The position numbers and the translations under genes are program-made. From a virus (Duplodnaviria > Caudoviricetes), in the IMG/VR virus record IMGVR_UViG_3300034375_007338, positions 1 to 53,782 of that record: a DNA stretch of 53,782 nt. The stretch is one strand, 5' to 3'. The notes under the pieces were generated by a model that saw only the letters and a list, made by a program, of their open reading frames with translations, had not been told where the DNA came from and did no database searches. Shown one piece after another: positions 1 to 53,782 of the stretch; position 1 is the first letter of the stretch, and the number at the start of each line of letters is the position of its first letter.

Positions 1-299
1 CTACCCTTAGCTTGTTCGAGACGCTCAATAGTAATACTATCGGTCCCCCTAGCCAAACCACTAGTGCGACTAGTCCGCAACGGGTTAGGGTTCGGGACTA
101 GTTGCGTGTCGAGGAGGTCCTCGTCCTGGTAGACGAGATCCTTCGTGGTCTTCGTCCACCTGGAGGCTTGGGTCAGAACGGCATCGCGCTCATCCAGGAT
201 GAGATGGTCGGCAGCGTGAAGGAGCCCCAGGACGACGTGAAGGTCGTCGGCACACTTCACGGCATGCTCGTTATTCAGAACACGGATCAAGTCTACTGC
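1..299 (+). repeat. Terminal direct repeat, left copy (pairs with 53484..53782)
   Basis: Direct alignment: 299 bp, no indels, 11 substitutions at 105,111,114,120,138,165,240,249,252,258,264. Confidence 0.97.
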
Positions 300-434
300 C
301 TGCGGGATAAGATCGTGCGCGTAGTCTAATGGCTTGCCCTCTTTAATAGTGTCCTGGACGGTGTCTAGCACGCGCTGCAGCGTCTCCTGGATGGCTTCGT
401 GGTAGTCGGCGCAGGTGAGGTCTTCGGCTTTCAT
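1..434 (-). CDS. Hypothetical protein spanning the circular junction (154 aa, MKAEDLTCADYHEAIQETLQ...; ends at stop 53453)
   Basis: ATG at 434 is in frame with ORF 53453..53773; all 11 differences between the repeat copies are synonymous in this frame; extended -10 upstream. Confidence 0.85.
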   Translation of the reverse strand, partial: MKAEDLTCADYHEAIQETLQRVLDTVQDTIKEGKPLDYAHDLIPQAVDLIRVLNNEHAVKCADDLHVVLGLLHAADHLILDERDAVLTQASRWTKTTKDLVYQDEDLLDTQLVPNPNPLRTSRTSGLARGTDSITIERLEQAKG

Positions 435-474
435 GGTGGCTAATGGTAGGGCAAGCAAAATCGCTCGCATGTAC

Positions 475-483
475 ATGGTAGCA
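475..483 (-). promoter_or_regulatory. Extended -10 promoter (TGcTACCAT) for the junction-spanning gene
   Basis: TGn-TAnnnT match followed by a short hairpin (GCGAGC-gatttt-GCTTGC) and a CCCTACC leader. Confidence 0.5.
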
Positions 484-613
484 CACTTCGCGGCCTTTTT
501 GGGGCGGCAAAGTCAAAAATGCCTATAGGGATTTCCCTAGTGTATTATTGTGAGATTGTGGCTCCGCTCCTGGTGAATTATGGTAGGCGCAAAAAGTTAG
601 GGGCACTATTGAA

Positions 614-713
614 TAGCAAGCGGCAACTCTTAGCGGCTAGCAAGCGGCAACTCTTAGCGGCTAGCAAGCGGCAACTCTTAGCGGCTAGCAAGCGGCAACT
701 CTTAGCGGCTAGC
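614..713. repeat. Perfect tandem repeat, 24 bp x4 (TAGCAAGCGGCAACTCTTAGCGGC)
   Basis: Read directly. Confidence 0.95.
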
Positions 714-743
714 TAATACGTTAGTGGCTTCCCACTTCGGCGC

Positions 744-810
<67 letters not shown>

Positions 811-870
811 TGCGTGGTAATGGGGACCGACCTAGACCTTTACAGACCTAGACCGATCCCCGACCTACCA

Positions 871-1173
871 CTAGGCGGTCTCTTGCTCCTGGAGCGCGCA
901 TGCTCGCAGGAACTCCAGCGTCTCCAGGATCTTCTCCTTGCTGCCCTTGATCCCGAAGTAAGCCTTCACGTCCTTCAATCGCCAATGGCGATGGGGCTTC
1001 ATGCCGTGACTGCAGAACATCCTCAAGTCGCGCACGCTGCAAAGCAGGTTCCACGTCGGCCAATCGAACTTCTTCGATCCGCCATCAATGAGAAGGTCGA
1101 ACGTCTGTTCGGCGTCGTCCAGGCCAGCCCAGAAAGGAGCGGAGAAGTCGAAATCTTTCGAAGTGAATTCCAT
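871..1173 (-). CDS. Hypothetical early phage protein (GMKPHRHWRLKDVKAYFG motif)
   Basis: Protein-like composition, coupled by TGATG overlap to 1173..1388. Confidence 0.8.
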   Translation of the reverse strand: MEFTSKDFDFSAPFWAGLDDAEQTFDLLIDGGSKKFDWPTWNLLCSVRDLRMFCSHGMKPHRHWRLKDVKAYFGIKGSKEKILETLEFLRACALQEQETA

Positions 1174-1388
1174 CAGAGAAGCCCCCTCGCTTTCGCGACT
1201 TCAGCGAACATCGAACTGTCGGCAGCCTGGACAGCGACGAACTCTTCGAAAGCTGAAGCCACGTCCCATCCCTCATCGAAGAAATCGCGATAGAAGAAGA
1301 GGTCGGGGAAATCGTGGAGCCCCATGCCGAATTCGGCAGAGATCATGCCGTCCAGGCGAGTAACCCATTCCTTGAATTTCATTCTCAT
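1173..1388 (-). CDS. Hypothetical early phage protein, 71 aa
   Basis: ATG downstream of a sigma70-like promoter; coupled to the next gene. Confidence 0.75.
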   Translation of the reverse strand: MRMKFKEWVTRLDGMISAEFGMGLHDFPDLFFYRDFFDEGWDVASAFEEFVAVQAADSSMFAEVAKARGLL

Positions 1389-1435
1389 GTCTGAATAGTG
1401 GTAGGAGCGAGCCCGATTGGCTCGCCGTTGCCCCT

Positions 1436-1463
1436 ATTCTAGCGTCCCTGCGAGGGGTTGCAA
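1436..1463 (-). promoter_or_regulatory. Sigma70-like promoter TTGCAA-N16-TAGAAT
   Basis: Consensus match, followed by hairpin GCGAGCC..GGCTCGC and a CTCCTACC leader. Confidence 0.6.
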
Positions 1464-1484
1464 GGGTTCGGGAGCAAAAAATAC

Positions 1485-1905
1485 CCCCTAGGATTCCCCT
1501 AGGGGTTTTCCCTAGGGTTGCCGCCGAAATCGCTGCGCGATTTCCCCTAGGGGTTTTCCCTTAGGGGAACCGACCTAGGGATCCTCCGACCTATCGCTAC
1601 GCGATTTCCCCTAGGGGTTTTCCCCTAGGGGTTCCGACCTAGTCCGACTGGGGATTTCCCCGAATCGCTACGCGATTTCCCCTAGGGGTTTTCCCCTAGG
1701 GGTTTCGACCTAGTCCGACTGGGGATTTCCCCAGGCAGGGAAAATCGCTTCGCGATGGGGTTTTCCCCTAGGGGTTTCTCCTCAGCCGACCGAGACTTTC
1801 CCTATTAGGGAAAATCGCTTCGCGATGGGGTTTTCCCCTAGGGGTTTTCCCATAGACGACCAAGAAATACCCCACCCAGGGAAATACCTGAGTGGGGTAG
1901 GGGAA
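1485..1905. repeat. Palindrome/hairpin array 1: five units with ATCGC-N3-GCGAT followed by CCCCTAGGGG-type palindromes and a CGACC tail
   Basis: Hairpins start at 1529, 1593, 1664, 1744, 1814. Confidence 0.9.
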
Positions 1906-1909
1906 AGCC

Positions 1910-2170
1910 CTAGCTTGTTTTTTGCTGGAGCTTCAGGGCCTTCTCAAGTTCTTGGCGAGTGAAGTTAGTCACCTTCTCCTCTCGCTTCCCGTAACGGACT
2001 TGAATACTGACAAGCCCCTTCTCCATATGGAGAAGTTCGGGGACCGTTGTATAGGTCGATCCCCACGGCGTATTAATGACGAAGTCTTTCGGCTCGATCA
2101 TGTCCGTCAGGAGCGCCTTCTTCGAATTGTAGACACGCCCATAAGCAGGCGAGAAATTTGCGAATCGCAT
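1910..2170 (-). CDS. Hypothetical phage protein (PAYGRxY motif); probable start at ATG 2170
   Basis: ORF 1910..2248; ATG 2170 lies downstream of a TACAAT box (2218..2223), a hairpin and a C-rich leader. Confidence 0.75.
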   Translation of the reverse strand: MRFANFSPAYGRVYNSKKALLTDMIEPKDFVINTPWGSTYTTVPELLHMEKGLVSIQVRYGKREEKVTNFTRQELEKALKLQQKTS

Positions 2171-2389
2171 AGTTTGAAGTGGTGGGGAGTCGCCGGAGTG
2201 GCGATCTCGAAGATCAAATTGTACGGCGAAATCAAGGCTAGGAGACATAAAAAAATGGTATCTATTTTTAGGGGGTTACCCGTAGGTCACTAAGGGAGGG
2301 TTTTCCGTTTGGCGTGGTCCGGGTTTACCCGTAGTGTCAAGAGGGCTTTCCCTAGTTCAAGGGTATGACCTAGACCGACCCTGGTTCTC

Positions 2390-2880
2390 CCCGAAGTCGC
2401 AGAGCGACTTCCCCTAGGGGAAGTCCCGTAGGTGCATCGACTGGGGTTTTCCCCGAATCGCAAAGCGATTTCCCCTAGAGGTTTTCCCTTAGGGGAACCG
2501 ACCTAAGGGTTCCCCGACCTATCGCAAAGCGATTTCCCTTAGGGGTTTTCCCCTAAGGGGTCCGACCTATCGCAAAGCGATTTCCCCTAGGGGTTTTCCC
2601 TTAGGGGGTCCGACCTAGCTTCGCTAGGGTTTTCCCCTAGGGGTTTACCCATAGGCCGACCAGACTTCCCCCACCCTGGGGAAATCCCCTATGGGGCTAT
2701 GGGTAACTCCGTACCCGCTACAGGGAAAACCCCTAGGGGTTTATACTGTTAACAGACCCGACTTTCCCCTAGGGGAAATTACCTATTGGGCTATGGGTAA
2801 TTACCTATTGACACTACGGGTTTACCCATAGCCACATAAGGGAGACCACCTACCAAAATAGGGACAACCCTTAGGGGTCA
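2390..2880. repeat. Palindrome/hairpin array 2, same unit family as array 1, decaying rightwards
   Basis: Hairpins at 2394 (AAGTCGC-AGA-GCGACTT), 2457, 2521, 2569 (ATCGC-AAA-GCGAT) and 2615 (CTAGC-TTC-GCTAG). Confidence 0.88.
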
Positions 2881-3039
2881 ACCCTTACGTCTGAAACGCT
2901 CTGTGTTGGCCTGTGTTGGACGCTGGCCCGAACGTGGGCTAGGACCCTCAGACGAGACGAACGTCGATTTCTATGGGTATTCCCTATGTTTCGAGCGCCT
3001 GGCTATGGGTAATCCCCTAGGGGCAAGAGGGCTTACCCT

Positions 3040-3440
3040 GGAACGGGCCGGAACGGGCCGGAAGTGTTCCGGAGTGCCTCATTTTGATAAATAGCTATTG
3101 TTATTCATTAAACATAGCTACTAGTTACTAGTTATTTGTTACTAGTCTAATGTTTGTATATGCCATGCGGAACGGTCTAGAATAAATATAATTATTAATG
3201 AAAACCGCCCTGGAGACCATGCCAGTAACGATTTAGCCACCGCAGATCATACTAGGAACGGAACACCCCGCTCCCCCTTTTCTCTAAGAGAAAGAATAAA
3301 TATATATATACAACTAACCTATAGCATATAGCCCAGATCCGATCGGCTAGACGGTCGTTCCGGTGTTCCAGGCGACGAGGGTATTCCCCTAGGTGAAAGC
3401 CCATCGACAGATTCTAGACTCGGTCCGCCCCGTTCCCCTG
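3040..3440. other. Candidate replication origin: AT-rich core flanked by GGAAC/GTTCC boxes in both orientations
   Basis: Most AT-rich tract of the genome (3085..3200 and a TATA run near 3300), non-coding, with repeated GGAACGG and GTTCC motifs. Confidence 0.4.
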
Positions 3441-3445
3441 GATTA

Positions 3446-3480
3446 TGGTACACTTTAAAGGCTAGGCAATTTCGCCTAGT
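3446..3480 (+). promoter_or_regulatory. Extended -10 (TGgTACACT) plus 5' hairpin upstream of the GP88-like gene
   Basis: TGn-TAnnnT followed by CTAGGC..GCCTAG. Confidence 0.55.
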
Positions 3481-3497
3481 ATTTGCTCTCTAATAAC

Positions 3498-4391
3498 ATG
3501 AATCAAAAAATTACGCGCCGCTCGGCGTGCCTGGATATTCGTACCCGTTGGTCTTCTATTGTCGATAACGCTATCGACAACGGTCTTCGGAAAACGCTAC
3601 GGGATAGCGCGATCGATGCACTACCTAAAGGCGACACGTTTAACCTGTCACGCCCAAACTCGAGTGCCAAGGTGGATAAGGGAAGAAAGATCGGTATCGA
3701 TACCTTGATCCTTTATCTATCGCCAGCGGGAGAAGCTGTTACTAGCACATTGTGCGAGGATAGCGTTCCCGCTTGTCGTGCACTTTGCCTAGGCCATAGT
3801 GCTGGGCGAATGATCATGACACCTAGCAAGCTTGCTAGGCTCTGGCGAACTGCACTATGGCTAGGCGATAGGGAAGCGTTTATTCGCTTGCTTATCATGG
3901 ACCTGGAATCGCTGGCACTATCGGCTAAGAAACGCGGACACGTTACGGCGTTCCGTTTCAACGGCTCTACCGATATTGAAGTTCCCGACGTTATCCGCTC
4001 CACTTGCGAGCGCCTGGGCGTTAATGGCTACGGCTATACTAAGTCGCTAGCTCGTGCTATGGCTTCGGTAGGTACTCGATACCCTTTGACGTTTTCCTTT
4101 TCGGGTAACGTGGACCGAGCACTAGTCGCTAGGGACCACGGAGCGAACGTCGCTATGGTATTTGATACCGCTGTCGGCCAAGAATTGCCGGACGCTATCG
4201 TTCTCGGGCACGAGCCCGTAGGCGTTATCGACGGCGATATTTCCGACGCTAGGTTCCTGGATCCGAAAGACGCAGACGGCCGAGGACTTATCGTCGGTCT
4301 ACGCTTCAAAAAGGCGAAGGCCATTGATAAGGGTCTGAAACAAGCTATCCGCTCCGGATGGGTTGTGGAAGCCGATAGGGTAGCCTTTTAG
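3498..4391 (+). CDS. GP88-family phage protein (radical-SAM-like, C-x6-C-x3-C)
   Basis: LYLSPA...CEDSVPACRALCL, RFNGSTDI, YGYTK, LTFSFS, IDGDISDARFLDP and IVGLRFK motifs characteristic of gene product 88; ATG at 3498 within ORF 3483..4391. Confidence 0.8.
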   Translation: MNQKITRRSACLDIRTRWSSIVDNAIDNGLRKTLRDSAIDALPKGDTFNLSRPNSSAKVDKGRKIGIDTLILYLSPAGEAVTSTLCEDSVPACRALCLGHSAGRMIMTPSKLARLWRTALWLGDREAFIRLLIMDLESLALSAKKRGHVTAFRFNGSTDIEVPDVIRSTCERLGVNGYGYTKSLARAMASVGTRYPLTFSFSGNVDRALVARDHGANVAMVFDTAVGQELPDAIVLGHEPVGVIDGDISDARFLDPKDADGRGLIVGLRFKKAKAIDKGLKQAIRSGWVVEADRVAF

Positions 4392-4408
4392 GCTACCCAC
4401 TAAATAAC

Positions 4409-4437
4409 AGGGGGACCCTACGGGGTCCCCTTTTTTC
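4409..4437 (+). terminator. Rho-independent terminator after the GP88-like gene
   Basis: GGGGACCC-loop-GGGTCCCC stem followed by TTTTTT. Confidence 0.85.
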
Positions 4438-4451
4438 GTTTCCGTCCGGCG

Positions 4452-4601
4452 GGAGCTGGAACCCGTCGCCCTGGAGCTGGAACCCATCGCCCTGGAGCTG
4501 GAACCCGACCCCCACGACCCCCACGACCCCTTGACTCGACCCGACCCCGGAACGGCAGACTCGACCCGACCCCGGAACGGCAGACTCGACCCGACCCCGG
4601 A
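4452..4601. repeat. Nested tandem repeats: 21 bp x~2.5, 10 bp x2, 25 bp x~3
   Basis: GGAGCTGGAACCCRTCGCCCT at 4452/4473/4494; GACTCGACCCGACCCCGGAACGGCA at 4533/4558/4583. Confidence 0.9.
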
Positions 4602-4680
4602 CTGCGGGTTTACCCGAACCAGACTACAGACATAAAGCGCCCCGGAATTAGCTCCTGACTCTGTACACCTCTGGACCGTT

Positions 4681-4735
4681 TGCTAGACTGACCGAGTCGC
4701 TGAAGCATTCCGCTTCGGCCCAACTCCTACCTATC
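4681..4735 (+). promoter_or_regulatory. Extended -10 (TGcTAGACT), 5' hairpin and CTCCTACC leader of the main early operon
   Basis: Motif match directly before ATG 4736; hairpin GCTGAAGC-attcc-GCTTCGGC. Confidence 0.55.
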
Positions 4736-5143
4736 ATGCGAACCTACATCGCTCGCGGCTCCAACGCATGGAACGCCGCGACTAACAAGACGGAGGCGGT
4801 CATCCGCCTGATGGCCCGAGGGGTCTCCCTCGACAAGATCGCCCTGGTCTCCACCGAGGGCCGGGCCACGGTGGACTGGAACGGGTCCGTGAACTCGACC
4901 CAGAGCATCCGCGACGAGCGGCTCACCTTCGGTGAGTTGGCCGACGCCCTCTACGATCGGATGACGGACGTGCAGGAGGTCCTGGCCAAGCTCCTGGAGG
5001 ACGACGTGCTGGCCACGAAGGACTTCCCCACGTCGGCTCAGGACTACCTGGAGGAAGCCACGAAGCGCGTGGGGGACCTCGTGGACCATCCCATGAGCGA
5101 CCTGGAGTCGAACCTCCTGGAGAACGGGGAGGTGAAGTCGTGA
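4736..5143 (+). CDS. Hypothetical early protein
   Basis: High GC3 codon bias, GTGA overlap with the next gene. Confidence 0.85.
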   Translation: MRTYIARGSNAWNAATNKTEAVIRLMARGVSLDKIALVSTEGRATVDWNGSVNSTQSIRDERLTFGELADALYDRMTDVQEVLAKLLEDDVLATKDFPTSAQDYLEEATKRVGDLVDHPMSDLESNLLENGEVKS

Positions 5144-5484
5144 GCCTCACGAACCGCTACATGGCCGATTGCAGTGGGGCCGTCAAGCCCGAGGTGGGCA
5201 TGCCCGCGACCCTGCTCTACTGGTCCGATCGGAAGCCCGCCACGGTCATCCGCGTCTCGCCCTCCGGGCGCGAGGTCGCGATCCAGCGCGACCGCTCCAC
5301 GCGGATCGACGACAACGGCATGTCGGAGGGACAGGTCTACGAGTACGAGCGCGACCCGGACGCCCTCGTGGAGGTCTTCACCCTTCGCAAGAACGGGCGC
5401 TGGGTCGAGAAGGGCAGGCGTATGGGCCAGGGCCTTCGCCTCGGCCTCGGCTACCGCGAGGAGTACTACGACTACTCGTTCTAG
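5140..5484 (+). CDS. Conserved phage hypothetical protein (GxxAT...SDRxPATV...YYDYSF family)
   Basis: GGAGG RBS, codon bias, motif pattern common in phage early genes. Confidence 0.85.
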   Translation: MSLTNRYMADCSGAVKPEVGMPATLLYWSDRKPATVIRVSPSGREVAIQRDRSTRIDDNGMSEGQVYEYERDPDALVEVFTLRKNGRWVEKGRRMGQGLRLGLGYREEYYDYSF

Positions 5485-5607
5485 ATCCCCAAGGGGGCCG
5501 GGCAGGCCCCCGCACCCGCCGCTCACCCGGCGGGCGTCGCCTCCTGTCTGATGGAGGCCCCAGGCGCACGGACGCGCACCCTACCAACCCCTACCGCCCC
5601 GATCCGA

Positions 5608-5822
5608 TGATCACCATCCCCGCAGACGCCTACACCGGGCAGCTCGACCTGCTCCTGGCGGACGGCACCGTCGTCTACATGGACGGCTGCTCCCGCTGGC
5701 ACGCCGCCCACCCGGACGGCACCGAGACCTACCTGGGCCGCGCGGCCCACCTCAACCCCCCGTCCCTGTCTGGGGACGGCGGCTACGACTACGACACCTA
5801 CACCGAGAGGTTCGCCCGATGA
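5608..5822 (+). CDS. Hypothetical protein (MITIPADAYTGQ...)
   Basis: 3' part of ORF 5169..5822 with strong codon bias; ATGA overlap with 5819. Confidence 0.7.
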
Positions 5823-6205
5823 AGCGCACCCCTTTCGTGACCCTGCACCGAGGCTCCGTGGAGGAGCCTATCTTCGACGCGCTGAAGAACGCCGAGGGCG
5901 TGCAGCCCGACCCGAACATCCTGAGCCCGAGAGGGCTCAAGGACCTGATGCTCCTCTACCTGGAGCCCGGCAGCCCCGACGTGCCCGCCTGGGCCGACGA
6001 GGTCTGCAACGGTGCGGGCAGCGCCTACCGTAACTCCGGGCCTTTCAAGCTCCGCGCGGTGAGCACCGCGTGCGGCCTAGACCTCAGCCTGGAGGTGAAC
6101 TCCAAGACCTCGCTTCACGCGCTCCTCTCTTTCGAGACCTTGCTGAAGGCGCTGGTCGAGGAAGGCAACGGATGCACCGTGATCGTCGACCACTTGGAGG
6201 ACTGA
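5819..6205 (+). CDS. Hypothetical protein
   Basis: Coupled ORF, codon bias. Confidence 0.8.
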   Translation: MKRTPFVTLHRGSVEEPIFDALKNAEGVQPDPNILSPRGLKDLMLLYLEPGSPDVPAWADEVCNGAGSAYRNSGPFKLRAVSTACGLDLSLEVNSKTSLHALLSFETLLKALVEEGNGCTVIVDHLED

Positions 6206-6206
6206 C

Positions 6207-6443
6207 ATGCGATACCCCTACCGAGAGCCCCTTCACCGAGAAGCGACCGCCGTGTTCTGCAAGACGGCCCGCGCCATGGGGCACAAGCCCATCACCCGCC
6301 GCGCCAACTCCGTCATCGGGGTCTGGCTCAAGGACGGGCGCGACATCCCCGCGCTCGCGATCTACGAGGACGACCTGGGCAACTGGGTCATGCTCAACGA
6401 GAACGGCAAGGTCCACCAGTACACGCACGACGAGGTGGTCTGA
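6207..6443 (+). CDS. Hypothetical protein
   Basis: GGAGG RBS, codon bias. Confidence 0.8.
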   Translation: MRYPYREPLHREATAVFCKTARAMGHKPITRRANSVIGVWLKDGRDIPALAIYEDDLGNWVMLNENGKVHQYTHDEVV

Positions 6444-6589
6444 TGAAGCTCTTCGACCGCTTCGAGGAGGCCCGCCAGTGGGCCTTCGACAACCTCAAAG
6501 GCTACCCGGCCCACAGGGTAGTCTGGATCGAGTACCATTCCGCGTGGGCCGTTGAACTCTACCCTGATGGACCCCTGGAGCCACGATGA
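6443..6589 (+). CDS. Small hypothetical protein, 48 aa (MKLFDRFEEARQWAF...), not in ORF track
   Basis: TGATG and ATGA overlaps with both neighbours. Confidence 0.7.
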   Translation: MKLFDRFEEARQWAFDNLKGYPAHRVVWIEYHSAWAVELYPDGPLEPR

Positions 6590-6921
6590 CTGACCACGAC
6601 TTCACCTTTGAGCTGTGCGGAGCCTATTTCAAGGTCTCCTACAGCCTGACCCCGATGTGCCGCGAGACCGGGACCTCGGACCTGATCAATTCCTCGCTCC
6701 GCGTGGAGTGTACCGAGATCGAGGACCCCGACCTCGTAGCCCAGGAGCTGCTCGGGCTCCCCAAGGACCCGATGGACCCGAACCACGGAGACATCAAGCG
6801 CCCGGACGGTGAATCGTTCCACCAGGGCGAGGACTTCTACGAGTCCGTGCTCCTGGCCGTGGACGCCGAGCTTGACCGCGAGGGCGACCTGTTCGACCGT
6901 GTCGTGGAGGCTGGCTGGTGA
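6586..6921 (+). CDS. Acidic hypothetical protein
   Basis: Coupled ORF, codon bias. Confidence 0.8.
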   Translation: MTDHDFTFELCGAYFKVSYSLTPMCRETGTSDLINSSLRVECTEIEDPDLVAQELLGLPKDPMDPNHGDIKRPDGESFHQGEDFYESVLLAVDAELDREGDLFDRVVEAGW

Positions 6922-7118
6922 TTCACCGATACCAACCCGTCATGCTCCGATGTGACGGCGAGACGCCTGACGAGACCGACTGGAAGATCTCTCCCTACGG
7001 GGCCGAAGAGCCCGACCGGGAGTGCTACTGGGTCCCCTCGTTCGAGGAGGCCCTGGAAGAACTCAAGTATTGGCGAGAGTGGCACGTTGCCAACCCCGAC
7101 CCCGACCCCCTGAATTGA
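6918..7118 (+). CDS. Hypothetical protein
   Basis: GTGA overlap, GGAGG upstream. Confidence 0.7.
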   Translation: MIHRYQPVMLRCDGETPDETDWKISPYGAEEPDRECYWVPSFEEALEELKYWREWHVANPDPDPLN

Positions 7119-7119
7119 C

Positions 7120-7389
7120 ATGACCGAAGAAGAGATCAAGCAGCTCATCGAAGACCTGCGAAACCTGAAAGGCGACGAGATGTACCTCGCGACCATCGCG
7201 CTACCGATGAAGATCATTGTGGACGTGCTCAACGAGATGTACGGCACGATGGACGAGGCCGAACCCTTGACCCGCGACCACATGGTCGTGCTGCGCGGAG
7301 GCAGTGCTGTGCTGCACGAAGCGACCGAGACCATCCAGGCCGTCATCGACGGCTACTTCGAAGAGAACCCCGACCCCGACCTGAACTGA
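7120..7389 (+). CDS. Acidic hypothetical protein
   Basis: Codon bias; shares the C-terminal NPDPDxxN ending with the upstream gene. Confidence 0.8.
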   Translation: MTEEEIKQLIEDLRNLKGDEMYLATIALPMKIIVDVLNEMYGTMDEAEPLTRDHMVVLRGGSAVLHEATETIQAVIDGYFEENPDPDLN

Positions 7390-7841
7390 TGAAGAACTAC
7401 TCGCAAGGACCCCGCAAAGACTGCCTGCACGGACGCCTGTGGAAGCGCAAGATTCGTCGCTTCCGCAGAGAGAACTCGGATCGGATCGAGTCCGAATACC
7501 AGTGGGAGCTGCTCTGGGACGGCCTGAGTCCTTCCACAGAGAGCATGACCGCACTGGCCACTGCTGAGGACCTGTCTCAGCGAGCCTTCGACCCGCTCTG
7601 CTCCGAAGACGTGGCCTGCGCCACGCTGCGCGACCCGATGACGGCGCTCATTGCGACCCTGGACAGCCACGGGCTCGTCCCCCGCAGCTGCTTCGCTAAC
7701 CCGCTCGACCGGGGGGTGATCACCAACCCGGCTCCGCTGCTGCCGATCCTGATGAAGCACGCGGCGATGCAGCTGAAGCTCCAGGGCGTCGGCCCGACCG
7801 AGGACTGTCTCATTCAAGGCAACGTCGAGGTCGAGCTGTGA
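7389..7841 (+). CDS. Hypothetical protein
   Basis: TGATG overlap, codon bias. Confidence 0.75.
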   Translation: MKNYSQGPRKDCLHGRLWKRKIRRFRRENSDRIESEYQWELLWDGLSPSTESMTALATAEDLSQRAFDPLCSEDVACATLRDPMTALIATLDSHGLVPRSCFANPLDRGVITNPAPLLPILMKHAAMQLKLQGVGPTEDCLIQGNVEVEL

Positions 7842-7939
7842 CCATCGTCAAAGACGAGCCGTTCCTTTCCGGCAGGGCGGGGTGTATCCTCTCCTACCTG
7901 TTCTTCGCCCTGGCGCTGGCCCTCACCTTCTTCGTGTAG
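7838..7939 (+). CDS. 33-aa membrane peptide (..ILSYLFFALALALTFFV), not in ORF track
   Basis: GTGA overlap; hydrophobic C-terminal helix. Confidence 0.6.
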   Translation: MTIVKDEPFLSGRAGCILSYLFFALALALTFFV

Positions 7940-7940
7940 T

Positions 7941-8117
7941 ATGTTCGTTGACCTTGCATTGAAGACCCTGATCGTGGGTCTGTTCCTCGGAGCCCTCGGA
8001 TCTATGTGCGCCTACGTTGGCCACGAGTACGGATTCGAGTCGGGCATCGGCTTCTCGTTCTTGGGCGCTATCGCCCTTTCCTCTACCTTGCTGGCCTCGT
8101 CCAGCCCTCGACAATGA
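7941..8117 (+). CDS. 58-aa two-TM membrane protein (MFVDLALKTLIVGLFLGALG...), not in ORF track
   Basis: Starts 1 bp after the previous stop; ATGA overlap with 8114; two hydrophobic segments. Confidence 0.65.
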   Translation: MFVDLALKTLIVGLFLGALGSMCAYVGHEYGFESGIGFSFLGAIALSSTLLASSSPRQ

Positions 8118-8443
8118 AACGTATTTCACCGGGCCACGCCGCCCTCATGATCTCCCAGCTCCCGCGCAACGGGCAGCTCTTCTCCTGCAAGTGGATCAAG
8201 AAGAACGGCGAGGTGCGCTTCGGCACCTTCCGGCTGGCCGAGACCATGTCCAAGGACAAGACCGGGGAAGGACTCAAGTTCGACCCGGCCAAGAAGGGCC
8301 TTCTTGTCGTCTACGACACGCGCAAGAAGGCGTACCGCATGATCACCGTTTCGACCATTGTCGAGATGAAGATCGACCGTGAGGAGTACCTGATTGTCAG
8401 GGACTCCGTTCTCGAACCCACCCCCGCAGAGCTTCCTTTCTGA
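8114..8443 (+). CDS. SH3 beta-barrel / WYL_2-like (DUF2693-like) protein
   Basis: FSCKWIKKNGEVR...VVYDTRKKAYRMI pattern; start ATG 8114 within ORF 8006..8443. Confidence 0.7.
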   Translation: MKRISPGHAALMISQLPRNGQLFSCKWIKKNGEVRFGTFRLAETMSKDKTGEGLKFDPAKKGLLVVYDTRKKAYRMITVSTIVEMKIDREEYLIVRDSVLEPTPAELPF

Positions 8444-8721
8444 TGCAGAACTTCCCCGAACCCGACGAACCCTACGACGCCTCTGTCTTCGTGCCTGAGC
8501 CTGACCAGACCGCTGAGGTCATCCGAGAGCTTCGGAAGAAGTCCAAGCTGTCGCGAGCCCAGGTCGCCGTCAAGGCAGGCATCGGCATCGGCGTGCTTGA
8601 GCGCGTCGAGCAGGGTAAGCAGAGCCCGTCCCTGATGACCCTCCTGGGCCTCGCCTACGTCTTCGACGTTGGCGTCGAGGAGATCCTGGACGCGGCTCAC
8701 GACGTGCCGTACAAGGCATGA
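8443..8721 (+). CDS. XRE/Cro-family HTH transcriptional regulator
   Basis: IRELRKKSKLSRAQVAVKAGIGIGVLERVEQGKQSPSLMTLLGLAYVFDV. Confidence 0.9.
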   Translation: MQNFPEPDEPYDASVFVPEPDQTAEVIRELRKKSKLSRAQVAVKAGIGIGVLERVEQGKQSPSLMTLLGLAYVFDVGVEEILDAAHDVPYKA

Positions 8722-8813
8722 ATCCGCTCGTAGCTATCGCTGTGGCACCGCTGCTCCCGTATTGGCTGCTGTACAAGGCAGTCGAGTGGACGTGCCTCCA
8801 GCTGTCTGACTGA
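8718..8813 (+). CDS. 31-aa hydrophobic peptide (MNPLVAIAVAPLLPYWLLYKAVEW...), not in ORF track
   Basis: ATGA overlap with the HTH gene. Confidence 0.5.
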   Translation: MNPLVAIAVAPLLPYWLLYKAVEWTCLQLSD

Positions 8814-8885
8814 GTTGTATGGAAGTCCCAGGGCCGCACCCCTGGGGCTTCTGCTATTGTCGAAGATCGACCCCTTTCCGCACCT

Positions 8886-11594
8886 ATGCCCGGACTCCTC
8901 ACGTTCCCTACCCGTTATGTCCCCGGCTACGGACCCGACCGCCCGCTCACAGCAGGGGGAAACTGGTTCGAAGGCACGACCGCGTTCACACAGCGGTTTG
9001 ACTCTGCTGCCCACGGCGTCTGCTACGAGCCCGTGCTCGTCGATGGCCTCGCTGTAAGACTGACGAAGCCTGCCGTTCGCCAGAACATCATCAAGCCCGA
9101 TCAGGTGCGCTGCCAGTGGATCGCGGTGGACGTGGACCTGCCGGGCAAGGCCGACTGGACCGAGGCGCTCCTGGGCGAGCACAACGCGCTGCTGGAGGCT
9201 CTGCCCTACCCTCTCAACCAGTGGCTCTACTGGCACACGACCGAGCACGGGTATCACCTGTGGTACTTGCTCGACGAGACCGTGATGCCGCACCAGCACG
9301 AGAGTCTGTCTCAGTCCGTGCGCGACGGGCTGGTCCTCAACGGGGTCGAGGCCGACGAGACCTGCCGCGACTGGACGCGCCTCGTGGCGCTGCCCAGGAT
9401 CATCAAGGAGAACGGCATCAGCACTGCCGAGCAGCCCTGGTTCTCCGAGCGGTGGCAAGCTGGCGAAGACGGGCTCGCACTCACGCTCCAGGTCGGGTCG
9501 ATCTCTGTCGCAGCGGCAACGCCTTCCAAAGGCCCGGCCATGCCCGTCTCGACCGGGTCTGGTCCCTCATTTGCCTACAGCCCCGAGGACGCGCTCGGGC
9601 TCGTCTACACGCACGGCGACCTGGACTACCCGACCGAGAAGGGGCGCATCCTTCGCAAGGCGGTTGAGAGCAGCCTCATGCGGGCCGGGAACCATACCAT
9701 CGCCGCCGAGCAAGTCCTCGACGGTCAGCCCTTCCCGCAGGGGATGCGCGACACGTCCGTGGCACAGACCGTGGGCTGGCTGGTCTCGAAGGCCCGGTCG
9801 GTCTCAGCCAAGGGCATCACTCCCGACCACCTGCTCGGGCTGCTCTTGCCCGCGTGCCAAGCGACAGACATCGACTCAGGTCCGCAGGACAACGGCAGGC
9901 CGTGGATCGAGAAGGCGGCAGAGAAGACCCTGGAGTACTGGCGCTCAGACGAGGAGTCTGCTGCACGCAAGCAAGTCGAGCTGATCCGCAAGGCACAGAA
10001 CTCGACCACGCCCGAGGGCCTGTGCGACCTTCTCTACAACAAGCTGAAGGACCCGCTCCTGAACCGTGCGACCAACGAAAGCTGGTACGAGCAGCTTCAG
10101 ACGTATGCGTTCGTTCAGACCTCGGCCACTAGCGTGTTCTGCCTCGCACCCAACGGCTGCTACCAAGGGCCGTTCCCCTCGTTCCTGATGGCGATCGGGA
10201 TGTCTGCACGGAATGGGGTCGGGGTACTGCTCGGCGTGCGGTGGATCGACGACTCGGGCAAGACCAAGGAGATCTCTGAGTCGAGCGCCAAGAAGGACTA
10301 CTGCCGCTTCGCGACGGTCGAGCGGCAGGTCTATCACCCGCTCTCGATCCCTGAAGAGGATCGCTTCGAGCCTACGCGCCTGGACCAGCAGCAAGTGTGC
10401 CTCTTCGAGCGCAAGTTCAGGCCGCAGGAGATCGCCGCCGCACGCAGCGAGTGGGTCGAAAAGTACCTGCACGTCCTGACCGGGTCGTCGCCCGAAAAGC
10501 TCACCGAGGACTACAGGCAGCTGATCTACTGGCTGACCTACCTGCGAGACTTCGACAGCTCGCAGCTGCCCATGCTGTACATCTACGGCACCGCTCGTTC
10601 GGGCAAGACTCTCCTGGGCAACGCCATTGAGATGCAGGCGGCGACCGCTCGCCCGAGCACTGCCGGGGGCAACTACAACTCGCACTACGCCAAGGGCCTG
10701 ATCCTGATCTACGACGACGTGCAGCCGATCTCCTACGGCAACCACGGGCAGATGAAGCGGGCCTTGGGCGAGTTCCTGAACGTACTGTCGGGTCAGCAGG
10801 TCGAGGTCCACGAGAAGTACAAGGACGCGCGGGGGCTTCAGTACCCCTGGCGCGTGGTCGTGCTCAACAACTCGTCGGCGTTCTTCGACGACCTGATGCA
10901 GTCCCACAATTCGCACTCCGACCGAGACAAGCGAGACGCCCTGGCTCGTCGAAGCATTCTGCTCAAGGTCAACCCGTACTGCCGCGAGTGGTTGTTTGAC
11001 AATGCTAGGGGCCGGGCCGACGTGGTTTCGGAAGTCGCCGCGCACATCGCGTGGATGAATCAGAACCGTGAGGAGCTTCAGCCCATCTTCTCGGAGTATG
11101 AGAAGCTCGCGGAGCCCGGAGGCATGCGCCTCGTGTCGAACACTCTGGCGATGGGGACCGCAGAGTCTTCGCAATCTCTGGACGAGATTCAGATGATCGC
11201 CGCCGTGGTCCGTCAGCTGTCGAAGTGCCTCCGGTCGAGCATGATCAACGACAACTACGCGATCATGGATCGCTCGGGACAGGTCCTGGCTGTGCGCGGG
11301 GCCTTGATGGAAGCTCTTGGGGCCAAGGAAGCGACGACTTCGCAGCGGTTCCACATGAAGCAAGCCATTGGCTCGGTCATGAACCAGTGCGGAGTCAGTG
11401 CTACTCAAGGCACTGCCATGCAGAAGGTCGAGGGGCAGTGGGTCGAGTCACCCACCAAGTCAGGCAAGCGGCGATGGTTCGCACTCGACTTCCAGGCGCT
11501 CTCGCATTTCTGCGAGTTCCTGCCGCCGGGGATCGACCACACAGTGCAGGAGCTGATCGAGGAGTGCCAGGAGGTACGAGACCTTGGACTATAA
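8886..11594 (+). CDS. AEP-type primase / PriCT / SF3 helicase fusion
   Basis: AEP motifs IAVDVD, TTEHGYHLW, DxxRL; PriCT-like GMRD; Walker A GTARSGKT, Walker B ILIYDD, motif C VVLNN. Confidence 0.85.
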   Translation: MPGLLTFPTRYVPGYGPDRPLTAGGNWFEGTTAFTQRFDSAAHGVCYEPVLVDGLAVRLTKPAVRQNIIKPDQVRCQWIAVDVDLPGKADWTEALLGEHNALLEALPYPLNQWLYWHTTEHGYHLWYLLDETVMPHQHESLSQSVRDGLVLNGVEADETCRDWTRLVALPRIIKENGISTAEQPWFSERWQAGEDGLALTLQVGSISVAAATPSKGPAMPVSTGSGPSFAYSPEDALGLVYTHGDLDYPTEKGRILRKAVESSLMRAGNHTIAAEQVLDGQPFPQGMRDTSVAQTVGWLVSKARSVSAKGITPDHLLGLLLPACQATDIDSGPQDNGRPWIEKAAEKTLEYWRSDEESAARKQVELIRKAQNSTTPEGLCDLLYNKLKDPLLNRATNESWYEQLQTYAFVQTSATSVFCLAPNGCYQGPFPSFLMAIGMSARNGVGVLLGVRWIDDSGKTKEISESSAKKDYCRFATVERQVYHPLSIPEEDRFEPTRLDQQQVCLFERKFRPQEIAAARSEWVEKYLHVLTGSSPEKLTEDYRQLIYWLTYLRDFDSSQLPMLYIYGTARSGKTLLGNAIEMQAATARPSTAGGNYNSHYAKGLILIYDDVQPISYGNHGQMKRALGEFLNVLSGQQVEVHEKYKDARGLQYPWRVVVLNNSSAFFDDLMQSHNSHSDRDKRDALARRSILLKVNPYCREWLFDNARGRADVVSEVAAHIAWMNQNREELQPIFSEYEKLAEPGGMRLVSNTLAMGTAESSQSLDEIQMIAAVVRQLSKCLRSSMINDNYAIMDRSGQVLAVRGALMEALGAKEATTSQRFHMKQAIGSVMNQCGVSATQGTAMQKVEGQWVESPTKSGKRRWFALDFQALSHFCEFLPPGIDHTVQELIEECQEVRDLGL

Positions 11595-13230
11595 GAGCGA
11601 TAGCTTTGATCCGCCCAAGGGCGCGATGGTTGCAACCACAACTTCGATCAAGGAGTGGAAGGACTGTAAGCGCAAGTGGTACTTGACCCGCGTTGCCGGG
11701 ATGCCCCAGCCCGCTAACGCCGCGTTTAGGATCGGTTCGATCTTGCACCTGTGTGTGGAGCGTTGGCTGCTGTGCCCTCAGGACACCGTCCCGGCACCGG
11801 GGCAGCTCCCTGACCAACCTGTGGACGAGCATGGCAACTATGGCTCCGGCAGCGTCCTGTACAACCAGACCCCCGGCAACCAAGTCGATCTATTTCCCCA
11901 CGAGTGGTGGAAGTACCAAGACCGAGACGGGCGCTGGAACGAGATCGACGAGCCCGATCAAGAGCTAGTCAAAGCCCTGGTGCGAGAGGGAATCTCTAAC
12001 GGCACCGTGGTGCGGCTTCCCGAGGGGCAGGTCGAGAAGAAGTTCTGGCTCCCCTTGGACGGTAACCAGGGCCTGCTCTGGCTCACCTCCCTGGCTGACT
12101 ACCACAGCGCCCCGTTGGCCACGCTCGAAGACCACAAGACCACCAAGTCCCTCAGGTGGGCCGTCAACGAAGACACGATCGCTGACAACTACCAGCTTCA
12201 GATCTACGCGCTCTGGATGTGCGACGAGTATGAGATCGAGGACGGAGTTCACGTCGCGCACAACATCTTCATCAAGGACTACCTGAACCCCCGCACAAAA
12301 AAGGTGCAAGGGTTCATCTCCAAAGACAGGACCGAAGAAATGCGGAGCTACCTCCGCTCTACCGTTCAGGAGATGCTAGACTTGAGGGACGCCTCTCCCG
12401 ATTGGGAAGAGGTCACTCCGAATTGGTCGTCGTGCGATTCCTACGGCGGCTGTGTCTATCGAGGCATCTGTTCAAACCTCGAATCCATTTCTGATTTTCA
12501 ACTACGCATGAACCCTCCCACCCCTACCTCGCCTCAACTCGCTTCCGGTCCCCCTCCCCTGGCTAACTCAGCTCCTGCTGTAGCCAAGCCGAACCTTGAG
12601 ACAGCACGAGGCAAAGCCCCCTGGGCTGCTCCGGCGTGTCCTGTGTGCGGGGGACTAGGCGTTCAGATCAACGGCAGTGCGTGCCCTCACTGCCAGACCA
12701 TCACGGGCATCCTGCCCATGAACTACACATGGGGCTGGAACACTCAAGGTGACTTTGAGGTCTGGCACGATGCCCCTGAGCACACTCGTGCCGCCGCGCC
12801 CGAGCCCGAGCCGGAGCCCGAGCCCACGCCGGGTCCTGAGCCCGCCGCTCCCGTCGAGGTCCCTGACCAAGGTTTTGGAGACCGCCTGAAGGTCGTCGGC
12901 AAGGAAGGCTACAAGGGCAAGGGACGCCCGCCCAAGGCGTTCACCCTGTACATCGACTGCTTGCCTTCAGGAGGCATTGAGAAGGTGTGGCAACTCTCAG
13001 CCGCACTGAAGGTCATCAGCGACCTGTACCAGGAGCGCGTTGGAGAGAGCTACTGGGCGGCTGACACATGGAAGCGAAGAGACTTTCAGCAGCTTTGTCT
13101 CCCTGACGTGATCGCCGCTGTGGACAAGGAAGCTGTCTACGTCAATAGCGACATCTACGAGATCAAACAGCTGGCAGGGATGCTCGAAGCTCACGCGGGC
13201 AAGGTCGTTCGAAGCACTGCTTCTCGATGA
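11584..13230 (+). CDS. PD-(D/E)XK (Cas4/RecB-like) exonuclease with Zn-finger and Pro/Glu-rich C-terminal extension
   Basis: C-x2-KW, GSILH, AD...EDHKT, QLQIYA, C-x4-C-x5-C cluster ligands; CPVC/CPHC pair downstream. Confidence 0.85.
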   Translation: MDYKSDSFDPPKGAMVATTTSIKEWKDCKRKWYLTRVAGMPQPANAAFRIGSILHLCVERWLLCPQDTVPAPGQLPDQPVDEHGNYGSGSVLYNQTPGNQVDLFPHEWWKYQDRDGRWNEIDEPDQELVKALVREGISNGTVVRLPEGQVEKKFWLPLDGNQGLLWLTSLADYHSAPLATLEDHKTTKSLRWAVNEDTIADNYQLQIYALWMCDEYEIEDGVHVAHNIFIKDYLNPRTKKVQGFISKDRTEEMRSYLRSTVQEMLDLRDASPDWEEVTPNWSSCDSYGGCVYRGICSNLESISDFQLRMNPPTPTSPQLASGPPPLANSAPAVAKPNLETARGKAPWAAPACPVCGGLGVQINGSACPHCQTITGILPMNYTWGWNTQGDFEVWHDAPEHTRAAAPEPEPEPEPTPGPEPAAPVEVPDQGFGDRLKVVGKEGYKGKGRPPKAFTLYIDCLPSGGIEKVWQLSAALKVISDLYQERVGESYWAADTWKRRDFQQLCLPDVIAAVDKEAVYVNSDIYEIKQLAGMLEAHAGKVVRSTASR

Positions 13231-15227
13231 GGACTCTCCAGCAGGACAACCAACGCATAGCGCAGCTGCCTGTGATGCCTCGTCCCACCGAAGAGTGGGC
13301 CGTGGAGTACTCGAAGCACGTCACGCTCGCGTCTGCTCCACTTAACCCGGACGGCTCACCGTTCACGTTGAAGCTGGAGCAGGCGTGGGCGCTGGCGAGC
13401 TACCAGCAGTACGGCGGCTTCTTCGCGCCTATCCCCGTGGGCGGCGGCAAGACTTTGATCTCTTTGTGTGTGCCGCACATCGGCTTCAAGTTCCGTGGGC
13501 ACAAGAAGGCCATGCTGCTAATCCCGCCCAGTCTGGGCGACCAGCTCATTCAGCGAGACCTGCCCTGGGTCCGCGAGCGAATGCCGCTGGGGTACAACTG
13601 GTACAGCCTTGTCGGCAAGTCAAAGGCCGCGCGGACCAAGATCATCAGCAAGGACCGTCCGGGGCTCTACATCGTGCCGTACACGGCGCTGTCTAACCTC
13701 GACGGACTGGAAGTCATGCGAGGCATTTCACCTACGCTGGTGATTGCCGACGAAGCCCATACGTTGGCCAACGACTCGGCCCGCTCAAAGAGGTATTGGG
13801 GCGTGCTTCAGGAGATCGAGCAAGCTCAGGGTCGTCCTGTCGAGTTCTGCGCGTTGTCTGGCACGATGGCAAAGAAGCGGCTCAAGGACTTCTGGAAGCT
13901 CATGCGTCAAGCGATGGGTGAGAACGCGCCGCTGCCATTGAACTCTCAGAACCTCGACGAGTGGGACGAGACGATGGCAGCAGACGGCAACAACTACATC
14001 ACCCTTGCGTGCTCCTGGTTGCCTCCCTGGGCCGAGATCCAGTTCCCTGACGAGAAGTTCACGCGAGACACCGTAGGCGCACGAGCGGCCTTTCAGGCCC
14101 GTCTGAAGAGCGCCCCTGGCGTGATCACGGGAGGTGACGCTTCCTGCGCCGCCGACTTGAAGATCGGTCACTTCGAGGTGCCGGACGATCCTGGGGCAAA
14201 GGGCTGGGACGAGCTTCAGCAGATGAAGCACAACCTGGAGACCCTAGGCATGAAGCCGAACGGCGAGTTGGTCTCTACGCCGATGCACATCTACAACATC
14301 TCAGCCGAGCTGTCTTGCGGGTTCTACAACGACCCGTTCTGGCCAGAGGCTGAGGTCGTATCTCGACGCAAGGAAATCTCAGTCGCAGAAGCGGAGGTGC
14401 TGCTTGATCGCTCGAAGCGATACCTTGAAGCAGACCAGACGTACCGTTCTGTGCTGTTCCCGTGGGTGCGGTCCAGCCCCCTGGGTTTTGACTCTGACCT
14501 ACAGGTCGGCCAGAAGATCGCTAACGGAGAGACGCAGGGTATCGACTCTGCGGTCGTCCAAGGGTGGCATGAACGGCAAGCAGCTGACTTCGAGCATCGC
14601 ATCGAGAGAGATCACCGCTACGTCATGGTCTGCGACTGGAAGCTGGACGCCGTGGTCTCGCGGGTCAAGCGCGTCGTGAAGGACCGAAAGACGGGCACCC
14701 TGGTGTGGGCACATAACCACGCAGTGGTGGATCGCCTGATCGAGAAGCTGCAAGGGGCCGGGTTGGAGACTTACGGCGTCAGTCCTCGTCACGCGAAGCG
14801 CAACATGGACCTGCTGTACGACAAGAGCTACCGCAACTGCGTCTTCGTCTTGAGCCTGGGCCGCTGCGCTCACGGGCTCAACCTTCAGCACAACTTCCAC
14901 ACGAACGTCTACGCCCAGGTCGTCCGCTCGGCAGCGTACTTTGAGCAAAGCCTGGGCCGCACGCACCGCCAGGGGCAGCAGGCCGAGGAGGTTTACGCTG
15001 AGGTCGTGTTGACGGAAGGAACCGATCACGATACCCTCGGAGCGTGCCTCGTTGAGGCGACGTTTACCCACCAAGTTTTGGGTAATGATCACAAAGCTAT
15101 CTTGGCGGCATGGGATCCGCCTCCGCGACTGCCCCCGCCCGAGATGCTTAGGAGCAAGGTGCCGAACGTAGAATCTTTGGCACCATCAGTAGCAAGGGAG
15201 TACCTCCGTAGGTTCGGATGTGCCTGA
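13227..15227 (+). CDS. SF2 (SNF2-like) DNA helicase
   Basis: VGGGKT, DEAH, LSGT, GLNLQ, QSLGRTHRQGQ. Confidence 0.9.
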   Translation: MRTLQQDNQRIAQLPVMPRPTEEWAVEYSKHVTLASAPLNPDGSPFTLKLEQAWALASYQQYGGFFAPIPVGGGKTLISLCVPHIGFKFRGHKKAMLLIPPSLGDQLIQRDLPWVRERMPLGYNWYSLVGKSKAARTKIISKDRPGLYIVPYTALSNLDGLEVMRGISPTLVIADEAHTLANDSARSKRYWGVLQEIEQAQGRPVEFCALSGTMAKKRLKDFWKLMRQAMGENAPLPLNSQNLDEWDETMAADGNNYITLACSWLPPWAEIQFPDEKFTRDTVGARAAFQARLKSAPGVITGGDASCAADLKIGHFEVPDDPGAKGWDELQQMKHNLETLGMKPNGELVSTPMHIYNISAELSCGFYNDPFWPEAEVVSRRKEISVAEAEVLLDRSKRYLEADQTYRSVLFPWVRSSPLGFDSDLQVGQKIANGETQGIDSAVVQGWHERQAADFEHRIERDHRYVMVCDWKLDAVVSRVKRVVKDRKTGTLVWAHNHAVVDRLIEKLQGAGLETYGVSPRHAKRNMDLLYDKSYRNCVFVLSLGRCAHGLNLQHNFHTNVYAQVVRSAAYFEQSLGRTHRQGQQAEEVYAEVVLTEGTDHDTLGACLVEATFTHQVLGNDHKAILAAWDPPPRLPPPEMLRSKVPNVESLAPSVAREYLRRFGCA

Positions 15228-15255
15228 GCTAACAACCACGAGACTAGAGATAGAG

Positions 15256-15888
15256 ATGAACGAGAACGCCCCCACCCTTCCTCCGAACGCCCCGCAACAG
15301 ATGGCTGCTCAACCGCAGCCCCTGAGCTTCGACTTTTCCGAAGGTGATTCGAAGCAGGTCATGCAAGGCAGCGGCCCGACTTTCCAGCCGGGCACCTACT
15401 GGTGGACTCTGACCAAGGTCGAGTACCGCCAGTCCAAAGACCCTCAGAAGTCCGGCGCGATGCTGGCCATCATTGAGGGTGTGATCACCAAGAACCTGTC
15501 CGCTGACGGCACCGGGGAGTCTCCGGGCGTCACCCGCGCTTGCGTCTTGGTGAAGAGCAACGAGTTCGGCTTCTATCCGACCATCCGCAAGTTCCTGGCT
15601 TGCCTCCAGGAGATCTCGGACCCGAACCAGACTCGCACCAACTCGTTCAACGACGTGCTCAACAACCCGGCGACCTACGCTGGGGTGACGCTCAAGACGC
15701 GAGTCACTCAGAAGATGTCCAGGGCGAACCGCCCGTACAACATCTTCGATTGGGACGGCATCGTCTCCGACGCGGAAGTCGATGCTCACTTCGCAACGAA
15801 CCCTGAGCTTGACCTCCTCGCTCGACCCTCCGGCAGTAGGGCCGCGCAAGGTCTCGGATCTCCTTCTCAGTACTTTGTCACGAAGTAG
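15256..15888 (+). CDS. Putative single-stranded DNA-binding protein
   Basis: Position between helicase and polymerase, PGTY beta-rich OB-like pattern; ATG 15256 in ORF 15220..15888. Confidence 0.55.
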   Translation: MNENAPTLPPNAPQQMAAQPQPLSFDFSEGDSKQVMQGSGPTFQPGTYWWTLTKVEYRQSKDPQKSGAMLAIIEGVITKNLSADGTGESPGVTRACVLVKSNEFGFYPTIRKFLACLQEISDPNQTRTNSFNDVLNNPATYAGVTLKTRVTQKMSRANRPYNIFDWDGIVSDAEVDAHFATNPELDLLARPSGSRAAQGLGSPSQYFVTK

Positions 15889-15913
15889 GACTCAGTTGGC
15901 AGACTGAGGTCTA

Positions 15914-15952
15914 GGGGGGAGCTTTTGGTAGGGGCTTCCCCCGTTTCTATTT
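15914..15952 (+). terminator. Probable terminator hairpin after the SSB gene
   Basis: GGGGGGAGC..GCTTCCCC followed by a T-rich tract. Confidence 0.5.
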
Positions 15953-15961
15953 GAGGTTGCT

Positions 15962-18277
15962 ATGCGCTTCTACGGCATCGACACAGAGACGTTCCCTATT
16001 TCAGGAACGCACCCATACCCGCAAATGGTCTGCGCTCAGATCTCATGGCAAGACTCTGATCGAGTTCGTGCCTGGGTCGCCAGCGCCAAGTGCGACCGGG
16101 ACCAGCTCCTTTCGTTTTTGCAAGGGGTCCTGGCAGACCCAGAGGCGAAGTTCGTGCTGGCCAACGCGCAGTTCGACATGATCGTTCTCTCGCTCTGGGA
16201 GCCTTTGCTGGAGCCCTTGATTTGGGAAGCCTACGCCCAAGGCCGCGTGGTCGATATCTTGACGATGCACAAGATGCTGGCCTTGGCCGAGTGGGGCGAC
16301 ATTGACAGCACGCCGTTTGATGATCCGAACCGTCAGGCAGAGTACAGCCAAGCGTCATTGACCCGGTGGTACTTGGGAAAAGACCGTGCTCAAGAGAAGA
16401 AGAGCAGCGTCCGCACGGAGTACTCGTTCGTAGACGGGGTGCCAGTAGGCGAGTGGGAAGAGGAGTTCGTCAGGTACGCGATGGATGACGCTGCTGACCT
16501 GATCGTCATCCTGGAGCGCCTTCTGAACCGATCAGACAAATCCCTTGGGCGCGAAACCCTACTACGACTGGCGGGGAAGCGAGCTGCCAAGCATCTCGCC
16601 CTTGGCTGGATGACTTACAACGGGATGCGCGTCGATAAGGAGCGCGTCCTCTGTGTGGAAGACGAGGTTGAGACTGAGCTTGACCTTTCAAACTTCCCGA
16701 ACTTGATCGAGCAGGAAATCATCATCCCCCCGCAGCCTCCGGTGCCTTACGCCAACGGTGCCAAGGCTCACGTCAAAGGCTGCAAGACCCCAAAGACGTG
16801 CGAGTGTCCCCCTAAGCTCGCCGCAGCAAAACGTGAGGTGCTCAAGCGCAAGAAGCTCCAAGACTTGATGCTTTCCGCCGCCAGGAAGGCACCGAATTTC
16901 AAGCTGGCACTGACGGACAAAGGCGTCTCAGAGCACGACGCTATGTTCGGGGAGCGGGTCAAGTCTCTACCCGCAGTGGACGAGAAGTTTGACCAGCACC
17001 CTGAGTGGGTCTCGACTAACAAGAAGGTGTTCACGCCGTTGGTCCCTTTTGACGAGACCGTAGCGGAGTACGCACGAAGGGCAGCAGTCATCAAGATGCG
17101 AACGGACTACGTCCATCGCTTCTTCTGGGACGTAGGCAACGGGATGCCTAAAGCAAAGGCAATGGTTCAAGCGTCGAAGTCCACGGAGGCGCAGAGCGAC
17201 AGCTTCAATGCGGAAGCGATGGACATCCAAGTGACAGACCGGATGCGGTTCAACTTCAAAGAGTTGGTCTCGACGGGGCGCACTGGTTCGTTCGCCGGAA
17301 CTCTTTACCCGTCGATGAATGGGCAGAACCCTGACCCGCGCATTCGCGTGGCCCTGGTCGCGGACCCTGGCTACATCCTCTACTCAACCGACTACGGTGC
17401 CCTGGAGCTGCGCTGCGCTGCGTGGCGGTGCCTTCAGGAAGGGATTGACAGCGTCCTCGTCAAGCTGTTTCGGGACGGCAAGTGCCCGCACCAGTACCTC
17501 GGTGCCGCGCTCTTGAGGGACCTGGGAGAGAACGTCCCGATGGACCTGCGAGGGGCGCAGGGCATGGAAGCCTATGCCGCTTTCGAGGCCCTGAAGAAGT
17601 CTGACCCCAAGCTGTTCAAGATGTGGCGCACCCTAGCCAAGCCGACCGGACTGGGAAACTGGGGAGGCATGGGTCCTGCGACTGCTCTCGTGACGGCGCA
17701 CGCGCCGCCGTACAACCTGACGCACATCACCTTGGATCAGATGACTGCAGCCCGTGAAGTCTGGCGTGCCGAGTTCCCCGAGTGGTCAGAAGCCTTTAAC
17801 GTCTTCAAAACGAAGCTCGTGGATGAGGAGTTCTCTCATTACGACCAGGAGGGCGAGCGCCAGACCCGGTACATGGTCATCACTCCTGGCGGAATGGTCC
17901 GACGAAACTGCGTGTACACCGTGGCCGCGAACGGTTTGCTGCTCCAGCCCCCGTCTGCTGAGGGCGTTGGCCACGCAGTCTTCGACTGTGTTCGGGCCAG
18001 TCGGGACGTTTCGCAGGGCAGCGCCGCCTACGGCGCGGTGTTCGTGGACTTCCTGCACGACGAACTTCTGTACCAGTTGCCCGAGCACGAAGACTTCGAC
18101 CGCACGGAATCCATGCGGCACGAGATCGAGCGCCTTATGTGCGAAGGCGTAAATAAGGTTCTCACAGGCATTCCGATGACCGTAGAATCGGCGGCGATGT
18201 ACCGCTGGGACAAGTTCGCCCCTGAGACATTCGACGAGCAGGGGCGCTTGGTTCCTGCCGACAAACCAATTCTCTAA
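15962..18277 (+). CDS. polA: Family A DNA polymerase with 3'-5' exonuclease domain
   Basis: ExoI DTET, ExoII NAQFD, ExoIII YAMDD; TGR, NGQN, motif A DYGALELR, motif B RTLAKPTGLG, motif C LHDE. Confidence 0.93.
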   Translation: MRFYGIDTETFPISGTHPYPQMVCAQISWQDSDRVRAWVASAKCDRDQLLSFLQGVLADPEAKFVLANAQFDMIVLSLWEPLLEPLIWEAYAQGRVVDILTMHKMLALAEWGDIDSTPFDDPNRQAEYSQASLTRWYLGKDRAQEKKSSVRTEYSFVDGVPVGEWEEEFVRYAMDDAADLIVILERLLNRSDKSLGRETLLRLAGKRAAKHLALGWMTYNGMRVDKERVLCVEDEVETELDLSNFPNLIEQEIIIPPQPPVPYANGAKAHVKGCKTPKTCECPPKLAAAKREVLKRKKLQDLMLSAARKAPNFKLALTDKGVSEHDAMFGERVKSLPAVDEKFDQHPEWVSTNKKVFTPLVPFDETVAEYARRAAVIKMRTDYVHRFFWDVGNGMPKAKAMVQASKSTEAQSDSFNAEAMDIQVTDRMRFNFKELVSTGRTGSFAGTLYPSMNGQNPDPRIRVALVADPGYILYSTDYGALELRCAAWRCLQEGIDSVLVKLFRDGKCPHQYLGAALLRDLGENVPMDLRGAQGMEAYAAFEALKKSDPKLFKMWRTLAKPTGLGNWGGMGPATALVTAHAPPYNLTHITLDQMTAAREVWRAEFPEWSEAFNVFKTKLVDEEFSHYDQEGERQTRYMVITPGGMVRRNCVYTVAANGLLLQPPSAEGVGHAVFDCVRASRDVSQGSAAYGAVFVDFLHDELLYQLPEHEDFDRTESMRHEIERLMCEGVNKVLTGIPMTVESAAMYRWDKFAPETFDEQGRLVPADKPIL

Positions 18278-18567
18278 TGAGTAACGAAGACGAAGAGACT
18301 CTCCTTGAGTGGGGTCCCGACGAGGTCAAGATGTTTCATGACCTCAAGCACGCCAACCTGCTGGACCCGTGGCGAGACATGGTCGATAGGGCCATCAAGC
18401 TCATGACGGGCGTGGAGGCAGTAGACGAAGACTGGTGTGACAACTACCCGGCTTATGTTGCTCACCTGGAAGTCCAGGCGCTGCACATCATGGATTCTCG
18501 CCGCGAGGCGTTCAATTCGGACTACCAGTCCCGCAAGCAGTCAAGGCCGCGTAGGGGCTACGATTGA
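18277..18567 (+). CDS. Hypothetical protein
   Basis: TAATG coupling to the polymerase gene. Confidence 0.75.
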   Translation: MSNEDEETLLEWGPDEVKMFHDLKHANLLDPWRDMVDRAIKLMTGVEAVDEDWCDNYPAYVAHLEVQALHIMDSRREAFNSDYQSRKQSRPRRGYD

Positions 18568-18570
18568 GCC

Positions 18571-19125
18571 GTGCGGATAGTCGCGTTTGACCCAGGGCTG
18601 CACCACTTTGTGTGGACATCCACGTCGTGGTCCGACGACGGTGCGCTCCAGGGAGTCGAGCAGGTAGGGCTTCTAGAACGCAAGAAGCCTCTGAGAAAGG
18701 GGCTGGACGCAGTCACAGACACAGTCAAGATGCTGACCAGCTGTGATATTGCCTCCTTATTTCCCCAGGAGCCCTACGACCGCTTCGAGGTTGTGCTGGT
18801 CGAGACTCAGCACTTCAAAGCACGGAACGTCCGCAAGGAGGACATCCGAGACCTAGCTATGGTCACCGGGGCTCTCGCGGCAGCGTTGGGCAGGGAAATC
18901 CAGTGGGCACCCACAGGCCAGGGTGGTTGGTCCACTACCAAGAAAGACATCCGCCGCGAGCGGCTGATCCAGTACTACCTGCCTGACGCCGACCTGAGCA
19001 AAGAGCACTTCGACTCCGTGCTGGTAGGTCACAAGCGAATCACGAAGCGGCAGTACCACGACGCAATCGACACTGTCGGCATGGCGCTTTGGCACGCCCG
19101 TGGACGCCCTCGGCAGGGCGTCTAG
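18571..19125 (+). CDS. RuvC-like Holliday junction resolvase
   Basis: IVAFDPG, VLVETQ, HDAIDTVGMA acidic tetrad. Confidence 0.8.
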   Translation: MRIVAFDPGLHHFVWTSTSWSDDGALQGVEQVGLLERKKPLRKGLDAVTDTVKMLTSCDIASLFPQEPYDRFEVVLVETQHFKARNVRKEDIRDLAMVTGALAAALGREIQWAPTGQGGWSTTKKDIRRERLIQYYLPDADLSKEHFDSVLVGHKRITKRQYHDAIDTVGMALWHARGRPRQGV

Positions 19126-19667
19126 ACCCCAGCCATCAGCTTGTGCGCCAGGGCGCTTAGAGCAGCTGCCACGGCCCCCAGCAAGGCAGTCAGCGCCCCC
19201 AGCAGCTTCTTGTTGTCTCGCAAGAAGCTCGTGATCACGATCGAGCTGTCCACACGAACGTCTTGGCAGTCCGTAGCCCGTCGCTTGCCTGAGTGGACGT
19301 TCACCTTCGGGACGATCTGGTTCAAAAAGAACTCAAAGCTGCCGTCCTCCTTTTTGATGGGCCACACGACCAAGTCGATCTGAACCGGGTAGCCGCTCTT
19401 CTTGAGGTAGGTCTTCGTCATGCGGAAGTGACTCAGCTCCCCTCGCGCCACTTGATCCTTCATGGCCACGGTCGCCATCACGTCTGAAGGGTGCGTGATA
19501 TCTTGGTAGGTCAGAGCCTCAAGCTCGACCTGCGAGTACTCCAGCAGCTCACACAGCTTCTGGTTGACGGCCATGAACTTGCCGTCTTCGGACACAAGAC
19601 AACAGCCGACCTCCGCAAGCCGCCAGAACTTCTCCAGCACTCGCCTCTCTACTGCTTCGAGCTTCAT
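19122..19667 (-). CDS. Stand-alone PAS/PAC domain protein with C-terminal hydrophobic helix
   Basis: DGKFMAVNQKLCELLEYSQVEL..QDITHPSD..YLKKSG..IKKEDG, a classical PAS S-box/PAC signature; RRATD linker; LLGALTALLGAVAAALSALA. Confidence 0.9.
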   Translation of the reverse strand: MKLEAVERRVLEKFWRLAEVGCCLVSEDGKFMAVNQKLCELLEYSQVELEALTYQDITHPSDVMATVAMKDQVARGELSHFRMTKTYLKKSGYPVQIDLVVWPIKKEDGSFEFFLNQIVPKVNVHSGKRRATDCQDVRVDSSIVITSFLRDNKKLLGALTALLGAVAAALSALAHKLMAGV

Positions 19668-20221
19668 TAGAGGGTGATGTTGATGCGGATGTCCTTCGTG
19701 ATCTCTTTGAGGTAGCTGCGGGCGGTGGTCCTGGCTGTTCGGCCCAGGATCTCCGCAGCGTCTCGTTTGAACCTGCCCTTGGCCTTGATCACAAAGTTGG
19801 TCGGGGTCAGAGGAGCGGCGTAGTTGGTCAGGATCAGCCTGCCTTCTTTAATCGCTCGCTTGAACTCCTCCGGCGGCATATCCAGCCTGGAGTTTGAGGC
19901 TTCTTCGTAGGTACGGTGATACCCTCCGCGAAGCCTTGGGTCGTCCTCCAGCGGGTTCGCAAAGAACGCCAGCTTGCGGGGAGGTGCAATCGTGACCGCC
20001 TTTCGGCCTCGGTCGATGATGTTCGCCCAGAAGAACGGCGTCTCGACTCGGAACGAGAAGCCCTTTGGAGTTGGCTGAAGAGGTGTCCTGAAGAAGCTCT
20101 CTGCCAGGGTGGTCGAGTAGATGCCCGCTTCAGCAGCGAGGTTCGCGACGTACAAGTCCGCTATCTGGTCCGTGGCCTGCCGAAGGCCCGGTTCCAGACG
20201 ATCTACAAACTTGCGCGGCAT
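19667..20221 (-). CDS. Putative neck/tail-completion protein (HK97 gp10-like)
   Basis: Basic protein directly after portal; FWANIIDRG resembles the YAxxxExG motif. Confidence 0.45.
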   Translation of the reverse strand: MPRKFVDRLEPGLRQATDQIADLYVANLAAEAGIYSTTLAESFFRTPLQPTPKGFSFRVETPFFWANIIDRGRKAVTIAPPRKLAFFANPLEDDPRLRGGYHRTYEEASNSRLDMPPEEFKRAIKEGRLILTNYAAPLTPTNFVIKAKGRFKRDAAEILGRTARTTARSYLKEITKDIRINITL

Positions 20222-21622
20222 CTACCGCCTCAGACCCTCGTCGGGATCCCTGTCGGGAGCAGCCGCCACTTGTTCGCGCTGACGCGCCACGGTGTTGAGA
20301 GCCGCCATGTCCATCGCCTCGTGCCACGTCTTGAAGCGGACCTTGGTTCCAGCAAAGCCACGAATCCCGCCGATGGTGGAGAACAGCGTGCGGTTCAGCC
20401 GCTTGGCAAGGTAGTTCTGAACAGGCGAGATGACGTTGCTCTGCATCGTCATGATGGCCTGAGCCATCTCGTTCGCCGCCCCCATCTTGCCAGGGGTCGT
20501 GATGCCTGCCAGAACAGGGGGGACTTGATTGGCTGAAGCAACCGAAAGGTTGATCGTGCCGTGCATATCCTGGAAGCCCGTGCCCTCAACGGAGTCGCCC
20601 ACCTTGATGTGCTCGACCCAAGCACGGTCCTTGGAAGAGCTGGGCATGGTGAACAACGCACTCTGACCTTGGCGCGAGCCAGATGCGCCGGACATCACCT
20701 CGCGCATCTTCAGCAGCTGCTCTCCGTTGATCGGCATGCCGCCCAGGAACAGCATGTTCTGCGGCATGCCCCCGTTAAACATGTAGTCACTGACGCGCTG
20801 AAGAGCACGCACGTCCACGTCCATGTACGGCACGGCAGCAAGCCAGTGGGGCGCTCCGTAGCCTTCCCAGCGCGTGGTGGGTCGAGTGAAGTCCACGACC
20901 TCGTTCAGGATCTCTTGGCGCTCAAGGCTGACTTCGTCGGCAGCTCGCAGTTCCTGCATCTTGCGCCAGCGGGCAAAGAGCACTTCACCATCGTTGTAGC
21001 CGTTGAAGAGCGTGAAGTAGAATCGGTCCCGGCGCTTGTCCAGGTAGTGCGTGCGGTACACGTCCGGGGCAGGCAACCAGTACAGCGAGGACACTTGATC
21101 GTCAGAGTCTCGTCCACACTCCATGTAGGCGTTGCCCACGCCCCAGTAGTTGCCCGCAACCTGGGCCATCAGGTGGTCGAAGTCGTGCTCGCACATCGAG
21201 TCGAGCGTGTCGTACAGCTCCTCGGTGCGCTCGTGGTCAATGACGGGCAGCTTGCCTGCCGCGTCGGCGGTGCTGCTCTGGGCCAGTCCGGCCTTGGCTT
21301 GCGCCGTAGCTTCCTCGTCGATGACGCCCAGCCCGCACCCGACAGTCGCGCTGACCAGAGTCGCTTGACACGACCCGTGGTACGGACTGACCTCGATCAT
21401 GGAGTCAGCAAGCTCCATGTTGAACGGATGCAGAACCTTGCCAGACTCTTGGGTCTTGCGCCCGCTGGCTTCTTGCCCCGGAAGGTCGCGAACCTTGTAG
21501 AGAGTCTTGCGAAGAGGCTCTTTGCTAGAGACCAAGTCGCCAGCTACCCAAGGAGTTGAGCTACCTCCAAAAGCGGCAGTGCCGTCTTCGAAAGGGTTAT
21601 TGCTAGATGTGCGATCTTCCAT
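20222..21622 (-). CDS. Portal protein (PBSX/HK97-like)
   Basis: SPYH, GNAYME, LYWLP, YGAPHW, FNGGMP, ANQVPPVLAG motifs; 466 aa. Confidence 0.9.
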   Translation of the reverse strand: MEDRTSSNNPFEDGTAAFGGSSTPWVAGDLVSSKEPLRKTLYKVRDLPGQEASGRKTQESGKVLHPFNMELADSMIEVSPYHGSCQATLVSATVGCGLGVIDEEATAQAKAGLAQSSTADAAGKLPVIDHERTEELYDTLDSMCEHDFDHLMAQVAGNYWGVGNAYMECGRDSDDQVSSLYWLPAPDVYRTHYLDKRRDRFYFTLFNGYNDGEVLFARWRKMQELRAADEVSLERQEILNEVVDFTRPTTRWEGYGAPHWLAAVPYMDVDVRALQRVSDYMFNGGMPQNMLFLGGMPINGEQLLKMREVMSGASGSRQGQSALFTMPSSSKDRAWVEHIKVGDSVEGTGFQDMHGTINLSVASANQVPPVLAGITTPGKMGAANEMAQAIMTMQSNVISPVQNYLAKRLNRTLFSTIGGIRGFAGTKVRFKTWHEAMDMAALNTVARQREQVAAAPDRDPDEGLRR

Positions 21623-21675
21623 AATGTAAGTAGGCCACTTGATCTTTGGTTAGCCTACTCGTAGTCAGTCTACTC
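21623..21675. promoter_or_regulatory. Divergent late control region with dyad AGTAGGC-N17-GCCTACT
   Basis: 53-bp gap between divergent portal and protease genes; inverted repeat at 21629..21635 and 21653..21659. Confidence 0.5.
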
Positions 21676-22719
21676 ATGGCAGTCAAACCGAAGAAGATCG
21701 TCGTCAGCAAAGTCACTCGCGTGGCTCTAGTTGACGAAGGGGCAAACCTCACGCCCGGCCTGTTCAAAAGTAAGGAAGGCGAAGAGGAACTGAATCTGGT
21801 TCCGATCATGAAGTCTGCTCCTGAAGAGGGGCTGCTCTACGGGATTGTCTATGCCCCGATGGTTGTGGACGCCCACGGGCACTACATGGACCGCGACAGC
21901 ATCAAGAAGGCGTGCCACAGCTTTGGAAGCTCGGGTATGTCTTTGGACCTGATGCACCAGGAGGACAGCCTCGACAAGGCCAAGGCGGCGGTTGTTGAGT
22001 CGTTCATCATGAACGGCCAGGACGACCGCTTCCCCTCTACAGACCACTTGGGCCGCGAAATCCCGCACGACGGGTCGTGGGCCATGACCGTACAGCTCTT
22101 CGACGAAGAGCTTCGAAAGCAGGCTCGGGAAGGCAATCTTGCTGAACTGAGTTTGACCTCTCCCCCGGATGGTTACTCCTTGGAGGAGCCGTCCGATTCT
22201 GAGCTGGCTCTCTTGAAGTCAGCGACGACAACCCCGGAGCCTAAGGAGGCCCCTGAGGAAACTCAGATGACCGATACCACCCCCGAAGACGGCGTCATGG
22301 ACGCCATCAAAGGTCTTTCCGAGGTCGTTGAGCGACTTGCGGAAGGGCTCACCAAGGAGGAAGCGCCTGTGGAAAAGGCGGTCGAGAAGAAGCTCGACCT
22401 GTCCGACGCCAAGGCCCTTCGCAAGCACCGCTTCGATGCCGCTGTCCGTGGCCTTCAGAAGCAGTTTGAGATTGAGGACGGCGACATCGCCTCCCTCGAC
22501 CTCGACGAACTCGATTCGTACATCGAGCAGCTGGAGAAGCTGAAGGCTGATCACGGCCAAGACGGCACCAAGGGCTCCGCTCGCAAATCTCTTCGCGAGC
22601 GCACTGTCGAGCAACCGGAAGAGGTCGGTTTCGAGTCGGAACTCAACTCGCTCCTGAAGGAGCTTGCCCCCCGTCACGAAGCTGCGAACGAGAAGGCTCT
22701 TAAGCGGTCCCGCCGCTGA
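21676..22719 (+). CDS. XkdF-like prohead serine protease with C-terminal scaffold
   Basis: LVDEGAN, YGIVYAPMVVDAHG, DLMH, VVESFI, GSW; acidic coiled-coil C-terminus; ATG 21676. Confidence 0.85.
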   Translation: MAVKPKKIVVSKVTRVALVDEGANLTPGLFKSKEGEEELNLVPIMKSAPEEGLLYGIVYAPMVVDAHGHYMDRDSIKKACHSFGSSGMSLDLMHQEDSLDKAKAAVVESFIMNGQDDRFPSTDHLGREIPHDGSWAMTVQLFDEELRKQAREGNLAELSLTSPPDGYSLEEPSDSELALLKSATTTPEPKEAPEETQMTDTTPEDGVMDAIKGLSEVVERLAEGLTKEEAPVEKAVEKKLDLSDAKALRKHRFDAAVRGLQKQFEIEDGDIASLDLDELDSYIEQLEKLKADHGQDGTKGSARKSLRERTVEQPEEVGFESELNSLLKELAPRHEAANEKALKRSRR

Positions 22720-22730
22720 GGTAGAAGAAC

Positions 22731-23234
22731 ATGGCTCTTCAAGAACGCAACATGATCAAGACCCGGACGCTTTACGCGGCCAAGGATCTTGAGATCACTC
22801 ACCAGCAGCAGGGCGTCTTCGCGGCGCTCGTCACGACGGGCGGCGGAACCTTCGACAAGGGCACCGTGGTCGTGGACACGCGCATCGACGACTCCACGCT
22901 GACCGGGGGCTCCACGAACCAGGGCGACCTGATCCCGTTCCTGACGCCCCTGGTCTACGACGCCACTGGCACCCCTGGTTGGCGCGTGTGGACTAACGGG
23001 CAGTCCGTTGACGCCTTTGCTGGGGGCCAGACTGGGCTCAGTCTCCACGAGACCGGACTCGTCAAGACTCTCGCCGCTGGTGAAACCATCGGCGTCGTCA
23101 TCCTCGGGGGCAAAGTGCCCGCCGACCAAGTCGTCCTCCCTGCTGGTGAAAGCCAGTCCAACCTCGACGCTGCCCTCAAGACGGGCATGCGAGCGAAGGG
23201 GTTCTTCATCCTCAACCTTGAAGGAGCTGCCTGA
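22731..23234 (+). CDS. Head decoration protein (lambda gpD-like)
   Basis: Position immediately before a gpE-like capsid; TPLVYD motif; small, Gly/Thr-rich. Confidence 0.65.
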   Translation: MALQERNMIKTRTLYAAKDLEITHQQQGVFAALVTTGGGTFDKGTVVVDTRIDDSTLTGGSTNQGDLIPFLTPLVYDATGTPGWRVWTNGQSVDAFAGGQTGLSLHETGLVKTLAAGETIGVVILGGKVPADQVVLPAGESQSNLDAALKTGMRAKGFFILNLEGAA

Positions 23235-24343
23235 TGCCCTCTTTTGACATGCAGGGTATGCGGAGCATTGACGTGCTCAAGACGGCATACCTCACCGCCA
23301 ACGTCCTCAACATCGAAGAGCCTGCGGGCCTTCTCAAGGGCCTTCTCGTTGACCCTGTCTCTCCGGTCTTCCCCGGTACGGACAGCATCGAGTTCGGTCG
23401 TGAGCAGCTCGGGCGCGAAGGCGCTCCGTTCATCCCGACTGAAGCCGCTGCGGTCTTCGTTGGTGATCGCACGCGCTCGATGACTGCGATGGACATCCCG
23501 AACATCGCCATGCGGAAGTCGATCCACTCGGGCGACATCGCGCAGGACCGTTCGATCGGTGACCAGATCTTCGTCAACGGTAGCGCCGCCACGACTCAGT
23601 CGAACGGCCTTGCCGCTCGCGTGGACCGCTACCAGCGTGACATGGTTCGTCGCATCGAGAACACCCTTGAGTGGTGGGTCAGCCGGATGCTGTCTGACGG
23701 CACGGTGACGTACTCGGACTCCAACTACGACGCCTTCAGCTACGACTTCGGTCGCAGCGCGGACCTCACGGTCACGCTGACGGGTGGTGCTCAGTGGGAC
23801 GAGACGACCGCCGAGCCCATCGAGGACATCCAGACGATCAAGCAGCTTGTCGCTGATAAGGAGTACTTGAGCGTCAACACGGCGATCTGTAGTCCTGAAG
23901 CTGCTGCTGCGATCCGCAAGGACCTGCCGCAGAAGTTCAACGCGCGGCTCGACAACCGCAACCTGGACGAGTTCCGTCAGACCTCGTACATCGACGTGAC
24001 GGCTCCCTACGCCCAGCAGGGCGCGGTGACCCCGATTGGTCGGATCAACGGCATCGACTTCTGGGAGTACAACCGCTCGGTCACCCTTTTCGGTGGCTCT
24101 TCGGTCCCGCTCGTGGACGCCAACTCGATCTATTTCATGCACGTCGGGCAGGGTGCTGACATCCGTCAGTTCTACGCCCCGGTGTACGACATGAAGGAGG
24201 CCCCCGGTCGCGCCATCAACACCGAGCTGTACTCGAAGTCGTGGTCCGTGGACTACCCCTCCGAGATGCAGATGATGGTTCAGACGCGCCCGCTGGTCGC
24301 TCCGTTCCGGCCTGACTTCTGCGCGAAGCTCATCTGCCTGTGA
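23234..24343 (+). CDS. Major capsid protein (lambda gpE family)
   Basis: APFI, RRIENTLEW, YDFG, W...PIEDI, YSKSW..DYP..QTRPL motifs. Confidence 0.9.
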   Translation: MPSFDMQGMRSIDVLKTAYLTANVLNIEEPAGLLKGLLVDPVSPVFPGTDSIEFGREQLGREGAPFIPTEAAAVFVGDRTRSMTAMDIPNIAMRKSIHSGDIAQDRSIGDQIFVNGSAATTQSNGLAARVDRYQRDMVRRIENTLEWWVSRMLSDGTVTYSDSNYDAFSYDFGRSADLTVTLTGGAQWDETTAEPIEDIQTIKQLVADKEYLSVNTAICSPEAAAAIRKDLPQKFNARLDNRNLDEFRQTSYIDVTAPYAQQGAVTPIGRINGIDFWEYNRSVTLFGGSSVPLVDANSIYFMHVGQGADIRQFYAPVYDMKEAPGRAINTELYSKSWSVDYPSEMQMMVQTRPLVAPFRPDFCAKLICL

Positions 24344-24352
24344 TTGCTACGC

Positions 24353-24400
24353 GAGGGGTGGTGCTTTCAAGCACTGCCCCTCGTTCCCACACCCCTTTCC
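24353..24400 (+). terminator. Hairpin/terminator after the capsid gene
   Basis: GAGGGGTGGTGCT-ttca-AGCACTGCCCCTC then a pyrimidine tract. Confidence 0.6.
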
Positions 24401-24411
24401 CCCTCTCTCTC

Positions 24412-24930
24412 ATGTCCAACGAAGTCTTCTATGTGGTCAAAGGCACCGTTCTTGCCCAAGGCAAGGTTCTGCTCACCCACAATCAAGTCATCCGCAACCA
24501 GGAACAGCTTCACTCAGTAGGTATCACCGAGCCTGCTGAGATCCAACGTCTGATCAAACTTGGCACTCTGGTGCCCAGCACAGTCGAGACGGTCGTGGAT
24601 GTTCAGAAGAACAAGGTGATGACCGCGCCCCAAGCAATCGGCAACGCCGCTGCTATCGGGACGTCGACCAAGGCCGAGCGCGTTGATGACGACGCTCTGT
24701 TCATCAACGACTCAAGCACTGCGCTGGGATACGACCAGCGTTACCTTGACCAGAAGTCGGATCACGAGCTTCGTGAAACCGTCAAGCAGGCGATCCCCGG
24801 CATGTCCGAGGAACACCTGAGCAACATGGGCCGCAGCCAGCTTGAAGACATCCTTCAGTCTGACCGTGGCAAAGGCTCCTCCTCGCAGGCCGAGCACACG
24901 CTTGGCGGCGACATCACTCCCGCAACCTGA
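24412..24930 (+). CDS. Hypothetical head-associated protein (MSNEVFYVV...)
   Basis: ATG 24412 downstream of the hairpin; position after capsid. Confidence 0.7.
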   Translation: MSNEVFYVVKGTVLAQGKVLLTHNQVIRNQEQLHSVGITEPAEIQRLIKLGTLVPSTVETVVDVQKNKVMTAPQAIGNAAAIGTSTKAERVDDDALFINDSSTALGYDQRYLDQKSDHELRETVKQAIPGMSEEHLSNMGRSQLEDILQSDRGKGSSSQAEHTLGGDITPAT

Positions 24931-24935
24931 TCTCG

Positions 24936-25559
24936 ATGGCAGCTTCCGCGACACCCCTGTTTGTGGCCGACAAGGCTACGCTCAAGGCATCTCTCCGTCT
25001 CGGAGGCTTGATCGACACCGACGCCGCTGACGACATCCTCAACGACGCCATGCTCAGGGCTCGGACGCTAATGATCCGGGTCCTGGGCGACGGGGCTGTA
25101 GCGACGCTCGCAGCCTTGCCTTCAACGGACAGCCCGACCACTCGGGAAGAAGTCCAGAAGGTCGAAGCGCAGCAGCTTGAGGTTGTGCTCACGAAGCGTT
25201 TCCTGCTGCCTGATTTGCCTTCTGCGTTCATGGATGACTCGGGGTCGATGCTGGACACCTACCAGCGCGAAGCTCCGTTCCGTCTGTCCAATCCGCAGGA
25301 GCGTGCCAAGCTCGTTATGGAGCTTGAGGCCCAGGCCAATGACATCTCTCGCCGCCTGTTGTCGGATATGCGTGCGGCCCAGAAGGTGGATGAGCTTTCT
25401 TCTGCGAGCAAGATCAGCGGGGTCGGAGCAGTCATGCTTGGCCCCGACAAAGAAGCGCCTCTGCTGACCTCGCGTGATGGTCACCTGACCAACTCGACCA
25501 CGCACTATGGTCCCGTTTCCTCCTACACCCAGCACCGTCTATGGCATCGCCTGTCGTAG
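24936..25559 (+). CDS. Putative head-tail adaptor
   Basis: Synteny; helical N-terminus LKASLRL..DDILNDA. Confidence 0.6.
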   Translation: MAASATPLFVADKATLKASLRLGGLIDTDAADDILNDAMLRARTLMIRVLGDGAVATLAALPSTDSPTTREEVQKVEAQQLEVVLTKRFLLPDLPSAFMDDSGSMLDTYQREAPFRLSNPQERAKLVMELEAQANDISRRLLSDMRAAQKVDELSSASKISGVGAVMLGPDKEAPLLTSRDGHLTNSTTHYGPVSSYTQHRLWHRLS

Positions 25560-25975
25560 AGATCACTGAGACTAGTAGGGAGATCGCCCTTCAAAACGAG
25601 ATCGACGACTACGTCCGGTCTCTGGCGGTCCCCAGGTTGTCTGTGACTCGCGACACTGACGGGTCGCTGATCCTGAACCAGACCACGAACTACGACACTC
25701 CTCGTAGCGTGTACGCACACCCGCTGGTGCAAGAGTTCCAGCCGGGCAGGTCTTGCTCCTCCGTCTCGGAACGGCGTCGTTGGCGCTGGAAAGTCACGGT
25801 AGAGTGGGACCGACAAGTCATCACTGACAGACTCATCGAGAAGTTGGCACATGAAGGTCTTCAAGCGAACGGCGCTTGGCTTCGTCTGCTTGACGTTGAG
25901 TCTCCTTACCGACCCAAGATCGACCCTGAGAAGGGCACGATCCTGATCCTCACCTTCGAGACACTCGTCAGGTAA
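25541..25975 (+). CDS. Putative tail terminator
   Basis: Synteny immediately before the tail tube gene; 144 aa. Confidence 0.5.
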   Translation: MASPVVEITETSREIALQNEIDDYVRSLAVPRLSVTRDTDGSLILNQTTNYDTPRSVYAHPLVQEFQPGRSCSSVSERRRWRWKVTVEWDRQVITDRLIEKLAHEGLQANGAWLRLLDVESPYRPKIDPEKGTILILTFETLVR

Positions 25976-25980
25976 CACCC

Positions 25981-27063
25981 ATGCCGTTTAACAACTCGGG
26001 AACCCCGAACTCCAGCAACCTGTCCATCCCCAGGGCGTGTGTCAAGATCGCGCTTCTGGACGACGCCGATAACCCCGGCCCCTGGCGCGATGTCGGTGAC
26101 GTTAGCTCCGCGCAGCTTTCGTTCGACACCACCGAGGCCGAGCACTACACGTCGTGCGGTGAGCAGCGTGTGCGTGACGCGCGAGTCGCCGTCGAGACGA
26201 ACATCGACCTCTCGATGACGTTCGACCACATCCTCGACACCGCCAACCTTGAGCTGATCTACGCCGCCGAGGCGATCTCTCAGGATTCCCCTGACGCTGG
26301 CTCAGCGGCGATCGGCGCGATCTTCCTGCCGAACATTGGTTACGCGGAACCCCCTGAAGACCCGACCGTTGCTGGCCGGACCTACAAGCTGTGGTCCGAT
26401 GGGCCGGGAAAGGTCTACGCTGGTGTGCCGTACTTGCCTTCAGGGACGACTCAGACCATTGACCCGGATGGAGCGGGAAGCAATCCTGCCTTTGTCCTGC
26501 CGACCTGGAAGCCGACGCATCACCTGTTCCAGGTGGACGCCAGTACGATTGAGATCGAGCTGGCTACGGGCACTGAGAACGATGCGTCCGGCGGCGGAAC
26601 CGCATACAACGCCGCTAGCGGCGCGTTCAGCGTCAACGCGGCCCAGGGGACGATCTTCATCCCGCAAGGGAGCCCTCTGTTGGACTCGGCTGTTTCGGGC
26701 AGCTACGCGACCATCGCAGGTGCTGCTAGCAACAACACCGATCCGAACGTCTGCATGAAGCTGACCTACAACGACACCAACGATTCCGCACCGCAGAAGC
26801 GTCCCGTCGTTCAAGGTCTGGCCAAGGCCAGTCGTGCCATCGCGATCCGCTTCGAGCAGCAGGACTCCAACCGCTCGGGCTACCGCGCCGTGGTCGAGGT
26901 CTTCAAGACGCGCCTCATTCCCTCGGGCGAAGTGGACCTCATCTCTGACGGCACGGACTTCTCCACGGCCTCCCTGGAGGGATCGGTTGAGCAGCCTGCG
27001 TGGATGGATGGCAGTGCTGGCCTTCAAGGGTTCTTCCACAAGTACGACGTGAAGGACTCCTGA
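25981..27063 (+). CDS. Major tail (tube) protein with inserted domain
   Basis: WRDVGD..EHYTS, NLEL, L-x-PSGE-x2-LISD..F..LEG pattern; synteny. Confidence 0.8.
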   Translation: MPFNNSGTPNSSNLSIPRACVKIALLDDADNPGPWRDVGDVSSAQLSFDTTEAEHYTSCGEQRVRDARVAVETNIDLSMTFDHILDTANLELIYAAEAISQDSPDAGSAAIGAIFLPNIGYAEPPEDPTVAGRTYKLWSDGPGKVYAGVPYLPSGTTQTIDPDGAGSNPAFVLPTWKPTHHLFQVDASTIEIELATGTENDASGGGTAYNAASGAFSVNAAQGTIFIPQGSPLLDSAVSGSYATIAGAASNNTDPNVCMKLTYNDTNDSAPQKRPVVQGLAKASRAIAIRFEQQDSNRSGYRAVVEVFKTRLIPSGEVDLISDGTDFSTASLEGSVEQPAWMDGSAGLQGFFHKYDVKDS

Positions 27064-27097
27064 GCCACCTGGGGCGAGAGCCCGAGGAGGAAAGGGT

Positions 27098-27130
27098 GGG
27101 GGCCAGGGTTTTTCACCCTGGCCCCCTATT
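27098..27130 (+). terminator. Hairpin after the tail tube gene
   Basis: GGGGGCCAGGGT-tttc-ACCCTGGCCCCC. Confidence 0.7.
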
Positions 27131-27149
27131 CCATTAGTATGCTGTAGCC

Positions 27150-27782
27150 ATGAGTAATCAAACTTGGATGGAGCCCCGCACCGAAATTCATGAGGTGAAC
27201 GGGCGAGAAGTGGTCTTCCACGAAGTTTCCGTGGGGATGTTCTCGAAGCTCCGCAACGTAGCCACCCTTTCCACCGACGCGATCATGCAGCTCATGCGGA
27301 ACCCCCGCGATGACGCAGGATCCCAGACCTCCTACAACCAGACGGGAGACGAGCAAGTCAGCAAAGACGAGACCCACCTTTCGGTCTCGCCGGAGCTGGC
27401 GCGGCACCACGAAGAGAAGCGCACCGAAGCGATCCACCAACTCGGTGAGGCTCTGATGGGTCAGACCAACCAGCAGCTGCTGTCAGAGTTCATCGCGGAC
27501 TCTCTGCGCCTCGACGGCGTTACAGGCAAGACGATGCTCGAAGACTGCGGGGCTGGTGTGTTCGTCGAGTGCCTGCTCGGGGCCTTGAAGGCCAACGCAG
27601 GAGTCTTCGGCCCTTTTTCGGGGGCGGTGCGTCAGATGCTGAACGTGAAGCTGGACGACGCCGCGCTCGGAGATCTGGCCGAGACCCTCAAACAGTCGAT
27701 GAGCGAAACGACCAGTCCTGGCGCACCGTCGCTGACTGTGTTGCCTACCTCGCCCGCAGAGGAAGCGATCCCAGCTACCTGA
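27150..27782 (+). CDS. Tail assembly chaperone (G)
   Basis: Position between tube and tape measure. Confidence 0.75.
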   Translation: MSNQTWMEPRTEIHEVNGREVVFHEVSVGMFSKLRNVATLSTDAIMQLMRNPRDDAGSQTSYNQTGDEQVSKDETHLSVSPELARHHEEKRTEAIHQLGEALMGQTNQQLLSEFIADSLRLDGVTGKTMLEDCGAGVFVECLLGALKANAGVFGPFSGAVRQMLNVKLDDAALGDLAETLKQSMSETTSPGAPSLTVLPTSPAEEAIPAT

Positions 27783-27943
27783 CCACCTTGGGAGTCAGCC
27801 AGCTTCTTGAGCTGGCTGCTCTTGAGTCCAAGGCGGAAATGTCTGAACAGGCACTCCACCTTTCCAACACGGCCCTTGGCGCACAGGGAAGCGGCAAGGA
27901 CATCAAGAAACGCCTCAAGGAGTTCCAGAAGAACTCACGCTGA
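27611..27943 (+). CDS. -1 frameshift extension of the tail chaperone (GT)
   Basis: In-frame slippery heptamer C CCT TTT at 27611..27617; open -1 frame to stop at 27943, 3 bp before the tape measure gene. Confidence 0.65.
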   Translation, partial: PFFGGGASDAEREAGRRRARRSGRDPQTVDERNDQSWRTVADCVAYLARRGSDPSYLTTLGVSQLLELAALESKAEMSEQALHLSNTALGAQGSGKDIKKRLKEFQKNSR

Positions 27944-27946
27944 CTC

Positions 27947-30900
27947 ATGGCCGAACAAGAAGAACTGAAGCTAATCATCAGCGCCGAGTTCGCTAATGAG
28001 AACGAGTTCGACCGTGTTCAGCGTGAGATCAAACAGCTTGAAACCGCCGTTCGAGACGCCAAGGGGAGGTTCAAAAAGGGCTCCCTGACCCTGGTTGAGA
28101 AGGACGAGCTGTCTCGGCTCAAGAAAGTTCGTGCAGACCTTCGCCTGTTGGTCGCGGAAGAGAACAAGCTCAACGAGGCGATCAGGAAGACAGCAACCTC
28201 AAACGTCAGCCTTCGCAAGGCACAAAACGAGGGCGGCAAGACCTACGTCGAAGGACTCAAGCTGAGTCGCCAGCAGAACAAGCAGCTGCTGAAAGAAACA
28301 AACGCGCGAATCACGGAGGTTAAGCGCGAGTCGAGGCTTCAGGCAGAACTGAACCGGAGGAGAAAAGAGTCCGGCGCGGTCACGGGAAGAGACAAGGAGG
28401 GAAGGTTTGCGACAAAGGTCCCTATTGTCGAGCGGGCGTTTAAGGCAAGCGAATCCTCGATCAAGCAACTGACTCAAGAAAGGGTCAAACTTGAGCAGAA
28501 GCGAGCAATCATTCTCGCGGAACTGCAACGGCAAGAAGCCGACATAGAAAGAACCAAGACGCGACAGCTCAAGGCCACGCAGACCCTTCGTGCGGCTGAA
28601 GCTCAGATTGTCGCCAAGGCCGACGAAAGGCTGGCCAGCGAGAAGTCCAAGCTCGCTTCCGAGAAAGGGACGTTGCTGAGGCTTCAAGAGGAGCAAGCTC
28701 TTCGGAAGGCAAACCTGCGTCTTGCGAAGGTGGAGAGGTCGTTGGCCGCTGACCGATTGGCGCAGCCGGGCGAGAAGCTCTCTCCGGTAGGTCGTCTTGC
28801 ACTTCAGACCGAATTCAACTCGGCACAGGCAGACCTTGCTCGCGTAGTCAGGAGCAGCAACAAGGAGGTCAAGAAGCAGAACGAGTTCTTCAATCGCCTG
28901 AAGGGCACCGTCCGAGGCGTGGTCGTTGGTCTCGTAGTGTACCGAGGCATTACGCGAAGCATTGACGCCGTTAAGTTCGGGCTCAAGAACGCTGTGGAGT
29001 TCGGCAATGAGCTTGAGACTGCGAGACTTTCAGTAGCGGGTCTTGTGGCAGGTGCTTCGGACATCGTTGACAGTCAAGGCAACCTGCTCCAAGGGGCTGA
29101 GAAGTACGCAGAGGCCCTGAAGATTTCCAGGGTCGAGATTACTGAGATCCGCAAGCAGGCCCTGGGCACAACCGCGACGTTTGAACAGCTGCTGACGATC
29201 TACCAGCAGAACGTCAGTCAGGCCCTAGGCAACGGCTTGGACCTCAGTCAATTCCGCGAGGTGGCGTTGCTCTTCTCGCAGGGTGCCACGCTTCTCGGGG
29301 TGCCGCAGACCCAGCTTGCTGAAGAGATCCGCTCGGTGCTTCAGGGCACCGTTCGCCCGCGAGACACGCGAATTGCCACGGCGCTCGGAATTACGAACCC
29401 GGACATCCGCAAGGCAAAAGAAGCGGGCAGGCTGTTCGAGTTTATTCAGGAGAAGTTCTCGGGTATTGCTGAGGCTTCTGAGGCTCTGCGTAACACGCTC
29501 CCGGTCATTGCTTCCGACCTTGAGGATGCGTTCCGGTTGGCAGGTGCAGCGGGCACCGAACAACTGAGAGACACCTTGGGACGGGTTGGCTCTGAGGTTA
29601 GGGACGCTCTTTCAAACGACGAAGCTCAACGCGAACTGGCTACGTTTATCCAGTTCTTGGTCGAGCCGTTCGACGAGATCACTGAAATCCTGGGCAGGGA
29701 CGGTCAGCCATTCGGGGAGCTGATCGGGCTTCTGGCAAAGGGCTTTTTCGAGCTTGGCGAGTCTGCGGCACTGGTAGCTACCGCGTTCGCCCCGCTCGTG
29801 CAGGTGTTTAACATCCTGTTCAGTGTCGCACTTGGTCTTCTTGAAGCTGTTCAAGAGCTTTCAGGGAGTGCGCTAGGTAGGGCACTAAGTTCGTTTGCCG
29901 CGATTGCAACGGCCAGCTTGTCGGCATCGGCAGCTCTCAAGTTGCTGATCTTCCTGACCCCGAAGCAGATCACTGCGGGCATTGGAAAACTGGTCACTGC
30001 GACTAGGTCGCTGACTTTCAGTTTGGCCGGGCTCAAGGCGGCAGCACTTGCGGTCAACTCCGCGTTCCTGGCGACTCCGCTACTGATCTTGGCAGGGATC
30101 GTTGCAGTTGAAAAGTTCGCTGCATCGTTGCCTGGGCTGAACGCAAATCTTGAAGCAGCAGCTAACGGACTCAAGGTCACTATCGGGATCGCCAAGCGTT
30201 TCTTCTCCGGCGAGTTCGGGGCTGCGGGGAATTTTGCCGCTGAAGCCAAGCTTGTCCAAGACCAAGTCAAAGAACTACGCAACGCGCAGCGCGTGCTGAG
30301 GATCTACGAGGATCAAAAGAGAAAAGCGCGTGGCGCGTCCCTAGCTGAATCCGAGCGCATTGACAAACGCATTCAGGAGCGCATTGACCAAATCAGCAAC
30401 CTGGAAACTGAGATAAATAGGTTCATCAGTGTCAGTCCGTTCAAAGAAGACTTGGAGGGGCTTACGCCAGAGGGCGGCGTCGGGCTGGACGGGTTCTCTG
30501 ACGATCTCTTTGAGGCGATCTCGTCAGGGGTTCGCTCTCTCAGCAATAAACTGTTTGGGCTCGGGGAAGATATCGGAGAGGGCATTTCCGCCGGAGCAGT
30601 CTCCAAGCTGCTGACTGCCGAGGACTTCGCCAAATCTCTCAGGGAGTTCAACCGTGGTTTTCAGGGAGAGTTGGCGGCTGCTCAGGCAGGCGCTCTGGGC
30701 ACGGGCACAGAGGATGTGATCAAATCCCTGAACGAGGCCCTGGTCGAGACAGAAAAGAAGAACGAAGCACTCCTTCGCACGCAGAAAGAGATCAACGAGG
30801 CGATCAAAACTCAGAGCGCCTTCAGTAGCAGATTGCTGCTACTGAAGGCGCAGCGTAAGCTGATCGACGCGGACCTGAAACAGGGAGAGAAGGACCGCCT

Positions 30901-32206
30901 GGAGCTAGTCACCAAGCAGCTTGAGATTTTGAACGCTCAAGCCGACGTGCAGCAACGCCCCGACCTTCAAACTGCGGAGCGTCTGCGTCAGGTGCCCGTG
31001 TTCGGTCCATTGGGGGATCAGCTTCGTCAGGTCATTGAAGGGGGCTCTCAAATTCGAGAGAACCTGATCGAGCGCGAGCAGATCTTGAAGCGGGTCGAGG
31101 CCCGCAACGAGGGAGTGGCTGCTGCGGAACTACTGCTGGCGAAACTTGGCCAACGCTACCCTCAGGAGAACGCGGCGTTCAAAGAGTTCGTGAGGCTGGC
31201 GAAACAGCGCAACGAGGTAGATCTCGACTCTGCCGAGATCCTGAAGCTCCAGAACGAGGAAATCGACAAGCAGCTAGAGCGCACACGGAAGCTCCTGTCG
31301 TTGAGCAACGTGGGCCGGGGCGGCGCGGGCGCGATTGACACGCTCAGTAGCCAACTGACTACCGAGGCGATCTCCCAGACCCTGTTCACGGGCACGTTCC
31401 AGACGCTGCAAGCCGGGGTCAAGAACGCCGCTACGACGGCGCTTCAGGCAGCATTCACTGGTGAAGACGTGGACTTCGGGCTGCTCGCCCGACGTCTGGG
31501 CCAAGACCTCGCGAACCAGTTCGTCAACGCGGTGATCGACAAGTTCCTGTTCCAGCCCCTGCTGAACGGCCTCTCGGAGCTGTTCGGTCTTCAGCTCTTC
31601 AACAACATCGCGTTGGAGACGAACACGGCTGCACTCGTTAGTCTGACAACCGCGTTGTACGCTCAACAGGCCCAGGCAGCGTTTTCTGGGCTGGGTGTGT
31701 CGGCAACTCCTAGTCGGGCCGGGGTCCTGACGGGTGCTGCCGCCAATGCACTTGGGGGACCGATAACGGCAGGAGCGCATACGGGGCCGGGTGCAGTTTC
31801 CAGTACCCTGGCGCTCCCTTCAGCGCCTCACAACGGCGACCCCAGGGACACGATCCCGGCGTTCCTGCGGCCCGGCGAGTACGTCGCCACACCCGAGATG
31901 GAGCGGCGTGCTCCTGGGCTCTTCTACGCGCTTGAGAAGCTCCGGCGCGGGGTCCACGGCCTGCCGAACTTCGGGTCGCTCAGGAACGCTCCCAAGGGCT
32001 TTGCAACGGGCGGTCCTGCCTCGGGCACTCTTCGCACGGCAGACCAACTGGCAAGCTCCAACCAGGGCACCGCAGTTCTCCCGGTGCTGGTCACGGACGA
32101 GCGCAGCATGAGGCGCATTCACGACAACCCGCAATTCGTGGCAGGGATCAACAAGCGGACTAACCAGCAGGCCCTGCGGATGCTCAACAAGCGTCCTATG
32201 CGCTAA
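27947..32206 (+). CDS. Tape measure protein
   Basis: 1419 aa, helical/coiled-coil, central hydrophobic region, C-terminal PAFLRPGEYV and GFATGG motifs. Confidence 0.9.
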   Translation: MAEQEELKLIISAEFANENEFDRVQREIKQLETAVRDAKGRFKKGSLTLVEKDELSRLKKVRADLRLLVAEENKLNEAIRKTATSNVSLRKAQNEGGKTYVEGLKLSRQQNKQLLKETNARITEVKRESRLQAELNRRRKESGAVTGRDKEGRFATKVPIVERAFKASESSIKQLTQERVKLEQKRAIILAELQRQEADIERTKTRQLKATQTLRAAEAQIVAKADERLASEKSKLASEKGTLLRLQEEQALRKANLRLAKVERSLAADRLAQPGEKLSPVGRLALQTEFNSAQADLARVVRSSNKEVKKQNEFFNRLKGTVRGVVVGLVVYRGITRSIDAVKFGLKNAVEFGNELETARLSVAGLVAGASDIVDSQGNLLQGAEKYAEALKISRVEITEIRKQALGTTATFEQLLTIYQQNVSQALGNGLDLSQFREVALLFSQGATLLGVPQTQLAEEIRSVLQGTVRPRDTRIATALGITNPDIRKAKEAGRLFEFIQEKFSGIAEASEALRNTLPVIASDLEDAFRLAGAAGTEQLRDTLGRVGSEVRDALSNDEAQRELATFIQFLVEPFDEITEILGRDGQPFGELIGLLAKGFFELGESAALVATAFAPLVQVFNILFSVALGLLEAVQELSGSALGRALSSFAAIATASLSASAALKLLIFLTPKQITAGIGKLVTATRSLTFSLAGLKAAALAVNSAFLATPLLILAGIVAVEKFAASLPGLNANLEAAANGLKVTIGIAKRFFSGEFGAAGNFAAEAKLVQDQVKELRNAQRVLRIYEDQKRKARGASLAESERIDKRIQERIDQISNLETEINRFISVSPFKEDLEGLTPEGGVGLDGFSDDLFEAISSGVRSLSNKLFGLGEDIGEGISAGAVSKLLTAEDFAKSLREFNRGFQGELAAAQAGALGTGTEDVIKSLNEALVETEKKNEALLRTQKEINEAIKTQSAFSSRLLLLKAQRKLIDADLKQGEKDRLELVTKQLEILNAQADVQQRPDLQTAERLRQVPVFGPLGDQLRQVIEGGSQIRENLIEREQILKRVEARNEGVAAAELLLAKLGQRYPQENAAFKEFVRLAKQRNEVDLDSAEILKLQNEEIDKQLERTRKLLSLSNVGRGGAGAIDTLSSQLTTEAISQTLFTGTFQTLQAGVKNAATTALQAAFTGEDVDFGLLARRLGQDLANQFVNAVIDKFLFQPLLNGLSELFGLQLFNNIALETNTAALVSLTTALYAQQAQAAFSGLGVSATPSRAGVLTGAAANALGGPITAGAHTGPGAVSSTLALPSAPHNGDPRDTIPAFLRPGEYVATPEMERRAPGLFYALEKLRRGVHGLPNFGSLRNAPKGFATGGPASGTLRTADQLASSNQGTAVLPVLVTDERSMRRIHDNPQFVAGINKRTNQQALRMLNKRPMR

Positions 32207-33612
32207 TGCCGTTCCGAAGCCTGACATCTACGGTGTCTGCTTTCACGCGGACAATGGAGTCTCAGCCGCTTGAGTTGGGAAGGCCCGCCTACGCCCACCA
32301 CAATTGGAAAGACGAATTCCGGGTCTCAACCTCGTATGAAGTGGAGACGCTGGCCAGCACGTTCGGCAACCGCGAGCAGTACACAGCCTTGGACGTGCGC
32401 CCTCTTCGGGCAGCCAGCTTCTCAGCTATCTCGGACGAGATCAAGGCAGGCTTCCTTGAGCAGTTCTTGGCTCGGACGAGCCCTGACATCTCCGCTACTC
32501 TGGCGAACGCCTACGACTTCTTTGGCTTTGGTCTGGGCAAGTCGTGGAAGCTGCCTCTGGACTGTGACTCGACTGAAATCGTCAACATGACAGCGACGTA
32601 CATCGTCGTCGAGGGTCTAGACACCCGCAGGTTCTTTGAAGGGCAGGGAGTGTTCCTGGTGCCTCCGTACAACACGCCGCTGCTTCGCTTCAACGGCACG
32701 ACTGAGCTACCTGCCCTGTACGCGGTAATTCAGCCGGGCAGCATGACCGCTGGCGACCCAAACCGCCTAGTGCTGACGCCCGACCCGCAAGGGTTTCAAA
32801 CTGACGTAGACCCGCCCCTGGCCCTAGGTTGGCGGGTAGTTCCGGTGATGGATTGTTTGCCGTTGCTCGAAGTGCCTTCGTCGTACACCACGGCCAAGGT
32901 GATCGAAGCGGAAATCTCAGGCGAAGAGTACCCTGGCATCAACGTAATCCCCTCTTCGCAGCCTGCCGGGACGACCCCTTCTGGCTACAGCACGTTCACA
33001 GGACAGAGCGGCGCGGCCCGCCTAGTGTTCCCCGTAGACCACAACTGGGCAGAGGCGCTTAAAGTCAGCTACGTCCGCCCAGGCAACTCTGGTGCGGGCA
33101 GTTTGACGAGAATGTCGGGGTTCCGTCCCCGTTGGTCGATGGAGGTCACGTCGCTGACAGTGACCCGACAGGAGTGGTACTCGATCCTTCAGGCGTTCGA
33201 CTCTACCCAGGGCGGCGCTAGGCCCATGTGGGTTGTCAGCCCTACGGTCATCTACGAGAAAGCACAGCGGGCTAGCAGCACTAGGTTGGTCGTACCGATC
33301 GGGGGCAACCTTCAAGACTTCCTGAACACGACCACCGCGACAGCTTTTCAGTACGACGGGGACTGGTACGTCAACGAGATCTCTGCGGGCAGTCCTGTGG
33401 TCGGAGGGGCGGGGCGGGTGACTGCTTGGAACCTGGACATGCACAACACCGTGTTTCAGATTCCCGGCACCAACTTGACTCCTTGCCTGCACCGTGCTTT
33501 TGCTGGTAGGTTCTCAGGTGCGTTGGAGGAGAAGTGGATCACCCGCGATATTTGCGAGGTCTCCTTCACCATCGTCGAGTGTGAGGACAAGGTCCCCGAG
33601 GAACTGACATGA
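32206..33612 (+). CDS. Distal tail protein (DUF2460-like, apparently duplicated domain)
   Basis: Follows tape measure; two HNW-initiated halves. Confidence 0.6.
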   Translation: MPFRSLTSTVSAFTRTMESQPLELGRPAYAHHNWKDEFRVSTSYEVETLASTFGNREQYTALDVRPLRAASFSAISDEIKAGFLEQFLARTSPDISATLANAYDFFGFGLGKSWKLPLDCDSTEIVNMTATYIVVEGLDTRRFFEGQGVFLVPPYNTPLLRFNGTTELPALYAVIQPGSMTAGDPNRLVLTPDPQGFQTDVDPPLALGWRVVPVMDCLPLLEVPSSYTTAKVIEAEISGEEYPGINVIPSSQPAGTTPSGYSTFTGQSGAARLVFPVDHNWAEALKVSYVRPGNSGAGSLTRMSGFRPRWSMEVTSLTVTRQEWYSILQAFDSTQGGARPMWVVSPTVIYEKAQRASSTRLVVPIGGNLQDFLNTTTATAFQYDGDWYVNEISAGSPVVGGAGRVTAWNLDMHNTVFQIPGTNLTPCLHRAFAGRFSGALEEKWITRDICEVSFTIVECEDKVPEELT

Positions 33613-34490
33613 GCCTACAGAGCGAGTCACAGATCAGCGTATTGACGGTCACGTTTAGCTACGCCAACTACAACCCTTCGGGCGGGCTGGAGTCGCCGCT
33701 GCGGCTGGCCGACACGCACAACAACTTCAACGTGCAGGACGCTCAAGGAGACACCTTGACGTTTTCGCCTGAGCCGACGCTTCAGGTTGAACTGCCTGAG
33801 CGCAACGGCTCGTTGGAGGAAGATGACGCCATCATCACCCTCAGCTCAGTTTCGGCCAACATCCAGCCGTTTCTGAACATGGTCTCAGGCCGCTCGCACC
33901 CGACAGTGACCGTCGAGGTGGTGGAGTACATCATCGAAGATCAGAGCATCACGCTCGAAGCCACCGAATGGGCGTACTTGTTTTGTGGCAAACTGCTGAC
34001 GGTCGAGGTCAATACAGACGGGGCCGAGGGCGTGTTCAAGCTCACTTGCCTCAACCCGAAGCAGCGCACCGAGAAAGCCTTGGACAGCCTCGCCCTTGAG
34101 AAGTGCCGCAACGATTTCGCCTCAGGCAAGGTTTGCAAGTTCAACCTGACTAATGCGCTGGAGACCGGGACGGCAAGCTCGGCTTCAGGCAATGAGATCA
34201 CCATCACGGGGCTCCCCAATAAGCCCCCTGGGCATTGGCAGGACGGTTACGTTGACTTCGGAGGACATCGGGTTCACATCAAGTACTGGCGTGAGGGCAA
34301 CGACTTCGTCCTGAACCAAGCTGTGCCAACCTACTGGGAAGAGGCCGGGTCCTTTCCTGTTCAGGTGGCTCCAGGGTGTAACAAGGGCCTCCAGAACTGC
34401 ACTTCGTTCGGGCAGACCGAGAACTTCAGAGGCATCGGGGTCGAAATTCCTGACCACCACCCCGTCTTCGCGAAGCCCGTGGCTCAGTGA
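33609..34490 (+). CDS. Baseplate hub protein (DUF2163 / BR0599-like)
   Basis: C..C and PGCNK...C..F...NFRG C-terminal motif. Confidence 0.8.
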   Translation: MSLQSESQISVLTVTFSYANYNPSGGLESPLRLADTHNNFNVQDAQGDTLTFSPEPTLQVELPERNGSLEEDDAIITLSSVSANIQPFLNMVSGRSHPTVTVEVVEYIIEDQSITLEATEWAYLFCGKLLTVEVNTDGAEGVFKLTCLNPKQRTEKALDSLALEKCRNDFASGKVCKFNLTNALETGTASSASGNEITITGLPNKPPGHWQDGYVDFGGHRVHIKYWREGNDFVLNQAVPTYWEEAGSFPVQVAPGCNKGLQNCTSFGQTENFRGIGVEIPDHHPVFAKPVAQ

Positions 34491-34954
34491 TGCAGTTCAC
34501 CAGGAAAGCCATCAGTCCCGACGCCGAGGCGTCCCTGAAAGCGGCCATCGCGCCTTGGGTAGGGACTCCGTACCGCCCTGGGCACCAGCAGCCTGGAGTA
34601 GGTTGTGATTGTAGGTCTTTCGTCCTGGGCGTTCTTGATCAGCTGTACGGCACCGAGACTGTGCTGGAGCTTCTGCCCGAGGACGCGGCGTTGCATCAAC
34701 CCGAAATCTCGCGCAGCTTCCTTCGCAAGATGGCTAGGTTGTGGGACGTGCAGAAGGTGACCGACAGCACGCTGGAGCCAGGGGACGTAATCATCTGCGC
34801 CTATCCCGGTGCTGGTCCGACCCACGTCATACTGTCTGGTCCCTGGCCTCGCTTCTACCACGCGACATCGGACGGCGTTGCCATGACGAGCTTTGGTTTG
34901 TCGGGGCTTGAGTTTCACTCGCACTATCGCCTTCCCGGCAAGGAGAACTGGTAA
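34487..34954 (+). CDS. NlpC/P60 tail-associated peptidase
   Basis: WVGTPY..GCDC..F, PGD, H..H catalytic pattern. Confidence 0.88.
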   Translation: MMQFTRKAISPDAEASLKAAIAPWVGTPYRPGHQQPGVGCDCRSFVLGVLDQLYGTETVLELLPEDAALHQPEISRSFLRKMARLWDVQKVTDSTLEPGDVIICAYPGAGPTHVILSGPWPRFYHATSDGVAMTSFGLSGLEFHSHYRLPGKENW

Positions 34955-37900
34955 TGGCTGATCCCGTCACGATCATCACGTTTGCGTCCAAGGTGGCGGC
35001 TGGTTTCTTGGTCGGTCAGGTGCTGCGAAGCATCTTCAAGCCTGACTCCCCTAAGGCCGAGACTCCTGAGTTTCGCTCCACCAAGGCTACGCGGGGGGAT
35101 CAACTGCCTCTGTTGGTCGGGCGAGACCTGCTAGCGCCGCTAGTGCTCTCTGAATGGAACCGCGAGGTTCGTCTAGAGTCACAGTCTACCGCAGGCGGCA
35201 AAGGGGTTGGAGCCGGGGGCGGGGGCCTCACGAACGAAGTCTTTTACGCTTCGTACTTGATGGGCGTGTGTGTCGGCCCGGCGCACCGCTTGCTTGAGAT
35301 CAAGTACAACGGCGAACGCATCTGGCCAATGCCTACTTCTGGCGGGGCCAGCGAATACCCCAACGGAGTGCGGGCTCACGAGGCTCCTTCAGGCACTCAG
35401 TTCTCTACGGGGAGGACGGCCAGTGACCCCGAGTCGCCAGGGCCGTTCAGGATCTATTGGGGCGAAGAGGACCAGCCCGTTGAGACGGACGCATTCGGGC
35501 CAGTCGGCGGCGGGTTTCCTACGCAGACCCGGCTCCCCTTTGTGTGCTACCTGTACTGGCCTTCGTTGCGCCTGGGCGGCGCGGGCACACTGGGCAACTT
35601 CCAGGTCGATATTGAGTCTCGTCCGTACAACGACAACAACCGCTACGGCGCGGACGGAACCGACAGCTACGAAGATGTCGTGTCGGTGAGCGGAACAAAC
35701 CTGGGAGGCACCTCAGACCCTTGGTTCCGTAACGCCAGGAAGATCGACGAAGCGAACTGCTTCGACGTGCTGTTTTACTATGTAAGCAGCCCTAACCTGC
35801 CGAACAACTCGATTCGGATCATTGGAGACGCCTCTACGGAGCTTGCCGCAGGCGCTTACTTGGCTCTGAAGTACGAGCCCGGTAGTGTGGGCGGCACGGA
35901 GCTGCCGATCGCTTATGGGAGGTCATACGGGGCGACCTACGACGCCACCAGCGTGTTCACTGCACCCGATACGGTATACCAAGATCGAGCCCTGGAGACC
36001 GATGCGCTGACGTACTGGGCCGAAACCGCGACCCAAGGCACCGAGTCTAAGGCAGCTCCTCTGACCTCAGGCCCTCCTGGGGTTGACCCTACCAACTATC
36101 ACGGAGTCCGGTACACGTCTCAGGGGACGTTTGCTGCCAAGACTCTGAAGCTGACCCGAGATTTGGCACCTGGGGCGTCGGGCTACTTGCCCCCCGGCGG
36201 GTCTACCGAGGAAGACTTCGGAGACGGTTTCTCGTGGTTTGAAGGCTACTTCCATGTGTCGAGTTTGATCATCGTCGAGGACCACACCGCGACGGTGGCC
36301 CTTAGGTCGGACGCAACCTCTTCATCTCTTGAGTCGGGGTCAGTTCAAATCGACTGGCCGGGTGGAAATCAAGGACAGCCGACGCTGGGAACCATTCAGG
36401 GAGATGTCACGGTCACGGACTTCCTCAACCTAGGGCCCCGTTGGTGCTTCCTTAGGTTTGGGCTCGCCACAGGTGCGAGCAGCTCCGTAAACACCATTGA
36501 CGCCACCGACCAGATCCAGGTTGATGTGACGTTTGCTAGCGTTCAAGGCGGGCTGTATGGGGAGATGTGGCTTCGAAAGCCGGACGCTCCTTCCGCAGGG
36601 GGGCAGTTTCAGCCCGCGCTCCGGTTCGCTCCGTACTTGAGCATTCAAGGCACGACGGTGGTAGAAACCGACTTCGACCTAACCGGAAGAGTTAACTTTG
36701 TCGGTGAGGTTTGTCCTTACGTCGTGGACGCCGATGGGGACGCTGGCGCGAACGCCGCGCATATCCTCTACCAGCTGATGTTCGACACGGATCCGCACGG
36801 GCTGGGGTTGGACCCAAGCTGCTGGGATCTGACCTCACTTCAGGCCATTGCTACGACGCTCGACACCGAGGGGATCCGGTGCCACCTGATCGTCGAAGAC
36901 TACGCGACTGTCAAAGAGCGTCTGTCGGCACTGATGCTGGAGGTTGGCATTGATGTGACGTGGGACCTTGTGCAAGGCAAATACGTCTTTGGGCTGAGAA
37001 GGCCCGCAGCTCCTGTGACTTCGGTTCCTCAGGAGTTGATGACGAAAACGGTGCCTGCCAGGACCCGCAAGCTGGAGTCAGACCCGACCAAGACCATCGT
37101 CTTCACTTACAAGTCTGCGTCCGAGGAGTACCAGACGCGCAGCATCGAGGCTGACGAACACGGCAACGTACAGGTCGCTGAACGCTCCGGGGTCGAGAGA
37201 GACGACCTCAGAACCCCGAGGGACGTTATTGCTGGACAGCTGATCGCTTCACGTCGAGCGTCTGAGGAACAGTCCAAGACCTCGATCACGAAGTTCAAGC
37301 TGATGCGGGACGCGATGACGCTTCGGTCCAATGACGTGATCGACGTTTCAGCCATCACCAATGACAGCCTGGCCCACCGCATCTTGTCGGTCAACGTCCA
37401 GCCAAAATCCAGAGAGGTGGATGTCACTGCCTACCCTGAGTCGTTCCTGCTGGACGAAGATCCCATCACTTTCGACGTAGGCGGGCCTAGCTATTTCCCA
37501 GCACCTATCACGTCAGACTTGTCCTCGGGCACGTTCAACACGAACGAAGGGATTGTGGTGCTTCGCCTGCCAACAGACAAGCGAGCCACCCAGGGCGTTG
37601 TGCTCGCGTCGGAAGACGGGGTTTCGTACTGGACCGTGGGGAGCGTGCCTGGAGTAGGCGGCGGCTACTGGACATCTACCGATGTGACCAACATCACGTT
37701 CTACACGCCAGTGCCCATGTTCACCGACGCGGTGCCGCGAGCCGACGCATCAAACGCGAGCAGCTCAGTCATGCGAGGGGCCACCAGTCGGGGAGAGATG
37801 TTCACGTTCCGAAGCATCGTCGATCTGGGTGGCGGGGTGTATCGAGTCGAGGGTTGTTTGAGGCCGACCCCGGTGACTCTGTCGGACGGAGACTTTGTGT

Positions 37901-38352
37901 ACGTCTACCGGGACGGTCAGGTGCCTCCTGTAAGAACTAGCTTGCCTGTGTCGGCAGGGAGGCAGTTCAAAGTGGTTCCTGCTTCGTCCACTTCGCTAGG
38001 AAACGCTGCCGCCGCGCCTGCAATGACTGAGGTTGATGCAAGAACCGCCACTGAAGGTGAAATGCCCTCGGGTGGATTGCCGGGGCAGGTTCTTGTGAAG
38101 TCAAGCGGCGACGACTACGACGCAACTTGGGAAACTCAGGACCCCCCGGAAGTTCAAGACGGGGTAGGATACTACGACGTGCCTGAGAACTACTTCTACG
38201 TCACCTTCGGGCAAGACGGCAACTGGGAAGCCGTTCGTTACAGAGAGACTGACGAGTCCACAGGCCCTCAGCTGGGCACGATGCCGACGACCTTGAACGC
38301 CCTTAAACTACTCGACTACACCGAAGCCGGGCCTCCCTCGCCCGCACCCTGA
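34954..38352 (+). CDS. Central tail tip / host-specificity protein (RcGTA megatron-like)
   Basis: N-terminal LPLLVG, YWGEEDQP, ANAAHILYQL..GLG motifs; synteny after NlpC/P60. Confidence 0.8.
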   Translation: MADPVTIITFASKVAAGFLVGQVLRSIFKPDSPKAETPEFRSTKATRGDQLPLLVGRDLLAPLVLSEWNREVRLESQSTAGGKGVGAGGGGLTNEVFYASYLMGVCVGPAHRLLEIKYNGERIWPMPTSGGASEYPNGVRAHEAPSGTQFSTGRTASDPESPGPFRIYWGEEDQPVETDAFGPVGGGFPTQTRLPFVCYLYWPSLRLGGAGTLGNFQVDIESRPYNDNNRYGADGTDSYEDVVSVSGTNLGGTSDPWFRNARKIDEANCFDVLFYYVSSPNLPNNSIRIIGDASTELAAGAYLALKYEPGSVGGTELPIAYGRSYGATYDATSVFTAPDTVYQDRALETDALTYWAETATQGTESKAAPLTSGPPGVDPTNYHGVRYTSQGTFAAKTLKLTRDLAPGASGYLPPGGSTEEDFGDGFSWFEGYFHVSSLIIVEDHTATVALRSDATSSSLESGSVQIDWPGGNQGQPTLGTIQGDVTVTDFLNLGPRWCFLRFGLATGASSSVNTIDATDQIQVDVTFASVQGGLYGEMWLRKPDAPSAGGQFQPALRFAPYLSIQGTTVVETDFDLTGRVNFVGEVCPYVVDADGDAGANAAHILYQLMFDTDPHGLGLDPSCWDLTSLQAIATTLDTEGIRCHLIVEDYATVKERLSALMLEVGIDVTWDLVQGKYVFGLRRPAAPVTSVPQELMTKTVPARTRKLESDPTKTIVFTYKSASEEYQTRSIEADEHGNVQVAERSGVERDDLRTPRDVIAGQLIASRRASEEQSKTSITKFKLMRDAMTLRSNDVIDVSAITNDSLAHRILSVNVQPKSREVDVTAYPESFLLDEDPITFDVGGPSYFPAPITSDLSSGTFNTNEGIVVLRLPTDKRATQGVVLASEDGVSYWTVGSVPGVGGGYWTSTDVTNITFYTPVPMFTDAVPRADASNASSSVMRGATSRGEMFTFRSIVDLGGGVYRVEGCLRPTPVTLSDGDFVYVYRDGQVPPVRTSLPVSAGRQFKVVPASSTSLGNAAAAPAMTEVDARTATEGEMPSGGLPGQVLVKSSGDDYDATWETQDPPEVQDGVGYYDVPENYFYVTFGQDGNWEAVRYRETDESTGPQLGTMPTTLNALKLLDYTEAGPPSPAP

Positions 38353-38355
38353 TTT

Positions 38356-38718
38356 ATGTCTCACGCCCTCATCATCACCGCGAAGCCCAGCGGCGGCTTG
38401 ACCTACGACGACAACGATGTCGTTCAGATCCTTGACGGCCACCAGAACCCTGGGTCGGCAGTCACGCCGACCGAGAGTGGGTTCCTGTTCTGCTACATCA
38501 GCGACAAGGACCACGACGACCCCGACGTGCTCGCGCTCATGCAGCCGTGGGAGGACGACACTCAGGACCCGCCGGAGCAGCTCGGCAAGCGTCGGTATCA
38601 GGTGACGCTCACGGGCTCGGAGTTCGAGACGTGGGTGCCTGAGGACGAGGCGCACGACGCTGGGATCGAAAAGACCTGGGCCGAGATTCAGGCGATCACG
38701 ATCGACAAGGAGGCGTGA
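38356..38718 (+). CDS. Acidic hypothetical protein, possible partner or chaperone of the large adhesin
   Basis: Strong codon bias; 3 bp before the adhesin start. Confidence 0.75.
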   Translation: MSHALIITAKPSGGLTYDDNDVVQILDGHQNPGSAVTPTESGFLFCYISDKDHDDPDVLALMQPWEDDTQDPPEQLGKRRYQVTLTGSEFETWVPEDEAHDAGIEKTWAEIQAITIDKEA

Positions 38719-38721
38719 TCC

Positions 38722-41700
38722 GTGGTCACGGTCATCATCAAGACAATCGGCCCGACTGGCCGTGACTACACTACGTTTGCCTTGGCCGAGGCAGATACGT
38801 CGAACATCGGGACCTCGGCGGACCTCGTCGCTAACGACGAGGCGATCGTGTTCGAGGCCGACGACACGACGTTCACGACTGCATCCACGCTGAACATCGC
38901 CAACACCGCGCTGACCGTAGACGCTACGCGCAACGTCTCCTACACGGCGGCAAGCGGTCGGCCTGTCTACGAGTACACAGGCACGGGAACAGGCGTCGCG
39001 TTCTTCGACCCCTACACGCGCTGGAGCGGTATCGACGTACTCGCAAGTTCAGGCAGCGCAGCCACGCAGGTTCGCGCCAACTCGGGATATGGCGCAGCGC
39101 AGGCTGGCACCGTCATCGAGAACGCGACGATCACAGCGAGCGTGAGCGCCGTCTCTTGCGAGAAGTTCGCGACAGGCCATGCGCTGGGCACAAGTTCGGA
39201 ACCTATCACGCTCCGCAACCTCGTCACGAAGTCAATCGTCGCCGTCAGTCAGTTCATCTCAGGCACCGGGCACACGACGGGGGCTCACTGCCTCGTCGTC
39301 AACTGTACGCACCTTGGCGGCTCCTCGCCTAACCAAGTGTGGAACTGGGCGCTGACTGGCGGTATGCCGGACGCCTCGTTCAAGATCATCAACTGCGCGA
39401 ACCTCGCCCAGAATACGAGCAACGACGCAAACATCACGGGCGGCGGCGTCGATATCTCTGGCTCGACAAACAACATCGGGAACGCGGCAGGCTCAAATTC
39501 CTCCTTCCATTTCGCCAACATCGGCGGCGGGATCGGAGCGCAGTACACGCCTACAACGAGCTTCTCCACGCCCCTCGGCTCAGGCGACTACGCGGTCTAC
39601 ATGGGCAGCAACGGCTCGCTCGCGAACGTCACAGGCAACGACGTGTGGCAGCAGGGAGTCGGCCCAGGAACCAACTCCGATGTCCCGACGACCGACATCA
39701 ACGGCGTGGCCCGCTCAGGGGCGACCTGTAACCCCGGAGCATTTGAGGCCGATGGGTTTGTTGCGCCCACGGTGACGACGCAGACGATCGGTCCTGTGGG
39801 TCGTGATTACGCGACGTTCACCCTAGCCGAGGCTTCGCTTCCTGCGGAGGACATCACGTTCACGAACCGAGCTTTCGTGTTCGAGGCGGATGCGGCAACG
39901 TACTCGGAGAGCGTGACGTTCGACAGCTCGCTAACGACGGACGCGACGAGGAACGTGACCTACAAGGCTGCTGCGGGGAGTGAGCACGGCGGCGTACCGG
40001 GCCAAGGGGTGCGGATCCAATTTGGCAACCTATCTCTGAGCAGTGCGTGCGTCGGGGTCAACGACCCGTTCACTGCTGTCAAAGGCTTGGAGTTTGATTG
40101 GACGGACAGCGGTGGCACTGGGCGTCCAGCCGAAACGCAAAAGAACATAGAAGGCGTCACCTTTAGCGACTGCATCATTCGGAGCGCGGGTACTGGAGTC
40201 GTGTTTCAGTCGACTCAGTCCAACACCTCAGACACGCAATCCTTCCCTGTTCAAGTCAGTAACTGCGTGCTGGACGGGAGCAGCGCTGATGGCTTCAGGC
40301 TGTGGAACTACGGCGCGAGCGACAAGGCATGGACGGTCACGAACTGCACAATTAGATGCAGCGGCAGAGCCTTTGACATCTTCAGCAGCACGAATAACAG
40401 CACCTACACGATCACAAACAACCTGATCTTGTCGGCGGCGGAGGACTTGCGTGATCAGGGCGGCGGGGGCACCAACACGGTGCTGGGCTCGAACAACTTC
40501 GGCCCGCAGACAAGCGCGACCCATGTGTTTCCCGATGCGATCAAAGGCTCCCCGTACCCGATCACCGCGACCACGAGCTTCAGCACCCCGCTAGGCTCCG
40601 GCGACTACGCGGTCTACATGGGGGCCACCGGAGCCCTCGCGAACGTCACGGGCAACGACGTGTGGCAGCAGGGCGTCGGGCCAGGAACCAACAGCGACGT
40701 TCCCACGACCGACATCAACGGGGTGGCGAGGAGTGGCGCGAGCTGCAACCCTGGGGCGTTCGAGGCCGATGGGTTCGTTGCGCCCACGATCACGACCCAG
40801 ACCATCGGGCCTGTGGGCAGAGACTACGCGACGTTCATTCTGGCCGAGGCTTCGCTTCCTGCTGAGGACATCACGTTCACGAACCGGGCGTTCGTGTTTG
40901 AGGCGGATGCGGCGACGTACAACGAGATCATTACTTTCCAGAGTTCGCTCACGACAGATGCGACGAGGCAGGTGACTTATAAGCCTGCGACAGGTTCAGA
41001 GCACGGTGGCGACAAGGACGCTGGGGTGATCATTGACGGAGCATCGACGACCCCCGTCAATCTGCGAGACAGCTACATGGCCCTGCGTGGCCTAAATATC
41101 AAATCGCAGGTCACTGCTGTCTATCTTGCCCTGCCGACAACTGGTCGAGTTCTAGAGGGACTCATTATTGGGCCTTCTACAACCACCGGAGGATATACCC
41201 AAGTTCGCGAAGGCGCGGACCAGACTGTGTTCCGCAACTGCGTGTTCCGCGATACAGGGGCATGGGGCGTCAACTTCAACCCGGCCACGGTCAACGGCAG
41301 CAACTCCTGCGCCTTCCTGAACTGCACGTTCTTCGCGTCTACGAGTGCCATCATTGACCAGCCAAGCGTCGCCGCAAGTGTCACGCTTCTAAACAACTTG
41401 TTTCTCACTGGGTCGATCGCCTACAGCGAACACGCCAACACGACAAGCACAGGATCGAACAACTACGCTGCTGGGGCACTGTCGCCCGTCGCCCTTCAAG
41501 GCTCCCCCTATCCGATCACGCCGACCACGAGCTTCTCCACGCCGCTGGGCGCGGGCGACTTCGCGGTCTACATGGGCAGCAACGGCTCGCTCGCGAACGT
41601 CACCGGGAACGACGTGTGGCAGCAGGGCGTGGGGCCTGGAACCAACTCCGACGTTCCGACCACGGACATCAACGGCGTGGCCCGGTCAGGCGCGACCTGT

Positions 41701-44700
41701 AACCCTGGGGCCTTCGAGGCCGATGGGTTCGTTGCGCCCACGGTCACGACTCAGACCATCGGTCCTGTGGGCCGAGACTTCGCGACGTTCACTCTAGCCG
41801 AGGCTTCGCTGCCCGCTGAGGACATCACCTTCACCAACCGGGCGTTTGTGTTCGAGGCTGACGCGGGGACGTACTCGGAGAGCGTCATAATCGACCACGC
41901 GCTGACCTGTGACCCCACGCGGAATGTCACGTTCCAAAGTGCGACCTTTGATATCGCGCACATAGAAACGGATGCGTCCTTTGGCGTGCTTCAGATTAGG
42001 GACGGTGTGTTCACGACTTTGCGGCGGCTTCAAATCACAAACACGAACACAGGAGCAGCGTGCAGGGGCGTAGAGATAATCCCTGCGAGCGGTGATTCGT
42101 GCGAGGGATGCACTCTAGATGGCCTCACAGTCACAGGAGCCAACAGCGCAAACTTCACGGCATTTGAGGTGGAGCTGAATACTGGCGCGGCTGCTGGGGG
42201 AGCGGGGAGCGCGGCGCACCCATCTGTTTTGCAGAACTGCGTGGCTCTTGGCACAGGAAGTGGCATCGGCATCGCTGGAGGTGCTACCGGAGAGATTCAC
42301 GCTCGCATCGTGAACTGCACCTTGGCGGGGACGGGCCTTGCTGCGATTTCAATCCAGACGCCAAGCGATGTCACCGTTGAGGTAGTGAACACGATCAACC
42401 TCTCGCACGCGCAGACGTTCCGCACTCTGTTTACGACTGGGGCGCTGACGACTTCGGGCTCCAACAACTTTGGCAACACAACGCAGCCCTTCCCCGATGC
42501 GATCAAAGGCTCCCCCTACCCGATCACCGCCACCACGAGCTTCAGCACCCCGCTGGGCTCCGGCGACTACGCGGTCTACATGGGGGCCACTGGAGCCCTT
42601 GCCGACAAGCCGGGGAACGACGTGTGGCAGCAGGGAGTCGGCCCAGGCTCGAACGGCGACGTGCCGACCACGGACATCAACGGTGTGGCCCGCTCAGGCG
42701 CGAGCTGCAACCCCGGAGCGTTTGAGGCCGATGGGTTCGTTGCGCCGACCGTGACGACCCAGACCATCGGGCCTGTGGGCCGAGACTACGCGACGTTCAC
42801 GTTGGCCGAAGCAAGTCTGCCGTCCGAGGACATCACGTTCACGAACCGGGCGTTCGTCTTTGAGGCGGACGCGGCGACGTACTCGGAGAACGTGTACTTC
42901 GGCAGCACGTTGACAACGGATGCAACGCGGAATGTGACGTACAAGCCCGCCGCTGGGAGCGAGCACGGAGGCGTGGTCGGAGCCGGGGTGGTTATCAACT
43001 CGGCTTCAATTAACTTCTTCCGCGACAGCTTCATGCTCTTTGAGGGCATTGAGGTGAACGGGTCTTCGACTCAGACCCTCAACATCGACGCTTGCACTGG
43101 CACCGTGACCCGCCGCTGCATCATCAACGCTACTACGCAGGGTTTTGTGATTGGCAACACAGTTCTGGCCGTTGAGGTCAGTAACTGTGTTATCAGCTCC
43201 AATAACTACAGCTTTCTGTTGCAGTGTTCTACCGGAGCCCAGGCGGTGACGCTATACAACAACACGATCTTGGACGGCCCCTCTGGACTCGTAGCTATTC
43301 GCGTCCTTCAGAGCGGAACGGCAACCATAAGTCTTGACGCGGTAAACAACTTAATGCTCAATGGTGCTGGGGTGTATCTGGCGTCTGGCACCGTAACGGT
43401 CACAGGCTCCAACAACTTCGGCGGCAGCACAAGCCCCTGGCCCGCTGCCATCCAAGGCTCCCCCTACCCGGTCACCGCATCCACCGCCTACGACCCCGGC
43501 GCGGGTGACTTCGCCCTCTACGTCGGCAAGAACGGGGCGCTCCTCGACTCGCCCAATAACGACGTGATCAACGGTGGCGTCGGCCCGGCCTCCAACAGCG
43601 ATGTGCCGACGACCGACATCCTTGGCGACACCCGGTCAGGCACGACGACGAACCCCGGAGCGTTCGCGTTGGCTCAGGCGACGGCGGTGCTGACGAGGAC
43701 CATCGGGCCTGTCGGGCGGGACTACGCGACGTTCACGGCGGCTGAGGCTGACGTGGAGAACATCGGCGGGAGCGCGGACCTCGTGTTTGAGAACGAGCGT
43801 ATTGAGTTCCTGGCGGATGCGGGGACGTACACCACAATCCTAAATCCAAACTCGGGGCTCACCACGGACGCCACAAGGAACGTGACTTACAAGCCTGCGG
43901 TGGGGAGCGAGCACGGTGGAGTCGTAGGCGCAGGCGTTGTTATTGACACTGGTGCATCAAACAGCCCCGTGTTCGTAGATGATGACTTCACGGTCATTGA
44001 CGGACTCAACCTAGCGACAACCACGATGTACTGCGCTTGGATCCTAGGCTCTGGAATTGTCATGCGGAACTGCATTGCCACTGCCTTCAATCGCGGGTTC
44101 CTGATCTATGGCGGCCAGTCGAGTGCCCCCAACATCTTGGAGAACTGTGTAAGCAGAGGCGGGCCTAGTTTCGCATTCCTAGTTCTCGGCGGCGGCCCTG
44201 TGTCGGCAGACGCTCATGCACGGATCGTCAACTGCACAGGATCATCGACGGGCAACGATGCTTTCCGTAATCAAGCCACGGTGTCAGGCACTTCCGCGAC
44301 GGCGGAATACATCAACTGCCTGAGTCTTTCTAGCCCGACGTATCAAACAATCGGCTCGTTTGCGACAGCTACAGGCTCCAACAACTTCGGCGGCAGCTAT
44401 AACCCCTTCCCCGCCGCCCTCCAGGGCTCCCCCTACCCGATCACGCCGACGACGAACACCACGCCCGGCTTCGGGGACTACGCGATCTACGAGGCCGCTA
44501 CAGGCGCTCTCATCGTCGTTGATGACAACGCAGCCCTTGGTGGTGGCGTCGGACCCGCAGCCAACGCGGACGTTCCTGTCTTTGACATCAACGGCGTCAA
44601 GCGCATCGGCGGTGGGTGCGATCCGGGGGCGTTCGAGGGTGTTCGGTCTCGGTCCACGGACGTGTGGGATGTGATGTACGGGTCCCACAACATTCCCGGC

Positions 44701-44874
44701 ACGTTCGGGAAGCTGGTCCAGGACATCCCTGAAGCGGTCCCCTCGGCTGAAGAGATCGCAACTGCGGTATGGAACAAGCTCATTGCTGACCACCAGGGCG
44801 CAGGGTCCTTCGGGGAGCTTTCACAACAAACCAAACTGGCCGCTGATCGTGCGGGCACTCAGAGGCTACAGTAA
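38722..44874 (+). CDS. 2050-aa six-module right-handed beta-helix protein with choice-of-anchor-Q-like caps (putative fibre/adhesin)
   Basis: AAGGAGG RBS; modules start (TIGP) at 38743, 39784, 40801, 41755, 42763, 43699; NC/NN ladder motifs; TDINGxxR...PGAFE caps. Confidence 0.85.
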   Translation: MVTVIIKTIGPTGRDYTTFALAEADTSNIGTSADLVANDEAIVFEADDTTFTTASTLNIANTALTVDATRNVSYTAASGRPVYEYTGTGTGVAFFDPYTRWSGIDVLASSGSAATQVRANSGYGAAQAGTVIENATITASVSAVSCEKFATGHALGTSSEPITLRNLVTKSIVAVSQFISGTGHTTGAHCLVVNCTHLGGSSPNQVWNWALTGGMPDASFKIINCANLAQNTSNDANITGGGVDISGSTNNIGNAAGSNSSFHFANIGGGIGAQYTPTTSFSTPLGSGDYAVYMGSNGSLANVTGNDVWQQGVGPGTNSDVPTTDINGVARSGATCNPGAFEADGFVAPTVTTQTIGPVGRDYATFTLAEASLPAEDITFTNRAFVFEADAATYSESVTFDSSLTTDATRNVTYKAAAGSEHGGVPGQGVRIQFGNLSLSSACVGVNDPFTAVKGLEFDWTDSGGTGRPAETQKNIEGVTFSDCIIRSAGTGVVFQSTQSNTSDTQSFPVQVSNCVLDGSSADGFRLWNYGASDKAWTVTNCTIRCSGRAFDIFSSTNNSTYTITNNLILSAAEDLRDQGGGGTNTVLGSNNFGPQTSATHVFPDAIKGSPYPITATTSFSTPLGSGDYAVYMGATGALANVTGNDVWQQGVGPGTNSDVPTTDINGVARSGASCNPGAFEADGFVAPTITTQTIGPVGRDYATFILAEASLPAEDITFTNRAFVFEADAATYNEIITFQSSLTTDATRQVTYKPATGSEHGGDKDAGVIIDGASTTPVNLRDSYMALRGLNIKSQVTAVYLALPTTGRVLEGLIIGPSTTTGGYTQVREGADQTVFRNCVFRDTGAWGVNFNPATVNGSNSCAFLNCTFFASTSAIIDQPSVAASVTLLNNLFLTGSIAYSEHANTTSTGSNNYAAGALSPVALQGSPYPITPTTSFSTPLGAGDFAVYMGSNGSLANVTGNDVWQQGVGPGTNSDVPTTDINGVARSGATCNPGAFEADGFVAPTVTTQTIGPVGRDFATFTLAEASLPAEDITFTNRAFVFEADAGTYSESVIIDHALTCDPTRNVTFQSATFDIAHIETDASFGVLQIRDGVFTTLRRLQITNTNTGAACRGVEIIPASGDSCEGCTLDGLTVTGANSANFTAFEVELNTGAAAGGAGSAAHPSVLQNCVALGTGSGIGIAGGATGEIHARIVNCTLAGTGLAAISIQTPSDVTVEVVNTINLSHAQTFRTLFTTGALTTSGSNNFGNTTQPFPDAIKGSPYPITATTSFSTPLGSGDYAVYMGATGALADKPGNDVWQQGVGPGSNGDVPTTDINGVARSGASCNPGAFEADGFVAPTVTTQTIGPVGRDYATFTLAEASLPSEDITFTNRAFVFEADAATYSENVYFGSTLTTDATRNVTYKPAAGSEHGGVVGAGVVINSASINFFRDSFMLFEGIEVNGSSTQTLNIDACTGTVTRRCIINATTQGFVIGNTVLAVEVSNCVISSNNYSFLLQCSTGAQAVTLYNNTILDGPSGLVAIRVLQSGTATISLDAVNNLMLNGAGVYLASGTVTVTGSNNFGGSTSPWPAAIQGSPYPVTASTAYDPGAGDFALYVGKNGALLDSPNNDVINGGVGPASNSDVPTTDILGDTRSGTTTNPGAFALAQATAVLTRTIGPVGRDYATFTAAEADVENIGGSADLVFENERIEFLADAGTYTTILNPNSGLTTDATRNVTYKPAVGSEHGGVVGAGVVIDTGASNSPVFVDDDFTVIDGLNLATTTMYCAWILGSGIVMRNCIATAFNRGFLIYGGQSSAPNILENCVSRGGPSFAFLVLGGGPVSADAHARIVNCTGSSTGNDAFRNQATVSGTSATAEYINCLSLSSPTYQTIGSFATATGSNNFGGSYNPFPAALQGSPYPITPTTNTTPGFGDYAIYEAATGALIVVDDNAALGGGVGPAANADVPVFDINGVKRIGGGCDPGAFEGVRSRSTDVWDVMYGSHNIPGTFGKLVQDIPEAVPSAEEIATAVWNKLIADHQGAGSFGELSQQTKLAADRAGTQRLQ

Positions 44875-44891
44875 GTACGCGGAGGTAAGCG

Positions 44892-45791
44892 ATGCTCAAG
44901 AGACTGAACGGGTACACAAAGGCGCAACTGGCAGCAGGCGCGGGCGACGAAAGTCTTGACTTCCCTGCTGGTGTCGTCGGTGTGCCCACCGACAGCACTA
45001 CAGAGCTGTTCTTCTTTCTTGGAGATGGTGGAAGACTGATCGGAGGAGGCGAGGGCAGTGGGGTCACTACCTTCACGCAACTGACCGACACTCCTGTATC
45101 CCTAGGCACCGCCGGGCAAAAAGCCGTGGTCAACTCGGGTGGCACGGCGCTGGAGTTCACAGACGCGCTTCAGTTCAACCTCAGCGGTAGCGGCTACTCG
45201 TCGGGCCGCGTGCTCCAAGCCAACGGCAGCGAGTACGTTGACATCCTCTCCCCGGCGCTGCCCGAGCCTTCCTCCACAGGGGTCATGTTCGCATGGGACG
45301 ACACGACCGACACCGTTGTGCAGGTGGCGGCGGGAACGCAAGGTCAAGTCCTGGGCGTGGCGGCTACCGGGCTCCCCGAGTTCCAAACGGTCGAAGCCGC
45401 TGCGGGGGACTTCTTCCTGACCCAGGCGGTGGACGGCAACCCCACAAGGACCGAGGTTCAGGCCGGGGTCCAGCGTGGCATCGACTGGGACTACAAGTCT
45501 TACTGCGACAATGGTGGAGACTCGGCTACGTTCATCACCTTCGTTTTGAACTCGACCTCCGCTACGACCTACGAATACCCCATTACTTCTGGGTCTGCTA
45601 CCAACAACCGAGCCTACCTCATGGAGGTCTTCCGAGGTGGAGAGGTGCGTCTCAGTAGTGGCACTGGGTTCGATGAGGGGTTCTTCTACTTTGTGCGGGC
45701 CACGGTGGCTCAGTCCGGGAGCGCCCAACCGACAGTCTACGTTCGCTCCTCCAACAACAACGTGTGGTCCAGCTGGATCGCGCTTCACTGA
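44892..45791 (+). CDS. Putative short tail fibre / virion protein
   Basis: GGAGG RBS; FTQLTDTP, GQVL fibre motifs, C-terminal WSSW. Confidence 0.65.
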   Translation: MLKRLNGYTKAQLAAGAGDESLDFPAGVVGVPTDSTTELFFFLGDGGRLIGGGEGSGVTTFTQLTDTPVSLGTAGQKAVVNSGGTALEFTDALQFNLSGSGYSSGRVLQANGSEYVDILSPALPEPSSTGVMFAWDDTTDTVVQVAAGTQGQVLGVAATGLPEFQTVEAAAGDFFLTQAVDGNPTRTEVQAGVQRGIDWDYKSYCDNGGDSATFITFVLNSTSATTYEYPITSGSATNNRAYLMEVFRGGEVRLSSGTGFDEGFFYFVRATVAQSGSAQPTVYVRSSNNNVWSSWIALH

Positions 45792-45794
45792 TTT

Positions 45795-46177
<383 letters not shown>

Positions 46178-46181
<4 letters not shown>

Positions 46182-46576
46182 AGCACCGTCTCGTTCCCAC
46201 TGTCGTGCCGCTCGTTGTCCTCGGGCTGCTTCTCGTCTTTCCGTCGTGCTGCACGGGTTGCCGTACCGTGGAGACAGATCCTGCAAAGATCACAACCACG
46301 GTGGGTCAGTGGGAGCCGCCCATGCTTGAGACTCTGGAGCAACTCCAGGCATACCGCCCGGACCTCGCTGCGCGTGCGGAGTACTACATCAACCTGTTCT
46401 CCGACGAGCTTGACGCTGAGTTTCAGGTTGTCGAGCTTGAGGGTCTGGTGCCGCTACTTCTGGCCTACATCGCAGAGGTCGATCAAGACGACACTCTGAC
46501 CTCTGACGAAAAGGACCTGCTGGTCGCGATCCCGAACATCTGGCTGGAAGCCATCCGCAACTTCCTGAACGACTGA
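46178..46576 (+). CDS. Putative lipoprotein / secreted protein
   Basis: MKHR + hydrophobic stretch + SCCTGC lipobox-like cysteines. Confidence 0.65.
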
Positions 46577-47463
46577 TGGGCGTTAAGGCTGTCCTGGCTG
46601 TCGTCGGAGACAGTCTTCAAGCGGGGTACAACGGCCCGGCCACGCAGACGCCCCCGTTCGGCGCGAACGGGGACAATCGGGTCTTCATCTACAACCGTTA
46701 CACGTTCGACGCGGGAGTCGGTAACGAAGCCCAGACGGTAGATGTGCGAGCAGGGTTGAGCGACACGGGCCACACCCCCGGCTGGGACTCGTTGCGCTAC
46801 GCAGACTCCAACTGGCAGAACAACGGCCCGCTCCCGGTCTATTACACGGCGTCGGCAATCCGTCGTTATTTGGGTCTGGAGGAGCTTCGGGTCATTTGCA
46901 TGGCCATCCCGGCCACTGACGTGACTCAGACGCCTCCCGGCGGCAACAACACGATCTCTTGGTATCCGGGGCTGTCTGGCGGGATCATGGGCCGCTACCA
47001 GTCGAAGTACCTGACTGAGGCACTGGCAACGGACGAGGTGACGACCGATCACGTCTACCTGGGGTGCCTCGCGTCTCTTGGAAACAATTTGAACAACTCG
47101 ACGGTCTACACTACGGACGAGTCAGGGAACCTGTCCTCGAACCTTGCTAGCGTGTTCTCTGCCGTAGAAGGCTCTGTGCTGGCCTCTGGTGGCGGTAGGC
47201 AAGTCGCGACCCGGATACCACGTTCGGTCATCCAAGAGGCTCCTACGACCTCTGAGAGCCGCGTAGAGACCTGCCAAGCCCAAACTGACCAGTGGAAGCA
47301 AACCTCGGGGCGTGCGACGGCCTGGATGGAAGGCATCCCGTGGAACTCTAGCGATCCGCATTTCTCGGACAGCTCGGCCATGCTCCTGGGGACTAAAATG
47401 TTCAAAGCGTGGAGATCAGCCCAGACGAGAACCGAGACCTTCAACACGGTCGCCGCGACCTGA
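46576..47463 (+). CDS. SGNH/GDSL hydrolase (sialate O-acetylesterase-like)
   Basis: VVGDSL block I, NGP, LGNN block III, DPHFS catalytic His. Confidence 0.7.
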   Translation: MGVKAVLAVVGDSLQAGYNGPATQTPPFGANGDNRVFIYNRYTFDAGVGNEAQTVDVRAGLSDTGHTPGWDSLRYADSNWQNNGPLPVYYTASAIRRYLGLEELRVICMAIPATDVTQTPPGGNNTISWYPGLSGGIMGRYQSKYLTEALATDEVTTDHVYLGCLASLGNNLNNSTVYTTDESGNLSSNLASVFSAVEGSVLASGGGRQVATRIPRSVIQEAPTTSESRVETCQAQTDQWKQTSGRATAWMEGIPWNSSDPHFSDSSAMLLGTKMFKAWRSAQTRTETFNTVAAT

Positions 47464-47750
47464 GGGTCTGGACGACGCTAGCGGTTCTACAGCATTGCCA
47501 TCCGCTGGCCCGGCCCTTGGAAGTTCAGATCAAGGAGCTTCCTGAAGCCGAAGGGTCTACCGAGTACAGGGAAGACACCGACTCGTTCGTGATCACGATC
47601 TCGAACGCGCTGGACGAGAAAGCCTTTGACGAGGTATTGGTGCATGAATACGCTCACGCACTGATTCACGAATACTCAGGACCGAGTGAGGACGCCGTAT
47701 GGGGCGTCGTGTACGCGAGCCTGTACAACCTGATCTTTGGAGATCACTGA
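47409..47750 (+). CDS. Small HEXXH zinc metallopeptidase-like protein (start uncertain)
   Basis: VLVHEYAH motif preceded by ITIS strand. Confidence 0.65.
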   Translation: MEISPDENRDLQHGRRDLRVWTTLAVLQHCHPLARPLEVQIKELPEAEGSTEYREDTDSFVITISNALDEKAFDEVLVHEYAHALIHEYSGPSEDAVWGVVYASLYNLIFGDH

Positions 47751-48007
47751 TGTCTGACAAAAACGAAGAGCCTGAGTTCATGAAGCTGGACGACAAAGAG
47801 TGGCGCGGTGCAGTCCACGCCACGTTCGCCAACCAACTTGAGGGCTTGCACGAGGTGAACGACCAAGTTGACCGCCTCACGACCGTGTGTGACGAGATGG
47901 GCAGCATGGTCAAAGACCTGCTCAAGCGTGTCGAGCGCATTGACGAGCGCAGCGAACACAACGCGAAAGTGCTCCGCGAAGCTAGCTCGGACGAAAGCGC
48001 CGGATGA
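47750..48007 (+). CDS. Small coiled-coil protein (MSDKNEEPEF...)
   Basis: TGATG coupling; heptad pattern. Confidence 0.65.
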   Translation: MSDKNEEPEFMKLDDKEWRGAVHATFANQLEGLHEVNDQVDRLTTVCDEMGSMVKDLLKRVERIDERSEHNAKVLREASSDESAG

Positions 48008-48380
48008 ACCGAATGAAGCGCGGCGTTCCCTGATCGGGGCCTGAGCCCTGTCTGCCGACCAACTCGTTCATCAGTGAAATCACGCCCGGCGGTCGCTGAC
48101 TCTTTTCGGTGCTCGGCGTCACCACAGTTTCGATCTTGGCGGCAAAGTTGACTGTCGATCCGCACTTGGGGCATCCTAGCCGTCCTGTCTTGTATCCGCC
48201 CGAGGTGTAGCTATGGTGGGCTCGCAGTTGCCCGTCGCATCCAGGGTTGGGGCAATCTTTCCACGGGTTGTCCTGTTCGTGATTGCCACAGTTCGGGCAC
48301 ACAGGTCCCTCTAGCTCGTATCCGCAGTTGTAGCAGGGTCGCTTCCAGCGCGGGTCGTTGTACTTGCGCGGACCTACCAT
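47982..48380 (-). CDS. Double zinc-ribbon protein, possible Ogr/Delta-like late regulator
   Basis: CYNC, CPNC, CPNPGC, CPKC; overlaps the TerL stop. Confidence 0.6.
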   Translation of the reverse strand: MVGPRKYNDPRWKRPCYNCGYELEGPVCPNCGNHEQDNPWKDCPNPGCDGQLRAHHSYTSGGYKTGRLGCPKCGSTVNFAAKIETVVTPSTEKSQRPPGVISLMNELVGRQGSGPDQGTPRFIRFIRRFRPS

Positions 48381-49828
48381 GTCTGTTTGAAGATGTCGGT
48401 GTGTTCGGACGGTTCGTCAGACCCGAAGAATGCTCCCATGTCTAGGCTCTGCGAGCCGAGGATGTCACCTTCTTCAGAGAACGCCATGATGAGGGCGTCG
48501 GCGCGGTCGGGACTCTTCTTGAATCCTCGGTCGCGGTACTTCTTCTTGGACTCGACCTCGATCCTGTCCTGGACGTAGGTGAACTCGCGCGTGACCAACT
48601 GCTGGTGCAGGACCGGATCGTCAGGGATGTGGACCGTGCTGTGTTTCATGCGGTGCCGCAGGTTGAACCACGCCGCGCTCAGGTGGTTGCGGTAGCCCTC
48701 GACCGGGCTCTTGCGTGCGGGGTGGAACTCGCACAGGTTCAGGCCCATCTCCAGGTAGTCGTAGGCCAGAGCCTGTCCCATGCCGACGCTGTCGATCACG
48801 AACACAACGGTGGACGGGTCCCAGCCCATCTCCAGGGCCAATTCGCGGCTCCGAGCCGCAGCCACGTTTGGGTCACAGATCGTGGCTTCCCAGTGGATGA
48901 TGGCGTTGCCTGACCGAACGTAGATGACGTTCTCGTCGCCCCCGAACCTCGCGAAGTCCACGGAGATGACGCGCAGCCCTGGCCCGAGCGCAATGGCCAA
49001 CCCCATAGGGTTGCCGACCGACTCCTCGATGAACCGCAGGGGCAGAACGGTCTTAGAGCCCTCTTGAGGAAACTCGCCCATCACGCCGACGAGCCACATG
49101 TCGCTGTCTTCCCCGAACTCCTTGCGGACCTGCTCGATGCGCTCGGGGTCTACGAGGTCGGGGCGCTCGCGCGACAGACTCAGCTTGTCGATCGTCAAGT
49201 TCCACGGCCAGTAGTCCTTCCGAGAGTGGAACATCTCGTAGGCCGTGCCTGAAGTGCGGTCGGGGTTGAAGATGGAGATGAACAGGTTATTCTTCTGCGA
49301 GCAGGTACGCAGCAGCGCCGCGATGATGTCCTCGCGGATACCTGTCAGCTCCTCGGCCATGATGGTCATGTCCGGGTGGTGTAGACCACGGATTGCGTTC
49401 TCGTCCGACGCGGTGGCAGCGAAGATCTTCCAGTGCGGATGATCTTTCATGGTCAACTTGGCCCCGCCCAGATTCACCATGTTGCCCAAGATCGGGCTAC
49501 GCGCGACGTGGTTGGAGATCTCGGCAAAGAACACCTCACGACATTGCCGCTCGGTCGGCGCGGTGTTGACGTGCAGCGAACCCGGTGAGCGCCACCAGCG
49601 CCACATCCCCCCGGCGCTCAACGAAGCAGTCTTGCCGACCCCAGTTCCGGCCTTGACCCCGATTTGCTTCGGCGTCTGGTTGGGGTTCAACGTCAGGTCT
49701 TGGATCGTCTGCAAGAAGTCCACCTGCTTGCCCGCCGGAGTGAACCGGATAACGTGCTCGCAGAAGTAGAAGATGTCGTCCTTGCTACGACGGACCATTT
49801 CTTGGAGCGGCTTATTAGTGCTTGCCAT
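48374..49828 (-). CDS. terL: Terminase large subunit
   Basis: Walker A AGTGVGKT, APTERQ, GLH, NP motif, GEFP; nuclease VDFARFGGD, IDSVGMG, SPDRADA. Confidence 0.93.
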   Translation of the reverse strand: MASTNKPLQEMVRRSKDDIFYFCEHVIRFTPAGKQVDFLQTIQDLTLNPNQTPKQIGVKAGTGVGKTASLSAGGMWRWWRSPGSLHVNTAPTERQCREVFFAEISNHVARSPILGNMVNLGGAKLTMKDHPHWKIFAATASDENAIRGLHHPDMTIMAEELTGIREDIIAALLRTCSQKNNLFISIFNPDRTSGTAYEMFHSRKDYWPWNLTIDKLSLSRERPDLVDPERIEQVRKEFGEDSDMWLVGVMGEFPQEGSKTVLPLRFIEESVGNPMGLAIALGPGLRVISVDFARFGGDENVIYVRSGNAIIHWEATICDPNVAAARSRELALEMGWDPSTVVFVIDSVGMGQALAYDYLEMGLNLCEFHPARKSPVEGYRNHLSAAWFNLRHRMKHSTVHIPDDPVLHQQLVTREFTYVQDRIEVESKKKYRDRGFKKSPDRADALIMAFSEEGDILGSQSLDMGAFFGSDEPSEHTDIFKQTW

Positions 49829-50201
49829 GGGTTCTCAAATAGTCGGCAGCTGCTTGCAGGCGCTGCGGGTCATCCCGAAACTTGCCAAGCCCTAAGTTGC
49901 AGGAGCTGCACAACAGCCCGCGAACCTTCTTGGTGTAGTGGCAATGATCAACACTCAACCTATTGCGACGGCCTTCGTCCTCTGCACCTCGGCAGATGGC
50001 GCAAGCGCCGCCCTGCTTTCGAAAGATCTCAAGGTAGTCTTCGTAGAGCAGGCCATACTGCTTCCGCATATCGTTCTTCCAGTTGCAGCGTTTGCAACTG
50101 GACGACAGTCCGTCAAAGCTTTGAGCCCTTCTGTGATACTCCGAACGATCCAGTAGCTCCTCGCAGACGCTACACTTCTTTTTTCGTGTAGGGGAAGCCA
50201 T
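49815..50201 (-). CDS. Endonuclease VII-family nuclease
   Basis: CAIC..LSVDHCH..VRGLLCSSCNLGLG..DD. Confidence 0.92.
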   Translation of the reverse strand: MASPTRKKKCSVCEELLDRSEYHRRAQSFDGLSSSCKRCNWKNDMRKQYGLLYEDYLEIFRKQGGACAICRGAEDEGRRNRLSVDHCHYTKKVRGLLCSSCNLGLGKFRDDPQRLQAAADYLRTHGKH

Positions 50202-50364
50202 TGCCTCCGTAGTCCTTGTCGGGCTTGATGCCCCAGGCTTCGAACACTTGACGCTCTGTGGGGGTCAGAGCGACTTTTGACGGTTCGGGCGGGGCCGGGT
50301 TGCCTTTAGGTGTCGGGAGGTGATAGCCGGGCCGAGAGCCGGACATGGTGATTTCATCGCTCAT
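50170..50364 (-). CDS. Small Pro-rich hypothetical protein
   Basis: Fills the operon gap; contains GGAGG RBS for Endo VII. Confidence 0.6.
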   Translation of the reverse strand: MSDEITMSGSRPGYHLPTPKGNPAPPEPSKVALTPTERQVFEAWGIKPDKDYGGNGFPYTKKEV

Positions 50365-50572
50365 GACAGTTCAAGAACATTGTATTCCAAGTCTTGATTG
50401 CTTCCTTGATGGTGTTCTGCTTTGGACCTCGCGTGTCGCAGCACATCGACTCGCCGCAACGCACCTGAACCATTCGGCTTCGCTTCCCTATCCTCACTGA
50501 GCTGAGGGTTGCTCTGCACCCGCAATGAGGGCAATCCGCCAACGCTGGTTCATGTGATTTGCTTGGGTTCAT
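50354..50572 (-). CDS. Lar-like restriction alleviation Zn protein
   Basis: CPHCG..VRC...C...GP....EAIKTWN; ATG 50572 with GGAG-like upstream. Confidence 0.7.
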   Translation of the reverse strand: MNPSKSHEPALADCPHCGCRATLSSVRIGKRSRMVQVRCGESMCCDTRGPKQNTIKEAIKTWNTMFLNCHER

Positions 50573-51356
50573 CGTCGCCGCCTTGGGTGAGCAGTTCCAT
50601 GATTTGCCCTTCGAGCGACTCTGTCTTCTCCTCCTTGCCGAGACCATACATGCTGGCGATGTTCTTCGTGGCGTTGGCCTTGAGGCTCGGTCCAGCGTCA
50701 ACGTGTTGTGCGGCTGCGAGCATTTGAAGCTCTGCTTCGGCGCGAGCCTCTTCTTTGCTGCGCCGCATGGCCAAGGCCATGATGGCTTTCCACGAGTGGA
50801 TCAATTGGATGGCACCTCGGCGCGACTGGTTGCAGATGCGCGTCAGACTGGCGGCGGTCTGAAAGACGGTGCGGTGTTTTGCGTGCTGTGAGGCGACCCA
50901 TTCGACGCAGAGCATCTCAAGGTCATCCAGGAGCGTCAGAGACGGCCAAAGCTCCGTAGAGCGCACTAGGTCCCCGTAGGGGTAACCTTGGTCCTTGCAG
51001 GTCTGGCAGAGCATGGCGCGAATGCCTTCGCGCAACGCGGGCGTGCGCCACGCGAGAAGGTCCCTGAGGTCTGGGTCGTCCAGTAGCGCCCCGAGGGGTA
51101 GGTTCGCTGCTAGGTTAGCTCTGCGCCACGACCGGACCCACTCCGAAGCGGCTTGCCGGGCATCGCTCGGGCAATCAAACGCTGTGGCCACAGGCGGCGA
51201 AGAGTACATCCAGTGCCTGAGGCACAAATACACCACGAATCCCGCTTGCTCGGACTCGGAGGCCGAAGCCAAGTCTTCGATGCTAGTCAGCGGAGCCTCG
51301 CCCCCGCCCGGCAACGAGACCGGATACGGGGGCGGGTTTTCGGGTTCGAGGTTCAC
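50550..51356 (-). CDS. Hypothetical protein, candidate terminase small subunit
   Basis: GTG 51356 overlaps the upstream stop (GTGA); helical C-terminus (KANATKNIASMYGL) and position upstream of TerL. Confidence 0.5.
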   Translation of the reverse strand: MNLEPENPPPYPVSLPGGGEAPLTSIEDLASASESEQAGFVVYLCLRHWMYSSPPVATAFDCPSDARQAASEWVRSWRRANLAANLPLGALLDDPDLRDLLAWRTPALREGIRAMLCQTCKDQGYPYGDLVRSTELWPSLTLLDDLEMLCVEWVASQHAKHRTVFQTAASLTRICNQSRRGAIQLIHSWKAIMALAMRRSKEEARAEAELQMLAAAQHVDAGPSLKANATKNIASMYGLGKEEKTESLEGQIMELLTQGGDDEPKQIT

Positions 51357-51421
51357 TTGGGTTTCTTGCGCTTGCGCTTCCCGGTCGGGCTGACGGGGTA
51401 CTTGACGCGCTTCTTGGCCAC
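51353..51421 (-). CDS. 22-aa highly basic peptide MAKKRVKYPVSPTGKRKRKKPK, not in ORF track
   Basis: GAGG RBS, GTG start, stop overlaps the next start. Confidence 0.6.
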   Translation of the reverse strand: MAKKRVKYPVSPTGKRKRKKPK

Positions 51422-51426
51422 GGGGA

Positions 51427-51531
51427 TTACCTCTTCTTGGGCTTCTTCTTCCCACCCGCAGAGGGCGGCAGTTCCCGCTTCGCGGGCTTCTTCTTCATTC
51501 CCTTCTTTCCGTAACCGATTCCTTTGGGCAT
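51427..51531 (-). CDS. 34-aa highly basic peptide MPKGIGYGKKGMKKKPAKRELPPSAGGKKKPKKR, not in ORF track
   Basis: AGGAGG RBS upstream of ATG. Confidence 0.7.
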   Translation of the reverse strand: MPKGIGYGKKGMKKKPAKRELPPSAGGKKKPKKR

Positions 51532-51563
51532 GGCGAGTGTCCCTCCTAGTGGTTCAAAGCCGA

Positions 51564-51836
51564 CTACCATTTCGTGCGTGAGGCCCAAAAGGCCGCACTC
51601 ATCTTACCCTTAGCGATGTTCTTGGCGTGGCGAGCCTTGAACGATTTGCGACGTGCCTTGTCCTTGGCGGTCTTGGGGTTCTTACCCGCGCCTGAGACGC
51701 CCTGCTGTCCGAAGCGGATCAGCTTGACCTTGTCGCCCTCCTTGGCCAGGACCGCGTGCGACTTGGTCTTGTGTCCGGGCGTCCGCTTGGGCTTGTTGTA
51801 TCCCGAGAACTTTTCGCCGCCGCGTTCGACCGTCAT
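51564..51836 (-). CDS. Conserved basic phage protein (KLIRFGQQGV...ARH...SAAFW family)
   Basis: Motif pattern widespread in aquatic phages; ATGA coupling. Confidence 0.85.
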   Translation of the reverse strand: MTVERGGEKFSGYNKPKRTPGHKTKSHAVLAKEGDKVKLIRFGQQGVSGAGKNPKTAKDKARRKSFKARHAKNIAKGKMSAAFWASRTKW

Positions 51837-53071
51837 TGGATGCGCTCCCCGGTACGCCCGTCGAAGATGAGTTCGCCGCCGAGGCAGTCGATCTCGTGGT
51901 TGACTGCCTCTTGGTCTCCATCACCGTCAATGTCGAGCATGATCTTGAGGCGCACGCCGACCGACGCGCAGTTACGGAAGACGATGCGGCCCGTTTTGGT
52001 GCCGTTGAGCGCGCCGTAGTCCTTGTCGATCGTGATCCAGGGGTGTTGGTGGTCCCGCGCAATGAACGCGCAATCCTCGAACAGGACCTCGTCCACGGAG
52101 CGGATCGAAGCCAACGAGCGGTCACCTTTGGTAAAGTCGAAGAGGCAGTTCCTGAGCCGCACCTCCCGCATCATGCTCTGATTCACGAGCGGAAGGTTGC
52201 CTTGTGAAGGCGTCACAACCAAGCCCCCGGTGCTGCGCTTACCGTCTGACCGAGGCGTCGTCCACTCGCAGACGAAGCTGGAGTTTTCGATGTAGAGCTT
52301 GCCCGGAAACTGAGACGTGCCGGGGTCAAAGTAGGTCAGGTTGAAGCTCGGGCGCGTACCCTTGTAGCCACAGTCCACGAAGTGGCAGTCCGAGACCGCG
52401 TGGTACGGGGAGGCTTCGTATGGCATGTTGTCGCCCGAGTACTGCTGATAGGGCAGGGGGCGGTACGCCCATTGCGCTCCTTGAGACCCGACTCGGAGGA
52501 ACGTGCAGCCATCGAGCGTCGTGTTGCCGCTCGGAGAGACGTACAAGCCGTGCTCTTGGGTGATCTCCGTGAAGTCGCAGTCGATGAACGAACGGTCGGG
52601 AGCGTTGTACTCGCGGGTGCCCCACTTGAGCTGACGGGCGTCCAACCCTGACGCTACGCCGATGTTCTTCCAGGTGTAGCTACCGCCCCGGCGTACCAGT
52701 TGACCCTTGTGGAGGTTGCTCGACCACTGGTTGTAGCCCCTGGGGACAACCGAAGACAGGTCCGACCATACGAGGTCTTGACCCAGCTTCCAGTCGTTCG
52801 CGCGGATGTCACCCAGGGCCGCTACGTCCTCGCGAGGGGCTCGACTTTGCCGCAGTACCGGAAGACGCACCAGCTTGTTCGTCGTCGGGTCGGATCCGAT
52901 GCACGCAAGCGCGTTGAAGTCTCCAGGCTCCGGTCCAGGCTCCGGTCCAGGCTCCGGTCCAGGCTCCGGTCCAGGCTCCGGCGGTGATTGAAGGTATGCC
53001 TCGACACGCCCAAGTCGCGCCTCAAGCGCGTCCACTCGTGCCTTTGTCGGCACCTCTACGTTCTCTTGCAT
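51833..53071 (-). CDS. Beta-helix (pectin-lyase-like) protein with N-terminal coiled coil and (PEPG)n linker
   Basis: Repeated xxxDCxF / NCxF rungs, EHGLYVS. Confidence 0.7.
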   Translation of the reverse strand: MQENVEVPTKARVDALEARLGRVEAYLQSPPEPGPEPGPEPGPEPGPEPGDFNALACIGSDPTTNKLVRLPVLRQSRAPREDVAALGDIRANDWKLGQDLVWSDLSSVVPRGYNQWSSNLHKGQLVRRGGSYTWKNIGVASGLDARQLKWGTREYNAPDRSFIDCDFTEITQEHGLYVSPSGNTTLDGCTFLRVGSQGAQWAYRPLPYQQYSGDNMPYEASPYHAVSDCHFVDCGYKGTRPSFNLTYFDPGTSQFPGKLYIENSSFVCEWTTPRSDGKRSTGGLVVTPSQGNLPLVNQSMMREVRLRNCLFDFTKGDRSLASIRSVDEVLFEDCAFIARDHQHPWITIDKDYGALNGTKTGRIVFRNCASVGVRLKIMLDIDGDGDQEAVNHEIDCLGGELIFDGRTGERIQ

Positions 53072-53107
53072 AGGGGCCAGCCTACACCGCCTTGCAGACC
53101 TAAGAGG

Positions 53108-53242
53108 AAATTTTTGTGTGTGTGTGGGATCTCCCTTTTGTGCAGGGACTCCCCTTTGTGTAGGGACTCCCCTTTGTGTAGGGACTCCCCCTCTATTTTT
53201 GTGTGTGTGGTCCCGCTCTCCTTCTTTTTTGTGTGTGTGGGA
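53108..53242. repeat. 18-bp x3 tandem repeat (TTTGTGYAGGGACTCCCC) flanked by three TTTTT(GT)n boxes
   Basis: Units at 53137, 53155, 53173; boxes near 53111, 53196, 53226. Confidence 0.9.
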
Positions 53243-53483
53243 GGAGCGTCTAATACGGATGTTATCAAAAAATTAGCGTATCCGATAAGCTATTCGCTAA
53301 GGGATAGACCCGTCTAATGTATAGACTAGTCTATCCCTTATCTGTTAGCTACTCCGGTCCCTTATACCATAGGGGCATAAGCGCTGCAGCGATACCGACT
53401 ACGATAAACGCTATGCCGTAGACTATTAGCATAGTCAATTGAATGGCTTCCATCATTTCCGGAACGTCTCCTCAACGATGCGC

Positions 53484-53782
53484 CTACCCTTAGCTTGTTC
53501 GAGACGCTCAATAGTAATACTATCGGTCCCCCTAGCCAAACCACTAGTGCGACTAGTCCGCAACGGGTTAGGGTTCGGGACTAGTTGAGTGTCAAGAAGG
53601 TCTTCGTCCTGGTAGACGAGGTCCTTCGTGGTCTTCGTCCACCTGGAAGCTTGGGTCAGAACGGCATCGCGCTCATCCAGGATGAGATGGTCGGCAGCGT
53701 GAAGGAGCCCCAGGACGACGTGGAGGTCGTCCGCGCACTTGACGGCGTGCTCGTTATTCAGAACACGGATCAAGTCTACTGC
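53484..53782 (+). repeat. Terminal direct repeat, right copy
   Basis: Matches 1..299 with 11 substitutions. Confidence 0.97.

Follow-up and report, generated by a model that had tools for sequence, protein, structure and literature searches.

What is the function of a repeat field that interrupts the gene order of a tailed phage for nearly two kilobases? The question is raised by positions 1485-3390 of IMG/VR record IMGVR_UViG_3300034375_007338 (Duplodnaviria; Caudoviricetes), whose whole stretch of 53,782 nucleotides is called the window here: a ~2-kb non-coding region in an uncultured phage from freshwater, in which a 14-bp repeat is combined with ten hairpin-capable palindromes. An initial annotation, made from the letters alone, had described triloop mini-hairpins coupled to palindromes and had offered a list of possible roles, including origin, packaging signal, operator array and structured RNA. 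From sequence comparisons, we tentatively read the field as a cis-acting packaging or genome-end region (pac/cos-proximal or concatemer-junction-like), a proposal that we favour while placing its chances somewhat below even. If the field is a packaging-recognition region, a cis-signal would be conserved better than its surrounding proteins, which bears on how small terminases find viral DNA, and the motif would be a practical marker for placing pac/cos regions and orienting uncultured phage genomes.

The array is not an assembly artefact, an objection that the initial annotation had raised against itself. Nineteen DNA runs (12 studies) contain the stretch; Logan contigs from two of the 19 reproduce positions 820-1566 and 1818-2478 with 0 differences, 1818-2606 with 3 and 2578-3112 with 1, and a JGI contig (L113) covers 615-4585 in one piece at 99.3% identity. 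A blastn search of INPHARED with positions 1-6000 returned no match, two single-protein scans of viral contigs gave no close relative, and the best match of the capsid to a cultured phage reaches 28.5%. A GP88 homologue at 69% identity (P0002) is encoded on a 56-kb ENA contig. The region is absent from a 41-kb relative that is 100% identical (G001). The Logan contigs of both runs end at the repeats. Depth over positions 1 to ~4000 is roughly 2-fold that over 4200-6000, which may come from a collapsed long terminal repeat or from a mixture of strains.

The basic unit of the field is the 14-bp iteron TAGGGGTTTWCCC, also written with a trailing (C). It has 29 matches in the whole window against 1.33 expected, 27 of them within 1500-3391; with up to one mismatch, TTCCCCTAGGGG has 26 matches, all inside 1494-3397, and its reversed control has 0. 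All 15 copies of CCCTAGGG in the window (0.57 expected; a count that none of 100 shuffles attains) fall within 1497-3022, and the CCCCTAGGGG palindrome is the joint between two neighbouring iterons. The array of hairpins and palindromes that had been described is thus real, as eight exact dyads, two stem variants and the confinement of CCCTAGGG attest, and so are the pieces of its proposed unit, ATCGC-N3-GCGAT followed by a palindrome and CCGACCT; the last of these is nonetheless no separate element, being the tail end of a degenerate third 14-bp iteron. Nor does the array stop at 2880, where it had been ended, since the repeat field continues to ~3390. The dominant repeated element is a 14-bp iteron of double-strand type, common to phages without hairpins, and the hairpins are a lineage-specific add-on rather than the core of the array. 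No phage report of CCCCTAGGGG was found in the literature, CCTAAAG returned unspecific matches only, and no description of the iteron family was found in the papers searched outside subscription journals.

From left to right on the plus strand, the field begins with CCCCTAGG, CCCCTAGGGG and CCCTAGGG palindromes (1485-1528), a left edge that on the minus strand contains a terminator-like hairpin with a T-run (1505-1485). The left cluster (1529-1865) holds five composite units that start at 1529, 1593, 1664, 1744 and 1814 (spacing 64, 71, 80 and 70), each made of a 13-nt dyad, ATCGC-N3-GCGAT, and then two to three iterons of 14 bp. Isolated iteron variants at 2269-2353 (TAGGGGGTTACCC at 2269 and GGGTTTACCC at 2321, kept in relatives L130 and L137) precede the right cluster (2396-2660), whose five composite units start at 2396, 2457, 2521, 2569 and 2615 (spacing 61, 64, 48 and 46). 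Variants of the TTTACCC, TCAACCC and ATTACCC types follow in both orientations (2661-3050). An A+T-rich stretch (3060-3330) with 4.6 copies of TAGTTAC at 3115-3146, likewise kept in L130, separates the field from the opening gene of the rightward operon, and the last iteron-like palindrome, TTCCCCTAGGTG, is at 3379-3397. Among strain relatives of 76-99% identity, the number of units varies and loops are freely exchanged: the left cluster has five units in the window and two in L097, the right cluster five in the window and three in L130. Such variation in unit number between strains is typical of redundant docking repeats.

The ten dyads, five per cluster, all combine a stem of 5 bp with a loop of 3 nt. 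Eight are exact copies of ATCGC-N3-GCGAT (1529, 1593, 1664, 1744, 1814, 2457, 2521 and 2569) and two are stem variants, GTCGC-AGA-GCGAC at 2396 and CTAGC-TTC-GCTAG at 2615, so that the right cluster reads GTCGC, three times ATCGC, and CTAGC, with loops AGA, three times AAA, and TTC. ATCGC is the most frequent stem of this kind in the genome (8 of 106). Across strain relatives, 69 of 70 cells of the stem alignment are paired, three of the five pairs have changed on both sides, and none of 500 shuffles is as good. The compensated stem conservation that the initial annotation had proposed is therefore borne out by covariance analysis, and what is maintained is base-pairing or dyad symmetry rather than base identity. 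In a double-stranded DNA phage, comparative signs that pairing is constrained at the DNA level are rare, and these covarying 5-bp stems hint at such a constraint.

The loops behave differently. On the minus strand, those of the left cluster read GCA, GTA, GTA, GAA and GAA, exactly as annotated; over the whole field the minus-strand loop is GNA in six of ten units and TTT or TCT in the other four, and the heptamer GCGNAGC occurs in the same proportion (6/10), each time on the minus strand. Genome-wide, this heptamer is barely enriched (70 occurrences against 54 +/- 7 expected; 2 of 100 shuffles reach 70). The plus-strand loop of orthologous units in relatives L116 and L097 is AAA, so that the minus strand there reads TTT instead of GCA or GTA. 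The GC-GNA-GC rule thus holds for six units of the window and is not kept at orthologous positions in relatives, so that an extra-stable GNA mini-hairpin is apparently not what is conserved.

These observations bear on the possibility that the triloop mini-hairpins are themselves the functional unit, as single-stranded DNA signals: N4-type promoters, primase or ssi signals, or SSB-resistant marks on the first-entering or displaced strand. Stem covariation and the six GNA loops on the minus strand would suit such a role, as would the folding of the region, which is far better than that of shuffles on either strand (z -8.6 to -9.5), and the G-T wobbles in the paired palindromes, for which one pair counts GC 7 and GU 6 and which are confined to the plus strand. 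According to excerpts of PMC13037366, GNA triloops closed by GC/GC belong to an exceptionally stable type, and in N4 promoters a GGA or GAA loop tops a stem of 5 bp, a format that the window shares in its stem and loop lengths and in the GCGNAGC of six units. However, N4 has three dispersed promoters, whereas the window has ten copies in two tandem clusters with a loop that relatives do not keep. A six-frame search with PF00940 for a T7-type RNA polymerase gave nothing at E<=1 (T7 positive control, 9.9e-110), Pfam and PHROGs name no RNA polymerase, which leaves room for a very divergent one, and a 2050-aa ORF has no sequence match in the PDB. The earlier statement that the phage encodes no RNA polymerase therefore agrees with these searches, and for that very reason an N4-type promoter, to which the hairpins had been likened, is not supported. 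The iteron arrays of other lineages lack such dyads altogether. A 5-bp stem is also too short for ready extrusion from duplex DNA. We consider this explanation very unlikely.

Folding on both strands could also point to a transcribed structured RNA (a long leader, an antisense RNA or a decoy such as a repeat-mimic), and RNA-library contigs do map to 2163-2337 (X23) and 2749-2899 (X20). These are two short contigs, unstranded and possibly DNA carry-over, neither of which lies on a hairpin unit, and the field matches no Rfam family (best E-value 0.29), which goes against the structured non-coding RNA of the initial list. A related possibility, a T5-like injection-stop region, draws on the description of the T5 iss as a large stretch of untranslated DNA that abounds in repeats, palindromes and inverted repeats (bioRxiv 10.1101/866236, in part). 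The same excerpts define the iss by an ordered set of 8 DnaA boxes, and such boxes are absent from 1400-3480 of the window. Taken together, RNA and injection-stop readings are scarcely probable.

The neighbourhood of the field provides a second line of evidence. The field sits at a divergence point, between a leftward operon that bears the terminase large subunit gene (TerL) and a rightward early/replication operon. Positions 1-299 of the window match 53484-53782 at 96.3%, and the assembly closes on itself; the leftward operon accordingly runs unbroken for ~5.0 kb from the field to TerL (48374-49828, minus strand), across the contig junction. Directly upstream of TerL, an endonuclease VII gene of the junction/cruciform-resolving family (49815-50201, minus strand) is a supporting neighbour for a packaging role. 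The rightward operon starts with a GP88-family gene (PF17338; 3483-4391, plus strand) and leads to a 902-aa D5/P4-alpha-like primase-helicase (8886-11594), a PD-(D/E)XK nuclease, a helicase and PolA. An HTH_3 protein is encoded at 8443-8721.

The packaging reading comes mainly from other phages, in which the same repeat stands just ahead of packaging genes. Tandem runs of 3 to ~25 copies of the same 14-bp family occur 0.1-1.1 kb upstream of the terS and/or terL operon in all five other lineages with nameable neighbour genes, a count that leaves out six further array-bearing loci whose neighbours could not be named (L127, L128, L133, L141, L142 and L158); ten single-match viral loci were examined by tblastn only. 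In G003 and L218, the array is followed by a DUF6321 gene, TerS (phrog_1206) and TerL (phrog_38). Leftward of the array, G002, L199 and G004 have TerL, TerS (phrog_1206) and a 138-aa ORF, in that order up to the array. A 227-aa ORF separates the array from a TerL homologue in L154, L205 and L203. The iterons of G005 and L200 have TerL and a 124-aa ORF on their left and GP88 on their right, while those of G006 and L206 have GP88 on their left and an Sf6-type TerS, then TerL, on their right. Of the roles first listed, a packaging signal is the one that these terS/terL neighbours favour. Common contig ends were considered as physical ends and discarded: the ends of L203 and L205 differ by 27 nt and L154 diverges, so no end is shared.

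Proteins are much less alike than the DNA in these phages. BLAST of the window against the iteron-bearing records recovers only TerL (23-28%) and GP88 (32%) as shared, and a non-coding block at 2857-2887 of the window is near-identical to one in G003 (30 of 31 positions). By sequence comparison, then, the DNA signal is apparently more conserved than the proteins that surround it. A point against packaging is that phmmer detects no relationship among the TerS candidates of those lineages (best cross E-value 0.029) and so points to no common sequence-specific reader; the iterons could equally be read by a host factor or some other protein held in common. A way for unrelated proteins to use one signal is suggested by SF6, whose TerS is proposed, in excerpts of PMC4737164, to select intrinsically bent DNA by a ring of weak HTH motifs, pac being recognised as bendable DNA wrapped on the TerS ring. 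Unrelated TerS proteins could thus use similar periodic DNA.

The field would accordingly be a non-coding protein-docking region built of 14-bp iterons. A small terminase ring, or a protein partnering it, may dock there or wrap the DNA, which is periodically kinkable in its G-tracts, T-tracts and TA steps. In this lineage, each of the ten composite units also has a perfect 13-nt dyad, RTCGC-N3-GCGAY, whose pairing is kept by selection or by hairpin-templated repair; the dyad would come into play in unwound or single-stranded DNA, where it could form a hairpin or cruciform in end processing, for example. The anatomy, the conservation and covariation among strains, the placement among the genes, the recurrence ahead of terS/terL in other phages and the element pair in the T7 and T3 terminal repeats are observed here, whereas terminase binding, wrapping, any part played by the hairpins and the site of the physical ends are our inferences.

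Known packaging sites offer partial parallels. Direct repeats ahead of the terminase genes are found in the R-sites of lambda cosB. Like the window, SPP1 and SF6 have several direct repeats outside coding sequence in front of the terminase genes, in their pacL-pacC-pacR regions (PMC4737164, in part). Such pac/cos regions measure ~0.1-0.3 kb, in contrast to the 1.9 kb and ~30 sites of the field, which also differs in its extra hairpin-capable dyads and in its distance of 4-5 kb from the terminase genes. This distance argues against packaging: the sole TerS-like candidate is ~4.1 kb and TerL 5.0 kb downstream of the field, and at least eight small genes lie in between. That candidate, a 301-aa protein (50550-51455, minus strand), is a weak lead only, with a feature score of 0.90 to HTH-bearing viral clusters and no Pfam or PHROG match; neither resource identifies a TerS in the window, and phmmer comparison of the other lineages' TerS with the window ORFs gave nothing below E 0.3. 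The packaging mode could not be read from the type of TerL, whose best matches, at 25-29% to assorted siphoviruses, are uninformative. A position upstream of terS is, in addition, usual for late promoters and regulators too.

The A+T-rich stretch at 3060-3330 beside the field suits an origin, which likewise counts against packaging. In iteron origins such as lambda ori, P4 ori/crr and those of plasmids, tandem direct repeats lie by an A+T-rich stretch, and in P4 the ori and crr form two separated clusters. By analogy, an initiator would bind the 14-bp iterons and open the stretch at 3060-3330, the two clusters acting like P4 ori and crr; the primase-helicase and the HTH protein at 8443-8721 are the candidate initiators. 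The layout is in line with this proposal, since tandem direct repeats in two clusters do adjoin the one strongly A+T-rich part of the region (G+C 0.51 in 2001-4000 against ~0.60 elsewhere), which itself contains the 7-mer repeat, the rightward operon leads into replication genes, and the array of G004 has a primase gene ~0.9 kb away. On the other side, the field is neither in nor beside an initiator gene, the nearest replication gene being more than 5 kb off (start 8886), cumulative GC skew has no clear switch at the field, and no DnaA box (TTWTNCACA, up to one mismatch) occurs in 1400-3480, with 13 genome-wide against 30 expected. Not every phage origin, it should be said, has DnaA boxes or a position at the initiator gene. 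The constant neighbour in the other lineages is terS/terL and not a replication gene. An origin, in which the dyads could be priming signals comparable to G4 and ssiA (PMC13037366, in part), is unlikely.

Regulation is the other role that the position of the clusters suggests, for a gene on the minus strand starts downstream of each (at 1388 and 2170). A small phage regulator would polymerise on the iterons and control the divergent promoters and the small gene, in an operator or silencing array that would resemble ParR on R1 parC (two five-repeat sets around a promoter), omega on heptad arrays or MetJ on tandem metboxes. In RHH-type arrays, tandem self-symmetric units have dyads both in the unit and at the junction, and the field has the same form. 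A sigma-70-like promoter, TTGCAA-16-TAGAAT (1436-1463, minus strand), precedes the leftward operon starting at 1388; it is a consensus match only, and positions 1-6000 hold two such sites against 2.0 expected. The HTH_3 protein at 8443-8721 would be a possible regulator. Yet the ~30 sites are far above the usual need of a regulator, and BLAST of the window against the iteron-bearing records revealed no regulator common to them all. Excerpts of PMC3902906 show a CsoR-type operator with a motif like the window repeat, but no CsoR/RcnR repressor (PF02583) is found in the window at E<=1 (controls positive in 8 of 14 genomes). The window also lacks ParB by PF02195 (ParB_N; controls positive) and any ParA/ParM family in Pfam scans of 71 ORFs, so that no partition NTPase with its adaptor lies beside the repeats, as it does in plasmid-type centromeres (R1 parC/ParR, omega sites). 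An operator array is, all in all, a little less likely than an origin.

Two neighbouring genes were considered as sources of the binding protein. The sole gene inside the field, on the minus strand at 1910-2170, is followed immediately after its stop codon by a terminator-like hairpin with a 13-bp stem (1868-1899, minus strand). One small gene between the clusters had been noted before, but it encodes an 86-aa protein of a PAYGR..Y..KDF..VRY family and not the 112-aa ORF; the MRFANF start alone is shared with relatives. Its predicted structure is poor from the single sequence (pLDDT 58) and confident from a 30-sequence alignment (pLDDT 92.5). As an iteron binder, this protein was set aside, the model having no match to a DNA-binding fold (best Foldseek E 1.4, best VIA Z 4.1), which also weakens the case for an operator. 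The family alignment found nothing meaningful in Pfam, the best hits being single-member matches to unrelated families (E 0.0064). GP88 adjoins an iteron cluster in G005 and G006 as well as in the window; however, the best 400-bp window at each of 80 loci of GP88 homologues contains at most four iteron-like matches, and there is no general linkage. A profile search of the PDB with GP88 gave nothing, and no paper naming PF17338 was found in the literature searched.

To return to packaging, the terminal repeats of T7 and T3 contain elements that look like those of the window, a resemblance of short elements in sequence and not a demonstrated homology. In an extended form, which we judge improbable as a whole, the packaging proposal would make one 14-bp word, TAGGGGTTTWCCC, with its joints CCC(C)TAGGG(G), a packaging/genome-end signal common to a broad set of mostly uncultured tailed phages with terminases diverged beyond recognition. 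This signal would be akin to the T7/T3 elements, would be read by DNA shape, one unit per TerS-ring subunit, and not by base contacts, and would here be fused to true DNA hairpins acting in end processing, their pairing kept by compensatory change. A packaging role of the field would also suggest, for the palindrome-plus-triloop conserved in the T7 and T3 terminal repeats, a function that experiments could probe. In T7, CAACC-TTC-GGTTG (nt 68) lies 25 nt from the only CCCTAAGGG of the 39.9-kb genome (nt 93), and the first 340 nt hold 11 (N)ACCTAA/CCTAAAG repeats, partly at 13-nt spacing. The annotated terminal repeat of T3 has ACCCCTAGGG and then TTAACC-TTC-GGTTAA at nt 69-95. T7, T3 and the window all combine a triloop dyad, a palindrome and repeats of ~13-nt period: a TTC-triloop dyad with a 5-6-bp stem adjoins a CCC(C)TA(A)GGG palindrome, short CC-TA-RRG repeats flank the pair, and the region has the terminase end of the genome on one side and the early end on the other. 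There are also differences. The pair is present in one copy per repeat in T7 and T3, against ten in the window, and their repeats are ACCTAAAG heptamers rather than TAGGGGTTTWCCC. T7 and T3 have a direct terminal repeat, whereas the window is known as an assembly closing through its 299-bp end overlap, and their gene order is co-directional where that of the window is divergent.

The core of the field, the non-coding stretch at about 1485-3390, is a 14-bp iteron, TAGGGGTTTWCCC, which at up to 2 mismatches gives 29 matches against 1.33 expected, 27 of them in 1500-3391; 20 of these 27 copies lie on the plus strand, and the minus-strand copies are mostly found right of 2679. The palindrome CCCTAGGG, which the initial annotation had placed beside small hairpins, is present in 15 copies, all confined to 1497-3022 (0.57 expected), and the 12-mer TTCCCCTAGGGG (up to 1 mismatch) has 26 matches, all within 1494-3397, the reversed control having none. 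The palindrome CCCCTAGGGG simply arises where one iteron meets the next head to tail. When aligned with a foreign array, 'TAGGGGTTYCGACC|TAG' is recognised as a degenerate third iteron, which accounts for the CCGACCT earlier described as part of a typical unit; the composite unit is thus a 13-nt dyad, then two to three iterons and a variable tail. The ten triloop dyads reported in two clusters were all recovered within 1529-2627, five per cluster: eight ATCGC-N3-GCGAT, one GTCGC-AGA-GCGAC and one CTAGC-TTC-GCTAG. Tandem Repeats Finder and a repeat finder give periods of 14, 48, 61-64 and 70-71 nt; the two clusters also have in common a direct repeat of 114 nt (89% identity). Beyond 2660 the field is made up of other iteron subtypes (TTTACCC, TCAACCC, ATTACCC), oriented both ways, and an A+T-rich stretch with TAGTTAC x4.6 (3060-3330) follows before the first rightward gene, which encodes a GP88-family protein (GP88). 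Logan contigs from two (X1 and X4) of the 19 DNA runs that contain the stretch match 820-1566 and 1818-2478 with 0 differences, and 1818-2606 and 2578-3112 with 3 and 1; they break off at the repeats, and a single JGI contig covers 615-4585 at 99.3% identity.

A motif scan of metagenome contigs yielded 69 loci, among them strain-level relatives of the window: L112/L113 (99% over 615-4585), L137 (96-98% over 1737-2947), L116 (90% over 1397-1940, which takes in the left cluster, and over a portion of the small gene), L130 (84% over 2282-4676) and L097 (76% over 441-1925). Four further loci have only the motif in common with the window, and blastn to the window returned no match from the remaining metagenome loci nor from all 35 genome-contig loci. 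Unit number varies: in the left cluster L116 has 5, as in the window, and L097 has 2; in the right cluster the window has 5 and L130 has 3. Loops at orthologous positions are exchanged wholesale (TGC to AAA, TAC to AAA), and stems occur in four versions, ATCGC/GCGAT, GTCGC/GCGAC, TCCGC/GCGGA (or GCGGC) and CTAGC/GCTAG, with the two innermost pairs, GC...GC, invariant. The claimed conservation of stems through compensated variants holds in these relatives: across 20 units (14 distinct), 69 of 70 cells are paired, against 21-40% in slid controls, and none of 500 shuffles equals the data in pairing or in covariation. Three of the five pairs are altered on both sides, in 7 cells, but as the units are paralogues and orthologues of each other, the independent covariation events are few, about 3-4. 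We take the covarying stems as evidence for intrastrand pairing, either selected or produced by hairpin-templated correction, because a protein that reads half-sites only would have no use for outer positions that switch identity and yet remain complementary. Drawn as a 10-bp hairpin, the adjacent palindromes have 97.9% of their cells paired; at one pair 7 rows have GC and 6 have GU, a wobble possible on the plus strand only, which is a weak hint, with few events beneath it. On either strand, and whether as DNA or RNA, the predicted folding of the left cluster is far stronger than that of shuffles (z -8.6 to -9.5), as it would be for any palindrome-rich DNA.

The minus-strand heptamer GCGNAGC, to which exceptional stability had been ascribed, is indeed found in 6 of the 10 units, on the minus strand in all six. 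A 2026 review (PMC13037366) ascribes extra-stable DNA mini-hairpins to GNA triloops only; in the N4 promoters, by the same review, GGA or GAA loops sit on stems of 5 bp. The relatives of the window carry AAA/TTT loops instead, so the extra stability is not the conserved feature. That single-strand hairpin signals form the core function, as the covarying stems could suggest, is improbable: the loops are not conserved, the arrays of other lineages are hairpin-free, and no phage RNA polymerase was detected in the window, as had been noted from the start.

Between the clusters, a small gene is present as first described (1910-2170, minus strand), its product being 86 aa from an inner ATG, the sole start common to relatives. 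A terminator-like hairpin with a 13-bp stem (1899-1868) follows its stop codon, a second stands at 1505-1485, and a sigma-70-like site (1463-1436) lies ahead of the leftward operon, this site being a consensus match only. Exhaustive HMMER search assigns the 86-aa protein to a family (PAYGR.Y..K...D...KDF....VRY) with about 30 members, all small; its AlphaFold model is confident (pLDDT 92.5), and no convincing fold match to this model was found (best Z 4.1). Small genes are shuffled around the clusters among strains, the position of the 86-aa gene differing in L116 and L137: it is left of the left cluster in L116, and L137 has an additional small ORF inserted at window position 1935. The field lies upstream of two leftward gene starts, as an operator or centromere-like array would, but such an array is quite unlikely, as no ParB, ParA or CsoR-type gene is present and the 86-aa protein within the field has no DNA-binding fold match.

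The window is a complete IMG/VR virus record of 53,782 bp, whose ends overlap (1-299 and 53484-53782, 96.3% identical over 299 bp), so that the assembly closes on itself at about 53.5 kb with no gap between left and right ends. The record, labelled 'linear', is therefore a closed assembly of circular type in which strains differ at the join, and across this join an ORF at 3-476 runs on into 53453-53782. Gene content is siphovirus-like, with structural and packaging genes (portal, XkdF-type protease, E-type capsid protein, tape measure, the large terminase TerL) and replication genes (D5/DUF5906-type primase-helicase, PD-(D/E)XK nuclease, helicase, PolA); no tRNA genes were found in the window. 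The stretch is present in 19 DNA runs of 12 studies, labelled freshwater; no cultured relative was found by DNA, and the top capsid match among cultured phages is 28.5%. By gene calls and annotation, a leftward operon on the minus strand extends from 1388 across the contig junction to 47593 and encodes a 412-aa protein, a phrog_7595 protein, a 301-aa protein, a Lar-like protein, endonuclease VII and TerL (48374-49828), while a rightward operon on the plus strand runs from GP88 (3483) through the replication genes. With minus-strand genes to its left and plus-strand genes to its right, the field is the divergence point of the terminase-bearing and early/replication operons, TerL being about 5.0 kb downstream of it.

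Degenerate scans detected tandem arrays of this 14-bp family in records and contigs of other uncultured phages. Five lineages have neighbours that could be named, and in 5/5 of them an operon bearing terS and/or terL begins 0.1-1.1 kb downstream of the array; six further array-bearing loci had no such neighbours, and ten single-match viral loci were examined by tblastn only. In the phage record G003, three clusters at 1818-3130 are followed by a DUF6321 gene, the small terminase TerS (phrog_1206) and TerL (phrog_38). In G002/L199/G004/L109 the array has more than 10 copies and is followed, on its left, by a 138-aa ORF, TerS (phrog_1206) and TerL, with an HNH endonuclease or primase on the far side, and in L154/L205/L203 the array leads to a 227-aa ORF and a TerL homologue. 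The iterons of G005 have TerL and a 124-aa ORF leftward and GP88 rightward; those of G006 have GP88 leftward and an Sf6-type TerS, then TerL, rightward. The only proteins common to the window and these records by BLAST are TerL (23-28%) and GP88 (32%), and phmmer found no relatedness among the TerS candidates of the lineages, save G002 and G003 in one PHROG. The non-coding block at 2857-2887 is identical to G003 at 30 of 31 positions. By eye, another non-coding block of about 30 nt (2958-2990, 'AACGTCGATTTCTA..ATTCCC..TA') is common to L203/L205, a lineage whose TerL is only 23% identical to that of the window. GP88 was rejected as a general partner of the motif, the best 400-bp interval among 80 GP88-homologue loci holding at most 4 iteron-like matches.

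A parallel is found in the 160-bp terminal repeat of T7, where CAACC-TTC-GGTTG at nt 68 and CCCTAAGGG at nt 93 lie 25 nt apart; the T7 genome has no other such palindrome besides the copy of this one in its right-end repeat. T7 also has TTCCCCCATAGGGGGTA at nt 24, and its (N)ACCTAA/CCTAAAG repeats number 11 within the first 340 nt, in part spaced by 13 nt, with 5 more at the right end. The annotated terminal repeat of T3 has ACCCCTAGGG and then directly TTAACC-TTC-GGTTAA, the pairing being kept between two phages whose repeats otherwise differ; nothing similar to it was found in the first 300 nt of Syn5. The window too pairs a triloop dyad with a CCCCTAGGGG-type palindrome, so the coupling pointed out in the initial annotation also exists at a known packaging/genome-end locus, though the likeness is a resemblance of short elements rather than proof of homology. 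Roles in concatemer processing have been ascribed to these elements of T7.

A packaging or genome-end region fits the field best, given the one comparative regularity, the terS/terL linkage in 5/5 lineages, together with the T7/T3 parallel; we favour it tentatively, with somewhat less than even confidence. The SF6/SPP1 idea that a TerS ring picks bendable repeat DNA instead of reading bases (PMC4737164) would also suit packaging, since unrelated TerS proteins could then use one periodic signal. Against packaging stands the distance from field to terminase genes in this phage; nor was a TerS or a common reader identified. An iteron replication origin, for which the A+T-rich neighbouring stretch and the replication genes downstream would speak, is unlikely given its poor fit to the terS/terL linkage and the lack of DnaA boxes. 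These boxes, absent here, also define the T5 iss region; an ejection stop, for which a general likeness of the field to iss would speak, and an RNA element, to which two short RNA-library contigs could point, are together very improbable.

Contig depth over 1 to about 4000 is roughly 2x that over 4200-6000 in two DNA runs (X1, about 25-31 against 15.5; X4, about 11-12.7 against 4-7), which a collapsed long terminal repeat could explain, as could the mere co-occurrence of strains. The same region has perfect intergenic tandem repeats at 614-713, 753-810 and 4452-4601: 24 nt x4.2 (100% identity), GCTCGG x9, and arrays of 21, 9 and 25 nt, these three immediately after the GP88 gene. The 24-nt array recurs with changes in L116, and unrelated tandem arrays lie near several distant GP88 loci too. 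Elsewhere, a PAS-domain protein, unusual cargo for a phage, is encoded beside the portal gene (19122-19667, minus strand), and downstream of the tail genes a 2050-aa ORF (38722-44874, plus strand) with no Pfam, PHROG or PDB sequence match has about five internal repeats of 0.4-0.5 kb each (39546-44490, 65-86% DNA identity).

Elements of this general kind, repeat arrays ahead of terminase genes, are already known. New are the specific 14-bp iteron family common to lineages with diverged proteins, the size of the array, which spans 1.9 kb with about 30 sites in two clusters on either side of a gene, the fusion of iterons to dyads that covary and could form hairpins, and the likeness to the terminal repeats of T7 and T3; a literature search for 'CCCCTAGGGG', with most subscription journals outside its reach, found no phage paper. 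Many single genomic matches to the double palindrome fall in Streptomyces (L161, L164, L167 and others); since PMC3902906 describes CsoR operators as G-tract pseudopalindromes, the Streptomyces matches are probably operators of copper repressors, with no relation to the phage array. On a metagenome contig, L115, a 14-nt CCCCTAGGGGG unit is repeated in tandem at least 19 times, directly adjoining TTTAGGG telomere-type repeats; this contig is probably a eukaryotic chromosome end rather than a phage. The 2,043-bp viral contig L204 encodes a CRESS-type Rep (Viral_Rep + RNA_helicase) and has two CCCCTAGGGG-N4-CCCCTAGGGG hairpins in its intergenic region; here an unrelated single-strand DNA virus presumably uses the same palindrome pair as origin stem-loops.
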